64,000 nucleotides of DNA from a virus: positions 1-64,000 of the IMG/VR virus record IMGVR_UViG_3300032215_000643; one strand, 5' to 3'. Position 1 is the stretch's first letter; each line of letters begins with the position of its first letter. The notes under the pieces were generated by a model. That model ran no database searches and had not been told where the DNA came from. It worked only from the letters and a program-made list of their open reading frames with translations. Of this stretch, positions 1-64,000 are shown piece by piece. Both the position numbers and the translations under genes were made by a program.

Positions 1-2
1 AG

Positions 3-3000
3 TATGCTACTGGTGGTATGGGTTCTCCTGCCCCTATGGATACTTATATGAGATTTAGTAAGGGTGGAGTAAAATCAACAAAACCTGCTGAAAAAACAAT
101 TACTAAAGAAGATGCTAATTTTAATAATAAAGAAAATTTGACAAAACATGGAAATCTTCCTCCTGAAATTGCTGAAATAGTTGCTAATTCTGCTCAAAAG
201 TCATATCAATATAGCAATACGCTTGCCGCTGCATCAAAAATAAGAACGGAGCATGTGCTTCTACAGACCGAGCCGCTTCTTAAACCGCTAAAAAAACCAA
301 ACCTAAAAGATTATTCTTCTATTTATGAATATAAGAAAGCGTATGAAGAATATAAGAAAGATTTAAAGATACAGCATCAAATAATAAAAACAAATAATTT
401 TCCTTTAGAACCACAACTTCTTAGTGTAGACGAAACAAAAGCCATTCAAAAATACATTCGGAATTTATATAATCCACCAGAACAACCTTCTGCGGAAGTT
501 ATAAAAGATTATTTGACTGATACACAACTGAATCCATATAAAGTCGTTGATTTACTTGGCATTCAACATGGACATTTGCAGGGTAAACTTGGGAAAGGGG
601 ATTTTGAAGGCCTAAGACCATTAGTTCATGAAAAAACAGGTTTAGGCGTAGGCACTGTTGCTTCTACTGCGGCAGAAAATCAAATTTTTGCAAAACTTTC
701 TCTACCTAGAGGCGCTAAGGGCGGGAACGACTTACTAAAGGCTTATGATGCCCTCACCCTTGATCCAAAAACTAAAGAAATATTTGATGAAATTATTAAA
801 AGAAATGGTCAAGCCATGACCTATGAAGAAGCAGTTGCTTCTAGATCTGTTTTGAGTCAATTAACAAATTCTTCAAATATTTCATCAAGATATCAATTAA
901 TGCTAAGACAAGCAGTTAAATCTTATGATGAAAGAATTAATTTAGGTAAAGACCCTAGGGGAAATAGATTTAAATATTCAGAGAATATGGCTGATAGAAC
1001 AATTGCTTCAATGAACGCAAAAGGAATTAAATTAGATTCCTTTCCAGAACTTCGTAAAACATTTACAAAACTATTTAATAGTAAAAAACCCGGTTCGGAT
1101 CAAGCCAGAGATGCTTTTATGAGAGGTTTGTATGATCCAACTAATCCATTTTTAATTTCGGCTAATCCAGATGAAAAAATACAAAGGACATCAAAAAATA
1201 TAAGTGGAGACTATCTTTTAAATCCATTAAACTTTCTGCGAAATTTGGGAACAACGCCTAACCCATCTGATGGTAAAAAAGAAATGAAGGGTGAATACTC
1301 TAGAGCATTAATTAAATTTATGAAAAGTGTTGCACGCAGGTTAGAAAAAGGCGGTATCGCTAAACTTGCTGATGGTGGTGTCCCTGCCCTAGTTTCAAAC
1401 GGTGAGTACTTCTTTGGTCCTGATGTTGTTCAACATTATGGTAAAGGATTTATGGATAATCTTAATGCTGGGAAATTTGCTATGGGTGGTAAGATTGTTG
1501 GCCCCGGCGGTCCTAAAGACGATTTAATTCCTATGACATTACCAGAGCATTCATATATTATTAATGCTGCTGCTACTCAAAAGATCGGTACCCCCGCGCT
1601 TGACGCAATTAATTCTAAGAGATTTAATAGAGGTGGATTCCTTGGTTTCGCAGGCGGGGGTTCAAACGATATTCAAGAGTTTAAATTGGGTATTGCTAAG
1701 AATGCTTTTAATGCTAATGAAACTTTACAGGTTGTACATCAAGCAAATCAAGCAGAACTAGAAGTTTTTAAACAAAGAAGAGCGTCGGCTGCACAAGAAT
1801 TACAAATTGCTAAGCAAATTAATGATGAAATAAGAAGAGATGCTTCTGCTACTGCTCAAGAAAAAACTCAGGCTCAAACTAGATTGAAAGAAGCACGCGC
1901 TGCTCAATACCGTGCCGATATGGATGTTCAAAATCAACAAAAGAAAATAAGTCAATCTAAAGTTGCTGCTGTAAAGGCAGAGAAAAATCTTCAAGTTGCT
2001 GCAGATCGCGCCGGAGTTACAGACATTGCAATGCTTGGACCTAATCCTCCGGTAGCACCAGAAGAAAAATCTTCTTTGAGACAAAGAGTTAAAGATAGGT
2101 ATAATCCACCACCGGGTGAAAAACGTAAAGCGTTTAAAGCAGAAATGGGTTCTATGATGGCTGGAACTGCTTTGCAGATGGTTGGATCTATGGCGGGTGG
2201 AGCATTAGAGTCTAATGCTGGAGGGCCAACAATGATGAGTCAGGCTGCCAATTTCGCTGGAACTGGTGCTATGCTAGGTTCGATGCTTGGTCCAGAAGGA
2301 ATTGCAATTGGTGCTGTTGGCGGTGCAATTGTTGGTGGTTTCATGGGCAGAATGTCTGAAAATCAGAGAGCATTAGATGCTGCTACTGCTCGATTAACTG
2401 AGCGTAATAATGGACTTATTGCTAGTTATAAAGCATCAGATACTACATTACAGGCTTTTGGAATAACTTTAAGGAAACTTTCAGATATTAGATTAGGTAA
2501 AACTTCTCAGGAAGTTGATATTAATACTCAAAAAATTAATCAAATGGCTGATGCTTATACTTCATCAACTGATGAATCTCAAATAGCACTGAATAAATTA
2601 GTTAAAGAATCTTATGGCAAAGATACTCAAGATATTCTTAAAAAACAATTTTATGCCAATCGTGCTGCGGGTATGTCTGCCGAAGATGCCTCCATTGCTA
2701 TTGCAGCATTAGCAAAAGCAAATGGTAAGGCTGGGTCAAGTGTTCAAACTTTAATTGATCAATTAAATAAGCAAGATGCGGCATGGGAAAAATCTGGTAA
2801 TGCTCAGGCTAAAGCAGCACTTGCCGCTTTAGGTGAAGGTGGAAAATCAAATGGCAGAATTCCGAAAATCACTGATGTTAAAAATTTTCAAGTTGCAAAA
2901 GATTTAGGTTTAACAACGACTGAATTACCGCAAGGTTTTCAATGGAAGAATCTTGAACAATATATTCCTAGTGATTATGGAGGCTCAGGTAAAAAAACTT

Positions 3001-5828
3001 CTAAAACTCTCATGAAAGAACTTTTTGGCGATACACTTTTTGGTGCTAATGGAAGTGATACTTTTAATAAAGGTGTTACTGGTCAGGAAATATTAAATGC
3101 TCCAAATGCTGATGCTGTAGCAATAGCAAGACTTGCAAATGTTAAGATTTCTGATAATGCTGATCGGGCGCTTGGTAAAATTTGGCTTGAGTTGCAAAAA
3201 ATTGGTGCTGTCGGTCCAGATGCTTTAATTGCATTGGGTGGAGTTCAACAACAATTTAATACTATTAGTAAAGAATTTGCTGGTCCAATTTCTGATGCTA
3301 TAAGTAATTTTGATCCTAAACAATTTAAAGAATTTGTAAATGGATTAAATGATACTTTTGTTGGAAAAACAACTTATAGTCCTATGGGTAAATATGGAGC
3401 GCCATCAGCAACAGGTGGATCAACTTTTGCAAAACTTAATGAAACAGGAAAAATGGTTCTTGATCAAATTGCTTCTAGTTTAGATGATAGTCTTAAACCA
3501 CTTTATGAAAGTTTAAAGGGTGGACCCGGTTCAGTAACAAACTTTTTATCAGCAGTTAATTTAGTATCTAATGGTTTAGTATTAAAGGCAGGGCAAATAG
3601 CGGCTATTACAAATGATAAATCAGGAACGCTTCTTGCTCAAGCAACAGCACAAGCCGGTTTTGAGCAAAAAGGTAAGGATATTGGAAGTACTGAACTGGG
3701 CAATATTAATGGAGCAAATAAAGTAAATGATTTGCAGGAAGCCGCTCAAAAATCTGCTGATGATTTTGCAGCGGCACAGGCGTTAGCGCAAACGGCGTAC
3801 CAAAAAGAACAGCAGAGTATTCAAGATACAATAAAGGCTAAAGGTAAGTATATTGATTCTATTCGTAAGGAAATGGATGCTCGCCAGAAGTTGTTTGATA
3901 AAAAACAGCAGGCTATTCAGCAAGATCTTACTTTAAGAAATCTTCAGAACGATGTTTATAAGGCTCGTACGACAGGTAGCCTCCTTGATCAAGCCGCTGC
4001 TCAAAGTGCTTATAATGCTGAGTTAAACAAACAGGCAGATTTAAAGAAAAAGCAGGCTGCTGATGAAAAAGATCAATCTAAGATTGATAAGACTAACGAA
4101 CAAGTTCAAAAACTTCAAGACACTCTCGATGCTAATTCAAAAACATATGATAAAAATCAGAAAAGGGATCAAGCAACGCAGGATGCTGATCAGGCTGATT
4201 ATAAGACGAAAATTGAACAGGCTAAAAAACTTGGAGATACTACCTCTGTACAACAGGCTGCTTATCAATATGGATGGCAAAAAATAGTTGCAGAAATTGA
4301 AACTACTGGTAAAGTTGGAGATGAAGAAATAACAGCACTTGCAAAAAGTTCAGGTCTTAAAAAAGAGGCAATTACACAAGACGTTAATGATTTGAAGCAA
4401 AAATATACAGAAACAATAGGGGCTTTTGATACTCCTATAGTCTTTGGTACAAATGGAACGATGACAACTCTTAATGTACCGGGTGGAGTAATTCATGCAG
4501 ATGAAATTACTGGTGCATTAACTTGGGAACCGGGTGGGCCTGCTCAGGTATTAAAACTTGGAGATCTTCCTGTATATACCGCTCCAACAAAACCACAAAC
4601 AATTGGATCAGGCCCACTTGCAAATAAACCGTTGCCACCCTTGACCGCAGCAGTAGGTGGTTATATTTCAGGACCGGGAACTGGAACTTCTGATTCTATT
4701 CCTGCTAGGCTTTCTGATGGTGAATATGTAGTTCGTGCTAATGCTGTTAAGCATTATGGTGCCGGTATGATGAATGCCATTAATACAAAGAAATTTGCAA
4801 ATGGTGGAATGGCTAAACTTAATGATGGTGAGGGCGGTGTTTCGACTTCAGAAAATTCTGGTTCTATGAAACCTGCTTCAGATCAGGGAGGAAGCACTAG
4901 CAGTCAACAATGGTACGCTCCAGTTAGTGCTAAAACTGTTACAAACGGTCTTTATTACCTTAGAGGTGGGCATCATGCTGAGGGCTGGTGGGGTAAAAAT
5001 AATTCTGGAGTAAATGATATTCATGCAGGATTAGGAACACCATTTAGATCGTTACTAGGCGGCGTTGTTACTTATGTAGGAAAAGCACCTCAAGATAAAT
5101 TTTATCTTCCCGGTTATGTTAAAGTAAGAAACAATATTGGTGGAGAAGAAAGATACGCACACATGATCCCATCAGTTTCAGTTGGTCAAAAAGTTGCGGC
5201 TGGTCAAACGCTGGGTGTTGCAGGAGTTCAATCAACACCTGTTGCCGGAAGAACAATGACTTCGCCACACCTGCACTTTGCTTGGCATGACTTTGCTGCT
5301 TTAATTCAAAGAGAAGCCGGTGGTTTGGTTCCTTGGATGAAATCAAATGGTAAACCAGTATTTGATAGTTATGGAACGGCAGCACCTTCTGAAGGAGATT
5401 CTTCATCAAAGCCGACTGCAAGTTCTAAAATTAAAGGTACGCTTCCTAAAATTAATCTTGGTTTCTCTGCCCCGTTTGCTGATGGAGGAAAAGTTGCAGG
5501 TCTTGGTGGACCTAAAGATGATTTAATTCCTGCTATGCTTTCAAATGGTGAGTATGTAGTTAACGCAAAGTCTGTATCTAAGTATGGAAAAAATTTCTTA
5601 GATATGGTTAATGCTGGGAAATTTAATCCTAAGTTTACTTCTCCAAGTTCAAGGACAGGGACACCAAAAGGAATTTCTGATACTATTGGGGCTACTACAA
5701 ATAATGTAGAGTATAATTTAAGTGTAACAGTAGAAAAAACCAATGCTTCTCCAGAAGACATTGCAAATGTTGTTATTCAAACTCTTAAGAGAAAAGAAAA
5801 AACTAATAAAACACATAGGATTCTTTAA
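3..5828 (+). CDS. Tape measure protein, 5'-truncated, with C-terminal M23 peptidase domain
   Basis: Frame is open upstream of the ATG at 18 (TAT GCT ACT GGT GGT = YATGG). Long Ala/Gln/Lys helical protein with a Gly-rich hydrophobic segment, repeated GPG..D.IPA.LS.GEYVV.A motifs, an M23-like H..D/YAHM/HLHF region, and located directly before tail-tip genes. Confidence 0.85.
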   Translation, partial: YATGGMGSPAPMDTYMRFSKGGVKSTKPAEKTITKEDANFNNKENLTKHGNLPPEIAEIVANSAQKSYQYSNTLAAASKIRTEHVLLQTEPLLKPLKKPNLKDYSSIYEYKKAYEEYKKDLKIQHQIIKTNNFPLEPQLLSVDETKAIQKYIRNLYNPPEQPSAEVIKDYLTDTQLNPYKVVDLLGIQHGHLQGKLGKGDFEGLRPLVHEKTGLGVGTVASTAAENQIFAKLSLPRGAKGGNDLLKAYDALTLDPKTKEIFDEIIKRNGQAMTYEEAVASRSVLSQLTNSSNISSRYQLMLRQAVKSYDERINLGKDPRGNRFKYSENMADRTIASMNAKGIKLDSFPELRKTFTKLFNSKKPGSDQARDAFMRGLYDPTNPFLISANPDEKIQRTSKNISGDYLLNPLNFLRNLGTTPNPSDGKKEMKGEYSRALIKFMKSVARRLEKGGIAKLADGGVPALVSNGEYFFGPDVVQHYGKGFMDNLNAGKFAMGGKIVGPGGPKDDLIPMTLPEHSYIINAAATQKIGTPALDAINSKRFNRGGFLGFAGGGSNDIQEFKLGIAKNAFNANETLQVVHQANQAELEVFKQRRASAAQELQIAKQINDEIRRDASATAQEKTQAQTRLKEARAAQYRADMDVQNQQKKISQSKVAAVKAEKNLQVAADRAGVTDIAMLGPNPPVAPEEKSSLRQRVKDRYNPPPGEKRKAFKAEMGSMMAGTALQMVGSMAGGALESNAGGPTMMSQAANFAGTGAMLGSMLGPEGIAIGAVGGAIVGGFMGRMSENQRALDAATARLTERNNGLIASYKASDTTLQAFGITLRKLSDIRLGKTSQEVDINTQKINQMADAYTSSTDESQIALNKLVKESYGKDTQDILKKQFYANRAAGMSAEDASIAIAALAKANGKAGSSVQTLIDQLNKQDAAWEKSGNAQAKAALAALGEGGKSNGRIPKITDVKNFQVAKDLGLTTTELPQGFQWKNLEQYIPSDYGGSGKKTSKTLMKELFGDTLFGANGSDTFNKGVTGQEILNAPNADAVAIARLANVKISDNADRALGKIWLELQKIGAVGPDALIALGGVQQQFNTISKEFAGPISDAISNFDPKQFKEFVNGLNDTFVGKTTYSPMGKYGAPSATGGSTFAKLNETGKMVLDQIASSLDDSLKPLYESLKGGPGSVTNFLSAVNLVSNGLVLKAGQIAAITNDKSGTLLAQATAQAGFEQKGKDIGSTELGNINGANKVNDLQEAAQKSADDFAAAQALAQTAYQKEQQSIQDTIKAKGKYIDSIRKEMDARQKLFDKKQQAIQQDLTLRNLQNDVYKARTTGSLLDQAAAQSAYNAELNKQADLKKKQAADEKDQSKIDKTNEQVQKLQDTLDANSKTYDKNQKRDQATQDADQADYKTKIEQAKKLGDTTSVQQAAYQYGWQKIVAEIETTGKVGDEEITALAKSSGLKKEAITQDVNDLKQKYTETIGAFDTPIVFGTNGTMTTLNVPGGVIHADEITGALTWEPGGPAQVLKLGDLPVYTAPTKPQTIGSGPLANKPLPPLTAAVGGYISGPGTGTSDSIPARLSDGEYVVRANAVKHYGAGMMNAINTKKFANGGMAKLNDGEGGVSTSENSGSMKPASDQGGSTSSQQWYAPVSAKTVTNGLYYLRGGHHAEGWWGKNNSGVNDIHAGLGTPFRSLLGGVVTYVGKAPQDKFYLPGYVKVRNNIGGEERYAHMIPSVSVGQKVAAGQTLGVAGVQSTPVAGRTMTSPHLHFAWHDFAALIQREAGGLVPWMKSNGKPVFDSYGTAAPSEGDSSSKPTASSKIKGTLPKINLGFSAPFADGGKVAGLGGPKDDLIPAMLSNGEYVVNAKSVSKYGKNFLDMVNAGKFNPKFTSPSSRTGTPKGISDTIGATTNNVEYNLSVTVEKTNASPEDIANVVIQTLKRKEKTNKTHRIL

Positions 5829-6877
5829 TGGCATTCGGTAAACCAGTATTACAAATTTATACCAGTGATCCAACTATAATTGGCTCAAACCCCATTGGTT
5901 ATACTTTAACTGATCATAACCGCCAACCTTTGCAAGTTACTTATGAAACAATTGAAAATTCTGCTCGTATGGCTAATGGAACGCTTCGTAGATATATTAC
6001 TGCTAATAAAAAGAAAATTGGTATTTCTTGGGATATGGTTCCAGCGGCAGGTGGGTATAATTTTACTGCTGACTCTAACCTTGGTGCTGCTTGGCTTAAA
6101 TCATTTTATGAAGAAAACATTTATAATCCAGTATGGATTAAACTAACATACGCAGAAGAAGGGTGGAGGTTTGCAAACACTCAAGTAGCAACTACAAAGT
6201 TTATGTCTACAAATTTAACTTTTAATAGTACTAATGATAATAGTTCTAGCGTTTCAAATTTATTTAATATTTCAGCATTTGCTTTTTCAAGCATTGCTTC
6301 TGGTTCCGGCACAGCCAGTATAACTACAGTGACAAACCATAATCTTGCACCTAATTCTGAAGTTTATGTTACTGGTGTTAATCAATTATTTAACGGAACT
6401 TGGATCATTGCTGCTTCTGTAAGTCCCAGTGTTTTTACATTTAATTTTAAAGGAAACAATAATGCTTCTGCAACATTTAAAATAAATTCTTATAATCAAT
6501 CTGGAAATACAGCATCATTTAATGTTGATAATAATTCTTTTATTAATGCTGGAACGAATATCTCAATTTTAAATTCTAAACCATTATTAGGATCAAACAT
6601 CAATGGTTCTTGGGCTGTGACTGGAAAAACTGGGCAAACATATTTTACTGCTTCATCTGTTACCAGCCAAACTGCTAGAGGCCAGTATGGAGATGCAACA
6701 ATAACAACTTCTTCTTCATATTCAGGGTCACCAAGCAATTTTTCAGCAGCACAAACAGGGTTAGCAATAACTTCAGATGTTCTTAAAGTTTTTATGACAA
6801 GTTTTAATTATGATATTATTCATAGATCAACTTCAACCGATATGGTTAATATGAATATTGAATTTACGGAGATATAG
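5828..6877 (+). CDS. Distal/minor tail protein with inserted Ser/Thr-rich beta domains
   Basis: First gene after TMP (TAATG coupling). RMANGTLRRY..KK...SW N-terminus and C-terminal 'NIEFTEI' bracket an insert of T..H.L.....V.V.GV...FNGTW-type domains. Confidence 0.65.
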   Translation: MAFGKPVLQIYTSDPTIIGSNPIGYTLTDHNRQPLQVTYETIENSARMANGTLRRYITANKKKIGISWDMVPAAGGYNFTADSNLGAAWLKSFYEENIYNPVWIKLTYAEEGWRFANTQVATTKFMSTNLTFNSTNDNSSSVSNLFNISAFAFSSIASGSGTASITTVTNHNLAPNSEVYVTGVNQLFNGTWIIAASVSPSVFTFNFKGNNNASATFKINSYNQSGNTASFNVDNNSFINAGTNISILNSKPLLGSNINGSWAVTGKTGQTYFTASSVTSQTARGQYGDATITTSSSYSGSPSNFSAAQTGLAITSDVLKVFMTSFNYDIIHRSTSTDMVNMNIEFTEI

Positions 6878-9800
6878 TGCTTTCTCTTTCAGGAAATTCA
6901 GAGACAGCGTTTGCAACTTTAAACTCTGTTAACGTAAATCCATTAGCGTATATTGAATGGAATTATAATAATATTACTAAACCGTACATAGTTTATTCTT
7001 CAAGTACGACTTCTAATTCTAATGCAGTTTCTTTAAATAATTCTGCTTCGTGGACTTCTGTTAATGGAAGCATTTCAACTTTATCAACTGGAGGAAATGT
7101 TAATGAAATTGATACTTCTGCAAGTTGTTTAAAATTATCTTTAAATATAAATAAATATTCAGACACATTTTCTTCTAGTTTTTCTGTTCCTTTAGGCTCT
7201 GGGTATTACAAGATAGTTCTTTATTTAAAAAGTTATACAAAAAATACTTATGGTTCCATTGCCCCTATAAAAAGTTTATCGTTGTCTAGCGCAGGCGCGG
7301 GAACAACAACTGGAACGATTAGATATAATATTATTCCATCAAACATTTATTCACAACGGTCTATTATAGATATAAATAATTCAATTAGTGGATCAATTGC
7401 AGTTACTTCTGCTTCTGGAGTCAATGTTAAATGGGCGGTCACAGAAGGACCAGTCGCGTTTGATATTTATAGATCTATAAGCAACTCATCCTACCTACCT
7501 TTCGTAACAACCATCCCTGCAACAAACGATATAATTTCAAGCGGGTCATACACCTACAATGACAATTTTGCAAACATTGCTACATCTATAAGTGCTAACC
7601 CTACAGAAAGCATGAAAATCTCTGTGTCACCTTCAATAAGATTATCTAATTCTGGTACACAATTAACAAATATTCATTATTATTCAAGAGTTTTGTCAGA
7701 TGAAACATTAAGTTTAGAAAAAATTAGTAATTCAATAGAACTTGATGGTTCTAAGTATTATCGGGTTGAAGTGGTTTTCGGTTCTGATGAAACCTTTAAT
7801 AATATTAATTTAGACCTTTCCGTAGAAGCCCCCTTTGTTAATGGTTCTCTACTTCTATGTAATGCTGAAATGTTTAAAACAGACGGGTGGAACTTTGCCA
7901 ATACAGACTACTATCCGATAGAATCAGTATTTGATGCTAATCGTCCAGCAGAAGCATTGCTTCATCCATACATTCAAACAAAAGATCAGTATGTGAATTA
8001 TGGATATTCTAGTCAAAAACAAAAACCAGCCACACCAATATTCTTTTCTCCAGATGATTTTTTTTCAAATACTCAACCTTACAAGCAAGCACATAATTCA
8101 ATATTCAATAAGTTTAAGTATTATATATCTCCTGATTCTTCTACTGGAGTAAATGCTATTAGGGCGCAGTACAAAAATTATTTAGATATAAATAAAATTG
8201 TTATTAAAACTTCTAATGCTGTAGAAGATATGACAAAAATTTCTGGAAGCATACAAGTCTTGGGGCCAAATTATTCAGTACTAACAACTATTCCTCTGCC
8301 TGTAGGGGCGTTTGATTCAAGTGGTATAGCCGTAGCCTATTTTGACGGCATTGCTTGGACGGCTTCAAGCGCATTTTCTGGTAGAGGAAATTGGAAGCCA
8401 CCATCCTTAACAGATTCTGGAATTTTACAAAATGTTACATCAAGTGTGACGGGTCTAGTTTATATAAGTAATTTCCCAAACCCATCAGACAGTAGAAATA
8501 GTGCATCAGTATATGTTAATCCTACTAATAGAATTCATGTTGTAGAAATTTCTCCCAGACTAGAATTAGATATATCTGAATTAATTGAATCATTAAATGT
8601 TTCAAAAACAATGGATGATTCAGATTCTGTTGCAGGGTTCCCGCTTGGATATATGAATTCAAATCAAGGATCATTGGGCATTAGTAATATTCCAGTTTAT
8701 AAAAATGGATTTCCTCAGACCATATTTGATAATATTTCTCAAACTGCAACATTCTCAGATATTCTTCGTCAAGGTGTAAAATTTACTGTTGGATTAATTT
8801 CTCCAACAAATGATTTTACAGAATTTGTTCCTTTTATGACAATGTATTCAGATTCATGGTCAATTAAAGATATTGATTCACTTTCAGTAGATCTTTATGA
8901 TGCTGGAAAATCATTTTTAATGGGGCAGCAGGCACCAGAATATTTGTGTACATCTGAAAATGTTTTTAGTACAATTACAAATATTTTAGATATTTCTGGT
9001 TTTACTGATTATGATTATGATTCATTAAAAGAAATTTTAAATAAAAAAAATAAAATGGTCAACGCTTTCTGGTGTGATAAAACACAAACCGTGTTTGAGG
9101 TATTGAAATCATTTTTTATTGCACATCAAATCGGCGCGTCGTTTGACGAATATGGAATTTTAAGGTTTTACGATTTAGATAAATATATTTATCAATATAC
9201 AAGTAATAATTTTACTCCAGATTTTTCTGTTAATGATGTTCCAGTATTATTAAATAAATCAACAAGTTCTGTTTATTATGAAGCAAATCTTATTAAAGAT
9301 TCTTATAATGTAACAATTGATAAAAAAATCGGTACAGTAACAGTTGATTATTCTATTCCTATAAAAAACTTTACAGCAAATACGCCCAAAAATAAGGCAA
9401 TTGGTGCAAGGGTAACTGACACTCCAACTCATGGAACCTATGTTGAAACAAACGATACAGCATTGATAAGAAGTTACGCATCAAGATCACTTTTTGCCTC
9501 TGAAAAGAAAATGTATTTAGATCCGCATATTGCGATGAGTTCTAAACTTCTGGGTCATACAATTGAAGAATCTGGCATGGCATTTCTTCAGGGTGAATTA
9601 ATTTCGTGGAACGGCCTTGAATATGTTTTTGTGGCTACAAATGTTAATGGTGCAACAGTTCAATCAATTAAAAAAATTATTAAAAATCCCGGTGATAAGC
9701 AGGCATTTGCAGATGAAATTATTTCTTCAATTCCAACAGTTACATCTGTAGAATATTATCCTACAGGATGGGTGGTGGGCCTACAGAGGGGTCTTAGAAA

Positions 9801-11436
9801 CACTAAGCCAAGAAATCATATCAGGTTTGATGACACTGTTAATAAAAAAAGTCACCTTTATAGTACTACTTCTAATTTTAAATCTATGATAATTTATGGT
9901 TCTGGTTCTGCTCAAAGAGTTAACGCTGCTAGTGGCGCGGCTCGCGCTACTTACGGCGATTCAATTGTTACAATGCATAGTAATATTGCTAAATTTAGAG
10001 TTCATAAACCAAAATCTAAAGCAAGACATTTGTTAGCATTGGTTCCTGTAAAAAATAATTCACAAGGTGAATTTGCAGCACCAACTTCAGCATCTAGTTT
10101 TGATTATTTTAGTTTTGTGTTTAAGGGTCCAGATTTAAGAAATCAAAAATTTACTCATGATAAATCTGTAATTGAAGTAGGTTTTTATATTAATCACAGA
10201 ACTTCACCAATCATTTTAGGTATTAGAAATGTTGCAGATAAAAATGCTAAAAATCATTCATGGTTAGCGGTTAATAATTTTTCTGTTACTGGAGTAAAAG
10301 CAAAAACATCTTCAGGTGCTAATTCGGTATTGCATGATTCTCCATTCCAAAGATTAAGCATTGATGTGTTTGATGGGCAGCCACACAGAATTGAGTTGTA
10401 TATAGATTATTCAACTAGCAAATGCTATTTTTATATTAATAAAAAAATGTATGGTCATTACGATATTGTGGGAAACAAGGGTGCCAAAATTGATAAATCT
10501 GGTTCTTCTGATTGGGGCGTGTATGTCGAAAATTTAGAAAAAACTTTTATGAATGTGCGCGGCGATGAAAAAGAATTGAATGTTTTTGTTACAGAAATGT
10601 ATGCTTATGATTATAGTTCTTTGGGCGTTGGTCAGTATTCAGCATTAAAAACAATGTATCCTCCGGTATATACACCATATAATTTTCATTGGCATAATCC
10701 ATATTATCTAGATCAGTTGGTTAAAAATTCTCCAAACTGCGAACCAAATTATTATTATTGGGGGCCACTTGATTTGTTTGGAGTAAAATTTTATGATAAA
10801 GTTGCTTATCAAACAAGCCCAGTGATTCCAAAAACAGCACATATAGATCCACATTTAGGTTATTCTAGTGATTATGCAGGAAGTTTTGAAGTTTTAAAGG
10901 CTGCTACGCTTAAAGATGTAGCAAAATCAAATGTATTTTCCACTCCATTTAGATTTTCATGTATGTTAGTTAATGATAATAGAAATAATCAGTTAGTTTG
11001 GCTTGCAAAAGGGAAGGGAACACAAGGTCCAGAAGTTACTCCATTTACAATAGGCTCAGATTTTATAAAACATAATGATTCAGTTCAAATAGATAAAATA
11101 ATAAATCCATCTAATCTTCAAAATTCTGTAATATTAAAAACTGATTGGTTGCAATCTTCACAGGAAGCAGAAAAACTTTTAGAAACTGCCGTATTTTTTG
11201 CTAATTCTTTTAGCACTACGGTTAATGTTCAGTTGTTTGGAAACCCCTTATTGCAGGTAGGAGATATTTGTCAATTTATTTATACAAAAAAAAGAATTGG
11301 TTACGATCCTGAAAATGCATCCATAGCCCCTCTATTCTTCTTGGTGAAAGAAGTTAATCAAGATTTTACGGGTGGGCTAACCACTAACCTATCTTTAAGA
11401 CCATTGTTTAATACAAATTCAACAAGCATTGCATGA
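6877..11436 (+). CDS. Large minor tail / baseplate-hub protein (1519 aa, GTG start)
   Basis: Position in tail module; 'FDEYGILRF' and C-terminal 'GNPLLQVGD' motifs typical of siphophage hub proteins. Confidence 0.65.
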   Translation: MLSLSGNSETAFATLNSVNVNPLAYIEWNYNNITKPYIVYSSSTTSNSNAVSLNNSASWTSVNGSISTLSTGGNVNEIDTSASCLKLSLNINKYSDTFSSSFSVPLGSGYYKIVLYLKSYTKNTYGSIAPIKSLSLSSAGAGTTTGTIRYNIIPSNIYSQRSIIDINNSISGSIAVTSASGVNVKWAVTEGPVAFDIYRSISNSSYLPFVTTIPATNDIISSGSYTYNDNFANIATSISANPTESMKISVSPSIRLSNSGTQLTNIHYYSRVLSDETLSLEKISNSIELDGSKYYRVEVVFGSDETFNNINLDLSVEAPFVNGSLLLCNAEMFKTDGWNFANTDYYPIESVFDANRPAEALLHPYIQTKDQYVNYGYSSQKQKPATPIFFSPDDFFSNTQPYKQAHNSIFNKFKYYISPDSSTGVNAIRAQYKNYLDINKIVIKTSNAVEDMTKISGSIQVLGPNYSVLTTIPLPVGAFDSSGIAVAYFDGIAWTASSAFSGRGNWKPPSLTDSGILQNVTSSVTGLVYISNFPNPSDSRNSASVYVNPTNRIHVVEISPRLELDISELIESLNVSKTMDDSDSVAGFPLGYMNSNQGSLGISNIPVYKNGFPQTIFDNISQTATFSDILRQGVKFTVGLISPTNDFTEFVPFMTMYSDSWSIKDIDSLSVDLYDAGKSFLMGQQAPEYLCTSENVFSTITNILDISGFTDYDYDSLKEILNKKNKMVNAFWCDKTQTVFEVLKSFFIAHQIGASFDEYGILRFYDLDKYIYQYTSNNFTPDFSVNDVPVLLNKSTSSVYYEANLIKDSYNVTIDKKIGTVTVDYSIPIKNFTANTPKNKAIGARVTDTPTHGTYVETNDTALIRSYASRSLFASEKKMYLDPHIAMSSKLLGHTIEESGMAFLQGELISWNGLEYVFVATNVNGATVQSIKKIIKNPGDKQAFADEIISSIPTVTSVEYYPTGWVVGLQRGLRNTKPRNHIRFDDTVNKKSHLYSTTSNFKSMIIYGSGSAQRVNAASGAARATYGDSIVTMHSNIAKFRVHKPKSKARHLLALVPVKNNSQGEFAAPTSASSFDYFSFVFKGPDLRNQKFTHDKSVIEVGFYINHRTSPIILGIRNVADKNAKNHSWLAVNNFSVTGVKAKTSSGANSVLHDSPFQRLSIDVFDGQPHRIELYIDYSTSKCYFYINKKMYGHYDIVGNKGAKIDKSGSSDWGVYVENLEKTFMNVRGDEKELNVFVTEMYAYDYSSLGVGQYSALKTMYPPVYTPYNFHWHNPYYLDQLVKNSPNCEPNYYYWGPLDLFGVKFYDKVAYQTSPVIPKTAHIDPHLGYSSDYAGSFEVLKAATLKDVAKSNVFSTPFRFSCMLVNDNRNNQLVWLAKGKGTQGPEVTPFTIGSDFIKHNDSVQIDKIINPSNLQNSVILKTDWLQSSQEAEKLLETAVFFANSFSTTVNVQLFGNPLLQVGDICQFIYTKKRIGYDPENASIAPLFFLVKEVNQDFTGGLTTNLSLRPLFNTNSTSIA

Positions 11437-11442
11437 TAAAAT
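11434..11442 (+). promoter_or_regulatory. Extended -10 promoter (TGATAAAAT)
   Basis: Variant of the recurrent TGnTATAAT motif, followed by an AGGAGG SD and the ATG at 11458. Confidence 0.5.
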
Positions 11443-11457
11443 TGTAAAGGAGGAACT

Positions 11458-12099
11458 ATGACTACAGCAGGAAAACCACAACAAAAATCTGTAAGTGTTC
11501 ATCAACAACATTTAACTATTTATAAAGATGATCATAGAAACAATAAAGAGTTTTTAAAAAAACATCCATATACGGTAGTTTTAGATCACAAGGCTCCTAA
11601 AAAACATAAAAAACCTCACGAACATAGTTCTGTTTCAAAGCATCACCCCAATACAAAAACTAAAAAAACTCATCCTACAACTAGGTCAAATTCTCCACAG
11701 CATAATGCTCCACATCAACCAGAATTGAATACTGTAGAGTCAGATGATGATTTTGAGTTAGAGCAGGCAGGGATTGAGACTAATGAAGATTTTAGTTCAA
11801 AAGAAGATTCTGACAGTCAGGGTTCTTTTCTTTTTCATGAAATTTCACATGAAGATTATGATCCAGAAATAGATTTATTAGATCAAAGAGACCAAGTTCG
11901 TAGTCCGGTTTATGCTGGAACTACAGAACAACCGCAAACAAATTTAGATCCAATTGATAACGTAACAGTTGATGCAAGTTCTTTTGTGCTACAAAAAGAT
12001 GCTCAAGACGGATCTGTTTCTTTTAAAGCAAGTGTTATTTTTGACTTTGAAGATAACCTTGATGATTATGATATTATTGTGACTCATATAAGTGGTTAA
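11458..12099 (+). CDS. Hypothetical tail-module protein with His/Lys-rich N-half and acidic C-half
   Basis: Strong SD (AAGGAGG); low-complexity, charge-segregated sequence. Confidence 0.6.
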   Translation: MTTAGKPQQKSVSVHQQHLTIYKDDHRNNKEFLKKHPYTVVLDHKAPKKHKKPHEHSSVSKHHPNTKTKKTHPTTRSNSPQHNAPHQPELNTVESDDDFELEQAGIETNEDFSSKEDSDSQGSFLFHEISHEDYDPEIDLLDQRDQVRSPVYAGTTEQPQTNLDPIDNVTVDASSFVLQKDAQDGSVSFKASVIFDFEDNLDDYDIIVTHISG

Positions 12100-12109
12100 T
12101 GTGAACCGA

Positions 12110-12118
12110 TGGTATAAT
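12110..12118 (+). promoter_or_regulatory. Extended -10 promoter (TGGTATAAT)
   Basis: Intergenic match to TGnTATAAT; implies the next gene starts at ATG 12146 rather than 12092. Confidence 0.6.
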
Positions 12119-12145
12119 TATCATAGTGAATTTGGGGAAAAATGT

Positions 12146-13048
12146 ATGGATTTGACTGGAACATATAGAATAACTTCCTCTGGTTCCGTCATTGGCGAAT
12201 ACCAGAATATGATAACCACTAACGGCCTTCTAGCGATTAATCAATATCTAGCAGGTCTTATTCCTAGTTGGGCTGGCTCACTTGGTATTGGTACGCTTTA
12301 CAACAATATAACTGCATCTTCTACTGTAGCCTTAGACTATGAACTTAAAAGGTATCCTATAACATTAAAATCTTACAGAACAGTATCAAGTTCTGTCAAT
12401 CAAATTGCTCTAAAAGCAACAATTGATCCAGATGCAGTCTTTCAGGCATACGAACTGGGTGTCTTTCCAATGGTTGTTCATGATGCAACATATCCAGATC
12501 ATTATCCAATTACTGATTTTTCAGAACAGTTAAGCGGCTCCAGCCTTTGGACAATTGCTGGTGTAGCAGCAACAACAACTTCTTCAAGCGTGAGAGTTGG
12601 ATTATACACAATTGCCCTCCCAGCAGGAAGCACAACATCAAATTCTGTTTCAATAAACACAACAACATATACAGAAGCAGATTATGCTAATTTATTAATG
12701 TACACACCAGCGTCTATAACTTCTGGATCATTTACGGTGCGACTTGGTGACGATTCTTCGGTACAAAATGTTTGGACTTCATCTATAGTTTTTTCAGCAC
12801 CTTCCGCTGGTTATTATTCTGTAGCCGCAGACTTTGGAACAAAACCAACATTTTCTGATTATGCAGTTACATGTTCAGTAACTTATGCTGGTACTGGAAC
12901 TATACAATTGGATCATTTGCAATTTGCTACTGGAGATACAAAAACTACAGATTTTAAATTAGTTAGTAGAACTGGACAATCAACTCCATTGTTTACAAAA
13001 ACATACGGACAGCCTATGGAAATTGAATATTATATTCAGGTAACGTAA
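12146..13048 (+). CDS. Minor tail / baseplate protein
   Basis: N.IT..G...I..YLAG...GIG...L.YE..R...ELG pattern of tail-fibre attachment proteins; start revised to MDLTGTY. Confidence 0.6.
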   Translation: MDLTGTYRITSSGSVIGEYQNMITTNGLLAINQYLAGLIPSWAGSLGIGTLYNNITASSTVALDYELKRYPITLKSYRTVSSSVNQIALKATIDPDAVFQAYELGVFPMVVHDATYPDHYPITDFSEQLSGSSLWTIAGVAATTTSSSVRVGLYTIALPAGSTTSNSVSINTTTYTEADYANLLMYTPASITSGSFTVRLGDDSSVQNVWTSSIVFSAPSAGYYSVAADFGTKPTFSDYAVTCSVTYAGTGTIQLDHLQFATGDTKTTDFKLVSRTGQSTPLFTKTYGQPMEIEYYIQVT

Positions 13049-16000
13049 TGGCTAATTCAAAAGATATTTATAAACTTCAGCCGGGTGGAACATATTCTGT
13101 ACAAATTGTACCTAAAGGTTCTGATCCTAATAATCCCGGTAACGTAAAATCATTTAATACCACTTTTACTGTTCCAACAACAAATACTGATGGAACACCA
13201 ATTCAAACTACTAACAGTTCAGTAAAGACGTTATATATTGGAAGTGGTGGTCTAATTGTTGGTGATGGTGTCACTGCTTGGGTGCAAATAACATCTGAAG
13301 GTTTATTTGGATATAATGCTGGTACACCAATTTTTGGTTTGCCAACTGACCCATCAGCATCACCATTCTTTACAAGTTTTTCATTAACTCAAACTGGAAT
13401 GACAGCAATTGGGCAAGTTGTAACTAGTGCAAGCACCACTTTGAATTCAGCATCAGTAAAAGTTCCAATTGGTACTGCTTCTTTAATTAGTCCCGGTTGG
13501 TCAATTTATGGATTACCATTTTCTACTGCAGGAAATGGTGTTGTTAGTATTAGAAAAACGCCTCCTACTGCAGTTCTTATTCTTTCTAAAGTTGCTACTG
13601 CTACTTATGCAACAGGAACAAGTGCATCAATTATTCCAAATGCAAATATAATTGTTGGAACTTCTACTAATAATAATATTACAATTAGAGGACAAGGAAC
13701 CCCCGGTCAGGCTGGTGCAATTTTTTCAGTGATTGGTGGTTCCGCAACATTGCCAACATCTGGTTCTGGATTTTATATAGATGAAGTTGGAAAATTCAGA
13801 TTTGCAAGTTCTCCTTCCGCATATATTTCAGGTGATGGTTCAGGTAACCTTACAGTTTCAGGAACTATCGTTGCAACTGCTGGAAATATTGGTGGTCTGA
13901 CACTCGCAGCAGATAAACTAAGTGCATCTTCGCCGGGATCTTATGTTGGTATTTCTGGAAGCGGAAACTACGCATTTTGGGCGGGAAGTGCAAACCCTGC
14001 TCTGGCACCATTTTCTGTAACTAATACTGGCGTTGTTACTGCAAGCAATTTAGTTATATCAAACGCTGTAACAGTAGGCTCGCTTGGAGGATTCTATTCA
14101 GGACTTACTCCAAGTTCTTCCATGTCAATTTTTGCTGGAGCAACAGCAAGTACGGGTACAGGTGCAACATTTTGGGTAACCAATACTGGTAGCGTTTATT
14201 CAGCAGGAGGGGCTTCTTTTCAAGGTCCAATACTTACCGCTGGCAACCTAGTTGGTTCATCCTTATCGGGCACTTCTAATAATAGCGGGAGCCTTGTAGG
14301 TGGAGCAATATATGTTCCATCAATTGGAGCAGCAAAATTCTATGTAGATTCTAGCGGAAATATGACAGCGGCAGGTGCTTCTGTAAGTGGATCTATTGTT
14401 GCTGCTGCAGGCAATATTGGCGGCTGGATAATTGCTCCTACAAGTTTAACTTCTGGCACTGGTGCAAGCGCAGTAGGGTTAACTACAGGGAATTATGCCA
14501 TTTATGCAGGTAATACGACAGCATCTTCTGCACCATTTAATGTAACAAATACTGGAATTTTAACAGCAAGTGGTGCTAATATTACAGGTAATATAACCGC
14601 TAACTCTGGTTCAATCGGCGGATTTACTATTAACGGAAATACTCTATATGGAGGAACATCAGGTTCTATAGTTGGGTTAAATCCAACTAGTGGATCTTCA
14701 GTAATTTTTGCAGGGGCAACTTCAAGTGCAGGCACAGGAGCAACATTTTGGATTTCAGGAAATGGAAATATTTATTCTTCTGGAGGTGCCTCATTTGCTG
14801 GTCCTGTATTTTCAGCAGCGTCTATTTCTTCTCCAACTCTTTCAGGTAATATAACCAACAGTGGAAGTATTGTCGGTGGTTCGATATTTGTACCAAATGC
14901 GAGTTCTCCAACTTTCAGAGTTGATTCTTCTGGAAATATGTTGGCAACAAGTGCCTCAATTAGTGGTTCTATAACTTCAAATGCTGGTAATATTGGTGGT
15001 TGGGCAATTACTTCTGGTAATCTTACTTCCGGCTCTGGTGCAACAACAGTTGGTTTAACTACAGGAACATATGCTATTTATGCAGGTAATGCAACTCCAT
15101 CATCTGCTCCTTTCAGTGTTACGAATACTGGTAATTTAATTGCAACAAATGCGACAATTAGCGGATCAATTAATGCAAGTTCTGGAACTTTTAGCGGAAT
15201 ACTAAATGCTACTACGGGTAGTATTGGTGGATTCTTAATTAACAATAATAGTCTATCTTCTTCTGGAGTTCTTATTTCTTCAAGTGCTGGATTAAGTTTA
15301 GGTTCTGCTGGTCAGTTTACAGTAAATCAAGCAGGAGCAATGGTTGCTCAAACTGCTTCAATCACAGGACAAATATCTGCAAGTTCAGGAAACATTGCAG
15401 GATGGAGTTTGACTAATCAAGAAATTGGAACTGGTACGGGAATAAATAGAATTGCTTTAAACTCTACCGCTTCACCTAAAATTTATATTGGTTATGGTAA
15501 TTATGGAACGGGAGATACAGGATTTTATGTAGATTCCGCAGGATATTTCTCCCTTGGAAATCAATTGACCTTCGCCCCCGGTAAAGGTACTGCTTCAATT
15601 ATTACAACATCTGCTACTTTTACAAATAACTCAGCAGTTTTAACAACTACATATAACAATAGTTCTAGTGTGATTATTCCCGGCATGTTGGTCACAAGCC
15701 TTGTCCTTCCAACTGGTGTCAAAGTTGCAAGCGTTACTTATGGTACAAGTGCTACAGCATACCTTAACTATGTTTACCCCGGCACTACGCAAACAACTAA
15801 TACAACTTTCCAGTCAGATAATCTTTCTTTGCTTACCGTTAATGGAACAATTCGCGGGGCTATAGATTCAATAAACCCAATTAGTTCCCCCACCTTGTTT
15901 ACTACAGTTACATCTGCTTCCATTAACACTGCTGCCAGTGCAGTATTATTTACTTCTTCTGCTGGACACTTTTTCAGTCCATCTAGTATTCTAATATTCT

Positions 16001-19000
16001 CAAATTTGCCAGCAACAAATAATTTGAATTTACTTAATTATGCTGCATCTGCAGGAAATGCTTATTTGATTACAAGCACTCCAAACAGTATGCAGTTTAC
16101 AATTAACTATGCGGGACTGGGTTTGACAACTGGAACTCCAGTAATATCAAGTCGTGCAAGTATTCAGCAGTTAACGATGGGTCTTCATCCAGCAATGAAT
16201 GCTGGAACATCATGGGCCAATAATACGGGAACAGGCGTGAGGCTTGATGATTATAACTGGTGGTTAGTCAATAATCAATTCCGCGTAGGAAATGCATTAT
16301 CTTATTTTAAGTATGATGGTACTCAATTCAGAGTTGCTGGTGGAGGTACTTATAACTTAATCATGCAAGTTGGTGCCCAAGATTCTGCTAATCAGTTTGC
16401 TATAACTTCTGGATCAACTGGCACTTACAGTAGTTCTACCACTCCTTTCTATGTAGATGGTTCTGGAAAGATGAGTTTGGGAACGGGTCTTGTTTGGACA
16501 GGTTCAGGATTATCAATTGTCGGATCGGCTTCAATTAGTGGATCAATTGTGGCAAGCGTCGGTTCGGTTGGTGGATGGAACATTGCAGCGAATACCCTTT
16601 CTAGTGGATCAATTAACCTTGTATCAGGTGCTGCTCCTAAAATTTATATCGGGGCAGGTACTTATAGTTCATCAAACACTCCATTTTATGTTGATAATAG
16701 TGGCAGCCTTAGCATTGGAAATAAACTCACATGGAATGGCTCTAGGCTTTTAATTGGTGACCAAACAGGCGGTGCAGTTGGATTCCAAGCACCTTCTAAT
16801 CCATCAGCAAGCGATATTGCAATTTATGCGGGTGCTTCAGCATTATTAGGAGCATCAGCAGCACCTTTTAGAGTAACTTATGATGGGACAATGTATGCAA
16901 CTGGGGCGGTTATATCAGGATCACTCACTGCAACTTCTGGACAAATTGGAACTGGTAATGCAAATAATCGTTGGTATATAGGAACATCTGGTAATTATGG
17001 ATCAATCAGAAATTATCCACTTACAGCAAGTTATCCCGCCTTTGTACCGTCAGTAGGAACTAGTGGATATTCTAATACTTATTCACCTTCATACTCTGCC
17101 TATGTAGTTTCTGATTCATATTATCCTGCAGCAATAGAAATAGATTCTTCAGGTTATATTCATATAAGAAGAAAAAATTATCAACCTTACGATACATCGT
17201 CTGCACAAAATTTGGCACAAGGAATCGTCCTTGATTCAACTGCAAATAATGATCGCATTAATGCAATCATGTGGTGGGGAGATGGTTCTGAAACACAAGA
17301 CATAATAGATCAAGTTCCTTTCTATGTAGATATAAATGGAAATCTTTACAGCAAAACAGCAGATACAGATACCCTTTCTGCAAATACTTTATCTGTTGGA
17401 AATCTTTCTGCAGACAATTTTTATTTAGGAGAATTTGCTGGCGAAGGTTCTGGTTTCAAAACACTTTCAGCAGTATCGGACGGACTTGGATACATAACTT
17501 ATACAATTAACGATACTAGTAGTCAGGGTTTCTATTCTTATGGAATCGCTATTGGTGAAAAAATAAAAATTTCAAACATGCCATTGTCATCAAATGGTTC
17601 TGATATTTATAATTCATCTAAGCAACAGGATTTAACATTTACTATATCTGATCAAAATTTTTCGGATGCCACTCAAACATTTAGCGTTTTTAATCCTGAT
17701 GCTATTGGTATATATGAAAGTATTGCTCCTTCAGATTCGGCGTTTGGTATTGTAGTTAACTCGGTTCTTGTTTCTGATGCTATAACTGGAAATGTAGAAA
17801 TTGGACCACAGCATCAAGTTCCAATATCTTATGATGGTTCAGTGCCAAGGGGTATTTCTGATGGAGATATTTATTTAGATTTAGTTAAATTACCTCCATA
17901 TCCTTCTTTTTATGAATTAAAAGGTCCAGCACCCTTCTACCCAGTTTCTCCATCTGTAACAAATGCTGTCGCAAACAATTACCAGAAGCACCCATTGTTC
18001 TCTAACATACAGGTTCAAGTTCCTGCAGATGGAGTTTTGAAAGCAAAATTTAAAGGAATGTATAGATTTAGTAATGTTGATACAATAATTGGAGCATTCA
18101 TGTCTGCTTTTCCAATATCAAAAATAGTTAATGTATCTGGGATAGCCTCGCAACCTTGGGTTTATTCTTCTTTTGATAATAGTTCAAATGATATTGGTCC
18201 TAGTGCTTCTTTAATAACAACAGCAAGTAATTTTTCTGGTGGAATATCTGCAACAGCAACAGTTACTGCAGCAACAACGGGGATACCTATTCTTTCTGCA
18301 GGTAGAATTTTTATTCCAGCAAATTCACTTTTTAGTTCTTCTACAGTAGCAGCAACGAATGTATCATTTGATAATGATAATATTTTGGATGGCATGTTCT
18401 TATCCGCTTCTGTTAGTGGTTCTAGTGGACCGGGTACTTTTACGGCAAGTATATCAAATATTACAACAGGATTTTTTTCTGTTGGAACATTAATAATCCC
18501 AGCATATACTGCATCCTTAAGTAATCCTACTGCTAGTATTATTTCTACAAATGCATCTGTGCCCGGTGCAATTGTTCCCGGCATGATCATAAGGGATAGC
18601 AGTTCAAAACTGTATCAGATTAAAACATTTTCATTATCAAATAATATTGGAGTTGTTACTCTTACGGCCTCAACAACATCTGTGAATCTTTCAGCATCAG
18701 TGTTTAATGCAGTATCCCTTGGGACAACTATTCCATCTAACCTTGTATATAACGCATCGGCTTTTAATGTTTTTAAAATATCTTCTTTTGTAAATTCAAA
18801 TTTTGCATTAACACCAGCATCAACTCAATTTTTAGTAACTGATCAAACAGAAGGTAATGCGCTAGGATGGCAAACATATACAAAAATTCTCGGCTTTACC
18901 CCCCCTGCTATTTATCAAAGTTTTTCATTCGAAAAAGTAATACCATTAAAAAATGTTCAACAGGGCGGGCAAATAATGAATTTTGACTATAACGCTTTTT

Positions 19001-19131
19001 ATTATGGAACAACTGCTCCAAGTGTTACATACAGTCATTGGCAATTTGAATATTATCCTTATGGATATTACAGTGGAGATACTTTCTCTGGAGGAAGCGA
19101 AACTCCAACAACTCCGACAATTGGTATATAA
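13048..19131 (+). CDS. Very long tail fibre / tail-tip protein (2027 aa) with internal beta-repeats
   Basis: Repeated G.IGGW.I....L..G....VGL..G.YAIYAG....APF.VTNTG units; very rich in Ser/Thr/Gly/Ala. Confidence 0.75.
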   Translation: MANSKDIYKLQPGGTYSVQIVPKGSDPNNPGNVKSFNTTFTVPTTNTDGTPIQTTNSSVKTLYIGSGGLIVGDGVTAWVQITSEGLFGYNAGTPIFGLPTDPSASPFFTSFSLTQTGMTAIGQVVTSASTTLNSASVKVPIGTASLISPGWSIYGLPFSTAGNGVVSIRKTPPTAVLILSKVATATYATGTSASIIPNANIIVGTSTNNNITIRGQGTPGQAGAIFSVIGGSATLPTSGSGFYIDEVGKFRFASSPSAYISGDGSGNLTVSGTIVATAGNIGGLTLAADKLSASSPGSYVGISGSGNYAFWAGSANPALAPFSVTNTGVVTASNLVISNAVTVGSLGGFYSGLTPSSSMSIFAGATASTGTGATFWVTNTGSVYSAGGASFQGPILTAGNLVGSSLSGTSNNSGSLVGGAIYVPSIGAAKFYVDSSGNMTAAGASVSGSIVAAAGNIGGWIIAPTSLTSGTGASAVGLTTGNYAIYAGNTTASSAPFNVTNTGILTASGANITGNITANSGSIGGFTINGNTLYGGTSGSIVGLNPTSGSSVIFAGATSSAGTGATFWISGNGNIYSSGGASFAGPVFSAASISSPTLSGNITNSGSIVGGSIFVPNASSPTFRVDSSGNMLATSASISGSITSNAGNIGGWAITSGNLTSGSGATTVGLTTGTYAIYAGNATPSSAPFSVTNTGNLIATNATISGSINASSGTFSGILNATTGSIGGFLINNNSLSSSGVLISSSAGLSLGSAGQFTVNQAGAMVAQTASITGQISASSGNIAGWSLTNQEIGTGTGINRIALNSTASPKIYIGYGNYGTGDTGFYVDSAGYFSLGNQLTFAPGKGTASIITTSATFTNNSAVLTTTYNNSSSVIIPGMLVTSLVLPTGVKVASVTYGTSATAYLNYVYPGTTQTTNTTFQSDNLSLLTVNGTIRGAIDSINPISSPTLFTTVTSASINTAASAVLFTSSAGHFFSPSSILIFSNLPATNNLNLLNYAASAGNAYLITSTPNSMQFTINYAGLGLTTGTPVISSRASIQQLTMGLHPAMNAGTSWANNTGTGVRLDDYNWWLVNNQFRVGNALSYFKYDGTQFRVAGGGTYNLIMQVGAQDSANQFAITSGSTGTYSSSTTPFYVDGSGKMSLGTGLVWTGSGLSIVGSASISGSIVASVGSVGGWNIAANTLSSGSINLVSGAAPKIYIGAGTYSSSNTPFYVDNSGSLSIGNKLTWNGSRLLIGDQTGGAVGFQAPSNPSASDIAIYAGASALLGASAAPFRVTYDGTMYATGAVISGSLTATSGQIGTGNANNRWYIGTSGNYGSIRNYPLTASYPAFVPSVGTSGYSNTYSPSYSAYVVSDSYYPAAIEIDSSGYIHIRRKNYQPYDTSSAQNLAQGIVLDSTANNDRINAIMWWGDGSETQDIIDQVPFYVDINGNLYSKTADTDTLSANTLSVGNLSADNFYLGEFAGEGSGFKTLSAVSDGLGYITYTINDTSSQGFYSYGIAIGEKIKISNMPLSSNGSDIYNSSKQQDLTFTISDQNFSDATQTFSVFNPDAIGIYESIAPSDSAFGIVVNSVLVSDAITGNVEIGPQHQVPISYDGSVPRGISDGDIYLDLVKLPPYPSFYELKGPAPFYPVSPSVTNAVANNYQKHPLFSNIQVQVPADGVLKAKFKGMYRFSNVDTIIGAFMSAFPISKIVNVSGIASQPWVYSSFDNSSNDIGPSASLITTASNFSGGISATATVTAATTGIPILSAGRIFIPANSLFSSSTVAATNVSFDNDNILDGMFLSASVSGSSGPGTFTASISNITTGFFSVGTLIIPAYTASLSNPTASIISTNASVPGAIVPGMIIRDSSSKLYQIKTFSLSNNIGVVTLTASTTSVNLSASVFNAVSLGTTIPSNLVYNASAFNVFKISSFVNSNFALTPASTQFLVTDQTEGNALGWQTYTKILGFTPPAIYQSFSFEKVIPLKNVQQGGQIMNFDYNAFYYGTTAPSVTYSHWQFEYYPYGYYSGDTFSGGSETPTTPTIGI

Positions 19132-19138
19132 TAGTAGT

Positions 19139-20158
19139 ATGCCAGATTTTATTTCTTATTATAAAAACAATAAATATCCTTCAGCCCAACAACAACTTTC
19201 TATTGGTCAAGTATCAGGAACCCCCATAACAGTTGTTCTTAATGTTCCATCTCAAGTAAACTCAGGAGTTTCATTTTACTTCAGCGGAACTTTATCAGCA
19301 GCAGGAACAGGGACGATTACTATTCAAAAATTGAATGGTACAGCATGGACTACTGTGACAACAGCCGTTGCTGGTTCTTCATGGACAAGTCTAACTATGA
19401 CTCCAATCACGACTGGAACTACTTTTAGGGCTTTTTACAGTGGAGATGCTACTTATCAACAAAATTATTCATCTTCTAAAACAGTAAAATGTTGGGGTAT
19501 AAAAACTAATCAGCAGAAAATTTTTTCATGCTATTCGTCAAGGAGTCACTACGCTGTTAATTCTAATACATATTCAAGTTTAGTTAGAACTGATTCTGGA
19601 AATGATCTTTATCAAGGGTACACATCTTCTACTTATGCAAAACAGGTATCTCAAATATATTTTGATAATGCAAGTAGTATTATAAATGGTTATCTTAATG
19701 TTGAAGGTGGTGGTGGCAGTACCTCTACCATAATTGGATATTTTAATTCTTTAAGTTCTGTAACTATTACAAAAGTTGAACTTTATTTAAATTGTAAATC
19801 ATGGGCTGTGTCAAGTGGCGGCACCGCTTACGTTTTTCCATCTATTTATCTCGCTCTTGTAGGTGCAACAAATATGGATTTTGCATTTTACTCAGGAGTA
19901 CCTGCAATAAGTGCTTCATGGTCTACAGTGTCTGGTTCAAAATGGATTGATGTTTCTTCTTTTAATTATATGGGACCATCCCTAGGAAAATGGGACTATA
20001 CCCTCAACGGCAATGTGATCAATTTTTGGGCCATGTTTAATGGCTTTGATTTAGCAAGAAATAATACATCAAATATATATTATGGAAGATTTACGGGTAA
20101 TGGTGATTCAGCAGAACCTCAACTAAGATTTACCTATTCTTATTACACTTACGTTTAG
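19139..20158 (+). CDS. Putative tail/receptor-binding protein (Ig-like domain plus C-terminal beta domain)
   Basis: Start revised to ATG 19139, just after TATAAT (19127-19132). 'FRAFYSGDATY' Ig-like motif; C-terminal 'PQLRFTY'. Confidence 0.55.
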   Translation: MPDFISYYKNNKYPSAQQQLSIGQVSGTPITVVLNVPSQVNSGVSFYFSGTLSAAGTGTITIQKLNGTAWTTVTTAVAGSSWTSLTMTPITTGTTFRAFYSGDATYQQNYSSSKTVKCWGIKTNQQKIFSCYSSRSHYAVNSNTYSSLVRTDSGNDLYQGYTSSTYAKQVSQIYFDNASSIINGYLNVEGGGGSTSTIIGYFNSLSSVTITKVELYLNCKSWAVSSGGTAYVFPSIYLALVGATNMDFAFYSGVPAISASWSTVSGSKWIDVSSFNYMGPSLGKWDYTLNGNVINFWAMFNGFDLARNNTSNIYYGRFTGNGDSAEPQLRFTYSYYTYV

Positions 20159-20163
20159 ATATT

Positions 20164-20172
20164 TGATATAAT
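20164..20172 (+). promoter_or_regulatory. Extended -10 promoter (TGATATAAT)
   Basis: Exact TGnTATAAT in an intergenic gap upstream of the fibre operon. Confidence 0.65.
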
Positions 20173-20196
20173 TAAAGAAAATGACGCGGAGATGAA

Positions 20197-20553
20197 ATGA
20201 AAGAAGTTAATTACAACATTATTCAGGGTGACAATTTTCAATTGTCCCTGACTTATACCGACTCTTTAAATGTTCCCATTAATTTAACAGGTGCCTCAGC
20301 ATATTTTGAGGTTAGAGATAAGCCGGGTGGTAGTATTTTGTCTGCTACTGCTTCTGGCGCTCCCGGCATTACAGGAGATGGTATTACGTTTACTGCCTCT
20401 GCTGGTTTAATAAATTTAAACATAAATCCCTCTAAGACTAAACTTTTTAATTATCCAAAATCTGCTTATCAGTTACAATTAACATCTTCTGGCGGGATTA
20501 AAACAACTCTCCTTCAAGGATGGTTCCTTGTTAATGCAGGGGTTATTAATTAA
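20197..20553 (+). CDS. Fibre attachment/adaptor protein (BppU-N-like)
   Basis: I.QGD.F.L...D....INLTG....VR...YQLQL.......LLQG pattern common to phage fibre adaptors. Confidence 0.6.
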   Translation: MKEVNYNIIQGDNFQLSLTYTDSLNVPINLTGASAYFEVRDKPGGSILSATASGAPGITGDGITFTASAGLINLNINPSKTKLFNYPKSAYQLQLTSSGGIKTTLLQGWFLVNAGVIN

Positions 20554-20975
20554 TGACAAAAAACATTATAATAGAACAGACAAGTGTTCATAATGTAGAA
20601 ACAGAAAAAGTTGTCAATCAAGTTGTTATGGTTGAACATTCTAACATTCTTGCTGTTTCTGATGTTGGGGTTCAAGGTCCACCGGGTTCTACTGGTCCAC
20701 AGGGTTTAACTGGGCCTCAAGGTGCATCAGGACCGCAAGGTTCAACTGGCCCACAGGGTCCGGTAGGAGATGCGACAGCAGTATTAAGTTACAGGTTTGA
20801 GCAACAAAGTTCGTCGGCAGTATGGAATATTACTCATAATCTTGGATACAGGCCAGCAGTAACAATTCAAGATTATGGACAAAATACAATAGAAGGGGAT
20901 GTGCGTCACATATCTGTGAATAACTTGACAGTAAGTTTTTCAACCGGAGTCTCTGGGTATGCATATCTTTCATAG
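20553..20975 (+). CDS. Collagen-repeat fibre protein
   Basis: (GPQ-GxT)n triplets; C-terminal W.I.HNLG.RP.V domain. Confidence 0.75.
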   Translation: MTKNIIIEQTSVHNVETEKVVNQVVMVEHSNILAVSDVGVQGPPGSTGPQGLTGPQGASGPQGSTGPQGPVGDATAVLSYRFEQQSSSAVWNITHNLGYRPAVTIQDYGQNTIEGDVRHISVNNLTVSFSTGVSGYAYLS

Positions 20976-20985
20976 GAGATAGTAA

Positions 20986-23133
20986 ATGGCTAAAAAGTTT
21001 CTAGTTAATATTGATTTGGGTGGGAATCAACTTTTAAATGCTTTAGCACACCCACAGTCAGGATCACCAACTGCTTATGGAAAAGGGCAGTTATGGTTCG
21101 ATACAAATAATAATCAATTAAATGTTTACAATGGTACAACTTTCGTACCCTTGACCACTGGTGGAACTTCTGTTACATCTCTTAATGGTTATACAGGTGG
21201 CGTTACCCTTTATGGCACTGCAAGTCAAGTTACAGTAACAAATACTGGTACCGGATCGATTACTTTCTCCCTACCTTCTACAGTTTCTTTAACAACTGCA
21301 TGTGCAACTAATTTTTACGGTGCATTTAATGGTACTGTTACAAACTCTACCCAATTAAATAATCAAAATGCTTCATACTACGCTCCAATTGCTAGTCCAA
21401 ACTTTACTACTGGAGCATCGGTAGCGGGTAATAGAATTATTACCATAGCGGATAAATTTACTGCTGCAGGTGCCGCAGTGTCTTCATCAGAACTTGCTGG
21501 CGTTATGTCTGATGAGACAGGTACCGGAAACCTAGTATTTAATAATGCGCCGACGTTTGCTGGAACTGTAAATCTTGGAACATCTGTTGCTTCAGGTTCT
21601 GTAACAACAGCACTTAATTCATCAAGTTTTGGTAGTCAGCCCATTTCGTACTTTGCCCCAATTACTAATCCTAATTTTACAACTGGTGCATCTGTCGGTG
21701 GAAATAGAATTACAACTATTGTGGATAAGTTTACTGCTCACACTGCTGCAGTATCGTCATCTGAATTAGCCGGTGTTATTTCTGATGAAACTGGTACTGG
21801 CGCACTTGTATTTAATAACTCACCATCGTTTGTTACACCAAATATTGGTACTGCTACTGGTTCTGTAACATATGCAACAAATGCGGGGAATGCTAACACA
21901 GTAACAAATGGTATTTATATTACTGATACTGGAACAGTCACATCAACAATGATTTTGAACGGAACTATCCTTGATACTGATATTAATGCTGTTGCCGGGA
22001 TTGCTGTAAGCAAATTATCAGCAAGTCAAGTAACTATTGGTTCAACAGCAATTGGTTTAGGAACTACTGCAAATTCAATTGTTGGTTTAACAACTGCATG
22101 TGCGACAAATTTCTATGGAGCGTTTAACGGGAATGCTACGACAGCGACAACTGCAACTAACCTTTCTGGCGGTACAGTCAATGCTACAACAGGATCATTC
22201 TCAAGCACTCTTAATGTTACTGGCACATCAACTCTAGGAACAGCAAATACTGGTGCCTTAACAGCAACAACAGGATCTTTTTCAAGTACTCTTAACGTCA
22301 CAGGTACATCAACTTTAGGTGCAACAAATGTTGGTGCTTTAACCGCAACTAGTGGTACTATCGGTGGAAATACAATTGCTACAAGTGCAAATAATTTAGG
22401 GTTTTTTGCAACGGGCGGGAATATAAACCCTGCGACCATAACAACAACAGGCGATGTAACTATTGGTGGGACACTCTACCTTTCAGGATCTTCTACATAT
22501 GTTTCAAGTAGTATTACAGTAATTCAAGATCCAATGATATACCTTGGTCATGATAATCCAACAAACATTTGGGATCTTGGTTTCGTTGCTTCATTTACTT
22601 CACCACAGTACCAACATACGGGCTTTGTCAGAGATCATAATCTTACAAACACATGGAGACTTTTTTCTGGTGCCGCTGAGCCTGCTAATGCAAGCGTAAA
22701 CTTTGCTGGTGCTAGTGTTATTCACGATACACTTGCATTGGGTTCATGGCAAGTTATGTCAGGTTCAGGTACTGGAACGGTAACCGCATCTATCACAAAT
22801 GCTGGTTTCTTAACTGCCCCAAGCGCCAACTTTACAAGTGCCCTACAATTTAATGGTGCAGCAGTAGCGACTCAAGCATACGTTACTGCTAACTCTACAG
22901 CCAAATATACAGGAACAATAACTGGAACAGGATCTTTAAATTCCTTTACCGTTACCCACAACCTTGGGACAAGAGATGTTATTGTTCAAGTTTATCAAAC
23001 ATCTGCTACTCCAGATACTCAGTATGCGTCGGTAGAAGTGGATATTGCTAGAACATCAGCATCGGTTGTAACCGTATCCTTTGCAAGCAATGTCGCAAAT
23101 GGCGACACTTATAACGTAGTCGTTCACGGATAA
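20986..23133 (+). CDS. Tail fibre-like protein with internal duplications
   Basis: Duplicated GASV.GNRI.TI.DKFTA..SSELAGV.SDETGTG.LVFNN, TTACATNFYGAFNG and ATTGSFSSTLNVTGTSTLG units; C-terminal THNLGTRDV.VQVY domain. Confidence 0.7.
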   Translation: MAKKFLVNIDLGGNQLLNALAHPQSGSPTAYGKGQLWFDTNNNQLNVYNGTTFVPLTTGGTSVTSLNGYTGGVTLYGTASQVTVTNTGTGSITFSLPSTVSLTTACATNFYGAFNGTVTNSTQLNNQNASYYAPIASPNFTTGASVAGNRIITIADKFTAAGAAVSSSELAGVMSDETGTGNLVFNNAPTFAGTVNLGTSVASGSVTTALNSSSFGSQPISYFAPITNPNFTTGASVGGNRITTIVDKFTAHTAAVSSSELAGVISDETGTGALVFNNSPSFVTPNIGTATGSVTYATNAGNANTVTNGIYITDTGTVTSTMILNGTILDTDINAVAGIAVSKLSASQVTIGSTAIGLGTTANSIVGLTTACATNFYGAFNGNATTATTATNLSGGTVNATTGSFSSTLNVTGTSTLGTANTGALTATTGSFSSTLNVTGTSTLGATNVGALTATSGTIGGNTIATSANNLGFFATGGNINPATITTTGDVTIGGTLYLSGSSTYVSSSITVIQDPMIYLGHDNPTNIWDLGFVASFTSPQYQHTGFVRDHNLTNTWRLFSGAAEPANASVNFAGASVIHDTLALGSWQVMSGSGTGTVTASITNAGFLTAPSANFTSALQFNGAAVATQAYVTANSTAKYTGTITGTGSLNSFTVTHNLGTRDVIVQVYQTSATPDTQYASVEVDIARTSASVVTVSFASNVANGDTYNVVVHG

Positions 23134-23135
23134 CA

Positions 23136-24191
23136 ATGACAAAGCAATTTAAAGTTGGCATATATGCACCTAGTGCCACGTTTGTTACAGCATCAATAAC
23201 AGGCGGGACAGTTGCAGGCGCTAACGTGTTCCTTGGAACTGCAACATATGGATCTTCAGCAACACCCTTTTATGCAAATAATAGCGGAAGTGTAAGCATT
23301 GGAAATAAACTTACATGGAATGGGTCTACTTTATCAATTGGTGATACTTCAAATGGTACTGTAGGATTATCTGCTCCCGCCAATCCATCTGCAAGCAATA
23401 TAGCCATTTATGCAGGAGCATCTGCTTATTCTAGTGCATCAATAGCCCCTTTTAGGATAGATTATGCTGGAAACCTTTTTTCTTCAAGTGCCAACATTTC
23501 TGGTGGAAGTGCTAATTTTACAAATGGAGCGTCCGTTAATTCAAATAGAATTACAACTGTTGCAGATAAATTTACTGCTCTCGTTGGAATAGTCGCATCA
23601 TCTGAATTAATTGCGCTCGTATCTGATAAAACTGGATCGGGAAGTCTGGTATTTAGTAACTCCCCTTCTTTTATAACGCCAAACATTGGCAATGCAACTG
23701 GTTCAGTTTCTTATGCAAGTAACTCAGCCTCTTTAAACAATATTGCTGGATCATCTTATGCACAATTATCTTCTGCTAATTTTACATCAGCCAGCGTTGG
23801 ATCTAATCCAATATACACTAAGTCTACCGCACCCTATCAACCACAAACATTTTTTTACACAGGCTCTGTTGCAGTTTATACATCTTCTTCACGATTTTAT
23901 AATGATACAGGTGGAACAAGATCAATTATTTCTGTAAGGGCAAGCGTAGGTTCAGCACCAACTGGATCTGCCATGCTTATTGATGTGAGAAAAAATGGAA
24001 CATCTGCTTCAAATACTATTTTTACAGGCAGTTCAATATCTATTCCTGCAACATCATTTACTTCTGGAGCATCTACATCATTTAATTCTGGAAGTTCTTT
24101 GGCCCCCAATGATTATTTAACTGTTGCTATTTCTCAAGTAGGGTCAACCGCAGCAGGCTCTGATTTAACAATACAAGTTAACTGGAGTTAA
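23136..24191 (+). CDS. Mosaic fibre protein with conserved C-terminal anchor domain (copy 1)
   Basis: Shares modules with the 13048 and 20986 proteins; last ~110 aa are closely similar to those of 58512-59921. Confidence 0.7.
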   Translation: MTKQFKVGIYAPSATFVTASITGGTVAGANVFLGTATYGSSATPFYANNSGSVSIGNKLTWNGSTLSIGDTSNGTVGLSAPANPSASNIAIYAGASAYSSASIAPFRIDYAGNLFSSSANISGGSANFTNGASVNSNRITTVADKFTALVGIVASSELIALVSDKTGSGSLVFSNSPSFITPNIGNATGSVSYASNSASLNNIAGSSYAQLSSANFTSASVGSNPIYTKSTAPYQPQTFFYTGSVAVYTSSSRFYNDTGGTRSIISVRASVGSAPTGSAMLIDVRKNGTSASNTIFTGSSISIPATSFTSGASTSFNSGSSLAPNDYLTVAISQVGSTAAGSDLTIQVNWS

Positions 24192-24192
24192 T

Positions 24193-24939
24193 GTGGCTGT
24201 TGCAGTTAGAAGCATAAGCGGAAGTACTACAAATGCGGCAACTACTGGAGCCAACTCTTTGGCTACGGCAGCGCCTTCTGGAAAATCCACTGGCGATCTT
24301 CTGGTTTTAATTGTTTCTAACAGGAGTAATATTGGTCTTGGTGTACCGGCACTTGGCACTGGATCGGCAGGATGGAGTGCGGCATCACCTTTTTCTTCTG
24401 CATCAGTAACTGCAACTGGCACTAGCGGTATTTCAACTAAATGGTGGTGGCGTGTTGCAGACGGAAGTGCAAACGATACCCCAACAGTAACAGGTTCTTT
24501 TACAAGCGGTGATGACGGTAATATTTCTTATTCCCTCCTTGCTTTGACGGGTGCTTTAAATAGTGGACCGGGTGATGTTGGAGCAGCATCCACGGCTTCA
24601 TCTGGAGCGAATGTTCTTCCAACAATTACAACTACTCAGGCAGCAGATTTACAAATTGGTTGCTGGGGAAGTTATGACAGTACGGGGAATAATCTAGCAA
24701 CCTTTGGTGCAGTTCCATCAGGTTGGACTTTTTCTGGTTCGACAGCAAACGCGACGCTTGGTAATATTAATGGTGGTCAGTACGTTGCGTATAGAACAAT
24801 TGCTTCTGCAAGTACGGTAACGGGTGCTTCAGTTTCACACTCTACAGTTGCTCAGCAAACAATGACAACTGTAGCAATTAAAATTGCAGTCACTTCTGTT
24901 ATAACTAATAAAATTGGTTGGGGTACGTCAATAATATGA
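24193..24939 (+). CDS. Putative fibre-tip/adhesin protein (copy 1, GTG start)
   Basis: P.G...GDLLVL.V...W..W.R.A pattern of beta-sandwich adhesin-like phage proteins; ends IGWGTSII. Confidence 0.55.
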   Translation: MAVAVRSISGSTTNAATTGANSLATAAPSGKSTGDLLVLIVSNRSNIGLGVPALGTGSAGWSAASPFSSASVTATGTSGISTKWWWRVADGSANDTPTVTGSFTSGDDGNISYSLLALTGALNSGPGDVGAASTASSGANVLPTITTTQAADLQIGCWGSYDSTGNNLATFGAVPSGWTFSGSTANATLGNINGGQYVAYRTIASASTVTGASVSHSTVAQQTMTTVAIKIAVTSVITNKIGWGTSII

Positions 24940-24953
24940 AATTTGGTAAAATA

Positions 24954-24989
24954 TATAGTCTAGCCTATAAATAAAAATATTGTTATACT
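24954..24989 (+). repeat. 36 bp direct repeat, copy 1 (TATAGTCTAGCCTATAAATAAAAATATTGTTATACT), ending in extended -10 TGTTATACT
   Basis: Identical to 60594-60629. Confidence 0.9.
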
Positions 24990-25012
24990 ATACAAGACAC
25001 GAAAGGAAAAAT

Positions 25013-25234
25013 ATGTCACAGCAAGCAGTTGAACAACCACAGGCACCTCAGCAGGTTATCGAACTAGTGGTGCAGGAACTTCAGAATCGTATTGGTCAGG
25101 TAACGACTCAGTACGAAACAAATATGGCTGTGCTTAAGGCACAGGCAACAACAGAAATTCAGAGCCGCGATAAGCGTATTGAAGAACTTTCAAGGGCGTT
25201 AGCAAATGCTGCGTCGAAGAACTCAAGTAATTAA
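25013..25234 (+). CDS. Small coiled-coil hypothetical protein
   Basis: SD AAGGA before ATG 25013 (start revised); heptad-like Gln/Glu/Leu pattern. Confidence 0.65.
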   Translation: MSQQAVEQPQAPQQVIELVVQELQNRIGQVTTQYETNMAVLKAQATTEIQSRDKRIEELSRALANAASKNSSN

Positions 25235-25595
25235 TAATACAAGAGTCCCCGGCGGGTTAATTGCAAGTACTGAAAAGGGCGATTATCTTGTTAAAGGTGA
25301 TAAAAGGTTCAAGTTTGTATCATCAAGAGCCAGAGATTCTTGGAATTTAAAAACAGTTAAAACTACAGAATTTGCAATGTCTTCATATAAAATTGCTGGT
25401 GTTGTAGGTTTTCGTGATGGTACTTTAATTAGGGATATATCTAGTCATAAGATATACTTAATATCAGACTACAAAAAACATCATGTTGTCTCTCCCGACT
25501 TTTTTAAAAGTTTGGGGTATAGCATGAAAGATGTCCTACTTGTTTCTTCTAAAGAATTAGTAGTTCATCAAGAAGGAGAACCTTTATATGGCTAA
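25206..25595 (+). CDS. Hypothetical phage protein
   Basis: Coupled ORF with two similar halves (G.LI....YL...K.); exact start uncertain. Confidence 0.55.
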   Translation: MLRRRTQVINNTRVPGGLIASTEKGDYLVKGDKRFKFVSSRARDSWNLKTVKTTEFAMSSYKIAGVVGFRDGTLIRDISSHKIYLISDYKKHHVVSPDFFKSLGYSMKDVLLVSSKELVVHQEGEPLYG

Positions 25596-26001
25596 TAACA
25601 TTATTGTTGATGTTAGTGAAATAAATCAGGCTATTCAAAAAGTTAACGATTTGAATAATAGATTTTCAAAAGATCATTCCACTATTGAAAATATTATAAA
25701 AGAAGTCGGAGATTTAAGAAATTTTCATGCAACCTATGCTTTAAAAGCAAATAGTTGGAAAACCTCAACAAAAAATGGTAAGGCTGTAAGAAGCCTAACA
25801 GTAGCCTTTTCTAAAATACATTTTTATGCTACACCAGTTGTGCATGTTTCTATTGAAGGAATTCATAATGGCTTGCAGGTATCTCTTTCTAATGTAACTC
25901 ATAGTGGATGCGAAATTCATGTTATGAAAACTCAAAAGTCAAATGCTTTTTCTTCAGCAGAATTAGGGCATAAGATACATTTAAGCGCACATGGTTATTA
26001 A
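25588..26001 (+). CDS. Small fibre-tip-like protein (H-type-lectin/gp53-like C-terminus)
   Basis: V.FS..F...PVV.VS.....V..VT.SG......A.GY pattern after a short coiled coil. Confidence 0.45.
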   Translation: MANNIIVDVSEINQAIQKVNDLNNRFSKDHSTIENIIKEVGDLRNFHATYALKANSWKTSTKNGKAVRSLTVAFSKIHFYATPVVHVSIEGIHNGLQVSLSNVTHSGCEIHVMKTQKSNAFSSAELGHKIHLSAHGY

Positions 26002-26258
26002 TGTACACACCCGTAAGTTCATGGGTTAAAAAAGAAAAGCGTTATTATGATGGATATGTCATAATAAAAATACCAGAACACCCTAAGTCATTCAACAGTT
26101 GGTACTACGAGCATAGACTTGTAGTGGAAGCCAGCCTTGACAGAATTCTTGAAGACTGGGAAACTGTTCATCATATAAACGAAAACAAAGAAGATAATAG
26201 ATTAATTAATTTGTTTCTTTGTACAAGAGCGCAACATAATAAAGCGCACAAAAATTAA
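26001..26258 (+). CDS. HNH endonuclease-family protein
   Basis: EHRLV.E..L.R.L...E.VHHINE.K.DNR..NL......H motif. Confidence 0.85.
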   Translation: MYTPVSSWVKKEKRYYDGYVIIKIPEHPKSFNSWYYEHRLVVEASLDRILEDWETVHHINENKEDNRLINLFLCTRAQHNKAHKN

Positions 26259-26266
26259 GGATATAC

Positions 26267-27022
26267 ATGACAAACGATCTTAAATGGATGATGGTTTCGG
26301 ACGTTCATTTCCCTCGCCATGATCCACGAAAGGTAGAGTTGTTTTTAAAGGTTATGAAGGCTTTCAAGCCGGATGCAGTGGACCTCCTTGGAGACATTGA
26401 TGATGCTGATTCAACTTCACGTTGGGCAGCAGATAAACCTTTAGAAATGTCTGTCTCTATTTATGATGGTGGAGTTAGTGGAACTAGAGATTTTCTAGCA
26501 GAAATTAATAAAATTGTTCCAAAGGCAGACAAGCATTTTCATGATGGAAATCATGGATGGACAAGGCATGGGGATTACCTTGCAAAGAAGGCTCCCCAGT
26601 TCTTAGAGTTACTTACCCCTGATATTCTTTATGAATACAGTAAGAGTGGCTTTGATTGGCATTATTATGATGCGCCTCCTGTTAGACGTTTTGGAGATAT
26701 CTATGGTCATCATGGAGAATCTATTTCAAAGCATTCTGGGGAGTCAGTTCGTAATGATGTAAACAATTGGGGTATATCCCTAGTGCGTGGGCATTCTCAT
26801 AGAATGGGTGCGTATTTCCAGACCTATAATTTGTCTGGTCAAGAGTTGCGTGGATATGAAATTGGACACCTTTGTGATGAAGATCAAATGGACTATTCCA
26901 TTCAGAAAAATTGGCAGGCGGGATTCGCTGTAGCCCATGTGGTTAATGATTATCCACATATTCAGTTAATACAAATACACGATTATACATGCGTAGTAGA
27001 CGGTAAAGTCTTTACAGCATAA
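26267..27022 (+). CDS. Calcineurin-like metallophosphoesterase
   Basis: SDVH, GDIDD, GNH, HG and GHSH motifs. Confidence 0.85.
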   Translation: MTNDLKWMMVSDVHFPRHDPRKVELFLKVMKAFKPDAVDLLGDIDDADSTSRWAADKPLEMSVSIYDGGVSGTRDFLAEINKIVPKADKHFHDGNHGWTRHGDYLAKKAPQFLELLTPDILYEYSKSGFDWHYYDAPPVRRFGDIYGHHGESISKHSGESVRNDVNNWGISLVRGHSHRMGAYFQTYNLSGQELRGYEIGHLCDEDQMDYSIQKNWQAGFAVAHVVNDYPHIQLIQIHDYTCVVDGKVFTA

Positions 27023-27033
27023 AAGGAGAAAAC

Positions 27034-27363
27034 ATGTACGGATGGTTGGTATTCGGTCTTGCAATTGCAGTTGTACTTCTAACTTCAGTTTTTAAGACCA
27101 TTGACGTAAATTCAAAGGTTAAGTCACTTATTGCAGTTGTACTTTCAATTGTTGCTGGCGCAGCAACTGTATGGGCAACACAGAATGGTGATTTTTCAAC
27201 TATTAATATTGCACAGGCAGTTGCCCTAGTTTATGCAGCCTCACAGGTTGTATATGACTTTATTTTCAAGGGCACTTCTGTAGATCAGGCACTAACTTCT
27301 GTCACACCATTTGGTGGAGGAAGTTCAGGCCCAGTAGATGAGCAGCCACCAGCAGGGGCGTAA
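27034..27363 (+). CDS. Membrane protein, holin-like
   Basis: Three hydrophobic segments; strong SD AAAGGAG. Confidence 0.55.
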   Translation: MYGWLVFGLAIAVVLLTSVFKTIDVNSKVKSLIAVVLSIVAGAATVWATQNGDFSTINIAQAVALVYAASQVVYDFIFKGTSVDQALTSVTPFGGGSSGPVDEQPPAGA

Positions 27364-27554
27364 TGTACTGCCGTAAATGTAGCGGCAGAGTTTTTGTTGA
27401 TAGAGTGTTTAGTTCTTCTCTAAGAACTGAGTTATTCTGCATAATGTGCGGAAGACGATGGTTTATTAAAAATGGAAGCAATAGGTTTTCACAATGGTTA
27501 AAAACAAGAGAACAAAAAGTGGCGTTGGCGAGCGTTGGACCTACTTCTATTTGA
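27363..27554 (+). CDS. Zinc-ribbon protein
   Basis: CRKC...CIMCG. Confidence 0.7.
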   Translation: MYCRKCSGRVFVDRVFSSSLRTELFCIMCGRRWFIKNGSNRFSQWLKTREQKVALASVGPTSI

Positions 27555-28015
27555 ATGAAAAGTTACATAAAACTATCTCTGTAAACAGATCAGATAACTT
27601 GCTGGTTGCATGGGATTATAAAGAAGGTAAGCGCGTTGCCTATGTCTTGTCAGACGCATATAGACATAGGCAACGTGCTTATACCACTACACAGGTAGCC
27701 CATATGCTGGACCGCCATTATGACACAATAATTCGTCATATTGATGCCGGAAGCATTCCTTACCCTCAACATGCTTATTCTTTAAATGGTAAAAGAAGAA
27801 TCATTAGATATTTATTCAGTGAAAATGATATTAGACAAATTCATGATTTCTTAAAAACTGTACATATTGGTAGACCTAGATATGATGAAAAAATTACAAA
27901 TAGCAATATGATCAGTAATGCTGAACTAGAAGCCTTGCTAAGAAACTCTACTGTACTATACACTAAGACAGGTGACGGGGAATTCGTTCCTGTCTGGAAG
28001 CAACCGGAGTGGTGA
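27494..28015 (+). CDS. Helix-turn-helix (MerR/excisionase-like) DNA-binding protein
   Basis: YTTTQVAHMLDRHYDTIIRHIDAG.IP.P...R.LFSE.DI. Confidence 0.7.
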   Translation: MVKNKRTKSGVGERWTYFYLNEKLHKTISVNRSDNLLVAWDYKEGKRVAYVLSDAYRHRQRAYTTTQVAHMLDRHYDTIIRHIDAGSIPYPQHAYSLNGKRRIIRYLFSENDIRQIHDFLKTVHIGRPRYDEKITNSNMISNAELEALLRNSTVLYTKTGDGEFVPVWKQPEW

Positions 28016-28227
28016 TGGAAGAATTAAAGAAGTCAACGTACGTTAATGTTGAATTGTCATACACACGAAATCTTGGAAACTATGAGAACATTAAAGTTAA
28101 TTTAGGTGTACAGGATTATGTGCGTGATGGTGAAAACGTCAACGCAGCAATGGATAGAGTCTACGCATTTGTAGAAGATAAACTTATAACCAAGATGGAA
28201 GAAATCGAAAAAGAACTTAAGGGGTAA
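28009..28227 (+). CDS. Hypothetical phage protein
   Basis: Coupled ORF; T.NLGNYE.IKV motif recurrent in phage replication modules. Confidence 0.6.
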   Translation: MVMEELKKSTYVNVELSYTRNLGNYENIKVNLGVQDYVRDGENVNAAMDRVYAFVEDKLITKMEEIEKELKG

Positions 28228-28229
28228 TT

Positions 28230-28553
28230 ATGACAAAGGACGATGCAAAGTTTGCACATTCCCTCCTAACCCTTTACTCTAATCTTTATTTAGATAAATA
28301 TTCAAAGGCAGTAACTGTTAATCGCCATAGAGAAAAGTGGGCGATGGTTGACGTTATTGATAGTATTGGTTACGAGCGTGCTAAAACTCTTCTGCTCTAT
28401 TATTTTCAATGTAACAAGCCCGGTCATCCTCTTCAATGGTTTTATTTTAATTTTGACAAGTTAGATGAAATGTTGAAAAAGATTGAAGAAGATAAAGATA
28501 AACGTGCTAGGATGAGAGCGGCAACAAAGATGATGATGGAGGGCAAAGCATGA
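28230..28553 (+). CDS. Hypothetical protein, possible helicase loader/initiator
   Basis: Coupled directly to dnaB; function inferred from position only. Confidence 0.45.
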   Translation: MTKDDAKFAHSLLTLYSNLYLDKYSKAVTVNRHREKWAMVDVIDSIGYERAKTLLLYYFQCNKPGHPLQWFYFNFDKLDEMLKKIEEDKDKRARMRAATKMMMEGKA

Positions 28554-29773
28554 GTACAGAATCAGCAGTCATTACGGCTGTTTGTAAAAATAAAGATATT
28601 TCAGTTCTTCTACAAGACAACGTAGATGATTTTTTTATTTCACACAGAGATGTGTGGGATGGACTAAAGTCTTATTACTATAAGTTTAAATCAGTTCCAG
28701 ATGTTGAAGTTCTAGTAGATCGGTTTAATAACTTTGATCCTGCTAACGTAACAGCAGAAACTGGCTACTACCTTGATCAACTTAAAGATGAGTATCTTAG
28801 TTCTAAGATTCGTAACATGCTTCTTAAGGCTGGTGGCGATTTAAAGGGTAATGCTGCTGCGCGTGTTCTTACAGATATGCAGTCTGAAATTGCCAGCCTT
28901 TCACGTCTTACCTCTACAGTACGAGATTTGGACGTTACAGATTATGAAAATGCTAGTAAGCACATCGAGAATCTACGCGCTCGCTCAGAAGCGATGGGTG
29001 GATCACCGGGAATTCCCACAGGGTTCAAGGCTATGGATCTTGCATATCCTACAGGAATGGCACCGGGACATTTGATTGTTGCAATTGGTTGGCCCGGTAA
29101 GGGTAAGACATGGTTCACTTCGTACCTTGCATGTAAGGCTTGGGAGCAAGGTTTTAAGCCAATGATTGTGTCTCTTGAAATGTCTCCTGAAAATATGCGT
29201 GACCGTATTTACACTATGCTTGGTAGCGGAATTTTCCGTGCCAGTGATTTCTCACGCGGTAATATTAATCTAGATGATTTTAATTCATGGGGCAAGAAGA
29301 ATTTTACAGACAAGCGCGGCTTCGTCCTTGTTTCTAATGAAGGCATGGCTGATGTTACTCCACAAACAGTTCAGGGTAAGATTGATCAGCATCGTCCAGA
29401 TCTAGTAATTTGTGACTATCATCAACTATTTAATGATTCAAAGAAGTCTAACAGTGAAGTAGAACGTAATCGTAATATTTCGCGGGAGTTCAAACTACTT
29501 GCTGTTAGGAATAACATTCCTGTAGTAGACATTACTGCTGCTACTGCTGACGACGTTTCTGATCATAACGATCCTCCCATGCTTAATCAGGTTGCATGGT
29601 CTAAGGCTATTGAGTATGATGCAGATCACGCCTTTGCGGTACATAGGACTCCTGATACTAATATTATTGAAATTGTTAATAGGAAGAATCGTCATGGCAC
29701 AGAATATGATTTCTACCTTGATTGGGATATTGATCGTGGTGTCGTTAAAGAAATATATGGTGACCTGCAGTAA
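28550..29773 (+). CDS. dnaB: DnaB-like replicative helicase
   Basis: Walker A GWPGKGKT, SLEM, ICDY, IEYDAD and KNRHG motifs. Confidence 0.93.
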   Translation: MSTESAVITAVCKNKDISVLLQDNVDDFFISHRDVWDGLKSYYYKFKSVPDVEVLVDRFNNFDPANVTAETGYYLDQLKDEYLSSKIRNMLLKAGGDLKGNAAARVLTDMQSEIASLSRLTSTVRDLDVTDYENASKHIENLRARSEAMGGSPGIPTGFKAMDLAYPTGMAPGHLIVAIGWPGKGKTWFTSYLACKAWEQGFKPMIVSLEMSPENMRDRIYTMLGSGIFRASDFSRGNINLDDFNSWGKKNFTDKRGFVLVSNEGMADVTPQTVQGKIDQHRPDLVICDYHQLFNDSKKSNSEVERNRNISREFKLLAVRNNIPVVDITAATADDVSDHNDPPMLNQVAWSKAIEYDADHAFAVHRTPDTNIIEIVNRKNRHGTEYDFYLDWDIDRGVVKEIYGDLQ

Positions 29774-29775
29774 TA

Positions 29776-29797
29776 TCCTGATATAATTTAATCAGGA
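29776..29797 (+). promoter_or_regulatory. Extended -10 (29779-29787) inside a 7 bp inverted repeat overlapping the SD
   Basis: TCCTGAT-ATAATTTA-ATCAGGA. Confidence 0.6.
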
Positions 29798-29804
29798 GAA
29801 ATAT

Positions 29805-30080
29805 ATGCCAAAACAAATACATAACTTTACTATTAGTGGAGTTATTGGAGATGATTCACATATCGTCAAGGCAAGAGAGAATTACGAGAAAATTCTTATT
29901 CAGCAGATGAGAGACAAAGGATATGTCCCTGTCTTAGACATGCTACCTCAATTTAAAATTTCGTACATCGAAGCAAAAAATCAGTATGGATTTATTCTGA
30001 CCTTGTATGGTATATTTATAGGCAAGTCAAAAGTAGATAATTTTATCGGTTTCTCCGGTCAAGACTTCATTCCTAGATAG
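29805..30080 (+). CDS. Hypothetical phage protein
   Basis: SD AGGAG; lies between helicase and primase. Confidence 0.65.
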   Translation: MPKQIHNFTISGVIGDDSHIVKARENYEKILIQQMRDKGYVPVLDMLPQFKISYIEAKNQYGFILTLYGIFIGKSKVDNFIGFSGQDFIPR

Positions 30081-30087
30081 GAAAAAA

Positions 30088-31128
30088 ATGTTGACAGACA
30101 CATACAGTCAGGCCCACGTTAGAGCAATCATTAACGGTTTGGGTCTAAAAATCTTTTCTGAAACGTATAATGATTTCTTATGTCTATGTCCTTTTCATGG
30201 GAATAGGCATACGCCTTCTTTTTCAATAAGTCATACAAAGGGTTTGTATCTATGCTTTAATCCTTCATGTGATGCATCGGGAACTATTTTAGATTTAGTT
30301 AAGCAGGTTTCTCACAGAAATGATTACGAGTCTTTAAGGTTTATTCAGTCTGTAAAAGAAGATTCAGATATTAACTTTGAAGATGAGTTGGCTTCGTTGT
30401 TAGAAGACAAGCCAGAGTTTATCCCATTTCCGTTGGAGAAGTTAAAAGAAATGCATCAGGATCTATTAAAAGAAAATAACTATGCTGCATATGATTATTT
30501 GCTGAAACGCGGAATCAGTGGCAACTCAATTGATTATTTTGGATTGGGATATTCGTCTAAGCAAGACATGATTATTGTTCCAGTGCATAGCCCAGATGGG
30601 ATTCCCGTTGGTTTGGTTGGAAGAGGTATTAGTGAAAAGAAGTTCAAGAACTCAAACAATTTGCCAAGGTCGAAGACGATGTTCAACCTGCATCGCGCTA
30701 AAAAATTTGGCGGGACAGTCGTCGTTTGCGAGTCAAGTTTCGATGCTATTAGAATTCATGGCGCTGGATTCCCAAACGTCATAGCCACTCTTGGTGGATA
30801 TATATCAAAAGACAACCTATCCAATTTGAATCGATACTTCTCAAAAATAATTATCATGACAGATTTTGATAATAAGGAAGAATACATTGTAAGTAATTGT
30901 AGGAAGTGCTATCCTCAAGAATGTAAGGGTCACAATCCCGGCAGGGATCTTGGTGTGACGATTGCTAGGTCTTTGTTGAATAAAGATGTTCAATGGGCTT
31001 TGCATGATAGTAAGAATGTTTACCCAGAGGGATGTAAAGATGCTGGGGACATGACAGATGATCAGATCAAGCATTGTATAAAAAACGCTATAACAAACGT
31101 AGAATACTCTTCCCTAGATCTGTACTAA
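30088..31128 (+). CDS. dnaG: DnaG-type DNA primase (CHC2 zinc finger + TOPRIM)
   Basis: CPFH...PSF....CF...C; VVCES.FD and DFD TOPRIM acidic motifs; KDAGD. Confidence 0.88.
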   Translation: MLTDTYSQAHVRAIINGLGLKIFSETYNDFLCLCPFHGNRHTPSFSISHTKGLYLCFNPSCDASGTILDLVKQVSHRNDYESLRFIQSVKEDSDINFEDELASLLEDKPEFIPFPLEKLKEMHQDLLKENNYAAYDYLLKRGISGNSIDYFGLGYSSKQDMIIVPVHSPDGIPVGLVGRGISEKKFKNSNNLPRSKTMFNLHRAKKFGGTVVVCESSFDAIRIHGAGFPNVIATLGGYISKDNLSNLNRYFSKIIIMTDFDNKEEYIVSNCRKCYPQECKGHNPGRDLGVTIARSLLNKDVQWALHDSKNVYPEGCKDAGDMTDDQIKHCIKNAITNVEYSSLDLY

Positions 31129-31129
31129 C

Positions 31130-31138
31130 TGATATAAT
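31130..31138 (+). promoter_or_regulatory. Extended -10 promoter (TGATATAAT)
   Basis: Intergenic, upstream of the SSB-like gene. Confidence 0.65.
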
Positions 31139-31187
31139 ATTAATAAGGACAAACTACAAAGTCCATTACACATTAGGAGAATACATT

Positions 31188-31841
31188 ATGGGTTTAGTTA
31201 AAGGCTTAAAGGCCATGAACAGTACACTAGATAGGCCGTCAGGCGGCGACGGACAGAAGGGCCGCTGGCTAAAGTTAGCCGACAATCAGAGCGTAAAAAT
31301 CACATTTCTTCAGGAACTAGATCCTGATTCACCAACATACGATGAAAGCCGTGGGGCTGGGTTCATTGCTATGGAACATACTAATCCAAAGGATTACCGT
31401 CGCAAGGCGCTATGTAGCATTGACGATCAGGGTCGTTGTTATGGTTGCGAGCAGCATCGTAAAGATCCAAAGGCTGGCTGGAAGAGCCGTAGCCGACTTT
31501 ACATTAATGTTCTAGTTGCAGATGGAACAGAAGATCCATATGTCGCTATCATGTCTCAGGGTTCTGGCCCTAAGTCAGCGACACCAGAAATTATTCAGTA
31601 TGCTGGTGAAACAGGTAGTATCACAAATGTTACTTGGCGTTTGAAGCGTGTTGGTCAGGGAACAGAAACAAGTTACAGCATTATCCCTCTACCAACCACA
31701 GATCAGCCAAAGGGCGATTTTGAACTGTTCGATCTTGAGAAGATTGCTGTTCGTGATGTTCCTTATTCAGATCAGGCATCCTTCTACGATGGTCCAGATG
31801 CACCTTCGTCAGAATCATCATCCACTTCGGATATTTGGTAA
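31188..31841 (+). CDS. Single-stranded DNA-binding protein (gp32-like)
   Basis: Start revised to ATG 31188 (SD TAGGAG). His/Cys zinc ligands, R.GQG.ETSY motif, acidic/Ser tail ending DIW; located between primase and polymerase. Confidence 0.65.
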   Translation: MGLVKGLKAMNSTLDRPSGGDGQKGRWLKLADNQSVKITFLQELDPDSPTYDESRGAGFIAMEHTNPKDYRRKALCSIDDQGRCYGCEQHRKDPKAGWKSRSRLYINVLVADGTEDPYVAIMSQGSGPKSATPEIIQYAGETGSITNVTWRLKRVGQGTETSYSIIPLPTTDQPKGDFELFDLEKIAVRDVPYSDQASFYDGPDAPSSESSSTSDIW

Positions 31842-31859
31842 ATATAACTATGTGCTAGA

Positions 31860-31896
31860 GTGGGGTGGGTCAATAGATCCACCCCACACATATTTT
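31860..31896 (+). terminator. GC-rich hairpin (terminator/attenuator) between SSB and dnaE
   Basis: GTGGGGTGGGTC-AATA-GATCCACCCCAC 12 bp stem followed by ACATATTTT. Confidence 0.7.
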
Positions 31897-31906
31897 AGGA
31901 GAAACC

Positions 31907-34900
31907 TTGTCAGATTTTGTACACTTGCACGTCCATTCACATTATTCTTTGATGGATGGGCTTTGCTCTGCTGAAGAATTGCTTGGTGCTGCAAAGGATC
32001 TTGGTCAAAATTCGATTGCTATTACAGATCATGGAACTCTTTCTGGGCATCGTGAAATGCAGGCAGCAGCAAAGACTGCTGGGATGAAGCCTATTCTTGG
32101 AGTAGAAGCGTACATTTCTGAGACAGACAGATTTGATAAGCGTGACATTAAGAATCGTGATGATAATACTCAAGTGTTTAATCATATTATCTTATTGGCG
32201 CGTGATCAGGAGGGGCTTAAGAATCTCCAGCATTTGTCAGAGTTGGCTTGGACAGAAGGTTTTTACAGGAAGCCTCGCATTGATTTAGAGATCTTGGGTG
32301 ATTATGGTAATGGTATTACTGTTCTTTCTGGATGTATGAATGGTCTTATATCTAAGGCTATTTCAAAAGATAATCTTGATCGTGCAGAACAATTAACTCG
32401 CTGGTTTCGGGATCGTTTTGAGAATAATTTTTACATGGAGATTCAGCCGCACAATCCTGCGTCGTTGAATCATGAATTACTTAGGCTTGCAGATAAGTAT
32501 GGTGTTGCCCCGATTGTTACATCGGATTGTCATTTTGCTACTCCAGATCAAAGGGGCACAGAAGAGGCTTTGCTTATTCTGTCAACTAAGCCTTCTTATA
32601 ATAAAGAAGCAGATTTTAGTCAGTCTCGTAAGATGGATTTGTTTGAGAGGTTTAATTATCTTTATCCAGATCGTCCGATTAGTTTTCAAGACATTGATGT
32701 TTATGTTCAAGACAAGATGGGTATTTCAGATACGTTAAAGGCTCAGGGTATTGATCGTAATGATATTTATGAGAACACTCTTGCAGTAGCGGATTCTGTT
32801 GGAGATTATGATTATATTGTTGGGAAGAATCTTCTTCCTGTTCCTAAGCGTAATGCTCACGACAAGTTGCGTGAAAAATGTCTTGAGGGTTTGATTAATC
32901 GAGGCATCATTGATGATAGTGTTTACAATGATAGGCTTGACATGGAACTATCAGTAATTAAGAAAAAGGATTTTTCTGCTTATTTCTTAGTTGTTGAAGA
33001 TATGATTACATGGTCAAAGTCTCAGGGAATTCTTGTGGGGCCGGGACGTGGCTCAGCAGCGGGTTCCTTAGTTTGTTACCTTCTTGGTATTACAGAAGTA
33101 GATCCAATTAAATATGGATTGTTGTTTGGTCGATTTATTAATGAAGAGCGAAACGATTTTCCTGATATTGATACAGACTTTGAAGATGTTAAGCGTAGTG
33201 ATATTAAAGAGTATCTTCGTAAGAAGTTTAAGCATGTGGCGTCTATTTCAACTTATCAGTATTTTAAGGATAAGGGTGTCATTCGTGATGCTTCCCGCGT
33301 TTTTATGACTCCATTGATTGAAGTTGATCGCGCTATGAAGACCGTAGATACCTTTGAGGATTTTGAAAAATCTCCAAACACACAAGAGTTCAGGCAGAAA
33401 TATCCAGAGGTTCTGGACCTTGCTAGGAAACTTCGTGGACGCATTCGTGGTACAGGTGTTCACGCATCAGGCGTCATTGTTTCTAATGTTCCTATTGATA
33501 GGTATGCTCCTGTAGAGACTCGTAAAGATCCCGGCGATTCTGTTTCTGGTAGGATTCCAGTTATTGCATATGACATGGACCAAGCAGCGGATATTGGATT
33601 TATTAAACTAGATGTTTTGGGTCTTAAAACCCTATCAGTCATTTCTGATACAGTTAAGATGATTGAACAAAGGTACGGAAAAGTAATTGATCCAGTTAAC
33701 ATTCCGTTAGATGATAACAATGTTTATCACATGCTGTCTATTGGTTTTACCAAAGGTGTTTTTCAGGCAGAGGCAACTCCTTACACTAATCTTCTTATGA
33801 AGATGGGTGTAGATAATTTTGAAGATCTAGTTGCTTCTAATGCTCTTGTAAGGCCCGGTGCTATGAATACTGTTGGTGCAACTTATGTTGCTCGTAAGCA
33901 GGGCAGGGAGCAAGTCAAGTATGTTCATGAAATCATGGAACCATTTCTTAAACAAACTTATGGTGTTGTAATTTATCAGGAACAGGTTATGCAAGCATGT
34001 GTGCATCTTGCTGGCATGTCTTGGGCAGATGCAGATAAGATTCGTAAGATTATTGGAAAGAAGAAGGATGTACATGAGTTTGATATATTCAAGGAACAGT
34101 TCGTTATGGGGTCAGCGGAACACATTGATAAGGAAGCCGCTGAGCAACTATGGCACGACTTTGAGGCGCACGCCGGATATTCGTTTAATCGTTCTCATGC
34201 CGTGGCATATTCCATGCTCTCATATAGAACCGCATGGCTTAAATACCACTACCCACTTGAATTCATGTTCGCTCTGTTAAAGAATGAAAAAGACAATGAT
34301 GCTAGAACGGATTACTTGCTTGAGGCTAAGCGTCTGGGTTTGAAGATTATGCTTCCGCATGTAAACAAGTCTGAGATTGACTTTTCTATTCAAGAGGATG
34401 GAATCAGGTTTGGACTAGCCAATATTAAGTTTATTTCAGATAATATTGGTAATAAGATTATTGATGCTAGGCCGTTTAAAACGTATAGCGAGTTGCTTGA
34501 GTTTGCTCAGAAGCGTGGCAGTGGAATTAATTCTCGCGCTATTGGGGCGCTGAATGCTATCGGTGGAGCGCATTTTGATGATAACCCTAAGACTGGTAAT
34601 GAGTCAGATAATCTTTACGAGTATCTTAATATCCCAAAGTTTGATCTTAGTAAAATTACTCCAGAGATAAAGACTCAGATAACTCCGTTGGATGATTTTG
34701 AGGAACAGGGATGTTTCATTGTTATGGGTATGGTCAAATCAATTAAGCGTGGGACAGGTTGGTCGCGTGTAGAGTTGGTGGATGATACTGGTTCTATTGG
34801 TATTTTCCATAATGAGAATACTCAGATAGAAACTAATACTATGTATATGTTCCTTGTGGGCGACAATAGAATTCATCGATATGTTACTATTGATGATGTT

Positions 34901-35182
34901 GTAGAGAAAACGGACGATGTGTTTGTTCGTTATCTTAAAGCAGAAAAGATTCCTGCAAAGGATGGGGAGTATGCGGTAATTGATTTTACTCCTTATAGAA
35001 CAAAAGCAAACAAGATGATGGGTCACGTTATTCTTTCTAGCGGAGATAAGCAGTTACGCAGAGTAATCGTGTTCCCTAAAAACTATTCGTTAGCCCTTGG
35101 TAAGATGAAGCCGGGGGTAATCTGTGATCCAATTATTAATCGTATGGATGACGGAACCGTATTTGTAAAGGATATTAAATAA
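31907..35182 (+). CDS. dnaE: DNA polymerase III alpha subunit (TTG start)
   Basis: HLHVHS.YS.MDG PHP domain, GPGRGSAAGSLV, PDIDTDF, KLDVLGL, YSFNRSHA; SD TAGGAG; no intein evident. Confidence 0.96.
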   Translation: MSDFVHLHVHSHYSLMDGLCSAEELLGAAKDLGQNSIAITDHGTLSGHREMQAAAKTAGMKPILGVEAYISETDRFDKRDIKNRDDNTQVFNHIILLARDQEGLKNLQHLSELAWTEGFYRKPRIDLEILGDYGNGITVLSGCMNGLISKAISKDNLDRAEQLTRWFRDRFENNFYMEIQPHNPASLNHELLRLADKYGVAPIVTSDCHFATPDQRGTEEALLILSTKPSYNKEADFSQSRKMDLFERFNYLYPDRPISFQDIDVYVQDKMGISDTLKAQGIDRNDIYENTLAVADSVGDYDYIVGKNLLPVPKRNAHDKLREKCLEGLINRGIIDDSVYNDRLDMELSVIKKKDFSAYFLVVEDMITWSKSQGILVGPGRGSAAGSLVCYLLGITEVDPIKYGLLFGRFINEERNDFPDIDTDFEDVKRSDIKEYLRKKFKHVASISTYQYFKDKGVIRDASRVFMTPLIEVDRAMKTVDTFEDFEKSPNTQEFRQKYPEVLDLARKLRGRIRGTGVHASGVIVSNVPIDRYAPVETRKDPGDSVSGRIPVIAYDMDQAADIGFIKLDVLGLKTLSVISDTVKMIEQRYGKVIDPVNIPLDDNNVYHMLSIGFTKGVFQAEATPYTNLLMKMGVDNFEDLVASNALVRPGAMNTVGATYVARKQGREQVKYVHEIMEPFLKQTYGVVIYQEQVMQACVHLAGMSWADADKIRKIIGKKKDVHEFDIFKEQFVMGSAEHIDKEAAEQLWHDFEAHAGYSFNRSHAVAYSMLSYRTAWLKYHYPLEFMFALLKNEKDNDARTDYLLEAKRLGLKIMLPHVNKSEIDFSIQEDGIRFGLANIKFISDNIGNKIIDARPFKTYSELLEFAQKRGSGINSRAIGALNAIGGAHFDDNPKTGNESDNLYEYLNIPKFDLSKITPEIKTQITPLDDFEEQGCFIVMGMVKSIKRGTGWSRVELVDDTGSIGIFHNENTQIETNTMYMFLVGDNRIHRYVTIDDVVEKTDDVFVRYLKAEKIPAKDGEYAVIDFTPYRTKANKMMGHVILSSGDKQLRRVIVFPKNYSLALGKMKPGVICDPIINRMDDGTVFVKDIK

Positions 35183-35385
35183 TGACTGAAACAGTAAGTG
35201 AAGAAGATTATGTACCTGTATCTGCTGAATTAATCCTAGCAGCAGTTCTTAAAACATTGGGTCTAGTTTCTATTCCCACCGAAGCGTTGATGCAAAGTTA
35301 CGATCAATATCAGATTAAGATAGATCAAGAAGTTGAAGATTTTATTACTCTACAGTTGGTTGAGGTTTCAAATGATGAATCTTGA
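35182..35385 (+). CDS. Hypothetical protein
   Basis: TAATG-coupled acidic ORF. Confidence 0.6.
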   Translation: MTETVSEEDYVPVSAELILAAVLKTLGLVSIPTEALMQSYDQYQIKIDQEVEDFITLQLVEVSNDES

Positions 35386-35701
35386 TGATTTTTCCCTAGA
35401 ACTTAATGACCTTGCTACACAAAAAGGTTTCTGGACACATGAGCCTGATATTAATTTTATGCTTGCTAAGTTAGCACTTGTTCATTCAGAGGTAAGTGAA
35501 ACTCTTGAGGCTCTAAGAAAGCAGAAGGGGCAAGATTCGGTAGAAGAAGAGTTAGCCGACATTCTAATTAGGTTGCTTGATTTTGTGGGTGGCGCTAAAA
35601 AGTCTGGATGGATTAGCCCTACGACCTCCTTTGAGCAAGTTGTTCTTGATAAAATTGAGATTAATAGAAGTCGTCCTAAAAAGCATGGGAATCTAATCTA
35701 G
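35372..35701 (+). CDS. MazG-like NTP pyrophosphohydrolase
   Basis: LALVHSEVSE.LEA.RK...EELADILIR.LD; start revised to ATG 35372. Confidence 0.85.
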   Translation: MMNLDDFSLELNDLATQKGFWTHEPDINFMLAKLALVHSEVSETLEALRKQKGQDSVEEELADILIRLLDFVGGAKKSGWISPTTSFEQVVLDKIEINRSRPKKHGNLI

Positions 35702-35730
35702 TAATACGCATTACTGTATAATAGAATCAA

Positions 35731-36015
35731 ATGACAGATTCCTACATTCTAGAAGGAACTGAAAGTGAATACCTTCTTGTTGTTAAAACTGAAGATGTAA
35801 ATACCATATTATCGATTATAGATCGCTTAAATACAAGTCGCCTTAAATGGATGAAAGACTTAGCCGCAGAATTAGAGAAGAGTTTACATGACGATGGTTG
35901 CAGAAGAAATTCTAGCAAGACTGGACCCAAAGACAAGACAAAGAGTACAACTAGCAACAAAGGTAGACGCACAAAAACAGCAAACCCCAAGTATCGGTCT
36001 AAACCTCGCACTTAA
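35731..36015 (+). CDS. Hypothetical protein overlapping the recA start
   Basis: ATG just after TATAAT (35717-35722); last 128 nt overlap recA in another frame. Confidence 0.55.
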   Translation: MTDSYILEGTESEYLLVVKTEDVNTILSIIDRLNTSRLKWMKDLAAELEKSLHDDGCRRNSSKTGPKDKTKSTTSNKGRRTKTANPKYRSKPRT

Positions 36016-36892
36016 AGGTGGGCTTGGATATGGTCGTCAAGTTTTAATTTGGGGAAACAAGTCTGCTGGAAAGTCCTCCTTTTGTTTACAGATGATTGCG
36101 AAGGCTCAGGAGCAAGGTAAGACGTGTGCGTGGATTGATGCAGAGAATTCTTATTCTGCTGAGTGGGCTGCCAAACTTGGCGTTGACTCAGAGAAATTGA
36201 TTTATTCATCTGCTAAAACTATTAATGACATGGTTGATGTTGGTGTTCAATTAATGCAGGCAGGTATTGATATAATAGTAGTAGACTCTATCTCTGCCTT
36301 ACTTCCTGCCATTTATTTTGAGAAAGATGGAGAAGAGTTGAAGAATCTTCAGGACACTAAGCAAATTGGTGCTGAAGCAAAGGATATGACTCATGCAGTT
36401 AAGATGCTCAATTACGCGAATAAGGATACGTTACTCGTTCTTATTTCTCAACAGAGAAACCAATTTGGGTCTATGCACGCATCACATATCCCAACCGGAG
36501 GTATGGCGGTTAAATTCTTTTCCAGTACTGTCGTTAAACTCTGGTCATCCGAAGCCGAAGCGAATGCTATCAAGAATGGAATTCTTGTTGGTGACAAAAT
36601 TATTGAGCAGAAGGTCGGACGACCCGTTAACTGGATTGTTGACTACAACAAACTTGGACCTCCCAATCTCAGTGGACAGTATGACTTTTACTACCAAGGA
36701 AACGCAATCGGCGTTGATGGAGTTGGTGAAACGCTGGACGTTGCGGAAATGATGGGTATTGTTCAGCGCGGTGGTGCTTGGTATACAGTTGGAGAAGAGC
36801 GTTTGCAGGGTCGTGCAAAGGCTGTTGATTATCTCAGAAACAACCTAGACGTAGTTAAAAAATTACAGGAGGAAATATATGCCAGATCTTAA
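35888..36892 (+). CDS. recA: RecA/UvsX-family recombinase
   Basis: GNKSAGKS Walker A, WIDAE, IVVDSISAL, TGG.AVKF, GAWY...QG motifs. Confidence 0.93.
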   Translation: MTMVAEEILARLDPKTRQRVQLATKVDAQKQQTPSIGLNLALKGGLGYGRQVLIWGNKSAGKSSFCLQMIAKAQEQGKTCAWIDAENSYSAEWAAKLGVDSEKLIYSSAKTINDMVDVGVQLMQAGIDIIVVDSISALLPAIYFEKDGEELKNLQDTKQIGAEAKDMTHAVKMLNYANKDTLLVLISQQRNQFGSMHASHIPTGGMAVKFFSSTVVKLWSSEAEANAIKNGILVGDKIIEQKVGRPVNWIVDYNKLGPPNLSGQYDFYYQGNAIGVDGVGETLDVAEMMGIVQRGGAWYTVGEERLQGRAKAVDYLRNNLDVVKKLQEEIYARS

Positions 36893-37064
36893 GAGTTTCC
36901 TTGGTAAAGAGCCTGTAAATAATTATGAGGGTTGGGAAGAAGTCATGGGTGAGTATGGTTGTTCTTCCTGTGATGAATCTAGTAATGTTGCTTATTTTAA
37001 TGAAGTTGTTGGCAAGATGATTTGGATTTGTCCAAATAGGCATGAAACAATTTTTAAACTATGA
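36879..37064 (+). CDS. Small zinc-binding protein
   Basis: CSSC...CPNRH. Confidence 0.6.
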   Translation: MPDLKSFLGKEPVNNYEGWEEVMGEYGCSSCDESSNVAYFNEVVGKMIWICPNRHETIFKL

Positions 37065-37375
37065 GTGAAAGATCAGAAATTAAACGTGATGGTGCCAAAG
37101 CACAAAAAAATTCTGGGCGTGGACAGTATCAAAAAGGTGACGCTCGTTGGAGAAACTTTGTGGTAGATTACAAAGAATACTCTAAGTCCTTCTCTTTGAA
37201 TAAGTCTTCATGGGCTAAGATCTGTACAGATACCTTTAAGGTTAGTAGAGATTCGTTCCCTGTGTTGAAGGTGATTTTGGGTGATGGAAACGAAAAGACA
37301 AGGCTGGCAGTGATTGAGTGGGCTTTGCTAGAAGATTTATTGGATTGTTGGGAGTTTAATAATGACAGTGATTGA
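37061..37375 (+). CDS. PD-(D/E)xK Holliday-junction-resolvase-like nuclease
   Basis: SE..E....NSGRG...KGD......DYK pattern. Confidence 0.65.
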   Translation: MSERSEIKRDGAKAQKNSGRGQYQKGDARWRNFVVDYKEYSKSFSLNKSSWAKICTDTFKVSRDSFPVLKVILGDGNEKTRLAVIEWALLEDLLDCWEFNNDSD

Positions 37376-37679
37376 TCAGGTAAGTGAACTTACTGAGTTT
37401 AATGAATTGAAAGAGTTTATGAATGATCCTGACCTTGATGAGGCTTTGGATCTGATTATTAAATTAATTTCTAAGCCTGATGTTCCTTCTATGAAGGCAT
37501 TAGAATTAATTGTTAAACTTCAGGCTCTGAGTGCTAAGTTTGCGATGCTTGCTAGGTATTATACGTCGTTTGAAAAAGGTACTGATGCTTCTAAGAAGAA
37601 AAATGTTTATTATTCAATTGCAGATGCAATTGACAAGTTAGCGGCGGCAGTTAAATATTCTGTCAGAACTGGATACTGA
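37362..37679 (+). CDS. Hypothetical helical protein
   Basis: Coupled ORF in recombination cluster. Confidence 0.6.
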   Translation: MTVIDQVSELTEFNELKEFMNDPDLDEALDLIIKLISKPDVPSMKALELIVKLQALSAKFAMLARYYTSFEKGTDASKKKNVYYSIADAIDKLAAAVKYSVRTGY

Positions 37680-37689
37680 TAGGATTATT

Positions 37690-38472
37690 ATGAGTAAAAG
37701 TATTATAGGTAGTTTAAAGTTTAAAAAAGTAGCAGACGGCGCGTTTGATCATGTGGAGTTTGCGAAAGAAATAGAAGAGGCTTATCTTTCTAGTCGTAAA
37801 ACGGAATCTTTTACTCAGAAAAAAACTTTTAGTCCTAGTACAATGGGTTATGGTCATGGGAATTGCCCCCGTTATTGGTATATTGCTTTTTCTGGTGCAG
37901 ATTTTAGTGATACTTTTACTGCGCAGGGTTTGGCAAATATGCAAAATGGTACTGCAGCGCATGATAGGCTTGGAAAAGTTTTAGAAAAAACTGGGAGATT
38001 GAAGAATGCTGAAATTGAAATTACTTGCGAAGATCCACCCATTCGCGGGTTTATCGATGCTGTTCTTGAATGGGACGGTCAAGAAGTAATTGCAGAAATT
38101 AAGACTGCTAAAGAAGAAGTATATGCTATTCGTCAATCTAGTATGAAGCCTTCTGGCAATCATCTTCTTCAATTGCTTATCTATATGAAGTTGAGAGAAA
38201 CTAATTCTGGAGTATTTATTTATGAGAATAAGAATACACAAGAGTTGTGTCTAATCCCTATCAATATGAATGCAAAGAATATTAAAATTTCTGAAGAATT
38301 GTTTGAGTGGATGCGTGAAGTTTATTCTGCTTACAAGCAAGGTGATCTGCCTAAAAGAAGTTTCACTAAGTCAACTCAGTCCTGTAAGGGGTGTCCAGTT
38401 AAATTAGAATGCTGGAATAATTTAGATGCTGGTGAAAAAGATGTTGCAGCATATGTGGTGCCTAAATTATGA
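37690..38472 (+). CDS. Cas4-like PD-(D/E)xK exonuclease
   Basis: CPR.W, G...H, G.ID, EIKT, QLLIYM and C-terminal CKGCP...C (Fe-S ligands). Confidence 0.85.
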   Translation: MSKSIIGSLKFKKVADGAFDHVEFAKEIEEAYLSSRKTESFTQKKTFSPSTMGYGHGNCPRYWYIAFSGADFSDTFTAQGLANMQNGTAAHDRLGKVLEKTGRLKNAEIEITCEDPPIRGFIDAVLEWDGQEVIAEIKTAKEEVYAIRQSSMKPSGNHLLQLLIYMKLRETNSGVFIYENKNTQELCLIPINMNAKNIKISEELFEWMREVYSAYKQGDLPKRSFTKSTQSCKGCPVKLECWNNLDAGEKDVAAYVVPKL

Positions 38473-38765
38473 AATCTCAGAAATGTGCCTATGCTGAATG
38501 TGGGAAAGAATTTGTAAAGTCTACTCACAATCAAAAGTATTGTTCAGATGATTGTTGTAGGACTGCAACTAACTTAAAGATTCGTGAAAAGTATTATGAG
38601 AATAAAGAGCGTTTAAATGGTAAAAAAAGAATATGTTCTAAGTCCCGTTGTAAGAATGTTTTGAGTAGATATAATGTTTTAGATATATGTCAAGAGTGTC
38701 AGGGTAAAGTTGAAATAGATCAAAGAAGTAAATTAATTGGAATGTTGAAAAGTGTCTCTGGCTAA
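38469..38765 (+). CDS. Cys-rich zinc-finger protein
   Basis: C...CGKEF.....QKYCS..C and a second CxxxxC/CxxC set. Confidence 0.7.
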   Translation: MKSQKCAYAECGKEFVKSTHNQKYCSDDCCRTATNLKIREKYYENKERLNGKKRICSKSRCKNVLSRYNVLDICQECQGKVEIDQRSKLIGMLKSVSG

Positions 38766-39318
38766 ACTTCATAAGTCAAAGGCTCATAGAATTCTGGGTA
38801 TAGATGCTAGTACGTTGAGCATCGCTTTTTGTATTTTAGAAGATAGTAAGCCTGTTTCTTATGGTGAAATAACTTTTGAAGGTTCTGACGTTTATGAAAG
38901 AATGTTGGATGCTAAAAGAAAAATTCGGGCGTTGAAAAATCTTGGTATGTTTGATGTAGATTTTGTGGCAATTGAGGCTGGCGTTGTTGTGAAGTCTATT
39001 CATATTGGTATTAAGATGGCCTATATCTTTGGTGTGATTATGGCAGAGTTGCTTGAGAATAATATTGAGGTTGTTGAGTGTCATCCTATAACGTGGCAGT
39101 CTTTTATTGGTAATAAGAATTATACTAAAGTTCAGAAGCAGGCAGTAAAAGATGAATTTCCCGGTAAATCTGAGACATGGTATAAAAATAAAATCAGACA
39201 GAACAGGAAAGCATTTACTTTACAGTTTATGCATGATAAGGGTATAATTACTACTAGCGATAATGTTGCTGACGCAGCGGGTCTGGCTTGGTACGCCTCC
39301 CATAATCTTACGAGGTAA
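38752..39318 (+). CDS. ruvC: RuvC-like Holliday junction resolvase
   Basis: ILGIDAS, VAIE, P.TW, DNVADA catalytic pattern. Confidence 0.85.
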   Translation: MSLAKLHKSKAHRILGIDASTLSIAFCILEDSKPVSYGEITFEGSDVYERMLDAKRKIRALKNLGMFDVDFVAIEAGVVVKSIHIGIKMAYIFGVIMAELLENNIEVVECHPITWQSFIGNKNYTKVQKQAVKDEFPGKSETWYKNKIRQNRKAFTLQFMHDKGIITTSDNVADAAGLAWYASHNLTR

Positions 39319-39319
39319 T

Positions 39320-39469
39320 ATGGTTAAACTTTATGAGTCAAAGCAATGGCTTTATAAAAGGTATGTAGTTGAAAAGAAAAATATTGTGCAGATGGCGCAA
39401 GAAGCAAACTGTAGTCATATGACTATTCAGCGTGCCTTAGAAAAAACGGGCCTTAGTAGAAAAAAATAA
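39320..39469 (+). CDS. Small HTH protein
   Basis: Start revised to ATG 39320 (SD GAGG); WL...Y...K....MA.E..CS..TI.RAL. Confidence 0.65.
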
Positions 39470-39470
39470 T

Positions 39471-40502
39471 ATGAAAAAAGCATTGATAACTGGGGTTACT
39501 GGGCAGGACGGTTCTTATTTAGCGGAACTTCTTCTTAGTAAGGGGTACGATGTTCATGGTATGAAGAGAAGGTCTTCTTCTATTAATACTGAAAGAGTTA
39601 ATCATATTTATGATAACAAGAATTTTAAGTTGCATTATGGAGATTTAACAGATGCAACTAGTACAATGCATTTGATTTCTGATATTCAACCAGATGAAAT
39701 ATATAATCTTGGTGCCCAGAGTCATGTGCAGGTTTCATTTGAGATCCCAGAATATACTGCACAGGTAGATGCTATTGGAACTTTAAGAATTTTAGAGGCA
39801 GTTCGTCTTTTAGGCATGAAAGATAGAACTAGGATTTATCAAGCATCTACTTCAGAATTGTACGGTTTAGTTCAGGAAGTTCCTCAAAAGGAGACTACTC
39901 CTTTTTATCCAAGGTCACCTTATGGTGTCGCAAAATTGTATGGTTTTTGGATTGTAAAAAATTATAGAGAATCTTATGGGCTTCATGCAAGTTCTGGAAT
40001 TTTATTTAATCATGAATCTCCACGTCGTGGTGAGACGTTTGTAACGAGAAAGATCGTAATGGGATTGGCAAATATTTTTGCGGGTAATCAAGAAGTGATA
40101 AGACTTGGTAATTTAAATGCTCGCAGAGATTGGGGCCATGCTAAAGATTTTGTGGAAGCCATGTGGTCGATGTTGCAGCAAGAAGTTCCAGATGATTATG
40201 TTATTGCTACTGGAAAACAGTACTCTATTAAAGAGTTTGTTGAGGCTTGTTCTCCATATTTTAATATGTCAATTGAATGGCGTGGCGAGGGTGTTAATGA
40301 AGTAGGAATTGATACTAATACGGGTAATCTTGTTATTGAAGTTGATTCACAATATTTTAGGCCGTCTGAAGTTGATAGCCTTTTGGGTGATGCAAGTAAG
40401 GCAAGACGTAATCTATCTTGGGAACCTAAAATAACATTTGAAGAATTAGTAAGTGACATGTGTGTGAGTGAATTAAATTTAATAAAAAGGAATAGTAAAT
40501 GA
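39471..40502 (+). CDS. gmd: GDP-mannose 4,6-dehydratase
   Basis: [63 protein letters not shown]. Confidence 0.97.
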
Positions 40503-41116
40503 AATCAAAAGAGAAGTTTGTAATTAGTAAGAGTGAAGTTCGTAGTTTTGATCGTTCCCACCTTAACGAATTTGCTTTGTATGAAGGAAATTTTGAAGGT
40601 CAGGGTTTTATTCTGGACCGTGACCCAAGGTATGAAGACCCATATAACTTGTATGGATATCTTTCTCATAAATTTAACAATACGACTATTCTGGATATTG
40701 GTACGCGCAGTGGCAATTCGGCGATTTCCTTTTCTTCCAATCCAAACAACAAGGTAATATCTTTTGATATTAAAGAATGGCCTAGTTTTAAAAATCTAAA
40801 GAAAGATAATATTGAACTCCGACTTGGAGATTTTATGCAAGATACAAGCATCAATTATGAAGAAGTATCCATTATCATGATTGATGTTGATCCTCATGAT
40901 GGGCTACAAGAGCCTCCCATGCTAGAGTTTTTGCGTAACATAGGTTGGAGTGGATTGTTATTACTTGATGATACTGGACCAAACCTGTTCCCTGCTATCT
41001 ACTATATGTGGATGACTATTCCAGAAGAAAAATTTGACCTAACAGATATTGCACATTTTTCAGGAACCGGATTGCTAAATTTTGGGGACAAGTACGACAT
41101 AGAGATAGTAGAATAA
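40499..41116 (+). CDS. Class I SAM-dependent methyltransferase
   Basis: [10 protein letters not shown] motif I, SFD, ID.DPH, LLLDD. Confidence 0.75.
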
Positions 41117-41940
41117 TGAGAATCCTAGTTCTTGGTTCTGATGGGCAGATAGGTTCGCACCTTGTCAAATATTTAGAAAACCTTAATCATACAGTGGTTC
41201 GTTGGGATAATGCTTCTGAGTTTGAAAAAGATTTACGCATAGTCAATGACAAGTTTGAGGTAGAGGTTTCTGATTCTGATTTTGTTTTCTTTCTCGCCTT
41301 TGATGTTGGTGGCTCAAGGTACCTTTCAAAATACCAGAATACATATAGTTTTTTAAATAATAATATTAAAATAATGGATAATGTGTTCAATGTTTTAAAC
41401 AAAACTAAGAAACCTTTTATATTTTTAAGTAGTCAGATGTCGAATATGATTCATTCTCCTTATGGAATAACTAAATTGGTTGGTGAATCGTATACTAAAA
41501 CTATTGGTGGATTGTCAGTAAGGTTGTGGAATGTTTACGGTTTAGAGAGTGATCCCGAAAAGTTTCATGTGATTACTGATTTTATTAATATGGCTAGAAA
41601 TGATGGGTATATTAAAATGATGACTGATGGAAAAGAATCAAGAGATTTGCTTTATGTAGAAGATTGTTGCGAGGGTCTGGTTAATGTTATGGAAAATTAT
41701 GAAAATATTTCAAGTGAAGAAAACCTTTGCCTAGCGTCATTTGAAAATGTTACGATCAAAGAGGTCGCAGATATTATTGCAGAAAAGTATTCTGTAAATG
41801 TAATTGCTGGTGATAAAATTGATTTAATTCAATTAGATATGAAGAATCAACCCGGTCAAGAAATTTTAAAATACTGGAGTCCTAAGACAGCGTTACGGGA
41901 TGGTATCTATAAAATAGTAGAAGAAATGGAAAATAGATGA
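41116..41940 (+). CDS. NAD-dependent nucleotide-sugar epimerase/dehydratase
   Basis: LGSDGQIG, YGITK (YxxxK), R.WNVYG, RD.LYVED. Confidence 0.88.
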   Translation: MRILVLGSDGQIGSHLVKYLENLNHTVVRWDNASEFEKDLRIVNDKFEVEVSDSDFVFFLAFDVGGSRYLSKYQNTYSFLNNNIKIMDNVFNVLNKTKKPFIFLSSQMSNMIHSPYGITKLVGESYTKTIGGLSVRLWNVYGLESDPEKFHVITDFINMARNDGYIKMMTDGKESRDLLYVEDCCEGLVNVMENYENISSEENLCLASFENVTIKEVADIIAEKYSVNVIAGDKIDLIQLDMKNQPGQEILKYWSPKTALRDGIYKIVEEMENR

Positions 41941-42749
41941 TAAAAGTAGATTTACATTCTGCTGAAATTTTTACTGAAGTTCGTGCTACTTCTTTAAATA
42001 ATTTTAATAAAAATTTTCATTGGGTTCAAGATGGTACGGGTGACATTGAAATGTTTATAGATAGGCATATTCAATTAAAAACTAGTGATTTTCATTCTTT
42101 ATCTAAGCCTTCATACGGATGGCTATTGGAATCAAAAACTATTATTCCCGAAATTTATCAATGGGTGGAGGATTATAAAAGTTATCTTAAGTTAAACTTT
42201 AAAGGAATTTTTACTCATGATGCTGAACTGTCTAAAAAAGATCCAGACTTTTTTCTTTTAACAATGTGTAACGCAGCACCTTGGGTCACTGATAGGAATA
42301 TTCATCCTAAAAGCAAATTGATATCAATGATTAGTTCTGATAAAAGTTTTGCAGAGGGGCATAGGCATAGGTTGTCCTTGGTGGATAAGTATAGGAATGG
42401 GGTAGATCTTTATGGAAGAGGGATTAGAACTTTTAGTCGTAAAGAGGAACCCCTAGTGGATTATATGTTTTCTATTAATATAGAAAATGCTAAGTATGAT
42501 AATTATTTTACAGAAAAACTTACAGACTGTTTTGCCTGCGGAACGGTACCTATTTTTTATGGTTCTGATGCTATAGTTGATGAGATGTTTGATAGTAGGG
42601 GCGTTATTAAACTTACCCATGATTTTTCAATTGATCAAGTATCTAAAGATTTGTATTACGATATGATGCCCTATATTAAAAATAATTTTGAAATCGCTTG
42701 TCAAATTAAAACAGCGGAAGATTACATAGAAGAAAAATATTTTGCATGA
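41937..42749 (+). CDS. Glycosyltransferase family 10 (alpha-1,3/4-fucosyltransferase-like)
   Basis: YMFSINIEN....YFTEKL.DCF..GTVPIFYG signature. Confidence 0.85.
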   Translation: MIKVDLHSAEIFTEVRATSLNNFNKNFHWVQDGTGDIEMFIDRHIQLKTSDFHSLSKPSYGWLLESKTIIPEIYQWVEDYKSYLKLNFKGIFTHDAELSKKDPDFFLLTMCNAAPWVTDRNIHPKSKLISMISSDKSFAEGHRHRLSLVDKYRNGVDLYGRGIRTFSRKEEPLVDYMFSINIENAKYDNYFTEKLTDCFACGTVPIFYGSDAIVDEMFDSRGVIKLTHDFSIDQVSKDLYYDMMPYIKNNFEIACQIKTAEDYIEEKYFA

Positions 42750-44116
42750 TTGAATTAATAATTTTTGACCTAGATGGTGTTCTAGTGGATATTAAAAAGT
42801 TGCATTTTGATGCTTTAAATGAAGCGTTGTCTGAAGTTGACTCTAATTATATTATTAATCATGATGAGCATTTATCTATTTATGATGGGCTTAAGACTAA
42901 AGAAAAATTAAATATGCTTACTAGGAACAAGGGTTTGCCCGAAAAAGATCATGATAAAGTGTGGTCTAGAAAACAGCAATTGACAATGGAAATGCTAGAT
43001 TGTTTAGAGCCTAATGAAGATTTAATTTATGCAATTAAAAAATTAAAAGAGTCTGGATTCAAGGTTGCTTGCTGTTCTAATTCAATCGTGTCTACAATAA
43101 ATAAAGCATTAGAAAAAATTGGTGTAATTGAATATTTTGATAATATTCAGGGAAATGATAATGCAATAAACTCTAAGCCCCATCCTGAATTGTACTGGAG
43201 GGCGATGATTACTTTAAGCGTAATGCCAGAGAAAACTTTAATTGTAGAAGATTCTCCGATTGGCTTGCTTGCAGCAAAGCGGTCTGGTGCCCATTTTATC
43301 AGGGTAAATAATAGTAATGATTTGAAAATAGAAAGATTAGAAAGTGAATTAAATTCTTTAGATAGCAAATTAGAAGTTAATTGGAAAGATCCACGGTTAA
43401 ATGTTGTGATCCCAATGGCTGGTAGTGGAACAAGGTTTCAAAAGGCTGGCTATACTTTCCCTAAACCATTGATTGATGTAAATGGAAAGCCGATGATTCA
43501 GTGGGTAGTAGATAATCTTGGGATAGAAGCAAATTTTATATTTATTGTGCAAAAAACTCATAGAGAAAAGTACAATCTTGATTCTATGCTTAATTTAATT
43601 TCACCTAAATGTAAGATAGTAGAAGTTGATGGGATTACTGATGGGGCTGCTTGCACTACGTTGCTTGCTAAAGAGTATATAAATAATGATGCCCCGATGC
43701 TAATGGCAAATTCAGATCAGTTTTTAGAGTGGGCTTCTTCTGAATTTCTTTATAAGATGTATGAGCAAGGCAATGATGGTGGGATTGTTACTTTTAAGTC
43801 TACTCACCCTAAATGGTCGTTTGCTAAGACAGATGATTTTGGTAAAGTTTTAGAGGTAGCAGAAAAGAATCCTATATCTGATAATGCTACTGCTGGAATT
43901 TATTATTGGAAGCATGGAAGTGATTATGTTAAATACGCTGAGCAGATGATTGCTAAAGAAGTTCGCGTGAATAATGAATTTTATGTGTGTCCAGTTTTTA
44001 ATGAAGCGATAGAAGATGGTAAGGATATTAAAATTTTTAATATTGAAAAGATGTGGGGTCTGGGTACACCAGAAGATTTGAATCATTTTTTGAACAATTA
44101 TGAAAGAAAACATTAA
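42746..44116 (+). CDS. HAD phosphatase fused to sugar-phosphate nucleotidyltransferase
   Basis: FDLDGVL, KPHP and EDS HAD motifs, then IPMAG.G.RF...PKPLI, G..YW, NEFY and GLGTPEDL. Confidence 0.88.
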   Translation: MIELIIFDLDGVLVDIKKLHFDALNEALSEVDSNYIINHDEHLSIYDGLKTKEKLNMLTRNKGLPEKDHDKVWSRKQQLTMEMLDCLEPNEDLIYAIKKLKESGFKVACCSNSIVSTINKALEKIGVIEYFDNIQGNDNAINSKPHPELYWRAMITLSVMPEKTLIVEDSPIGLLAAKRSGAHFIRVNNSNDLKIERLESELNSLDSKLEVNWKDPRLNVVIPMAGSGTRFQKAGYTFPKPLIDVNGKPMIQWVVDNLGIEANFIFIVQKTHREKYNLDSMLNLISPKCKIVEVDGITDGAACTTLLAKEYINNDAPMLMANSDQFLEWASSEFLYKMYEQGNDGGIVTFKSTHPKWSFAKTDDFGKVLEVAEKNPISDNATAGIYYWKHGSDYVKYAEQMIAKEVRVNNEFYVCPVFNEAIEDGKDIKIFNIEKMWGLGTPEDLNHFLNNYERKH

Positions 44117-44946
44117 TGAAGAAGTCCTGTTTTGTTTGTCCTGTTCACCCTCCTAAATATCATTTTGCTGAGCAACTTGTTCAAAGTTATAATAATTTTT
44201 ATGAAGATTCAGATTTATTTTTGGTATTTTCAAATGTTGAGGAAAGACTGTTATTTGAAGAATTAACATTAAATAAGAATTTAAATTATAAGAGCATAAT
44301 TTTTTCAGAAACTTTAAGTGATTATCCTATTACACAAAAAAAGTTCTTTGGGCTTCAGTATGTGTTTGAGAATACGGATTTTGAAAAAGTTGGCGTGATA
44401 GATTGTGATTCAGTATTTATTAAAACTGTTGATTATGATTTCCTGTTTGATGAGTTTTATGAAAAGAAAAAGATTTATGGCACAACGCTTACAGAACATG
44501 GTGGTGTTTTGCCACCGGGAGCAATTAGAACAATAACTTCATCACCTCTTCCTCTTTTTAGTGAAGAAGATCAGAACGATATAATTTTAAAAACAAACAA
44601 TCTGAGTTTGTATTTTTGGTTTAATAATATTCCAATATATGAAAAAACTAATTTTAAAAATTTTATTGAGTATATTGATTATGATGGGAGTAAATTAAAT
44701 CCTGTAGGTTTGGATTTTGATTTTATTGTATATTGTTATTTCTTAATGATAAAAGATCTTATTGTTTTAGAGGATATGAATTTTGAAATAGAGTTGGGTT
44801 TTTTGGAAGAGCAAAAAAATATTCCTGTTGAAATTTTTGTGCCGTTGTTTCAAAAGATCGAACCGTTTTGGCTAACAAAACCTGAGTATCTTCCAGAAGA
44901 GATGTTAAAAAATGTTTTTATTAAATTTCATGTGGATCGTTTGTAG
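44116..44946 (+). CDS. Putative GT-A-type glycosyltransferase
   Basis: KKF.GL...VIDCDSVF (DxD) and glycan-cluster context. Confidence 0.45.
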   Translation: MKKSCFVCPVHPPKYHFAEQLVQSYNNFYEDSDLFLVFSNVEERLLFEELTLNKNLNYKSIIFSETLSDYPITQKKFFGLQYVFENTDFEKVGVIDCDSVFIKTVDYDFLFDEFYEKKKIYGTTLTEHGGVLPPGAIRTITSSPLPLFSEEDQNDIILKTNNLSLYFWFNNIPIYEKTNFKNFIEYIDYDGSKLNPVGLDFDFIVYCYFLMIKDLIVLEDMNFEIELGFLEEQKNIPVEIFVPLFQKIEPFWLTKPEYLPEEMLKNVFIKFHVDRL

Positions 44947-44951
44947 GTTAT

Positions 44952-45398
44952 GTGATTAAAATAATATGTCATCGTGGAAATATTGATGGTCCTGATCATT
45001 TAAAAGAAAATGATCCATCCTTTATTCAATCTGCATTGGACTTGGGTTTTGATGTAGAAGTAGATGTTTGGCTGATGGATGAAAAGTATTACCTTGGTCA
45101 TGATGAGCCGCAGTACGAGACTTCTTTGTTATGGTTAGAAGATCGTAGTGACAAATTGTGGATACATTGTAAGAATTTTGAAGCATTAAAGTCTTTTAGT
45201 TTAAATAATAATTTAAATTATTTCTGGCATCAAGAGGACAAGTTTACTTTGACATCTAAAAGATTTATTTGGACTTATCCAAATAACGAATTGGGTCAAA
45301 GTTCGGTGTGCGTATTGCCAGAAAAGGGATTTATTGGTACACTAGATAAGTGTCACGCTGTTTGCACCGATTATCCTATGAGGTATAGTGGATTTTAG
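44952..45398 (+). CDS. GDPD-like (PLC-like) phosphodiesterase
   Basis: ICHRGN..G...EN, GFDVEVDVW, LGHD.P, WIHCKN, CTDYP. Confidence 0.8.
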   Translation: MIKIICHRGNIDGPDHLKENDPSFIQSALDLGFDVEVDVWLMDEKYYLGHDEPQYETSLLWLEDRSDKLWIHCKNFEALKSFSLNNNLNYFWHQEDKFTLTSKRFIWTYPNNELGQSSVCVLPEKGFIGTLDKCHAVCTDYPMRYSGF

Positions 45399-46101
45399 TT
45401 TTGGAATCATAACCGATGGTTCTTCTGATCACAATATAAGTTTGATGATCGATAGTATTGAAAGAATGAATATTCCCAATTATGAAATAATTATAATTGG
45501 GAACTCTGCTATCTCAAGGAAGAATACTACAGTAGTCCCCTTCGCGGAAGAAGTTTTACAAATGTGGATTACTCATAAAAAGAATCTAATAACAAAAAAT
45601 GCTAAGTATGAGAATATAGTTTATTTACATGACTATATAATTTTTAATGAATATTGGTATCAAGGGTTTTTAATTCATGGAAATGATTTTAATGTCTGTA
45701 TGACAAAGATAATCAATTTAGATGGTAGTCGTTTTAGAGATTGGGTTCTTTGGCCTCATAATAATAATGACATGGACGCTCTTACTCATCCATCACTTCA
45801 ATGTTTAATCCCATATGAAGTTAGAAATCTTTCAAAATACATGTATATTTCTGGTTCTTATTGGGTTGCAAAAAAGACACTCATGGAAGAATTCCCTTTG
45901 GATGAGAGCCTTGTCTGGGGTCAGGGGGAAGATGTTGAATGGTCGTTTCGGGTTAGAGATAAGTTTGATTTTTCTATGAATGAATTGTCTAGTGTCCATT
46001 TGCTGAAGTATAAGCCAGCAGTATTTTATCCTCCAGATGAGAATACGCTTGAGTTGTTAAAGAAATTTGGTAATGATACAGAAGAATTGGAAGTTTTATG
46101 A
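45388..46101 (+). CDS. Glycosyltransferase, GT2-like
   Basis: FGIIT, YEIIIIG, KKN.....KYE.IVYLHDY, GEDVEWS.R. Confidence 0.75.
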   Translation: MDFSFGIITDGSSDHNISLMIDSIERMNIPNYEIIIIGNSAISRKNTTVVPFAEEVLQMWITHKKNLITKNAKYENIVYLHDYIIFNEYWYQGFLIHGNDFNVCMTKIINLDGSRFRDWVLWPHNNNDMDALTHPSLQCLIPYEVRNLSKYMYISGSYWVAKKTLMEEFPLDESLVWGQGEDVEWSFRVRDKFDFSMNELSSVHLLKYKPAVFYPPDENTLELLKKFGNDTEELEVL

Positions 46102-46739
46102 TACATTGCATAGGAGATAGTCATTCCGCATTTTTTAGTGGTGTGGAAGATATGCAACCACAGTGGCCCAGTATTGCATCGAATGCTTTGCCTTGGTTTA
46201 AGAGTTACAGAATTGGCCCTGCGACAGCATATAATTTAGACAGTAAGCGGGATCTGATAGAGTCTATTTACTTTTCTGGTCTAGTTGCAGAGAACGATTC
46301 TGTAATGTTTTGTTTTGGTGAAGTTGATTGTCGCGCACATATAATAAAGCAGGCTGCCTTGCAGGGCCGGGGGTTCCATTCGGTTGTAGAAGAATGTGTT
46401 AACCGTTACATACGTTCTATTGAATATTACGAGAACTATGGTAGAAAAATTTTGGTTTGGGGTCCAATCGCTTCTTGGAATGATAGTAAACCTTACACTG
46501 GTCCATCTTATGGGACAAATTTAGAAAGAAATCAAGTTTCAAAAATGTTTAATGAAATTCTAAGTAAAGAATGTGAACAACGCGGTTACACGTTTGTTTC
46601 TATCTTTGAGAAAATGTTGAATGAAGATTCGACAACTAATACTTTATATCTAGACAATTGGGAAGGTTCTCATATGCATCTTTCTCAAACAGCCATGCCG
46701 ATGACGTTGGAAGTTTTTACAGAAAAGGGAATTATATGA
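46098..46739 (+). CDS. SGNH/GDSL-like hydrolase or acyltransferase
   Basis: IGDSH block I, GEVDCR, C-terminal D..H-type His. Confidence 0.7.
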   Translation: MIHCIGDSHSAFFSGVEDMQPQWPSIASNALPWFKSYRIGPATAYNLDSKRDLIESIYFSGLVAENDSVMFCFGEVDCRAHIIKQAALQGRGFHSVVEECVNRYIRSIEYYENYGRKILVWGPIASWNDSKPYTGPSYGTNLERNQVSKMFNEILSKECEQRGYTFVSIFEKMLNEDSTTNTLYLDNWEGSHMHLSQTAMPMTLEVFTEKGII

Positions 46740-47500
46740 ATTGGGATATAGAAAAACAATATGCTACAAATTATTTAACGTCATGTCTGATTGCAGCCTT
46801 AGATGATCAAACTTTTAATAATTTTAAAAAAGATCCATACTATCAGGGAATTTTAGAACATATATCTTATCAAGAGTCTTTATGGTATTTGGATAATCTA
46901 TTAGATGAAAATTTGATGTTGAATAATCTGGCAAAATTAAGAGAAAATGATAATTTTTGTAATGCAGAAATTTTGGATTATGAAAATATTGGAAAATTTT
47001 CTCCTTCTACTATAAGATATATAAAACAGTCTGTAGACATTGCTGTATTTTTTAAGGATAAGAATATTCGCAAAGTTTTTGAAATTGGTGGGGGGTACGG
47101 CGGTTTGTGTAAGACGTTGAATGTGTTTATAGATTTTGATGCTTATGTAATCGCAGATTTTGATAATTGTAATAAATTGTCTTCTAGGTATTTGAACTTG
47201 TTTAAAGAATTTGATAATAAAATTTTTTATCAAGATTGCGAGAATCTTAAAGAAGAAAATGATATTGATTTATTGATTAGTAATTATGCTGTTTCGGAAC
47301 TTGACTGGGATGGTCAATTGGAATATTATGAAAAAATTATTAAAAATTCAACAAATTTTTATATAACATATAATTTTATTAATAATTCAAGTAGCCCTTA
47401 TGAAAAATTTATTGAATTATGCAGCAAAGATTTTGATGTTGAAATTAAAGATGACAACCTTTTTTCAAACAGGGTCTTATTTGGCGTTAAGCGGGGATAA
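46736..47500 (+). CDS. Putative sugar O-methyltransferase
   Basis: Start revised to ATG 46736; RY, EIGGGYGG, DLLISNYAVSEL....Q..Y. Confidence 0.78.
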   Translation: MNWDIEKQYATNYLTSCLIAALDDQTFNNFKKDPYYQGILEHISYQESLWYLDNLLDENLMLNNLAKLRENDNFCNAEILDYENIGKFSPSTIRYIKQSVDIAVFFKDKNIRKVFEIGGGYGGLCKTLNVFIDFDAYVIADFDNCNKLSSRYLNLFKEFDNKIFYQDCENLKEENDIDLLISNYAVSELDWDGQLEYYEKIIKNSTNFYITYNFINNSSSPYEKFIELCSKDFDVEIKDDNLFSNRVLFGVKRG

Positions 47501-47505
47501 TCAGT

Positions 47506-48438
47506 ATGAATATTGATAGTTTAATTTATGTTGCTGGTCATAGAGGTTTAGTTGGCTCAGCCCTTGTTCGTCGTTTGAAAGAGCAGGGGTATACAAATAT
47601 TATTACTATGACTAGAAACGAGTTAGACTTGACTGATTCTGTTGCGACAGCAGAATTTTTTGCTAGTCATCGTCCCGAATATGTTTTTGACGCGGCAGCA
47701 AAAGTTGGGGGCATTTATGCCAACGATAATTATTCTGCAGAATTTATAAATGAAAATCTTTCTATTCAAACAAACTTAATTCATAATTCATGGAAGTATA
47801 GTGTCAAGAAATTTCTTTTTATGGGTTCTGTCTGTATTTATCCAAAATATGCTGAGTGCCCAGTTAAAGAAGATTCTCTTCTTACTGGAAAGTTGGAACC
47901 TACCAATGAGGCTTATGCAATTGCAAAAATAGCAGGAATTAAGATGTGTGAAGCCTATAATAAACAATATGGTTTTCAATGTTTATCTGTAATGCCATCC
48001 AATCTTTATGGACCTAACGACAAGTTTGATCCAGCCAACGGTCATGTTATTCCAGCAATGATAGTGAAGTTTCTATCAAGTACCGATCAGGTCACTTTTT
48101 GGGGTGACGGAAGCCCATATAGAGAATTTTTACATTCCGATGATATGGCAGACGCTTGCATTGTTTTGATGAACAGTTTAGAAACTGGTAATGCTGAGTT
48201 AATTAATATTGGTTCAGGAGACAATATTTCTATAAAAGATTTAGCAGAAAAAATATCTAAAGTTATTGGATACTCTGGTGAAATTAATTGGGATACGGTT
48301 AGACCCAATGGGACACCGATGAGGCCACTTGATTTTTCTAAAATAAAGAAACTAGGCTGGGAGCCAAAAGTTTCTTTAGATGAGGGGTTGAAGGAAACGG
48401 TGACTTGGTATAGAATGAACGAGGATGGTGTCAGGTGA
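47506..48438 (+). CDS. fcl: GDP-L-fucose synthase
   Basis: VAGHRGLVGSA, AAKVGGI, GSVCIYP, LEPTNEAYAIAK, P.NLYGPND.F, WGDGSP.REFLH.DD.A. Confidence 0.96.
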   Translation: MNIDSLIYVAGHRGLVGSALVRRLKEQGYTNIITMTRNELDLTDSVATAEFFASHRPEYVFDAAAKVGGIYANDNYSAEFINENLSIQTNLIHNSWKYSVKKFLFMGSVCIYPKYAECPVKEDSLLTGKLEPTNEAYAIAKIAGIKMCEAYNKQYGFQCLSVMPSNLYGPNDKFDPANGHVIPAMIVKFLSSTDQVTFWGDGSPYREFLHSDDMADACIVLMNSLETGNAELINIGSGDNISIKDLAEKISKVIGYSGEINWDTVRPNGTPMRPLDFSKIKKLGWEPKVSLDEGLKETVTWYRMNEDGVR

Positions 48439-49184
48439 TTAGTTTTAATAGTTTGGGTAGTCTTGGTCGTCTAGGAAATCAAATGTTTCAGTACGCCTCC
48501 TTAAAGGGCATTGCTAGGAATAGAGGGTTTGAGTTTTCTATTCCTTGGAGTCCATTCTTAGATCCTTGGCGTGACCATCAACTTTCTAATGTTTTTAAAT
48601 TACAAGATAATTTAATTTTAAATTCTCCAGAACAACCTTATACTGCTGAAGAAAAGTTTTTTGGTTTTGATTATGATTTGTTTAACTATGTTGAAGATAA
48701 TTCGGATCTTGTTGGCTATTTTCAAACAGAAAGATATTTTTCTCATATAAAGGATGAGATTTTAGAAGATTTTTCTTTTAAAGAAAAGTTTGATGATGTG
48801 GTTTCAGATTATTTTACAGTTATTCATGTGAGAAGGACAGACTATCTGGCTTTTAGCAATCATCATCCCACTTGCTCTTTAGATTATTACAAGGAAGCGA
48901 TGGACATTACTGGTGGACCTTTTCTTGTAGTCTCAGATGATATTGAATGGTGTCAAAAAAATATTACTGCTGATGAGTATTCTAAATCTTCCAATGTTAA
49001 AGATTTATATTTGATGAGTAAAGCAAAAAATAATATAATTGCTAATAGTTCTTTCAGTTGGTGGGGGGCATGGCTTAATCAAAACCCTAATAAAAAAGTT
49101 ATTGCTCCAAATAAATGGTTTGGTCCTGCTTATGATCATTATAATTTGGAAGATCTTATCCCAAAGGAATGGATTAAACTGTAA
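48435..49184 (+). CDS. Glycosyltransferase family 11 (alpha-1,2-fucosyltransferase-like)
   Basis: GRLGNQMFQYA, GYFQ, IHVRRTDY, SDD, IIANSSFSWWGAWL. Confidence 0.92.
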   Translation: MISFNSLGSLGRLGNQMFQYASLKGIARNRGFEFSIPWSPFLDPWRDHQLSNVFKLQDNLILNSPEQPYTAEEKFFGFDYDLFNYVEDNSDLVGYFQTERYFSHIKDEILEDFSFKEKFDDVVSDYFTVIHVRRTDYLAFSNHHPTCSLDYYKEAMDITGGPFLVVSDDIEWCQKNITADEYSKSSNVKDLYLMSKAKNNIIANSSFSWWGAWLNQNPNKKVIAPNKWFGPAYDHYNLEDLIPKEWIKL

Positions 49185-49795
49185 TGATAAATAGTATTGT
49201 TGAGAAAGCATATTGTATTTCTTTAGAAAGAAGGCCCGACCGATGGGTCGCAGCAGAAGAACAGTTTAAAAATAATGGTATGGTTGTTGAAAAATTTTTA
49301 GCAACAGATGGGGCTTTGCTAGAGCCAAACCCAGCCTTACACAGCGGGGAAGCAGGATGCTTAGACTCGCATAGAAGAGTCTTAAAGGACGCAATAGATA
49401 ATGATTTAGAGTGCATCGCAGTGTTTGAAGATGATGTGTATTTTGTTGAAAACTTTGCTTCGCGGTTTGATGAATATTTTCGTGAAGTTCCCTCAGATTG
49501 GCAATTCTTATACTTAAGTTTTAATCGTCATTCTGGTCAGACTATGAGGGTTACAGATAGGGTTGTTAGAATTTCTAATGCTTATTCAGCACATGCATTG
49601 TTTTTAAAACGAGATGCGATAAACTATTCTTATAACTTAATGTTAAATGATTCATTGCCTTCAGATGTGTACTTTGGAATGGCTCAGTATGCGTATCCAG
49701 CATATGGGCCTTCTAGAATGCTTGCAGGTCAAAGAACTGGTTTTTCAGATATTGTTCAGCAAGATGTTAATTACGATTGGATTTATGGATTATGA
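49184..49795 (+). CDS. Glycosyltransferase family 25
   Basis: YCISL.RR.DR, A.DG, GE.GC..SH, VFEDD. Confidence 0.88.
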   Translation: MINSIVEKAYCISLERRPDRWVAAEEQFKNNGMVVEKFLATDGALLEPNPALHSGEAGCLDSHRRVLKDAIDNDLECIAVFEDDVYFVENFASRFDEYFREVPSDWQFLYLSFNRHSGQTMRVTDRVVRISNAYSAHALFLKRDAINYSYNLMLNDSLPSDVYFGMAQYAYPAYGPSRMLAGQRTGFSDIVQQDVNYDWIYGL

Positions 49796-50355
49796 TTTCT
49801 ACAGATACTTTAAGAAATATTTTTAACGATAGTGGTAGTGATAAGTCTAGTTCTCATAATTATGAGGTTGCTTATTCTCAAATTTTGCCGGAAAAAATTG
49901 ATTCAATGTTAGAAGTTGGAATTTCTAATGGTCATGACGGTAAAAGTTCTTTGTGGGCTTGGAGTGTGCTTTATCCAGATGCAAAAATTTATGGCGCGGA
50001 TAATGATATTGTTAAACTTATAAATGATAATAATATTGAAAGTTATAGGTTAGATCAATCTGACGTTCTTCAGTTGTTTGAATTTTCTAAGTTATTTGAA
50101 AAAAAATTAGATGTTATTGTTGATGACGGAAGTCACGTTTTTAAACATGCTTTTCTAACTTATCAATTTCTTTTTCATCTTACAGATCTATATATTATTG
50201 AAGATATTGCAAAGAATTATAATGGGTGGCAGCAGACAGTTGCTGATTGGAAAAATGAATTAGATGGTCAAGAAAATATTCTGTATGGAGTAATTGACAC
50301 TCTCCCTGAAGAAAAAATGGATGACAGTGTTGTTATTTGGATAAAAAGGAAATAA
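49792..50355 (+). CDS. Sugar O-methyltransferase (MycE-like class I)
   Basis: Start revised to ATG 49792; SDK...H.Y...Y, LEVGI, SL.AW, DQSD, IVDDGSH, YIIED. Confidence 0.8.
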   Translation: MISTDTLRNIFNDSGSDKSSSHNYEVAYSQILPEKIDSMLEVGISNGHDGKSSLWAWSVLYPDAKIYGADNDIVKLINDNNIESYRLDQSDVLQLFEFSKLFEKKLDVIVDDGSHVFKHAFLTYQFLFHLTDLYIIEDIAKNYNGWQQTVADWKNELDGQENILYGVIDTLPEEKMDDSVVIWIKRK

Positions 50356-50359
50356 TTTA

Positions 50360-51118
50360 ATGTTTTTTAATTCAATAGAAAATTTGATTAAGGTCAATGT
50401 TCCAGAATTTCCTGTTGTCATTCCGACATTTAATAATCCAACATATTTAAAGAAAACTGTTGATTATTTTTCCGAAAGGGGCTTTGAAATCATTGTATTA
50501 GATAATGCTTCAACTTACCCTCCAATGCTAGAGTTGTTGTTTAATTTATCTGAAGAGGATAATATTTTTGTCGTTGCTTTGCCAAGCAATTATGGTCCAA
50601 GATATTTTTATGAAAATAAAAATTTTTATTCATGGCTTCCTAATCATTTTTTTGCAACAGATCCAGATTTAGAATTTAACAAAAATTTGAAAAAAGAAAA
50701 TTGGCTTGAGTTAATTGAAGTTAGCAGAACACTTGGAGTATATAAAGTGGCGGCTGCCCTTACCTTGGATATTGAAGATAGTGAACATGAACTTGATGTT
50801 TTGATTTCTAGTATGAATACTACTGTTAGAAAAATAGAAAGTGGATATTATGAAAATATTTGCATGGTCACAGATCAGGGTGACACAGTTTACATAGCCC
50901 CAACAGATACCACCATGTCTCTCTATAATAAAGAATTTGAAGGACATTTCATGCTTTCTTGTGTTAGAGTTTCAGGGAAATTTGACACATTGCATTACGG
51001 TTGGTTGACTAATCCACCCATCCCAAAAGAGGAAAAAGATTATTATACAGAAGCCTGTAGAGATAATTTTTATTCATCAGGGGAAGTTGTTAAAAGAGGT
51101 CAAGGACCAACTTACTAA
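50360..51118 (+). CDS. Glycosyltransferase, GT2-like
   Basis: VVIPTFN, IVLDNASTYPP, N.G, TDPD, DTT..LY. Confidence 0.75.
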   Translation: MFFNSIENLIKVNVPEFPVVIPTFNNPTYLKKTVDYFSERGFEIIVLDNASTYPPMLELLFNLSEEDNIFVVALPSNYGPRYFYENKNFYSWLPNHFFATDPDLEFNKNLKKENWLELIEVSRTLGVYKVAAALTLDIEDSEHELDVLISSMNTTVRKIESGYYENICMVTDQGDTVYIAPTDTTMSLYNKEFEGHFMLSCVRVSGKFDTLHYGWLTNPPIPKEEKDYYTEACRDNFYSSGEVVKRGQGPTY

Positions 51119-51702
51119 TGCCTAAATTTTCAGTAATAGCCGTAGATTATGAAAAACATGTTCCTCGCCAAGGAATGATTGATGGATTAAAATCTCTTGC
51201 AGAGCAAACCTTTCAAGATTTTGAACTCATCATTTGTCATGATGGTCCAAAGGAAGTTCCCTATGAAGAAGAAGTAGGCTTTAAAGAATTAGGGATTTCC
51301 CCTATAATTATAAATACACCACATCATGTTGGTGACTGGGGTCATTCAAGCCGTGATTTTTCTATGAGGCAGGCTACTGGTGAATACTTTATTCAATTTA
51401 ATATAGATAATAAATTTTACCCCACCGCTTTTGAAAAAATAAATGATTGTATTGAAGAAACTTCTTCAAGAGTGGTTATTTTTACAATCCAACACTTCAA
51501 AGAGGGTGGTAGATTTATTAAGGGTGTCCCTCCAACACACGCTCAAATTGATTGTATGCAATTAGTTGCACATAGAAGTGTGTGGGAAGAAATTGGTTAT
51601 TGGTATAACAAAAATAATGAATCTGATGGTTATATTTACACAAATATTGGACAAGAATATCCGTATGTCCATATTGATGAATGTTTAGGGGAAAATTATT
51701 AA
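51118..51702 (+). CDS. GT2-like glycosyltransferase, tandem paralog 1
   Basis: FSVIAVDY, SL..Q.F.DFELII.HDGP, WGHSSRD, FNIDN, IDCMQLV, ends GENY. Confidence 0.8.
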   Translation: MPKFSVIAVDYEKHVPRQGMIDGLKSLAEQTFQDFELIICHDGPKEVPYEEEVGFKELGISPIIINTPHHVGDWGHSSRDFSMRQATGEYFIQFNIDNKFYPTAFEKINDCIEETSSRVVIFTIQHFKEGGRFIKGVPPTHAQIDCMQLVAHRSVWEEIGYWYNKNNESDGYIYTNIGQEYPYVHIDECLGENY

Positions 51703-52289
51703 TGAAGTTTTCTGTTATTGCAGTTGACTATGAAAAGCATGTTCCAAGAGAGCGCATGGTTAAAGGTTTGCAATCTTTAGCGAATCAATCATTTCAAGAT
51801 TTTGAGTTGATTGTAATCCATGATGGTCCTAAAGAAATTCCTTATGAGGAAGAGTTTGATTTTTCTGTTTTCCCAAACGAGGTAAAGTTTTTAAATACAG
51901 AAACAAGAATGGATAATTGGGGCCATTCAAGTAGAGATTTAGGTATGAGAAATGCTTCTGGTGAATTCTTTTTCCATTTTAATATTGATAATCTTCTTTA
52001 TCCAGATTGTTTTGAAAAAATAAATAATAAGTTAGAGGAAACAACCGCATTGGTTTTATTATTTGCTATTCTTCACTACAAGATTAATAATGGGACTTTT
52101 CCTTTTTACGGTCTTCCTCCTGTTTATCATAACATTGACGCTATTCAATTGGTTGCTCACAGAGAAATTTGGAGCAGTGTTGGATATTGGTATGATTTGC
52201 ATGAACAGGGTGATAGTGCAATCTATGAGAAAATGTGTAAAGATTATGGTTGGGCCTATATAGATGAAGTTTTAGCGGAGAATTATTAA
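51702..52289 (+). CDS. GT2-like glycosyltransferase, tandem paralog 2
   Basis: Same motifs as paralog 1; start revised to the coupled ATG at 51702 (MKFSV). Confidence 0.8.
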   Translation: MKFSVIAVDYEKHVPRERMVKGLQSLANQSFQDFELIVIHDGPKEIPYEEEFDFSVFPNEVKFLNTETRMDNWGHSSRDLGMRNASGEFFFHFNIDNLLYPDCFEKINNKLEETTALVLLFAILHYKINNGTFPFYGLPPVYHNIDAIQLVAHREIWSSVGYWYDLHEQGDSAIYEKMCKDYGWAYIDEVLAENY

Positions 52290-52871
52290 ATGAAAGTTTC
52301 TATTATTGCAGTTGACTATGAGCATCACGTTCCAAGGGACGGTGCTTACAGGGGTTTGCTTTCAATTTCTGAGCAAACTTCTAAAGATTTTGAACTTATA
52401 ATAGTTCATGATGGACCCAAGGAAATTCCTTATGAGGAAGAGTTTGATTTTAAAGAATTAAATTTAAATCCAGTAATAACCAATACTTCTCACAGGATGA
52501 ATGATTGGGGGCATTCTTCTAGGGATTGGGGGATGCGTATGGCAAACGGTGATTATTTCCTGCAATTCAATATTGATAATGTTCTTTACCCAGATGCCAT
52601 AGAAGAAATTTGTAAAAAGATTGATGGATCTGGTACGCCAATAATTATTTTTAGTATTATCCATCACAAAGATAATGATAAGGTCTATACAGGAATACCC
52701 CCAGACCTGTACAATATAGATTGTATGCAACTTGTCGGTCACAGGGATATGTGGCAAGAATTGAACTATTGGTACGATAAACGAGATAGTTCTGACGGTT
52801 GGATCTATGAAGTTATTACTAGAAAATATAATTATTCAAATATTGAAAAATGTTTAGGCGAAAACTACTAG
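52290..52871 (+). CDS. GT2-like glycosyltransferase, tandem paralog 3
   Basis: Same motifs as paralogs 1 and 2. Confidence 0.8.
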   Translation: MKVSIIAVDYEHHVPRDGAYRGLLSISEQTSKDFELIIVHDGPKEIPYEEEFDFKELNLNPVITNTSHRMNDWGHSSRDWGMRMANGDYFLQFNIDNVLYPDAIEEICKKIDGSGTPIIIFSIIHHKDNDKVYTGIPPDLYNIDCMQLVGHRDMWQELNYWYDKRDSSDGWIYEVITRKYNYSNIEKCLGENY

Positions 52872-52878
52872 GAGAATT

Positions 52879-53892
52879 GTGAAAAGGGTTTTACTAACCG
52901 GAGCGTCTGGTTTTGTGGGAAGCCATGTACTGCGTCATATTATTTTAAATACAGATTGGTTTGTGGTTTGTCCAACAACCTTTACTCACAAGGGGTTACA
53001 GGATAGAATCAGGGTTGCTTTGGATGACCTTCCAGATGCGTACAAGCGGGTAAAAATTATTCGTTGTGACTTTACCTCTCCAATTTCTCCCATTACTGCC
53101 AGAGAGTTTGGTAACGTGGATCTTGTTATTAATGTGGCAAGTGAAAGTCATGTTGATAGAAGTATCGAAGAGCCTGCCCAGTTTGTTATTAATAATGTGT
53201 CATTGATTTGTCACGTTCTTGATTGGGCTAGGAATTCAAATATTGAAAAGTTTATTCAAGTTTCTACTGATGAAGTTTATGGTCCTGCTCCTGATGGGTA
53301 TGCTCATATTGAATGGGAAGATCAGCATCTACCTAGTAATCCTTATTCTGCTTCAAAGGCTGCTCAGGAAGATATTGCTTTCTCCTATTGGAGAACTTAT
53401 GGAGTCCCGTTAATTATTACTAATACTATGAATATTATTGGTGAGACTCAAGACCCAGAGAAATATATTCCAATGACTATTAAAAATGTTATTGATGGAG
53501 AAAAAGTTTTAATTCATGGTTCTCCTGATGATGGTAGGATTGGTAGTCGTTTTTATTTACATGCGCGTAATCAGGCTGATGGATTACTTTATGTCTCTAA
53601 CTTGCCAGCACCTGCATATGGGGAATCTAATATGCCAGCAAGGTATCATATTGCGGGTGAGCGTGAAGTTGATAATTTAGAGATTGCAAAATTAATTGCA
53701 GAATATGTTGGTAAACCTCTTAATTATGAAATTGTTGATTTTCATTCTTCAAGGCCCGGTCATGATCTAAGATATGCTCTTAATCAAAATAGGATTGAAA
53801 ATGCGGGATGGAAGATGCCTCTTCCGTTTGAAGAATCTTTAGAAAGAACTGTTAAGTGGACATTAAATCATCCCGAATGGCTCATGATCTGA
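52879..53892 (+). CDS. rmlB: dTDP-glucose 4,6-dehydratase-like SDR
   Basis: TGASGFVG, ASESHVDRSI, STDEVYG, PYSASKA, PEK.IP, RPGHDLRYAL. Confidence 0.85.
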   Translation: MKRVLLTGASGFVGSHVLRHIILNTDWFVVCPTTFTHKGLQDRIRVALDDLPDAYKRVKIIRCDFTSPISPITAREFGNVDLVINVASESHVDRSIEEPAQFVINNVSLICHVLDWARNSNIEKFIQVSTDEVYGPAPDGYAHIEWEDQHLPSNPYSASKAAQEDIAFSYWRTYGVPLIITNTMNIIGETQDPEKYIPMTIKNVIDGEKVLIHGSPDDGRIGSRFYLHARNQADGLLYVSNLPAPAYGESNMPARYHIAGEREVDNLEIAKLIAEYVGKPLNYEIVDFHSSRPGHDLRYALNQNRIENAGWKMPLPFEESLERTVKWTLNHPEWLMI

Positions 53893-53917
53893 GTTAATAC
53901 CTGAGATTGGAATAATA

Positions 53918-54958
53918 ATGAAACTGTATCGACAAGAAAACCAACTGTGCTTCGATGACATTTTGTTGGTCCCGAATCCATCTGCTGTAGAAAGTAGAAA
54001 AAACGTAGATTTGTCTATGTCAATTGGATATGGGAATAGAAAGATTGATTTGTATTTGCCTGTTATTTCTTCTCCTATGGATACGGTTACCGAATCTGAA
54101 ATGGCTGTTGAGGTTGCTAAGTTTGGTGGTCTTGGAATTATTCATAGGTATTCTAAGATTGAAGATCAGGCGGCTCAGGTTTTTGAAGTTTCTAAAAAAG
54201 GTTATGCTGTTGGTGCATCTGTTCCAACGTCAGTTAGAGATTCAGTGCTTCCTCAAGTAAAGTCATTGGTTTATGTCGGTGCTAAAGTAATTTTAGTTGA
54301 TACTGCAAATGGTCATAACTTTGCTGCGATTAAGGCTGTTTCAGAAATTAGAAAAGAGTTTCCAGATATTCATATTATGGCTGGAAATGTTTCTACTTGG
54401 GACGGGTTCCTTCATCTTTCTCAGGCTGGAGCAGATTCAGTTCGCGTAGGTATCGGCGGTGGTTCATGTTGCAGTACACGAATTATGACTGGTCATGGCA
54501 TTCCGACATTGGCTTCTATTATGGAAATTTATGAATATCAAGAACGTCTAGATCTTCCTACGTCTATTATTGCAGATGGAGGAATTAGAAATTCTGGAGA
54601 TATGGTAAAGTCATTTGCGGCAGGCGCTGATGCAGTCATGGTTGGATCTATGCTTTCTGGTCACACAGAGTCACCGGGTAATGTTTTTAGGGAAGATGGA
54701 AAAGATTACAAGCGAATTCGTGGCATGGCAAGTTCTCATGCTCAAAAGGATTGGCGTGGTTCTGTAAGTGGTGAAGAGGGCATTTCAACTAAGGTCTTGT
54801 TTAAGGGTCCAGCAGAGAACACTCTTAATTCTATTAGAAACGGTATTTCAAGTGGTTGTTCTTATGCAGGTGTAGAGAGATTAGAAGAGTTAAGTATTAC
54901 ATCTCAGTATGTAAAAGTTTCACCTTTATCTGTAAAGGAGAGTTTGCCTCATGTATGA
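53918..54958 (+). CDS. IMP dehydrogenase / GMP reductase family (no CBS domains)
   Basis: FDDILLVP, SSPMDTVTE, GGLGIIHR, D.ANGH, AGNV, VGIGGGSCCSTR, IIADGGI, GMAS, EG. Confidence 0.9.
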   Translation: MKLYRQENQLCFDDILLVPNPSAVESRKNVDLSMSIGYGNRKIDLYLPVISSPMDTVTESEMAVEVAKFGGLGIIHRYSKIEDQAAQVFEVSKKGYAVGASVPTSVRDSVLPQVKSLVYVGAKVILVDTANGHNFAAIKAVSEIRKEFPDIHIMAGNVSTWDGFLHLSQAGADSVRVGIGGGSCCSTRIMTGHGIPTLASIMEIYEYQERLDLPTSIIADGGIRNSGDMVKSFAAGADAVMVGSMLSGHTESPGNVFREDGKDYKRIRGMASSHAQKDWRGSVSGEEGISTKVLFKGPAENTLNSIRNGISSGCSYAGVERLEELSITSQYVKVSPLSVKESLPHV

Positions 54959-55292
54959 GTCAGAGCCAATTCAAGGCTTAAAAGGATATGATTCAATTGA
55001 TTATGCATATGATAAGTATGCTCCCAAAAATAATGTAGAAAAAGAAATAGTTACTCTCTGTAACGAGATGGCTGAATTTCTAATTAAAAAGAATCGTGCT
55101 TATGGAAATTCTGCTCTAGAGCCTGTGCGAGTTTTTTCTAAAGCAGGCAATCAAGAACAGTTGCTTGTTCGAATTGATGACAAATTAAGTAGATTTTTTA
55201 AGGGGACAGAGTTCCCCGGTGATAATGACATTGATGACTTAATTGGCTATCTGGTATTATTAAAGATAGCAATGCGAGATAGTTGGAGATAA
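54951..55292 (+). CDS. DUF1599 / nucleotide-modification-associated all-alpha protein
   Basis: KN.AYGNS, RIDDKLSR, DLIGYLVL. Confidence 0.65.
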   Translation: MYESEPIQGLKGYDSIDYAYDKYAPKNNVEKEIVTLCNEMAEFLIKKNRAYGNSALEPVRVFSKAGNQEQLLVRIDDKLSRFFKGTEFPGDNDIDDLIGYLVLLKIAMRDSWR

Positions 55293-55293
55293 T

Positions 55294-55461
55294 ATGCCGA
55301 TGTACACATATACCTGTATGCCTTGTGATAAGGAAATGGTTCTTATGCAAAAAATGGAACAACGCGATTCGGCTCGTTGTCCAGAGTGTGGTTATAGTTT
55401 AATTCGTGGAATTGATAGGCCGGGAAGTGTTTGGGCACCTACGGCTGGTGGATTCCGGTGA
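55294..55461 (+). CDS. FmdB-family zinc-ribbon protein (55 aa, absent from ORF track)
   Basis: MPMYTYTCMPC...CPECG...GGFR; SD GGAG. Confidence 0.8.
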   Translation: MPMYTYTCMPCDKEMVLMQKMEQRDSARCPECGYSLIRGIDRPGSVWAPTAGGFR

Positions 55462-55745
55462 AAAAGAAACAACAAATTTCGGCTCGTATCCCTTACAACA
55501 ATCCAGATATAACAGTTTATACAGAATTAGAATTTGGTAAAGACGTTATTAAGCCGGGGGATAAGATTAAAATTAAGAATGCTCGCGGATATTTTGTTTT
55601 TCATAAGTGGGCACATAATTCTCGTCTTGATGTGACATGGATTGATTGTATGAATCCAAACACTGGTGAGTTCAGGTCTTTTTATATGGATAACCTTAAG
55701 GGTGTTCATCGTGCTAAAAAGAGTATAAGGAAGAAACTTGTCTAA
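55458..55745 (+). CDS. Hypothetical phage protein
   Basis: Start revised to the GTG overlapping the previous TGA. Confidence 0.6.
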   Translation: MKKKQQISARIPYNNPDITVYTELEFGKDVIKPGDKIKIKNARGYFVFHKWAHNSRLDVTWIDCMNPNTGEFRSFYMDNLKGVHRAKKSIRKKLV

Positions 55746-56262
55746 AGAATTAGAAGTTGCTGAACGCTTTGACTCTATGAATAGAGTTGTTGAAGAGTTG
55801 CTTAAGGGTAATAATCCTACTCAGATAGCAAAAATTCTTTCTATCAAGCGTGCCACTGTGCTTGAACTTATTGAAGACTGGAAGAATATTGTTCACAATG
55901 ATAATAGTATCCATGTTCGCGCTAGAGAGGCTTTAGCGGCTGCTGATCAGCATTATGCCATGATTATTAATCGGGCGTGGGAAACAGTTGAGCAGGCTGA
56001 TTCAAATCAACAGTACAGCGTTAAGGCGGGGGCTTTAAAACTAGTCGCAGACACAGAGGCAAAACGTATGGACATGCTTAATCGCGCTGGTCTTTTAGAG
56101 AATAATGAAATGGCTGATAAGATTATCGACAATGAACGTAAACAAGCATTGTTGATGGGTATTTTAAGAGACGTATCCTCACAATGTGATCATTGTAAGT
56201 ATGAGGTTGCACAGAGACTTTCTCAGGTAACAAATCAAGTAGAAGTGATACGAGAAGATTGA
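55738..56262 (+). CDS. Probable terminase small subunit (N-terminal HTH)
   Basis: G.NPTQIAK.L.I.R.TV HTH plus helical body, coupled to terL. Confidence 0.6.
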   Translation: MSKELEVAERFDSMNRVVEELLKGNNPTQIAKILSIKRATVLELIEDWKNIVHNDNSIHVRAREALAAADQHYAMIINRAWETVEQADSNQQYSVKAGALKLVADTEAKRMDMLNRAGLLENNEMADKIIDNERKQALLMGILRDVSSQCDHCKYEVAQRLSQVTNQVEVIRED

Positions 56263-58094
56263 CAGGCTTTGAGGATTTCCTAGAAGCGTTAGACGAGAAC
56301 GCCTTTGAAGAGGTGCCCGTTACAATTGAAGAATTTGTTACTTCAAAAGATTATTTAAACTTGCCACCACTTTCTACAAATCAATATACGATGATTAAGG
56401 CTTCTACTCAAATATATAAAAAAGAAACTTTGATTAAGTTGTTTGGTGAGCAAGAAGGTCAAGCAAGATGGAAGCAAACTTGTAATGAAGTAATTATGCA
56501 ATTGGGTAAAGGTTCTGGTAAGGACTACACTTCTACTATTGCCTGTGCGTACATCGTTTACCTGCTCTTGTGTTTAAAAGATCCAGCACGCTATTATGGA
56601 AAGCCTCCCGGCGACAGTATAGATATTATTAATATTGCTATTAATGCTGTTCAGGCTAACAGAGTTTTCTTCAAAGGTTTCCTAACAAGAATCGACAGGT
56701 GCGCTTGGTTTCAGGGGCGGTATGTTGCAAAAGCAAACAGCATAGAGTTTGATAAAGATATTACAGTACACTCAGGTCACTCTCAGAGAGAATCATGGGA
56801 AGGATACAACGTAATTGTAGTGATCCTTGACGAGATTTCTGGTTTTGATTTAGAATCAACTAGTGGTCATGAGCAGGCAAAAACTGCTGGTGCTATTTAT
56901 CGAATGTATAGGGCTTCAGTAAATTCACGGTTCCCCGATTATGGTAAGTTAATCCTGCTATCTTTTCCACGATATAAGAAAGATTTTATTCAACAAAGGT
57001 ATGATGATGTTGTTGCTGAAAAGGAAACTGTTGTTAGAACTCATAGGTTTAAGTTAGATCCCGATCTTCCAGATGGTTCAGAGAAAAATGAATTTGATAT
57101 TGATTGGGAAGAAGATCATATTCTTTCATATGCTGTTCCTAAAGTTTTTGCTTTAAAAAGACCTACATGGGATGTTAACCCAACAAGAACCATTAACGAT
57201 TTTGCAGTAGACTTTTATACTGATCCAGTAGATGCTCTCTCAAGATTTGCTTGTATGCCTCCAGAAGCAGTGGATGCATTTTTTAGGTCACGCGAAAAGA
57301 TTGAAAGAGCCTTTAGAAATTATAATATTGCGGTTGATGAAGATGGCAGGTTCGCAGAATGGTTCCAGCCACAAGAAGATAAATTATACTTTGTTCACGT
57401 TGACCTTGCTCAAAAGCATGATCATTGTGCAGTATCAATGGCTCATGTTGAGAATTGGGTAAACATTAAGATGGGGACTCAAACAAAGGAGGCTGCACCT
57501 AGTATTGTTGTTGATGCTGTAAGATGGTGGACACCAACAAGTACTCAGACTGTTGATTTTACTGAAGTAAAAGATTATATTATTTCTCTTAAGCATAGAG
57601 GGTTTAATGTTGGAATGGTCACCTTTGACCGCTGGAATTCTTTTGACATGATGCAGCAGTTAAAGGCTTACGGAATGAATGCAGAAGTTCTTTCTGTTGC
57701 TAAAAAACATTATGAAGATATGGCTTTAGCGATTATGGAAGAAAGAGTTGATGGTCCTAATATTAAATTGTTAATAGATGAATTGCTTTCTCTTAGAATT
57801 GTTAAAGATAAAATTGATCACCCAAGAAAAGGGAGTAAGGATCTTTCAGATGCTACATGTGGCGCTATTTATAATGCTGTTAGTAGAACGCCTGCGGATC
57901 TTAATCAGGAAGTTCTTATAAAAACTTATGACTATGAAGATTTAGATTTACAAAGGTGGGAGCAAGAGAAAACAGATCGTGGAGTTATTCAATTCCCCGG
58001 TCAAAAAGAAATGCCAAGTGTTCTGCAAGGATTTATGGATTCTTTTCGTGAAGATGATGGACAAGAATTCGTAGATAACTTTACAATATTATAG
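56259..58094 (+). CDS. terL: Terminase large subunit (TTG start)
   Basis: Walker A GKGSGKD, Walker B VILDE, coupling motif LSFP, nuclease HVDLA...D, FDRW, IDHP..GSKD.SDA. Confidence 0.9.
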   Translation: MTGFEDFLEALDENAFEEVPVTIEEFVTSKDYLNLPPLSTNQYTMIKASTQIYKKETLIKLFGEQEGQARWKQTCNEVIMQLGKGSGKDYTSTIACAYIVYLLLCLKDPARYYGKPPGDSIDIINIAINAVQANRVFFKGFLTRIDRCAWFQGRYVAKANSIEFDKDITVHSGHSQRESWEGYNVIVVILDEISGFDLESTSGHEQAKTAGAIYRMYRASVNSRFPDYGKLILLSFPRYKKDFIQQRYDDVVAEKETVVRTHRFKLDPDLPDGSEKNEFDIDWEEDHILSYAVPKVFALKRPTWDVNPTRTINDFAVDFYTDPVDALSRFACMPPEAVDAFFRSREKIERAFRNYNIAVDEDGRFAEWFQPQEDKLYFVHVDLAQKHDHCAVSMAHVENWVNIKMGTQTKEAAPSIVVDAVRWWTPTSTQTVDFTEVKDYIISLKHRGFNVGMVTFDRWNSFDMMQQLKAYGMNAEVLSVAKKHYEDMALAIMEERVDGPNIKLLIDELLSLRIVKDKIDHPRKGSKDLSDATCGAIYNAVSRTPADLNQEVLIKTYDYEDLDLQRWEQEKTDRGVIQFPGQKEMPSVLQGFMDSFREDDGQEFVDNFTIL

Positions 58095-58097
58095 TAC

Positions 58098-58170
58098 ACG
58101 CCGGTATCCTAGCGGTTTTGGAAGCGGTCTTATATACCGTGTATCGTGAGTTCGATTCTCACCCGGCGTA
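58098..58170 (+). tRNA. tRNA-Ile, anticodon UAU (no encoded CCA)
   Basis: Acceptor ACGCCGG/CCGGCGT + discriminator A; D stem TCC/GGA; anticodon arm GCGGT-CT TAT AT-ACCGT (TAT at 58131-58133); T arm GTGAG-TTCGATT-CTCAC. Confidence 0.92.
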
Positions 58171-58171
58171 C

Positions 58172-58293
58172 GGAGTTGCGAGAGATGATTCCTTGGGATG
58201 GATATAGTTACAGTATCCGAAATATCCACGGGAGCAGACAGGGGAGTCCTCTGATGCTGGTGTGCTGTGGAATTTTGCGCCTCTCGCAACTCT
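58172..58293 (+). ncRNA. Unannotated ~122 nt structured RNA immediately 3' of the tRNA
   Basis: 13 bp closing stem GGAGTTGCGAGAG/CTCTCGCAACTCT, inner GATTCC/GGAATT helix and two hairpins; GC-rich relative to the genome; no credible ORF. Confidence 0.7.
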
Positions 58294-58298
58294 TAAGA

Positions 58299-58307
58299 TG
58301 ATATAAT
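58299..58307 (+). promoter_or_regulatory. Extended -10 promoter (TGATATAAT)
   Basis: Directly after the ncRNA, upstream of the second fibre cassette. Confidence 0.65.
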
Positions 58308-58332
58308 TAAATAAAAGAAATGGTTGTATTTG

Positions 58333-58515
58333 ATGTCTAATATTGATAATGGATACTATATTGTTATTCAGTCTCCCGGTCCAAATAATGTTAATGTTAA
58401 ATCGCCGGGTCCACAGGGACCGCCGGGAACATTTATTAATAATATTGATGGTGGTACTCCTTCATCAGTATATGGAGGAAATATCATTATAGATTCAGGT
58501 GGGGTAGTTCAGTGA
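58333..58515 (+). CDS. Small fibre-associated protein with short collagen-like segment
   Basis: PGPQGPPG and IDGG....IDSGG motifs; start revised to ATG 58333. Confidence 0.6.
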   Translation: MSNIDNGYYIVIQSPGPNNVNVKSPGPQGPPGTFINNIDGGTPSSVYGGNIIIDSGGVVQ

Positions 58516-59921
58516 CAGTTCAAATTCAATTTAGGCGAGGTACCGCTGCTCAGTGGACGAGTGTTAATCCATTACTCTCTGAGGGAGAAATGGGTTTAGA
58601 GTTAGATACTGGAAAGTTTAAGGTTGGTAATGGTTCTACATATTGGAATTCTTTGCCTTATTCTTCTGGTCCTACTGGCGCTACTGGACCGCAGGGTGCA
58701 ACTGGTCCTCAAGGTGCGACGGGTGCAACTGGAGTGCAGGGACCATCTGGAGCAATTTCTGTATCTTCCCCCATTGTAAATTCTGGAACATCAACTTCAG
58801 CATCTCTTTCTTTTAATGGATCTGCTGCTTCTGTAGCATATGCAACTAATTCAGGTTCTTCTACTTATTCTTCAAGTGCTGGCGCTGCCCCAATTCCCGC
58901 AAGTGTTTCCTATTCTGCATCTAGTGGATTAGCAAACAATTCAACAAATTTTGCGGGACAAGCACAATCATATTATGCTCCGATTAGTTCACCTAATCTT
59001 ACAGGAACCCCATTAGCCCCTACTGCTGCATCTGCTACAAACACTACACAGATCGCAACCACGGCCTTTGTTCGTGGAGAAATTTCAAATCTTGTTAATT
59101 CTGCCCCAACAACTTTAGATACGTTAAATGAATTGGCGGCGGCTTTAGGAAATGATCCTAATTTTGCTGCAACAACTGCATCTACAATTGGTCTTAAAGC
59201 ACCAATTGCTAATCCAACTTTTACCGGAACTGTGAATCTTGGTTCTAATGTGGCAACTGGATCAGTTTCTAGTGCTTTAAATTCAGCATCTTTGGCTGGG
59301 CAGCCGGGATCATATTATTATCCTGCATCTTCAATTACCGCTGCTTCTGTAGCCTATGCTACAAATGCTGGTAATGCTACAACTTTGGGTGGACAATCTT
59401 CAGCATACTATTATCCTTCCGCTTCAATTACTACTGCATCAGTTGCTTATTCAACAAATGCCGGTAATTCAGCATCAACATCTCAAACTAATTTTAGTTC
59501 TTTAACAATTTCTGGTTCAAGCGTAGCAACTCAAAATTATGTTAATAATAAGTTTTTCTATGAAACAATTCCTTTTACGGTAACAGGCTCTGTGTCTACT
59601 GCTAGAGCATGGGATTATAGATTCTATAATGATACAGGCGGGACAAGATCAATTAATGGAGTTAGAGCAAGTTTAGGTTCCGCTCCTTCAGGATCTGCTA
59701 TGCTTATCGATGTAAGAAAGAATGGTGTTACCGGAGCGGCAAGTATATTCACGGCATCTAGTATATCCATTCCTTCTGGTTCTATAACATCTGGATTAAT
59801 AACATCTGGATTTAACAGTGGCTCAAGTATAGCCTCTAGTGATTATTTAACTGTGGCGGTAACTCAAGTTGGTTCAACAACTGCCGGTTCAGATTTAGTC
59901 GTTCAAGTTATGTGGAGTTAA
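58512..59921 (+). CDS. Fibre protein: Mtd-N-like head, collagen repeats, fibre repeat and conserved C-terminal anchor domain (copy 2)
   Basis: IQFRRGTAAQW...NP.L.EGE.G.E.DT.KFK.G.G...W..LPY; (GATGPQ)n; APTA....NTTQIATTAFV...LDTLNELAAALGNDPNFA. Confidence 0.85.
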   Translation: MTVQIQFRRGTAAQWTSVNPLLSEGEMGLELDTGKFKVGNGSTYWNSLPYSSGPTGATGPQGATGPQGATGATGVQGPSGAISVSSPIVNSGTSTSASLSFNGSAASVAYATNSGSSTYSSSAGAAPIPASVSYSASSGLANNSTNFAGQAQSYYAPISSPNLTGTPLAPTAASATNTTQIATTAFVRGEISNLVNSAPTTLDTLNELAAALGNDPNFAATTASTIGLKAPIANPTFTGTVNLGSNVATGSVSSALNSASLAGQPGSYYYPASSITAASVAYATNAGNATTLGGQSSAYYYPSASITTASVAYSTNAGNSASTSQTNFSSLTISGSSVATQNYVNNKFFYETIPFTVTGSVSTARAWDYRFYNDTGGTRSINGVRASLGSAPSGSAMLIDVRKNGVTGAASIFTASSISIPSGSITSGLITSGFNSGSSIASSDYLTVAVTQVGSTTAGSDLVVQVMWS

Positions 59922-59922
59922 T

Positions 59923-60603
59923 ATGGCATCACCAACAATATTGGGAAAAGCAACTGCTGTTGGCAACGGTGGCGTGAATTTTACAAATGCTAGTTATGAT
60001 GTTGCCCCCGTTGCAGGAAACTTACTCGTAGCATTTATTGGCGGTAATGGTTATGCTTATAGTTTTGATAACCCCGCTCTGTCTGATTTTCCTGCGCCTG
60101 TAGGATGGACAAGACTTCAGTTTATTGTTAATGGTGGCTTGTATGCTGGTGCTATTTTTTATAAAATTGCTACAGGTTCTGATAATGTAAGTTTTGCTGG
60201 TATAAGCGGTGACGGCGCACCAGAGACGGCAGGAGTTATTGTATCTATAGATAATGGTTCTACTCCTTCTTCTAACCTTATTGATGCAGGTACTGTTAGT
60301 TCAGTAACATCAACTTCTATTGGAGGAACATCCGATCTTTTATTAGTTTCAAATTTTCAAATTTTTAGTAGCAATGTAGGAACAATTGTTTCTGTTCCTA
60401 GTGGAATGACAAATGTGGCTCTTGCTAATTCTTATGGTACTACTGCTGATACAACTGTAGTTAGAGTTTCATCTTTAGTCCCACAGGGAACTCCAACTAC
60501 ACATACTTCAAGTACATTTGCACTTAATCTTATATCAAGCGTTGCTGTATCTTATAGTGGCGGCACAACAACTTCAGCCATCGGCTGGGGTTTTATAGTC
60601 TAG
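59923..60603 (+). CDS. Putative fibre-tip/adhesin protein (copy 2)
   Basis: P.AGNLLVAF...P.GWT......FYKIA; ends AIGWGFIV; same position as 24193-24939. Confidence 0.55.
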   Translation: MASPTILGKATAVGNGGVNFTNASYDVAPVAGNLLVAFIGGNGYAYSFDNPALSDFPAPVGWTRLQFIVNGGLYAGAIFYKIATGSDNVSFAGISGDGAPETAGVIVSIDNGSTPSSNLIDAGTVSSVTSTSIGGTSDLLLVSNFQIFSSNVGTIVSVPSGMTNVALANSYGTTADTTVVRVSSLVPQGTPTTHTSSTFALNLISSVAVSYSGGTTTSAIGWGFIV

Positions 60604-60629
60604 CCTATAAATAAAAATATTGTTATACT
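60594..60629 (+). repeat. 36 bp direct repeat, copy 2
   Basis: Identical to 24954-24989; here it includes the last two codons and stop of the upstream gene. Confidence 0.9.
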
Positions 60630-60665
60630 GTATAAGAGATCAGTCAACATCTTATTAATGGATGA

Positions 60666-60674
60666 TGATATAAT
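60666..60674 (+). promoter_or_regulatory. Extended -10 promoter (TGATATAAT)
   Basis: Intergenic, upstream of SD GGAG and ATG 60702. Confidence 0.65.
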
Positions 60675-60701
60675 TAAATATATATAAAAAATGGAGTATG
60701 A

Positions 60702-61382
60702 ATGCCAACTATTGCAGGCGCAAATTATCTTTATCAGTTAAGGAATAGTACAACTGCATCAGCAACAATTTCTGGGTATCCGCTAACCGCAAGCGGTAAC
60801 ACCAGCCACTTATCTGACCATCAGTATATAACTTACTTATTAGAGTCACATGATAATATTCTTTCCTCCGCTTCGTTACTGGCAAATAATGGTCTTGCGA
60901 GTGACGCTACAGGATACGTTTCTGGAGCAAAACTTGTTTTTAGTAGTGCCCCTGCTTTAACTTCCTCTAGCCTAACTGCGAACAATGTTCCTGTTAATTT
61001 TGGAGCATGGGTTCCATATGTTCCATCAATTAGTGGATTTAGTGGAGTTTCTTCTTCAGTAGCAAGATATAATCAAATTGGCAAGACAGTTCATTTTGAA
61101 ACAACTTATGCTTTAGGAACAGCCGTTTATTCTGCTGGTAACTGGGCGATTGGATTGCCTACTGCAATGAATAGTTCTTACGCTAATGGTTATCAAACAA
61201 ATGTGAAGGTTATTTACGGTCAGTCTGGAACTATTCAATTAGGCTCAGGCATAATGAGTTCAGGAAGTGTTGTTTTATACACTGCTGGAACTGGTGCTGC
61301 GGTATTAACTTCATCAGCAGCGCCGTTTGCAGGATGGAATAGTGCTTCAATTATTGTTTCAGGTACTTATGAGGCATTATAA
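60702..61382 (+). CDS. Fibre-related structural protein
   Basis: W..Y.P........ARY.QIGKTV......LP......I.SGTYE fibre C-terminal pattern. Confidence 0.6.
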   Translation: MPTIAGANYLYQLRNSTTASATISGYPLTASGNTSHLSDHQYITYLLESHDNILSSASLLANNGLASDATGYVSGAKLVFSSAPALTSSSLTANNVPVNFGAWVPYVPSISGFSGVSSSVARYNQIGKTVHFETTYALGTAVYSAGNWAIGLPTAMNSSYANGYQTNVKVIYGQSGTIQLGSGIMSSGSVVLYTAGTGAAVLTSSAAPFAGWNSASIIVSGTYEAL

Positions 61383-61792
61383 TGAATTTTACTGGCGGCA
61401 GTTCTAAAAAACCATTTTATGTAGAATATAATGTGAGTGATTGTCAGGGCGGTTGGGCTGTTCTTAAAGATGGTACTGGTCAAGTAATTGGTTGTCATAA
61501 GACTGAAGAGGAAGCAAATAAGCATATGGAAGGTTTGACTACTCCTATGACTGATATTTTGGGTGATGAGACTAGAGCCGCAAAGTCCCCCCAAGAAGTT
61601 GCTAAAGTTTACGAACCTAGTTCTATCTGGGATGGTGTGTTTTTTCCAGCAAAGGGTGGTACAATGGGTTTAGATGCAGGATCGCAAGATCAAGATGCTA
61701 GGTTTAATTCTACATATAATACGCCGCCACAAAAAGATGGCAAGGAAAGCACTGGTTACGGAAATCGTAGTGCTGGAACTAATTCAAACTAG
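61382..61792 (+). CDS. Hypothetical phage protein
   Basis: P..V....C.GWAV.K.....GCH.T.EEA..H motif recurrent in phage proteins. Confidence 0.55.
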   Translation: MNFTGGSSKKPFYVEYNVSDCQGGWAVLKDGTGQVIGCHKTEEEANKHMEGLTTPMTDILGDETRAAKSPQEVAKVYEPSSIWDGVFFPAKGGTMGLDAGSQDQDARFNSTYNTPPQKDGKESTGYGNRSAGTNSN

Positions 61793-61798
61793 GAGTTT

Positions 61799-62677
61799 AT
61801 GATGACAGGAACAACATTGGGTGGATGGCCCGGTATTAAAACAGCAAAAGAGCAGGGCGTCCTTGTTTGGATTACGGTTCCCGGCACTACGAAGAAAGTT
61901 AGATTGCGTAAAGAGGTAGCACCAGTTTTTGCTGCTTTTCTTTCAGAAGTTCATAAGCATGTAATTGATCTTAATAAGGGTCCACTAGATGGATGGGAAT
62001 ATCGAGAAGCACGCACAGGTGCAGGTCTTTCTCAGCACGCCGGGGCGGTTGCGACAGATATGCGTTATGATGTTCTTCTTGCCGATCATAGACGGCACAT
62101 GACACAGACTCAGATTAATACAATGCACGCCTTACTAAATAAGTACACAACAACTAGCGGTAAGCGAGTTTTTGGATGGGGCGGGGATTGGCAAGTTGGC
62201 AAGTTTTGTGATGAAATGCATCTAGAGGCTGTGCAATCATGGTCCCCATACAGCCAAGGTCGCAATGCTACTGTAGCAGATTTCGCTAATGTGCAGAAGA
62301 AACTTCATATTAATTCTAATGGTACGTTTAGTGTTGTTGGTAAGGTTGTTAATCCTGTTGTTAAGCCTGTTCCTGCTGTTGTTGTTAAAAAGCCAGCGAC
62401 ACCACCTTCACCTGTTCCTGTTGCAGTTAAATCAGTCTCTGTAAAAGATTTTATTTTGGGTAAGTCAAGTGGTAGTGTTGTGACTGTTCAGAAGGCTCTT
62501 GCTAAAGAAAAATATTATGGTGGTGCTATTGATGGGGTCTTTGGACCTAACACCCGCGCTGCATATGCTCACTGGCAGAAGGCTTTGGGTTATTCTGGTG
62601 CAGATGCAAATGGTATTCCCGGCTTATCTTCTCTTACTAGTCTAGGTACAAAGTACAAATTTAAGGTTGTTGCATAA
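61799..62677 (+). CDS. Endolysin: M15-type peptidase, Pro/Val/Lys linker and peptidoglycan-binding domain
   Basis: S.HA.A.A.D, WGGDW, DEMH.E; V..VQ.AL.....DG.FGP.T..A...WQ......DG.PG. Confidence 0.85.
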   Translation: MMTGTTLGGWPGIKTAKEQGVLVWITVPGTTKKVRLRKEVAPVFAAFLSEVHKHVIDLNKGPLDGWEYREARTGAGLSQHAGAVATDMRYDVLLADHRRHMTQTQINTMHALLNKYTTTSGKRVFGWGGDWQVGKFCDEMHLEAVQSWSPYSQGRNATVADFANVQKKLHINSNGTFSVVGKVVNPVVKPVPAVVVKKPATPPSPVPVAVKSVSVKDFILGKSSGSVVTVQKALAKEKYYGGAIDGVFGPNTRAAYAHWQKALGYSGADANGIPGLSSLTSLGTKYKFKVVA

Positions 62678-63126
62678 TGGATGAATTAATTAATGAACTA
62701 AAATTATTGCAAGCAAATGTTGTTGCGATGTATGCTCAGTCACATGGGTATCATTGGAATGTTAAGGGTATGTTGTTTAAAGAGTTGCACGCATTTTTTC
62801 TAGAAATTTATGAAGATGTTTATGGTTCGCTTGATCCTATTTCTGAGAATATTAGAAAACTTGGTGGGGATGCTCCGTTTGGCCTTAGCACATGGTCTAA
62901 CAATGCTACATTTGAGGTTAATGAAGATCCTAATCTTTCTCCCGTTCAGATGCTTGGCGAATTGATCGTTGTTAATTCAGTTCTTATAACTCAGTTGAAG
63001 AAAGTTTTTGTTCTCGCTGATACTCAAAATGAGCAGGGTGTTGCTAATTTTATTGCAGAGCGTATTGATCAGCATCAGTTCTGGAATTGGCAGTTGACTG
63101 CTACTTTAAGAACTACATTAGCCTAA
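62677..63126 (+). CDS. dps: Dps / ferritin-like protein
   Basis: HWNVKG..F..LH.F..E.Y......D...E.IR.LG; H....W.L. Confidence 0.92.
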   Translation: MDELINELKLLQANVVAMYAQSHGYHWNVKGMLFKELHAFFLEIYEDVYGSLDPISENIRKLGGDAPFGLSTWSNNATFEVNEDPNLSPVQMLGELIVVNSVLITQLKKVFVLADTQNEQGVANFIAERIDQHQFWNWQLTATLRTTLA

Positions 63127-63130
63127 ATGG

Positions 63131-63159
63131 TTGACTGATAATAGTAAATGGGGTATTCT
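63131..63159 (+). promoter_or_regulatory. Sigma70-type promoter TTGACT-17 bp-TATTCT, probably leaderless
   Basis: Canonical spacing; ATG 63166 falls at the expected +1 and no SD is present. Confidence 0.6.
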
Positions 63160-63165
63160 GGATGA

Positions 63166-63660
63166 ATGACTCCACTTATGCGAGTTATTACTCCCGTCGT
63201 TGCCCTTCTTACGACACTTGTCGTACAGGTACCAATGGCCCAGAGTAGTAATGCAAGTAATGTAGTAGTATCGGCTGGCAGTTCCGTTAAAACTGTTAAA
63301 ACAACACCAACAATCAAAATGATCAGACCGCTTGGACCTACTAAAGGTATCAAGCCTTCTGCATGGACGGGTAAGTATTATTACCCTAAATGGGAATTGG
63401 TTCGCAAATGCATTGTAAAAAGGGAAAGTGAAGGTCAATATAATGTTGTCAGTCACATTTCGTCCAGTGCTGGTGCTTATCAGTTTATCAAATTTTGGAG
63501 GCCCATTTTGGCTAAAAAATTAGGTAAGTCATATTTGGCTTACACTCCAATTAATCATTGGGGCCGCGTTGATCAAGATCACGCTTTTTGGATTGTATGG
63601 AATAATGGAAAGGGAAGAAGCAATTGGGGACCAGCAGGTGCCCGATATAACTGCTTCTAA
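63166..63660 (+). CDS. Secreted transglycosylase-like (Rpf/lysozyme-fold) protein
   Basis: Signal-peptide-like N-terminus; CIV.RES.G.Y.......GAYQF...W....QD.......G..NW...C. Confidence 0.78.
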   Translation: MTPLMRVITPVVALLTTLVVQVPMAQSSNASNVVVSAGSSVKTVKTTPTIKMIRPLGPTKGIKPSAWTGKYYYPKWELVRKCIVKRESEGQYNVVSHISSSAGAYQFIKFWRPILAKKLGKSYLAYTPINHWGRVDQDHAFWIVWNNGKGRSNWGPAGARYNCF

Positions 63661-63662
63661 AA

Positions 63663-63692
63663 AAGGTGGGGGAGAGATCCCCCACCTTCTAT
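63663..63692 (+). terminator. Intrinsic terminator hairpin
   Basis: AAGGTGGGGGA-GAGA-TCCCCCACCTT, 11 bp stem with a GNRA loop right after the stop codon. Confidence 0.8.
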
Positions 63693-63707
63693 TGAAATAG
63701 GAGAATT

Positions 63708-64000
63708 ATGTACGAGTATAAAGCAACAGTAGAAAAGATTATTGATGGTGACACGATTGATGTCATGATTGATTTAGGTTTTTATGTTTATAAGGTAGAG
63801 CGAGTTCGTTTAGCAAGAATTAATTGTCCAGAACTTTCGACTCCCGAAGGACAGGTTTCTAAGCAATTTGTTATTGATTATCTGGCACAGAAGCAGGTAA
63901 CCATTAAGACACAAAAGAATATTTATGATAAATATGGTCGTTGGATTGCTGATGTTTTTGTTGCTGATCAATGTCTTAATGACATTCTTCTAGAAAAGAA
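63708..64000 (+). CDS. Thermonuclease (SNase-like) family protein, 3'-truncated (absent from ORF track)
   Basis: MYEYKA.V.KIIDGDTIDV.IDLGF...RVRL..I.CPE...DKYGR.IA; SD TAGGAG. Confidence 0.85.
   Translation, partial: MYEYKATVEKIIDGDTIDVMIDLGFYVYKVERVRLARINCPELSTPEGQVSKQFVIDYLAQKQVTIKTQKNIYDKYGRWIADVFVADQCLNDILLEK

Follow-up and report, generated by a model that had tools for sequence, protein, structure and literature searches.

The window analysed here, a 64,000-nt stretch (positions 1 to 64,000) of the 78.9-kb virus contig IMGVR_UViG_3300032215_000643, contains between positions 39471 and 53892 a single co-directional operon (hereafter the island), in which neighbouring ORFs abut or overlap by 1–22 nt (Table 1). 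All gene types listed in the original prediction were located on the + strand, while its count of 18 genes had to be corrected to 19 ORFs, the number to which its own list also sums. About nine of these ORFs encode soluble glycosyltransferases (one GT10-type, one GT11-type, one GT25, four GT2, and two more GT-A-like enzymes). The others correspond to Gmd, Fcl, three methyltransferases, an SGNH-like enzyme, an SDR, an RmlB-like dehydratase, a HAD/NTP-transferase fusion, and a GDPD-like protein.

Table 1 Coordinates of the island genes, the flanking anchors, and the exchanged segment.
Feature	Coordinates	Strand	Evidence
RuvC-like resolvase, left anchor of variable cargo site	38752..39318	+	Pfam RuvC
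Swapped cassette, replaced between near-identical backbones	39319..52292	+	blastn vs G001
g1, GDP-mannose 4,6-dehydratase (Gmd)	39471..40502	+	TIGR01472 555 bits (cut-off 415)
g2, putative class I SAM methyltransferase	40499..41116	+	NCBIfam E 1e-3; motif incl. VISFDI
g3, short NDP-sugar epimerase/reductase, SDR family, 274 aa	41116..41940	+	Pfam Epimerase 96.5 bits
g4, GT10-type (alpha-1,3/4) fucosyltransferase-like	41937..42749	+	Pfam Glyco_transf_10 C-terminal domain 36.8 bits
g5, HAD (beta-phosphoglucomutase-like)/sugar-1-phosphate nucleotidyltransferase fusion	42746..44116	+	Pfam HAD_2 108.9, NTP_transferase 43.5 bits
g6, GT-A fold glycosyltransferase, without Pfam family	44116..44946	+	AF2 pLDDT 92.3; Foldseek
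g7, half-size glycerophosphodiester-phosphodiesterase-like (GDPD-like)	44952..45398	+	invariant HRG, E36, D38, H50
g8, probable GT-A-like glycosyltransferase	45388..46101	+	ESM Atlas neighbours with GT2 or GT7C families
g9, possible SGNH/GDSL-like esterase or acyltransferase	46098..46739	+	Pfam Lipase_GDSL_2 20.9 bits (cut-off 32.9)
g10, NanM-like sugar O-methyltransferase	46736..47500	+	TIGR04371 42.9 bits (cut-off 44); FEIGGGYGG motif
g11, GDP-L-fucose synthase (Fcl)-like	47506..48438	+	NF047922 416.9 bits, 301/308 positions (cut-off 500)
g12, GT11-type (alpha-1,2) fucosyltransferase-like	48435..49184	+	Pfam 93.7 bits; HVRRTDY, SSFSWWGAWL motifs
g13, GT25 glycosyltransferase	49184..49795	+	Pfam 57.3 bits; phrog_2835
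g14, TylF/MycE-type sugar O-methyltransferase	49777..50355	+	PDB 3ssm E 2.3e-7; 8ia9
g15–g18, tandem GT2 (n = 4)	50360–51118, 51118–51702, 51681–52289, 52290–52871	+	Pfam Glycos_transf_2
g19, RmlB-like NDP-hexose 4,6-dehydratase	52879..53892	+	TIGR01181 217 bits (below equivalog cut-off 365)
IMPDH/GMP-reductase-family gene adjoining island	53918..54958	+	Pfam IMPDH 323.6 bits; below all NCBIfam equivalog cut-offs
174-aa and 611-aa genes, right anchor of cargo site	55738..58094	+	63–99% identity, 80 related loci

The predicted GDP-fucose pathway was confirmed at the level of gene content, as Gmd and the Fcl-like protein together would convert GDP-mannose to GDP-L-fucose. Gmd carries GxxGxxG and YxxxK motifs and is 74% identical to its counterpart in cyanophage DSL-LC03, while g11, with recognizable SDR motifs, is clearly Fcl-like though it scores below the curated cut-off. 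A second NDP-6-deoxyhexose could be produced by the HAD/nucleotidyltransferase fusion (56% identical to cyanomyovirus proteins across its full length), the RmlB-like dehydratase, and the short SDR, whose PDB matches are sugar-nucleotide epimerases and reductases. The RmlB-like gene belongs to a conserved right-hand core and is 92–94% identical in relatives L016 and G001. The adjoining IMPDH-family gene is a possible source of guanine nucleotides.

Among the glycosyltransferases, g4 displays the GT10 motif IENAxxxxYFTEK (as IENAKYDNYFTEK) and is 41–48% identical to cyanophage and marine-virus proteins. The GT11-type g12 is 45–47% identical to cyanophage GT11 enzymes, and the best cellular GT11 homologues reach merely 31–45% identity and are scattered over phyla. 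All four tandem GT2 genes matched Glycos_transf_2 above the cut-off (27.9–44.7 bits). For g6, in which D96 is invariant, Foldseek returned TarP, the WrtF fucosyltransferase, glycogenin, and SpsA at probability 1.0, with TarS and RmlT also among the best fold matches, while the TM-score to TarP, the top structural match, was just 0.35–0.39. From a language-model lead, g8 is probably a further GT-A-like enzyme; it has at least 1060 homologous clusters, and a PDB profile search with it gave no match.

The remaining enzymes were assigned with varying strength. Sequence motifs tentatively mark g2 as a methyltransferase, with no match in PDB or PHROG searches, and a GDS motif at the N-terminus of g9 is weakly suggestive of an SGNH enzyme. 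For g10, the ATG at 46736 is the likely start, rather than the TTG at 46658. The GDPD-like g7 (AF2 pLDDT 96.8; at least 1837 homologous clusters) matched GDPD structures both by profile (E 0.0023) and by Foldseek (E 2e-3).

As originally predicted, the island lacks obvious membrane proteins: transmembrane segments were found in none of the 19 proteins, and no 19-residue window in any of them reached a Kyte-Doolittle value of 1.6. Across the whole 78.9-kb contig, no initiating phosphoglycosyl transferase, flippase, polymerase, or ligase was detected, and the sole polytopic membrane protein is ferric-reductase-like. Since the island combines a GDP-L-fucose pathway with about nine soluble glycosyltransferases and three methyltransferases, its natural product would be a fucosylated, O-methylated oligosaccharide, as had been proposed, which the enzymes may assemble in branched form in the cytoplasm of the infected cell.

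The contig represents an uncultured siphovirus-like phage. It encodes a WhiB protein, which scores above the Pfam cut-off, displays the four-Cys pattern, and is used as an actinophage marker (PMC10202952), along with a DnaE polymerase 56% identical to those of Streptomyces phages. Based on these two genes, its host is probably an actinobacterium, and the phage is best explained as a lytic actinophage with a ~100–120 kb backbone. The island occupies a variable cargo site common to this lineage, between RuvC and the conserved 611-aa gene, where cargo size ranges from 0.3 kb to 16.4 kb. In the closest relative, flanks 92–94% identical enclose a different cassette. Alignment to G001 showed 94.2% identity ending exactly at 39318, patches of 66–73% inside the segment, and 91.6% from 52293 on, and GC content is 0.31–0.35 within the segment compared to 0.38–0.40 outside. 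Cassettes also differed between backbones with 87–95% identical flanks. Judging from near-identical flanks around unlike contents, cassettes are exchanged between near-identical phage backbones, and the island is best explained as a self-contained cassette for glycan synthesis that moves by horizontal exchange.

A core module (gmd, fcl, GT10, GT11, GT25, HAD-NTP, GDPD-like, and GT-A) was further identified on 79 more viral contigs without the flanking genes of this lineage within 10 kb, as well as in cultured cyanomyoviruses. This distribution, the distant and scattered cellular GT11 homologues, and the 41–74% identity of GT10, GT11, gmd, and g5 to genes from cyanophages, whose hosts are quite different, indicate that the island genes are of non-host origin. 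Contrary to the original prediction, known phage systems are not all much smaller than this one, since cultured cyanomyoviruses have sets of the same size or larger: S-SCSM2R encodes 22 genes including 13 glycosyltransferases with GT10, GT11, and GT25 (PMC12801897), and S-SCSM1 encodes gmd, fcl, and three fucosyltransferases (PMC9602691). The island is directly homologous (41–74% identity) to the “LPS/cell-wall synthesis and modification” clusters of P-SSM2, S-SCSM1, S-SCSM2R, S-T4, S-CAM9, and the siphovirus S-SKS1, which are likewise tight sets of soluble enzymes with gmd, fcl, GT10, GT11, GT25, GT2, methyltransferases, NDP-sugar epimerases, and the HAD/NTP-transferase fusion. Unlike the T4-like cyanobacterial myoviruses, however, the backbone here is that of a WhiB-bearing, siphovirus-like probable actinophage, and the island occupies a defined site beside RuvC where content is swapped between near-identical genomes. 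In addition, no PHROG family covers g2, g6, g8, g9, or g10, and g8 is absent from the cultured phage records (n = 50,697).

Mycobacteriophages and chloroviruses glycosylate their own virion proteins, and here too the oligosaccharide may be attached to the phage’s structural proteins (capsid, tail tube, or fibres) ahead of or in the course of assembly, a plausible reading to which we assign a probability of roughly 40%. The chlorovirus PBCV-1 encodes GMD and GMER for GDP-fucose synthesis and the soluble transferase/methyltransferase A064R, and its capsid carries a fucose-containing, O-methylated glycan made without host secretory or export machinery. Compared by description, the island shares GDP-fucose synthesis and soluble cytoplasmic transferases with PBCV-1, a eukaryotic giant virus with N-linked capsid-protein glycans and dispersed glycan genes, but is phage-borne and forms one swappable operon. 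The candidate acceptors are also plausible in composition: the capsid protein has a Ser/Thr/Gly-rich C-terminal tail of 28–37 aa, loop insertions in the tail tube are rich in Ser/Thr, and Ser plus Thr make up 25–30% of the fibre proteins. Virion glycosylation by glycosyltransferase/O-methyltransferase cassettes is experimentally known in actinophages according to PMC11600133 (citing Freeman et al. 2023), which describes an O-methyltransferase and three glycosyltransferases modifying capsid and tail tube in cluster O mycobacteriophages; such cassettes occur in clusters F, O, and others (PMC11600133, PMC12619734, and PMC13313380). The mycobacteriophages resemble our phage in their actinobacterial host (probable here), their combination of glycosyltransferases with an O-methyltransferase, and the Ser/Thr-rich terminal or loop segments of capsid and tail-tube proteins, and differ in having 3–4 genes against 19, whereas the island adds its own sugar-nucleotide pathways and fucosyltransferases. 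Only nine g14 homologues were found in phage records, six of them from Mycobacterium phages or prophages; they include methyltransferases whose genes adjoin a glycosyltransferase, as in phage Omega (a weak match at ~30% identity). No homology was detected between the island glycosyltransferases and mycobacteriophage enzymes.

In favour of a swappable cassette for virion glycosylation stand the soluble gene content, the lack of any membrane component, the probable actinophage identity with its precedent, the non-host origin of the genes, the candidate acceptors, and the cassette swapping. The proposed co-occurrence test, applied to the capsid tail and the cassette, was neutral: the tail is present in 78 of 80 relatives, including cassette-free ones. 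Even G029 (99% complete) and G031 (97%), whose cargo site is empty or nearly so, retain it, yet it is absent from G012, which carries GT25 and GT32 cargo. Unlike in mycobacteriophages, the presence of the tail does not follow that of the cassette, and the island glycan is a prediction from gene content. The missing flippase and polymerase, also taken as a pointer to the virion, are no such pointer in themselves: TarP and similar soluble phage enzymes act on lipid-linked wall polymers, which the host exports once they are glycosylated.

This last point leads to a possible, somewhat less favoured account, in which the soluble enzymes act at the cytoplasmic face, where they lengthen or decorate a lipid-linked glycopolymer of the host wall. 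The polymer, teichoic-acid-like or of arabinogalactan type, would be host-initiated on polyprenyl-PP-GlcNAc and displayed via host transporters and ligases. The altered surface would prevent superinfection by competitors or re-adsorption of progeny to debris, and cassette swapping would track host surface glycan diversity. TarP, a Staphylococcus aureus prophage enzyme, shows that a soluble phage-borne GT-A protein can change a Gram-positive surface, and the other g6 fold matches TarS and RmlT similarly glycosylate wall teichoic acid without a membrane segment; TarP, however, is a lone enzyme of a temperate phage using a host sugar nucleotide, with no multi-step pathway. To our knowledge, no lytic phage has been demonstrated to rebuild its host surface through a multi-enzyme glycan pathway. 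Nevertheless, the homologous clusters of cyanophages are conventionally taken for putative host-surface modification genes (PMC9602691, PMC12801897). The GDPD-like g7 suggests glycerophosphodiester (teichoic-acid-type) chemistry, and the hypervariable cargo site recalls bacterial O-antigen and capsule loci. Moreover, the island lies apart from the structural genes, in the replication/recombination block with early/middle DNA-metabolism genes, which argues against a virion role. Conversely, the contig encodes no initiating or export component, and the nearest homologues come from phages of unrelated hosts rather than from actinobacterial genes. Because the phage supplies its own sugar nucleotides, the glycan would be alien to the host, whose exporters would need to accept it. 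Priming on undecaprenyl-PP-GlcNAc or a similarly universal carrier would alternatively explain how the module functions across hosts.

A product attached to neither virion nor wall is unlikely, be it a glycolipid, an oligosaccharide that stays free or is secreted, or a sugar-nucleotide sink; it would alter host physiology or serve to distract defence lectins or grazers as a decoy. No acceptor-specifying feature was recognized in any island protein, and TylF/MycE- and NanM-type methyltransferases and SGNH enzymes also act on small-molecule sugars. However, the neighbourhood encodes neither an aglycone pathway nor lipid synthesis nor an exporter, and conservation of the module across many phage lineages argues for a phage-intrinsic role.

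Glycosylation of modified bases in the phage DNA as an escape from restriction is highly improbable. With nine transferases, fucosyltransferase motifs among them, three sugar O-methyltransferases, and two 6-deoxyhexose pathways, the island goes far beyond any DNA glycosylation system known to us. Although this is a common role assigned to phage glycosyltransferases (PMC10202952; PMC12619734, citing Pyle 2024), the island adjoins replication and recombination genes, and one clade carries a T4-type dNMP kinase at the same cargo site, no dNMP kinase is present in G000, G001, or G002, and a ThyA-family pyrimidine hydroxymethylase is absent in G000, G001, G003, G005, and the complete relative G002, which encodes ThyX only.

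If virion proteins are indeed the acceptor, cassette exchange would generate differing glycan “serotypes” on otherwise near-identical particles.

The island proved to hold 19 ORFs rather than the 18 originally counted, in which neighbors either adjoin or share 1-22 nt, and the gene inventory of the original prediction was otherwise borne out item by item, with about nine glycosyltransferases and three methyltransferases in total. Gmd (g1) carries the SDR cofactor and catalytic motifs GVTGQDG and YGVAK, and the motifs GHRGLVG and YAIAK were found in the Fcl-like protein (g11), which is 52-56% identical to the fcl products of other viral modules. In the GT10-type enzyme (g4), residues 178-194 (FSINIENAKYDNYFTEK) correspond to the alpha-1,3-fucosyltransferase motif (consensus FxxxFENxxxxxYxTEK), and a match to PF00852 (36.8 bits, cut-off 23.9) points to a GT10 catalytic C-terminal domain; the Pfam search found no N-terminal GT10 domain. 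The GT11-type enzyme (g12) matched PF01531 with 93.7 bits (cut-off 23.9) over profile positions 38-295 of 298. For g6, TarS and RmlT were also among the best Foldseek matches. PDB searches returned no match for g2 and g9, and a PDB profile search with g8 returned only chance-level matches to integrins. The environmental families of g7 and g8 are both very large, with at least 1837 clusters for g7 and at least 1060 for g8 at E<=1e-3; g8, however, matched neither a PHROG family nor any of 50,697 phage records.

Features of the contig and of related sequences, with predicted functions and their basis (contig positions unless another sequence is named)
Feature	Position	Assignment	Basis
Tape-measure gene	3-5828; G001 18592-29625		
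Region of the first fibre block	23544-24954		
Top + strand site of the promoter and terminator scan	39219-39248		
Glycan island	39471-53892	19 + strand ORFs	
g1		Gmd	TIGR01472, 555 bits (equivalog cut-off 415)
g2		Putative SAM methyltransferase	Motif alone
g3		274-aa SDR	Pfam and PDB matches
g4		GT10-type fucosyltransferase	Pfam; IENAxxxxYFTEK motif
g5		HAD/NTP-transferase fusion	Pfam domains for both halves
g6		Predicted GT-A fold enzyme	AF2 pLDDT 92; Foldseek: TarP, WrtF fucosyltransferase, glycogenin, SpsA
g7	44952-46101 (with g8)	Half-size GDPD-like protein	Invariant HRG/E/D/H catalytic set
g8	44952-46101 (with g7)	Probable GT-A enzyme	Language-model feature search alone
g9		SGNH-like protein	Weak Pfam match; GDS motif
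g10		NanM-like sugar O-methyltransferase	Score slightly under cut-off
g11		Fcl-like protein	NF047922, 416.9 bits, nearly full length (curated cut-off 500)
g12		GT11-type fucosyltransferase	Pfam; HVRRTDY and SSFSWWGAWL motifs
g13		GT25	Pfam
g14		MycE/TylF-type sugar O-methyltransferase	PDB matches
g15-g18		Four GT2	Pfam, each over cut-off
g19		RmlB-like dehydratase	Score under equivalog cut-off
IMPDH/GMP-reductase-family gene	53918-54958	No CBS domain	
Fibre-tip region	58408-59928 (58.4-59.9 kb)		Matches G001 DNA, 49.2-50.8 kb
GT-B-like enzyme	64049-65185 (locus L006: 2049-3185)	Glyco_trans_1_2 / 1_4	
Ferric-reductase-like membrane protein	66521-67816	431 aa	FAD and NAD domains
Secreted FMN_bind protein	72070-73071 (outside window)		DUF11/DUF7507 Ig-like domain
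WhiB-like protein	77324-77497 (outside window; locus L096: 1453-1773)	106 aa	Exceeds Pfam cut-off
Core GT-B	G001 3547-4581; locus L098	phrog_2170	

The claim that the island lacks membrane proteins also held, as none of the 19 proteins contains a membrane-spanning hydrophobic stretch. Unlike serotype-converting phage systems (GtrABC, Oac, Wzy/Iap type), which include membrane components, the whole contig yielded no membrane-embedded transferase, flippase, acetylase or polymerase family. Its sole polytopic membrane protein was considered as a flippase and rejected, being ferric-reductase-like and not a glycan exporter. We conclude with high confidence that the island makes GDP-fucose, probably together with a second 6-deoxyhexose, and that soluble enzymes build a fucosylated, methylated oligosaccharide. 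Directly 3′ of the island lies the IMPDH-family gene, conserved along with the right-hand end of the island; a possible role for it is guanine-nucleotide supply for GDP-sugars. Promoter and terminator counts between 35 and 55 kb were the same as in shuffled sequences, and therefore no timing was inferred; the top + strand site, just 5′ of the operon, carries no evidential weight.

This gene content is not new for phages, since comparable sets have already been described: cyanophage S-SCSM1 encodes gmd, fcl, three fucosyltransferases, and five other transferases (PMC9602691), and the S-SCSM2R set comprises 22 genes, including 13 transferases with GT10, GT11, and GT25 among them (PMC12801897). 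The original view of known phage systems as far smaller was thus incorrect. Both sets were interpreted, without experiments, as host cell-wall modification (PMC9602691, PMC12801897). These cyanophage “LPS” or “cell-wall” clusters share with the island an orthologous gene set and a tight soluble-enzyme arrangement, and the island is one more case of an already known phage glycan-island type. Its GT10, GT11, Gmd, and g5 fusion share 41-74% identity with proteins from cultured cyanophages that have comparable islands (S-T4, S-SCSM1, P-SSM2, S-SM2, S-CAM9, DSL-LC03, and the siphovirus S-SKS1), and megablast of the island DNA against cultured phages gave no match.

A search seeded with g8 recovered 79 more viral loci, on contigs of up to 344 kb and 25-41% GC, which contained g5 (70 loci), g7 (57), GT10 (50), GT11 (45), fcl (44), gmd (39), and GT25 (30). 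The micro-synteny g5-g7-g8 and GT10-GT11-GT25 is kept in other viral loci, with g7 adjoining g8 in 26 of the 79, and backbone genes of the present lineage were found within 10 kb in none of them. We take this as evidence for a mobile viral gene set, the same module moving among phage lineages whose hosts differ greatly in envelope; what is newly added is its presence in a low-GC phage that probably infects Actinobacteria. In a search for a GT11 donor among 185,579 species genomes, even the best cellular homologues were distant (31-45% identity) and scattered across phyla, and therefore pointed to neither a donor nor a host.

The phage is uncultured, its sole record being an IMG/VR contig (78,922 bp, estimated completeness 64%, all genes on the + strand), of which the window is the first 64 kb. 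The left part of the window runs from the gene of a giant tape-measure protein, which includes an M23 peptidase domain, to tail and fibre genes, followed by replication genes (DnaB, primase, and a DnaE-type polymerase 56% identical to that of Streptomyces phage BillNye), and RecA, a PD-(D/E)XK nuclease, and RuvC precede the island. Downstream of the island come the IMPDH-family gene, a strongly conserved 611-aa gene, and a tRNA-Ile, then another block of fibre genes and the M15 endolysin gene, and, past the window, the GT-B enzyme, the ferric-reductase-like and secreted FMN_bind proteins, and the WhiB-family protein. The latter displays the four-cysteine pattern C-x25-C-x2-C-x5-C and a GVRGG turn, and WhiB is regarded as marking Actinobacteria and phages that infect them (PMC10202952), which suggests that the phage is probably an actinophage although its GC is 37%; a low-GC aquatic actinobacterium is its most likely host. 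The tape-measure gene is already open at the window start, and its version in the closest relative (G001) encodes an unusually long protein of 3677 aa. The G001 segment matched by the fibre-tip region is position-equivalent to the first fibre block of the window.

To define the site occupied by the island, 89 related loci were collected, anchored on RuvC and the 611-aa gene. Cargo length was taken from RuvC to a conserved 174-aa gene (or to the 611-aa gene when the former was missing) in the 44 loci with RuvC and at least one of these two right-anchor genes, and ranged from 315 bp to 9 kb across these loci; it reaches 16.4 kb in the present contig. Small cargos are sugar-related too, i.e., GT25 with GT32, a lone GT2 or GT4, or an epimerase, and one clade carries a methyltransferase and a dNMP kinase. 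In one clade (relatives L044, L045, and L072), a T4-type dNMP kinase (PF21448) at this RuvC-adjacent site accompanies either a methyltransferase or GT25 and GT32. In G001 (95 kb), the left flank is 94.2% identical across 14.4 kb, ending at the final base of RuvC, while 39471-52293 is matched only by patches of 66-73%, and 91.6% identity resumes from 52293. The G001 cassette follows the same theme with other alleles (gmd 62%, GT10 42%, GT11 45%, and a GT25) and has extra genes, including FkbM- and type-11 methyltransferases. A third relative, with flanks 87-91% identical, carries a different, shorter cassette. Because near-identical flanks thus enclose differing cassettes, and because GC is lower in the island (0.31-0.35) than in its flanks (0.38-0.40), we conclude that the left 13 kb of the island is a swapped cassette; the right end (last GT2, RmlB-like gene, and IMPDH-family gene) is conserved core. 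These comparisons newly add a fixed hypervariable site, ranging from empty to 16 kb, with cassette exchange between near-identical genomes.

Large clusters of soluble sugar enzymes occur in many big phages, and to our knowledge experiments have established their target in only a few mycobacteriophages and in giant viruses. For the present island, we favor virion proteins as the acceptor, at a probability of roughly 0.4. This reading is plausible because the phage is a probable actinophage and there is precedent in mycobacteriophages, where cassettes of one O-methyltransferase and three transferases act on the capsid and the tail tube (PMC11600133). As in actinobacteriophage virion glycosylation of the Freeman et al. 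2023 type, tandem glycosyltransferases are here combined with O-methyltransferase genes, in a phage whose host is probably actinobacterial. It is also plausible because homologues of g14 sit beside transferases in Mycobacterium phages or prophages, which account for six of its nine phage-record homologues, with such a neighbor in at least two cases, Omega and prophiFVLQ01-1. Further arguments for virion proteins are that lipid-linked initiation and export genes are not encoded, that the capsid protein has a Ser/Thr/Gly-rich C-terminal tail of 28-37 residues and the tail tube protein has Ser/Thr-rich loops, and that the module works across phages of hosts with unrelated envelopes.

A universal primer, e.g., polyprenyl-PP-GlcNAc, would equally give such host independence if the glycan were instead added to the host envelope, which we regard as somewhat less likely than virion proteins. 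There are soluble phage enzymes that modify lipid-linked wall polymers, the best fold matches of g6 include TarP, TarS, and RmlT, and the GDPD-like g7 hints at phosphodiester (teichoic-acid-type) chemistry. The GT-B-like enzyme encoded after the lysis genes, which is restricted to the sub-lineage with large cassettes and had no match in a PDB sequence search, could be the initiating enzyme. Some other product seems improbable, and glycosylation of DNA highly improbable: in phage systems of that kind, hydroxymethyl-pyrimidine synthesis feeds the DNA glycosyltransferase, whereas the ThyA-family hydroxymethylase (PF00303) was not found in the present contig or in four relatives (G001, the complete G002, G003, and G005), ThyX alone being present in G002, and no dNMP kinase was found in this sub-lineage, the gene being absent from the contig, G001, and G002.

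Returning to virion proteins as the acceptor, we compared capsid tails and cassettes in ten long contigs, then in 80 capsid loci and 14 more long contigs. The tail was present in 78 of the 80 relatives, whatever their cargo, with a shared motif ..FGSVTHG..GTF/Y. G029 and G031, two near-complete genomes that have little cargo or none, keep it, and it is missing in the G012 clade, whose cargo is GT25 and GT32. Co-occurrence of Ser/Thr-rich fibres with the island had been proposed originally as a check, and for the capsid tail the outcome was neutral: the tail is independent of cargo, and the contrasts are few and phylogenetically clustered. This differs from actinobacteriophage virion glycosylation, in which terminal extensions of the capsid or tail tube go with glycosyltransferase genes. 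A core GT-B adjoins the ribonucleotide reductase gene in all near-complete genomes, whether or not the RuvC site holds cargo, and thus the presence or absence of transferases gives no clean contrast.

If the glycan coats the particle, phage surface glycans would represent a variable trait under selection, with a bearing on adsorption, decay, and grazing in nature, and on phage immunogenicity. We tentatively propose, as a doubtful extension, that virion-glycan “serotypes” may exist, in which a widely shared viral module would build a fucosylated, methylated coat on the virion; in the present actinophage lineage, it would occupy a dedicated locus that recombination exchanges between otherwise near-identical genomes, much as happens with bacterial O-antigen and capsule loci. 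If so, the surface chemistry of phage particles in lakes would be under strong diversifying selection. The natural variants, with flanks 87-95% identical and differing cassettes, provide a ready comparison for the role of the glycan.

Follow-up and report, generated by a model that had tools for sequence, protein, structure and literature searches.

What is encoded in the 122 nt that separate a phage tRNA gene from the next promoter? The question arises in a 64,000-nt stretch of viral DNA (the window), part of a 78.9-kb IMG/VR virus record that is about 64% complete and whose long ORFs all lie on the + strand. In this record, terL ends at 58094 and is followed by a gene for tRNA-Ile with a UAU anticodon and no encoded CCA (58098–58170/1, + strand, 57.3 bits). 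Directly behind it, the initial annotation had placed an RNA that starts 1 nt after the tRNA discriminator, ends 5 nt before a promoter, is GC-rich in AT-rich surroundings, and lacks a U-tract. Each of these points is confirmed. The element (58172–58293, + strand) occurs once in the 78.9-kb record, begins 1–2 nt past tRNA-Ile(UAU), and ends 5 nt before an extended −10 box (TG-N-TATAAT, 58299–58307, + strand) of the next transcription unit, which keeps a fixed distance from the RNA in relatives. Its GC content is 0.50–0.53 versus about 0.37 in the surrounding DNA, and no U-tract terminator is found at the window copy. A promoter-like site within the end of terL (58058–58087, + strand), recognized solely by its match to the consensus (10/12), is placed to start a transcript just upstream of tRNA-Ile, and 3′ processing of this tRNA would create the 5′ end of the small RNA.

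The wider setting contains several other features. Three very long + strand ORFs of 1936, 1519, and 2027 aa occupy positions 18–19131 of the window, and an auxiliary nucleotide-metabolism gene, encoding a 346-aa protein of the IMPDH/GMP reductase family (53918–54958, E 2e-96), lies just upstream of the packaging genes. Downstream of the element, the tail fibre protein encoded by 58512–59921 (469 aa) has collagen repeats and an Mtd_N domain. In a Bordetella phage, a diversity-generating retroelement acts on Mtd, and the adjacent fibre gene raised the idea that the element is the template repeat of such a system; this idea was discarded, as the element has no second copy in the record.

Fold of the Window RNA

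The + strand of the element folds with a minimum free energy of −49.3 kcal/mol, compared with −35.1 ± 3.4 kcal/mol for 200 shuffled sequences (z −4.1), none of which folds as well. Because the − strand folds about equally well (z −4.7), the strand is not given by folding alone. All of the helices proposed at the outset are present in the sequence. The outer clamp stem, P1, pairs 58172–58184 with 58281–58293 (+ strand) through 13 bp, 12 of them Watson-Crick and one G·U. P2 pairs 58187–58192 with 58269–58274, its 3′ strand lying in a GGAAU-rich tail (58269–58280, + strand) that, by eye, is also complementary to 23S rRNA at about 1933–1942. The three-way junction first suggested for this RNA is plausible rather than settled, in that P1 covaries across relatives (see below) and P2 competes with alternative pairings of one GGAAU segment.

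The two hairpins differ in their standing. The first pairs 58199–58205 with 58222–58228, with an alternative partner at 58213–58218 that corresponds to the second TATCC register already noticed; it is best taken as the family-wide P3 hairpin (58200–58218, + strand), in which 58200–58205 pairs with 58213–58218 and the loop, 58206–58212, carries AGUUAC. The second hairpin (58233–58258, + strand), capped by an AGU triloop, is predicted by folding and is specific to the subfamily of the window, with one compensatory A:U to G:C change seen by eye relative to L014.

An Uncatalogued RNA Family in Phages

Comparison with 80 fetched relatives of terL reveals how the element varies. It is identical in L004–L007 and 95% identical in L014, whose terL has a DNA identity of only 74.5% and whose tRNA one of 85.5%. 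A third set of relatives (L008–L013, L017, and L049) holds, at the same place and with the same length, a very different sequence, in which the outer stem is wholly different yet complementary and a block of about 19 nt is held in common. The tRNA is kept and the element absent in L026 and L071. An exact 15-mer search for the shared block returned mostly chance matches; a degenerate form of the core motif is found in at least 120 IMG/VR contigs. A covariance model built from 20 members with the subfamily of the window left out (R2) gives one match only in the window and the record, at 58174–58291 (36.9 bits, E 6e-7). The model R1, made for the minimal subfamily, covers the whole of 58172–58293 at a score of only 2.5 bits, which identifies the window copy as an expanded variant. 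The covariance models additionally recover members with altered cores in tRNA arrays (L054, L031, L025, L036, and others). That this small RNA family and its fold are real is close to certain.

The initial annotation had recognized no family for the RNA, and database searches bear this out. Rfam 15 (4227 models) reports only the tRNA at the gathering threshold, with no family for the small RNA, and at E ≤ 10 its best non-tRNA match is YrlA, which scores 13.9 bits against a threshold of 69 and overlaps the tRNA. Across twelve loci with minimal members, Rfam likewise returns tRNA and tmRNA only. A blastn search of the cultured phages in INPHARED with the window region and a minimal member gives no match. 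A motif scan of 185,579 GTDB species genomes produces seven matches, of which two are true; both lie on small phage-like contigs binned into MAGs, indicating that the element is not a bacterial gene. Literature searches by motif or topic found no paper on the family or on a phage RNA antisense to rRNA. The family is so far confined to uncultured phage contigs, from lake phages, and is uncatalogued. A partnership of the Y RNA/YrlA type with Ro60 was also considered and set aside, since no TROVE match occurs in the 78.9-kb record, where at about 64% completeness such an absence is unproven.

Two further observations come from individual contigs. A phage contig with a minimal family member also carries a tmRNA gene (L176:8142–8387, − strand, 112 bits). 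In L013, the sequence at the tRNA-Ile place (2397–2476) receives no tRNA call from ARAGORN, is possibly the remnant of a tRNA, and is followed by an intact copy of the small RNA.

Covariation and Architecture

The covariation check proposed with the original description was carried out on a P1 alignment of 66 members fitted to the covariance model. In this alignment, 98.2% of cells are paired and double changes occur at 11 of 11 pairs. Double-change cells number 312, versus 83 in shuffles, and slid controls pair at 32–46%. P1, which spans 11–19 bp in the family, is proven by this covariation. Read without allowing wobble, 55 non-redundant P1 stems contain 641 Watson-Crick pairs, 41 G·U, and 2 A·C. 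The disparity between G·U and A·C shows that the selected molecule is RNA, transcribed from the + strand, and argues against selection on DNA.

The most conserved block of the family, core 1 (58191–58211, + strand), has the consensus CUURGGRUGG, two variable bases, and then UAGUUAC, and is carried in the window at 58192–58211 with one extra base in the variable spot. CUURGGRUGG forms the 5′ strand of P3, and the two variable bases together with the invariant UAGUUAC form its loop. The 3′ strand follows directly after the loop, varies between subfamilies, and frequently pairs through G·U; in the short subfamily, P3 is 92.6% paired and one pair switches from A:U to G:C. The second conserved block, core 2 (58261–58267, + strand), holds GUGC, the GC of which pairs with an upstream GGC or UGC in a small hairpin that is 82% paired, and a GRAU segment follows the block. 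Longer members, the window included, have extra hairpins inserted between the two blocks. One group, termed type B (L224, L091, L175, L184, L185, and relatives), is a circular permutation in which the termini fall after UAGUUAC and the blocks are joined by 3–9 nt.

The settings of individual copies are equally informative about how the RNA is made. In stand-alone copies, P1 is preceded at a few bases by a −10 box and followed by a U-rich tail. Other copies lie 1–5 nt from tRNAs on one or both sides, a spacing that implies release by tRNA-processing enzymes. The tRNA-processing origin first proposed for the window RNA gains from this pattern, because the ends of the RNA coincide with tRNA-processing sites and because it lies between two tRNAs in L054, L031, and L253. 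The shortest members of the family, 77–80 nt long, sit between tRNA-Leu and tRNA-Gly (L054:6270–6346 and L031:5981–6060), in arrays of six to nine tRNA genes with a 3–5-nt spacer on each side.

A position flush against tRNA ends would also suit a self-cleaving ribozyme that trims the tRNA transcript, as would natural circular permutation and the presence of conserved junction strands beside variable helices; additionally, three blocks resemble the pistol ribozyme. Such an activity is highly improbable given that no hammerhead, twister, twister-sister, pistol, hatchet, or HDV-like match is found, even at E ≤ 10 or with minimal members, and that stand-alone copies have nothing to process. Two specific candidates were rejected, the hammerhead because its CUGAUG-like string is confined to the subfamily of the window and the pistol ribozyme because its Rfam model gives no match. 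A CsrA site, a T-box-like UGGN contact, and an AUG-GNN-UAG mini-ORF, each picked out by eye, show no supporting pattern across subfamilies.

A further reading makes the RNA a cis-acting element of the transcript where the late operon begins, either a processing site or insulator separating the terL/tRNA transcript from the next promoter or a polymerase-modifying antitermination RNA resembling HK022 put. In its favour, the RNA comes directly after a promoter at stand-alone loci and directly before the conserved extended −10 box, and all genes run in one direction; in some relatives, P1 and the U-rich tail are terminator-like. A terminator, however, has no need of invariant sequence blocks, and the window copy has no U-tract. 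In several phages, tRNAs on both sides would cut the RNA free of downstream RNA, and circular permutation preserves the fold, not the order of synthesis. A cis-acting role is improbable on these grounds. The discrete noncoding RNA that the initial annotation had offered is the reading to which the sequences point; it is on the + strand and is neither terminator nor ORF.

Genomic Neighbourhood

Clustering of ORFs within 5 kb at 97 non-redundant loci defines a gene set common to carriers: a zinc ribbon protein, DUF7246, a small terminase-like gene, this terL family, Hsp20, and the protease-like MPY protein. Given this shared set, the RNA is a marker of a single broad clade of phages. Immediately upstream of the RNA lies Hsp20 at 33 loci, terL at 27, and the gene for the MPY protein at 13, and at most loci the RNA lies within a few kb downstream of terL. 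The last of these facts is what favours a packaging RNA that works with terminase, a role raised at the outset from the expected co-transcription with terminase. It has become scarcely credible, given that the RNA also occurs inside tRNA arrays or after Hsp20, that Rfam yields no pRNA match, and that inspection finds no mutually complementary pair of loops that could interlock. The constant link to motor genes that characterizes packaging RNA of the phi29 type is absent from the family, in which neighbours vary.

The gene just downstream of the RNA is an HNH endonuclease, from one of two unrelated families, at 36 of the 97 loci. Near-identical phages may have or lack this gene, their sequences parting within the −10 box that directly follows the element, and these two facts would be consistent with a feature that acts at the level of DNA, either a landing pad or target of free-standing homing endonucleases or a recombination joint between modules. 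The 95% identity of the element between two phages whose terL genes are 74.5% identical points the same way, as does the coincidence of its antisense target stretch in 23S rDNA (see below) with the classical I-CeuI homing site. Selection on RNA, visible in the 41 G·U versus 2 A·C pairs and the full covariation of P1, stands against this explanation. Moreover, the record of the window is devoid of any HNH gene, and homing beside a conserved gene accounts for the neighbours, not for the element. A DNA-level feature of this kind is very improbable.

The break itself can be located by comparing 58294–58310 of the window with L004:5036–5060 and L005:2442–2460, where different genes follow despite an identical RNA and terL genes that are 97–99% identical. 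An HNH gene comes after the RNA in L004, L006, and L014, and other genes do so in the window, L005, and L007. The divergence inside the −10 box marks a module joint or a homing insertion point. The HNH genes are read as homing elements settled beside a conserved sequence rather than as partners of the RNA. An obligate partnership with HNH or terminase was rejected, as the record of the window lacks HNH and neighbours vary; a phage RNase III partner was dropped because the same record has no RNase III gene.

Complementarity to 23S rRNA Helix 69

What the initial annotation missed is the complementarity of the core to helix 69 of 23S rRNA. With the E. coli rrnH operon (L296; 16S, 23S, and 5S rRNA) as reference, 58191–58211 of the window pairs with 23S 1910–1930 at 19 of 21 positions, two of them G·U. 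This target comprises the loop of helix 69, the 3′ strand of its stem, and the following linker. The complements of the three invariant 7-mers UAGUUAC, CUUAGGA, and CGUGCAG occur at one site each in the three E. coli rRNAs, at 23S 1910, 1923, and 1962, and no copy in the sense orientation is found in the same sequences. Core 2 of the window is complementary to 23S 1962–1968 at 6 of 7 positions and is weak in this copy.

Energetic and compositional comparisons extend this result. RNAduplex places the best core 1 site in all rRNA at 23S 1910–1930, with energies of −27.1 (window), −24.4, and −20.2 kcal/mol for three variants; shuffles score as well in 0/40, 0/40, and 4/40 cases, respectively. The sole variable positions within the blocks are purines opposite U1926 (A 57, G 13) and U1923 (A 63, G 7), so that pairing is kept as A-U or G·U. 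The variant in L054, L031, and L025 is an exact antisense of 1910–1920, with an identity score of 28 that none of 1000 shuffles reaches. By identity only, the core 1 match is significant in the UA and L054 classes, modest or marginal in the window (36/1000 shuffles as high), and not significant in the AU (145/1000) and UG (347/1000) classes. The minimal subfamily, which is the commonest, leaves the two loop bases facing U1917 and A1918 unpaired. Among all members, the block in L054 and L031 comes closest to an exact antisense of 23S 1910–1929.

Similarity beyond core 1 is found in part of the family. Type B RNAs are colinear with antisense 23S from which 1930–1961 has been deleted, with type A as their permuted counterpart, in which P1 falls near 23S position 1930. 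Once rotated, members align to antisense 23S 1891–2040 with z values of 2 to 6.8 (3.6 for the window), and this segment is the best of 334 windows from both strands of 16S and 23S in 19 of 26 diverse members, the rotation used for both results having been chosen with the antisense hypothesis in mind. For several subfamilies, antisense 23S 1931–2040 is also the best-aligning segment for the part of the RNA outside the core. After removal of core 1, the remainder of 18 members out of 34 still ranks within the top 5% of windows, and that of 7 within the top 1%; the subfamily of the window itself has no antisense similarity outside core 1 (rank 0.24–0.44). A profile HMM of the rotated family (nhmmer) gives no match to the E. 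coli rrn operon at E ≤ 10. The T4 RNAs rnaC and rnaD, taken as a negative control, have no comparable antisense similarity to rRNA.

Conservation of the target was assessed in 61 sampled genomes belonging to the same class as a MAG in which a family contig is binned. No match was obtained in 36 of these; in 22 of the 25 that match, the target stretch is 97–100% identical to E. coli over 74–75 of 75 bases, and the other three have partial matches only. The complementarity of the invariant blocks to 23S rRNA exceeds chance, a result weakened by the nhmmer search and by the identity-only shuffles of two classes. It is probably a selected or inherited feature of the family.

Complementarity of the core to helix 69 suggests an RNA rather than a protein as target. 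The alternative, a stable structured RNA that works through protein binding and serves a host or phage factor as decoy, scaffold, or cofactor, would treat the likeness to antisense 23S as a trace of origin from an inverted rDNA fragment or as partly chance. It would sit well with blocks conserved far more strictly than simple pairing needs, with the negative nhmmer search of the rrn operon, and with the loss of complementarity at the two variable loop bases of the minimal subfamily; a clamp stem, permuted forms, and genes that stand alone with their own promoter and U-rich tail are typical of stable RNP RNAs. Against it, no candidate partner gene travels with the RNA, whose neighbours differ (terL, Hsp20, HNH, tRNAs), and the record of the window has no TROVE, HNH, or RNase III gene. 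Protein binding also leaves unexplained why three invariant blocks map uniquely, and in antisense, to one 60-nt stretch of 23S. It is the kind of explanation that we regard as unlikely and still worth keeping in view. The RNA-polymerase sponge suggested in the initial annotation, whose interpretation is overall partly supported, finds no backing, as the RNA has no 6S-like features and no Rfam match.

A second rRNA likeness is seen in the AU class, the commonest subfamily. The P3 stem-loop of AU-class members matches the 790 loop of 16S rRNA (785–796) in the sense orientation at 11 of 12 bases (for example, L187:1387–1461, − strand), and 30 AU-class members have a BLAST match to this segment. 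At bridge B2b the 790 loop lies next to helix 69, and the likeness could be coincidence or a second mimicry. Mimicry of the 790 loop was rejected as the function of the family, as the two deciding bases vary between subfamilies.

Proposed Mechanism

The reading favoured here, tentatively and at a confidence that stops just short of probable, is that this phage-only family is a stable antisense RNA acting in trans, which is produced through tRNA processing and forms base pairs with helix 69 of 23S rRNA. With similar caution, its working surface may be described as antisense to domain IV of bacterial 23S rRNA. That pairing with 23S is the function of the RNA is possible and a shade less secure. 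These grades, from the family through the complementarity to the function, are set by the negative HMM search, the identity-only shuffles, the result for the subfamily of the window, the hypothesis-led rotation, and the folded and modified state of helix 69.

The form of P3 fits this antisense reading. The complement of helix 69 is displayed in the loop and the 5′ strand of P3, a weak, G·U-rich hairpin that is the mirror image of the helix 69 hairpin, and the pair of mirror-image hairpins has the geometry of kissing-loop antisense systems. Weak pairing and conservation of the 5′ strand only are expected if P3 opens to extend a duplex. In the proposed sequence of events, the RNA would be co-transcribed with tRNA-Ile from the putative promoter within terL, freed when the 3′ end of the tRNA is processed by an RNase Z-type cleavage after the discriminator, and trimmed at its own 3′ end back to P1. 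The P3 loop would then kiss the helix 69 loop of nascent 23S, of a late pre-50S particle, or of the free 50S subunit, after which P3 would open and a duplex of about 20 bp would form. This duplex would keep helix 69 from forming bridge B2a, and maturation of new large subunits or subunit joining would be blocked or diverted, or the rRNA exposed to double-strand RNases. The phage might benefit through host shut-off or through nucleotide economy late in infection.

In late pre-50S particles, domain IV docks last and position 1915 is unmethylated (RluD, RlmH), which would make nascent 23S or late pre-50S particles the likeliest targets. In 70S ribosomes, helix 69 is folded and lies at the interface, and the m3-pseudouridine at 1915 (RlmH) cannot pair with A, so that mature ribosomes may be poor targets. 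Counting against the antisense reading is that a phage would be inhibiting ribosomes on which it depends, a point that needs explanation.

Relation to Known Systems

The closest mechanistic parallels are CopA/CopT of R1, RNA I/RNA II of ColE1, and Sok/hok, in which, as proposed here, a hairpin loop is complementary to the loop of a target hairpin. Shared with these kissing-loop antisense RNAs are a stem that can open to extend the duplex and complementarity to about 20 nt. RNAs of the CopA/CopT type are encoded opposite their targets and act on an mRNA or a primer; unlike them, the phage RNA is encoded in trans, its proposed target is rRNA, and its binding is predicted from sequence.

Helix 69 has also been targeted by design. 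According to Kulik et al. 2017, as cited in PMC12828698, antisense PNA oligomers directed at this same 23S helix can invade it and block translation and growth. These PNAs are man-made, short, and unstructured, unlike the phage RNA.

Among phage RNAs, T4 rnaC and rnaD (species 1 and 2) offer the nearest match in arrangement, being stable RNAs of about 120 nt encoded 1 nt after a tRNA gene; the 119-nt rnaD starts a single nucleotide after a tRNA. The T4 tRNA cluster also resembles the loci of the phage RNA in containing a homing endonuclease gene, the GIY-YIG gene segB, which parallels the HNH genes beside the small RNA. The likeness ends with the arrangement after a tRNA. Homology with either T4 RNA was rejected, as no motif is common to the sequences or folds and neither has an antisense likeness to rRNA. 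T4 rnaC (L295:1409–1547) has a strong fold (z −4.6) that terminates in a tRNA-like T arm, a point of difference from the small RNA family, and the fold of rnaD (L295:1554–1672) is no better than shuffles (z −0.8).

Two other classes of small RNA share single traits with the family. Like 3′ETS-leuZ and other sRNAs from tRNA trailers, the RNA would arise as a by-product of tRNA 3′ processing. Those sRNAs are short, unstructured sponges for other sRNAs, whereas the phage family has a clamped, conserved fold and also occurs as a stand-alone gene. The risiRNAs of C. elegans, also small and antisense to rRNA, exert regulation on it; these eukaryotic 22-nt RNAs depend on Argonaute and are synthesized from rRNA templates, in contrast to a structured, virus-encoded RNA.

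Implications

Whatever the function of the small RNA, a presence in at least 120 contigs, a fully covarying clamp stem, and natural circular permutation make the family a strong candidate for a new Rfam entry. The antisense reading, if true, would account for a very widespread and strictly conserved phage RNA that is absent from databases, would provide a natural precedent for antisense drugs against helix 69, and would supply a tool for trapping late states of 50S assembly. It would also be the first natural antisense regulator of ribosomal RNA in bacteria or bacterial viruses. It is conceivable, although the balance leans against it, that freshwater phages use a dedicated small RNA that pairs with host helix 69 and controls ribosome assembly or subunit joining; with the same reserve, the RNA may derive from an antisense copy of 23S domain IV or have been moulded into the likeness of one. 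If the pairing is real, it would represent a new viral action on host translation, in which an RNA acts directly on rRNA at an intersubunit bridge.
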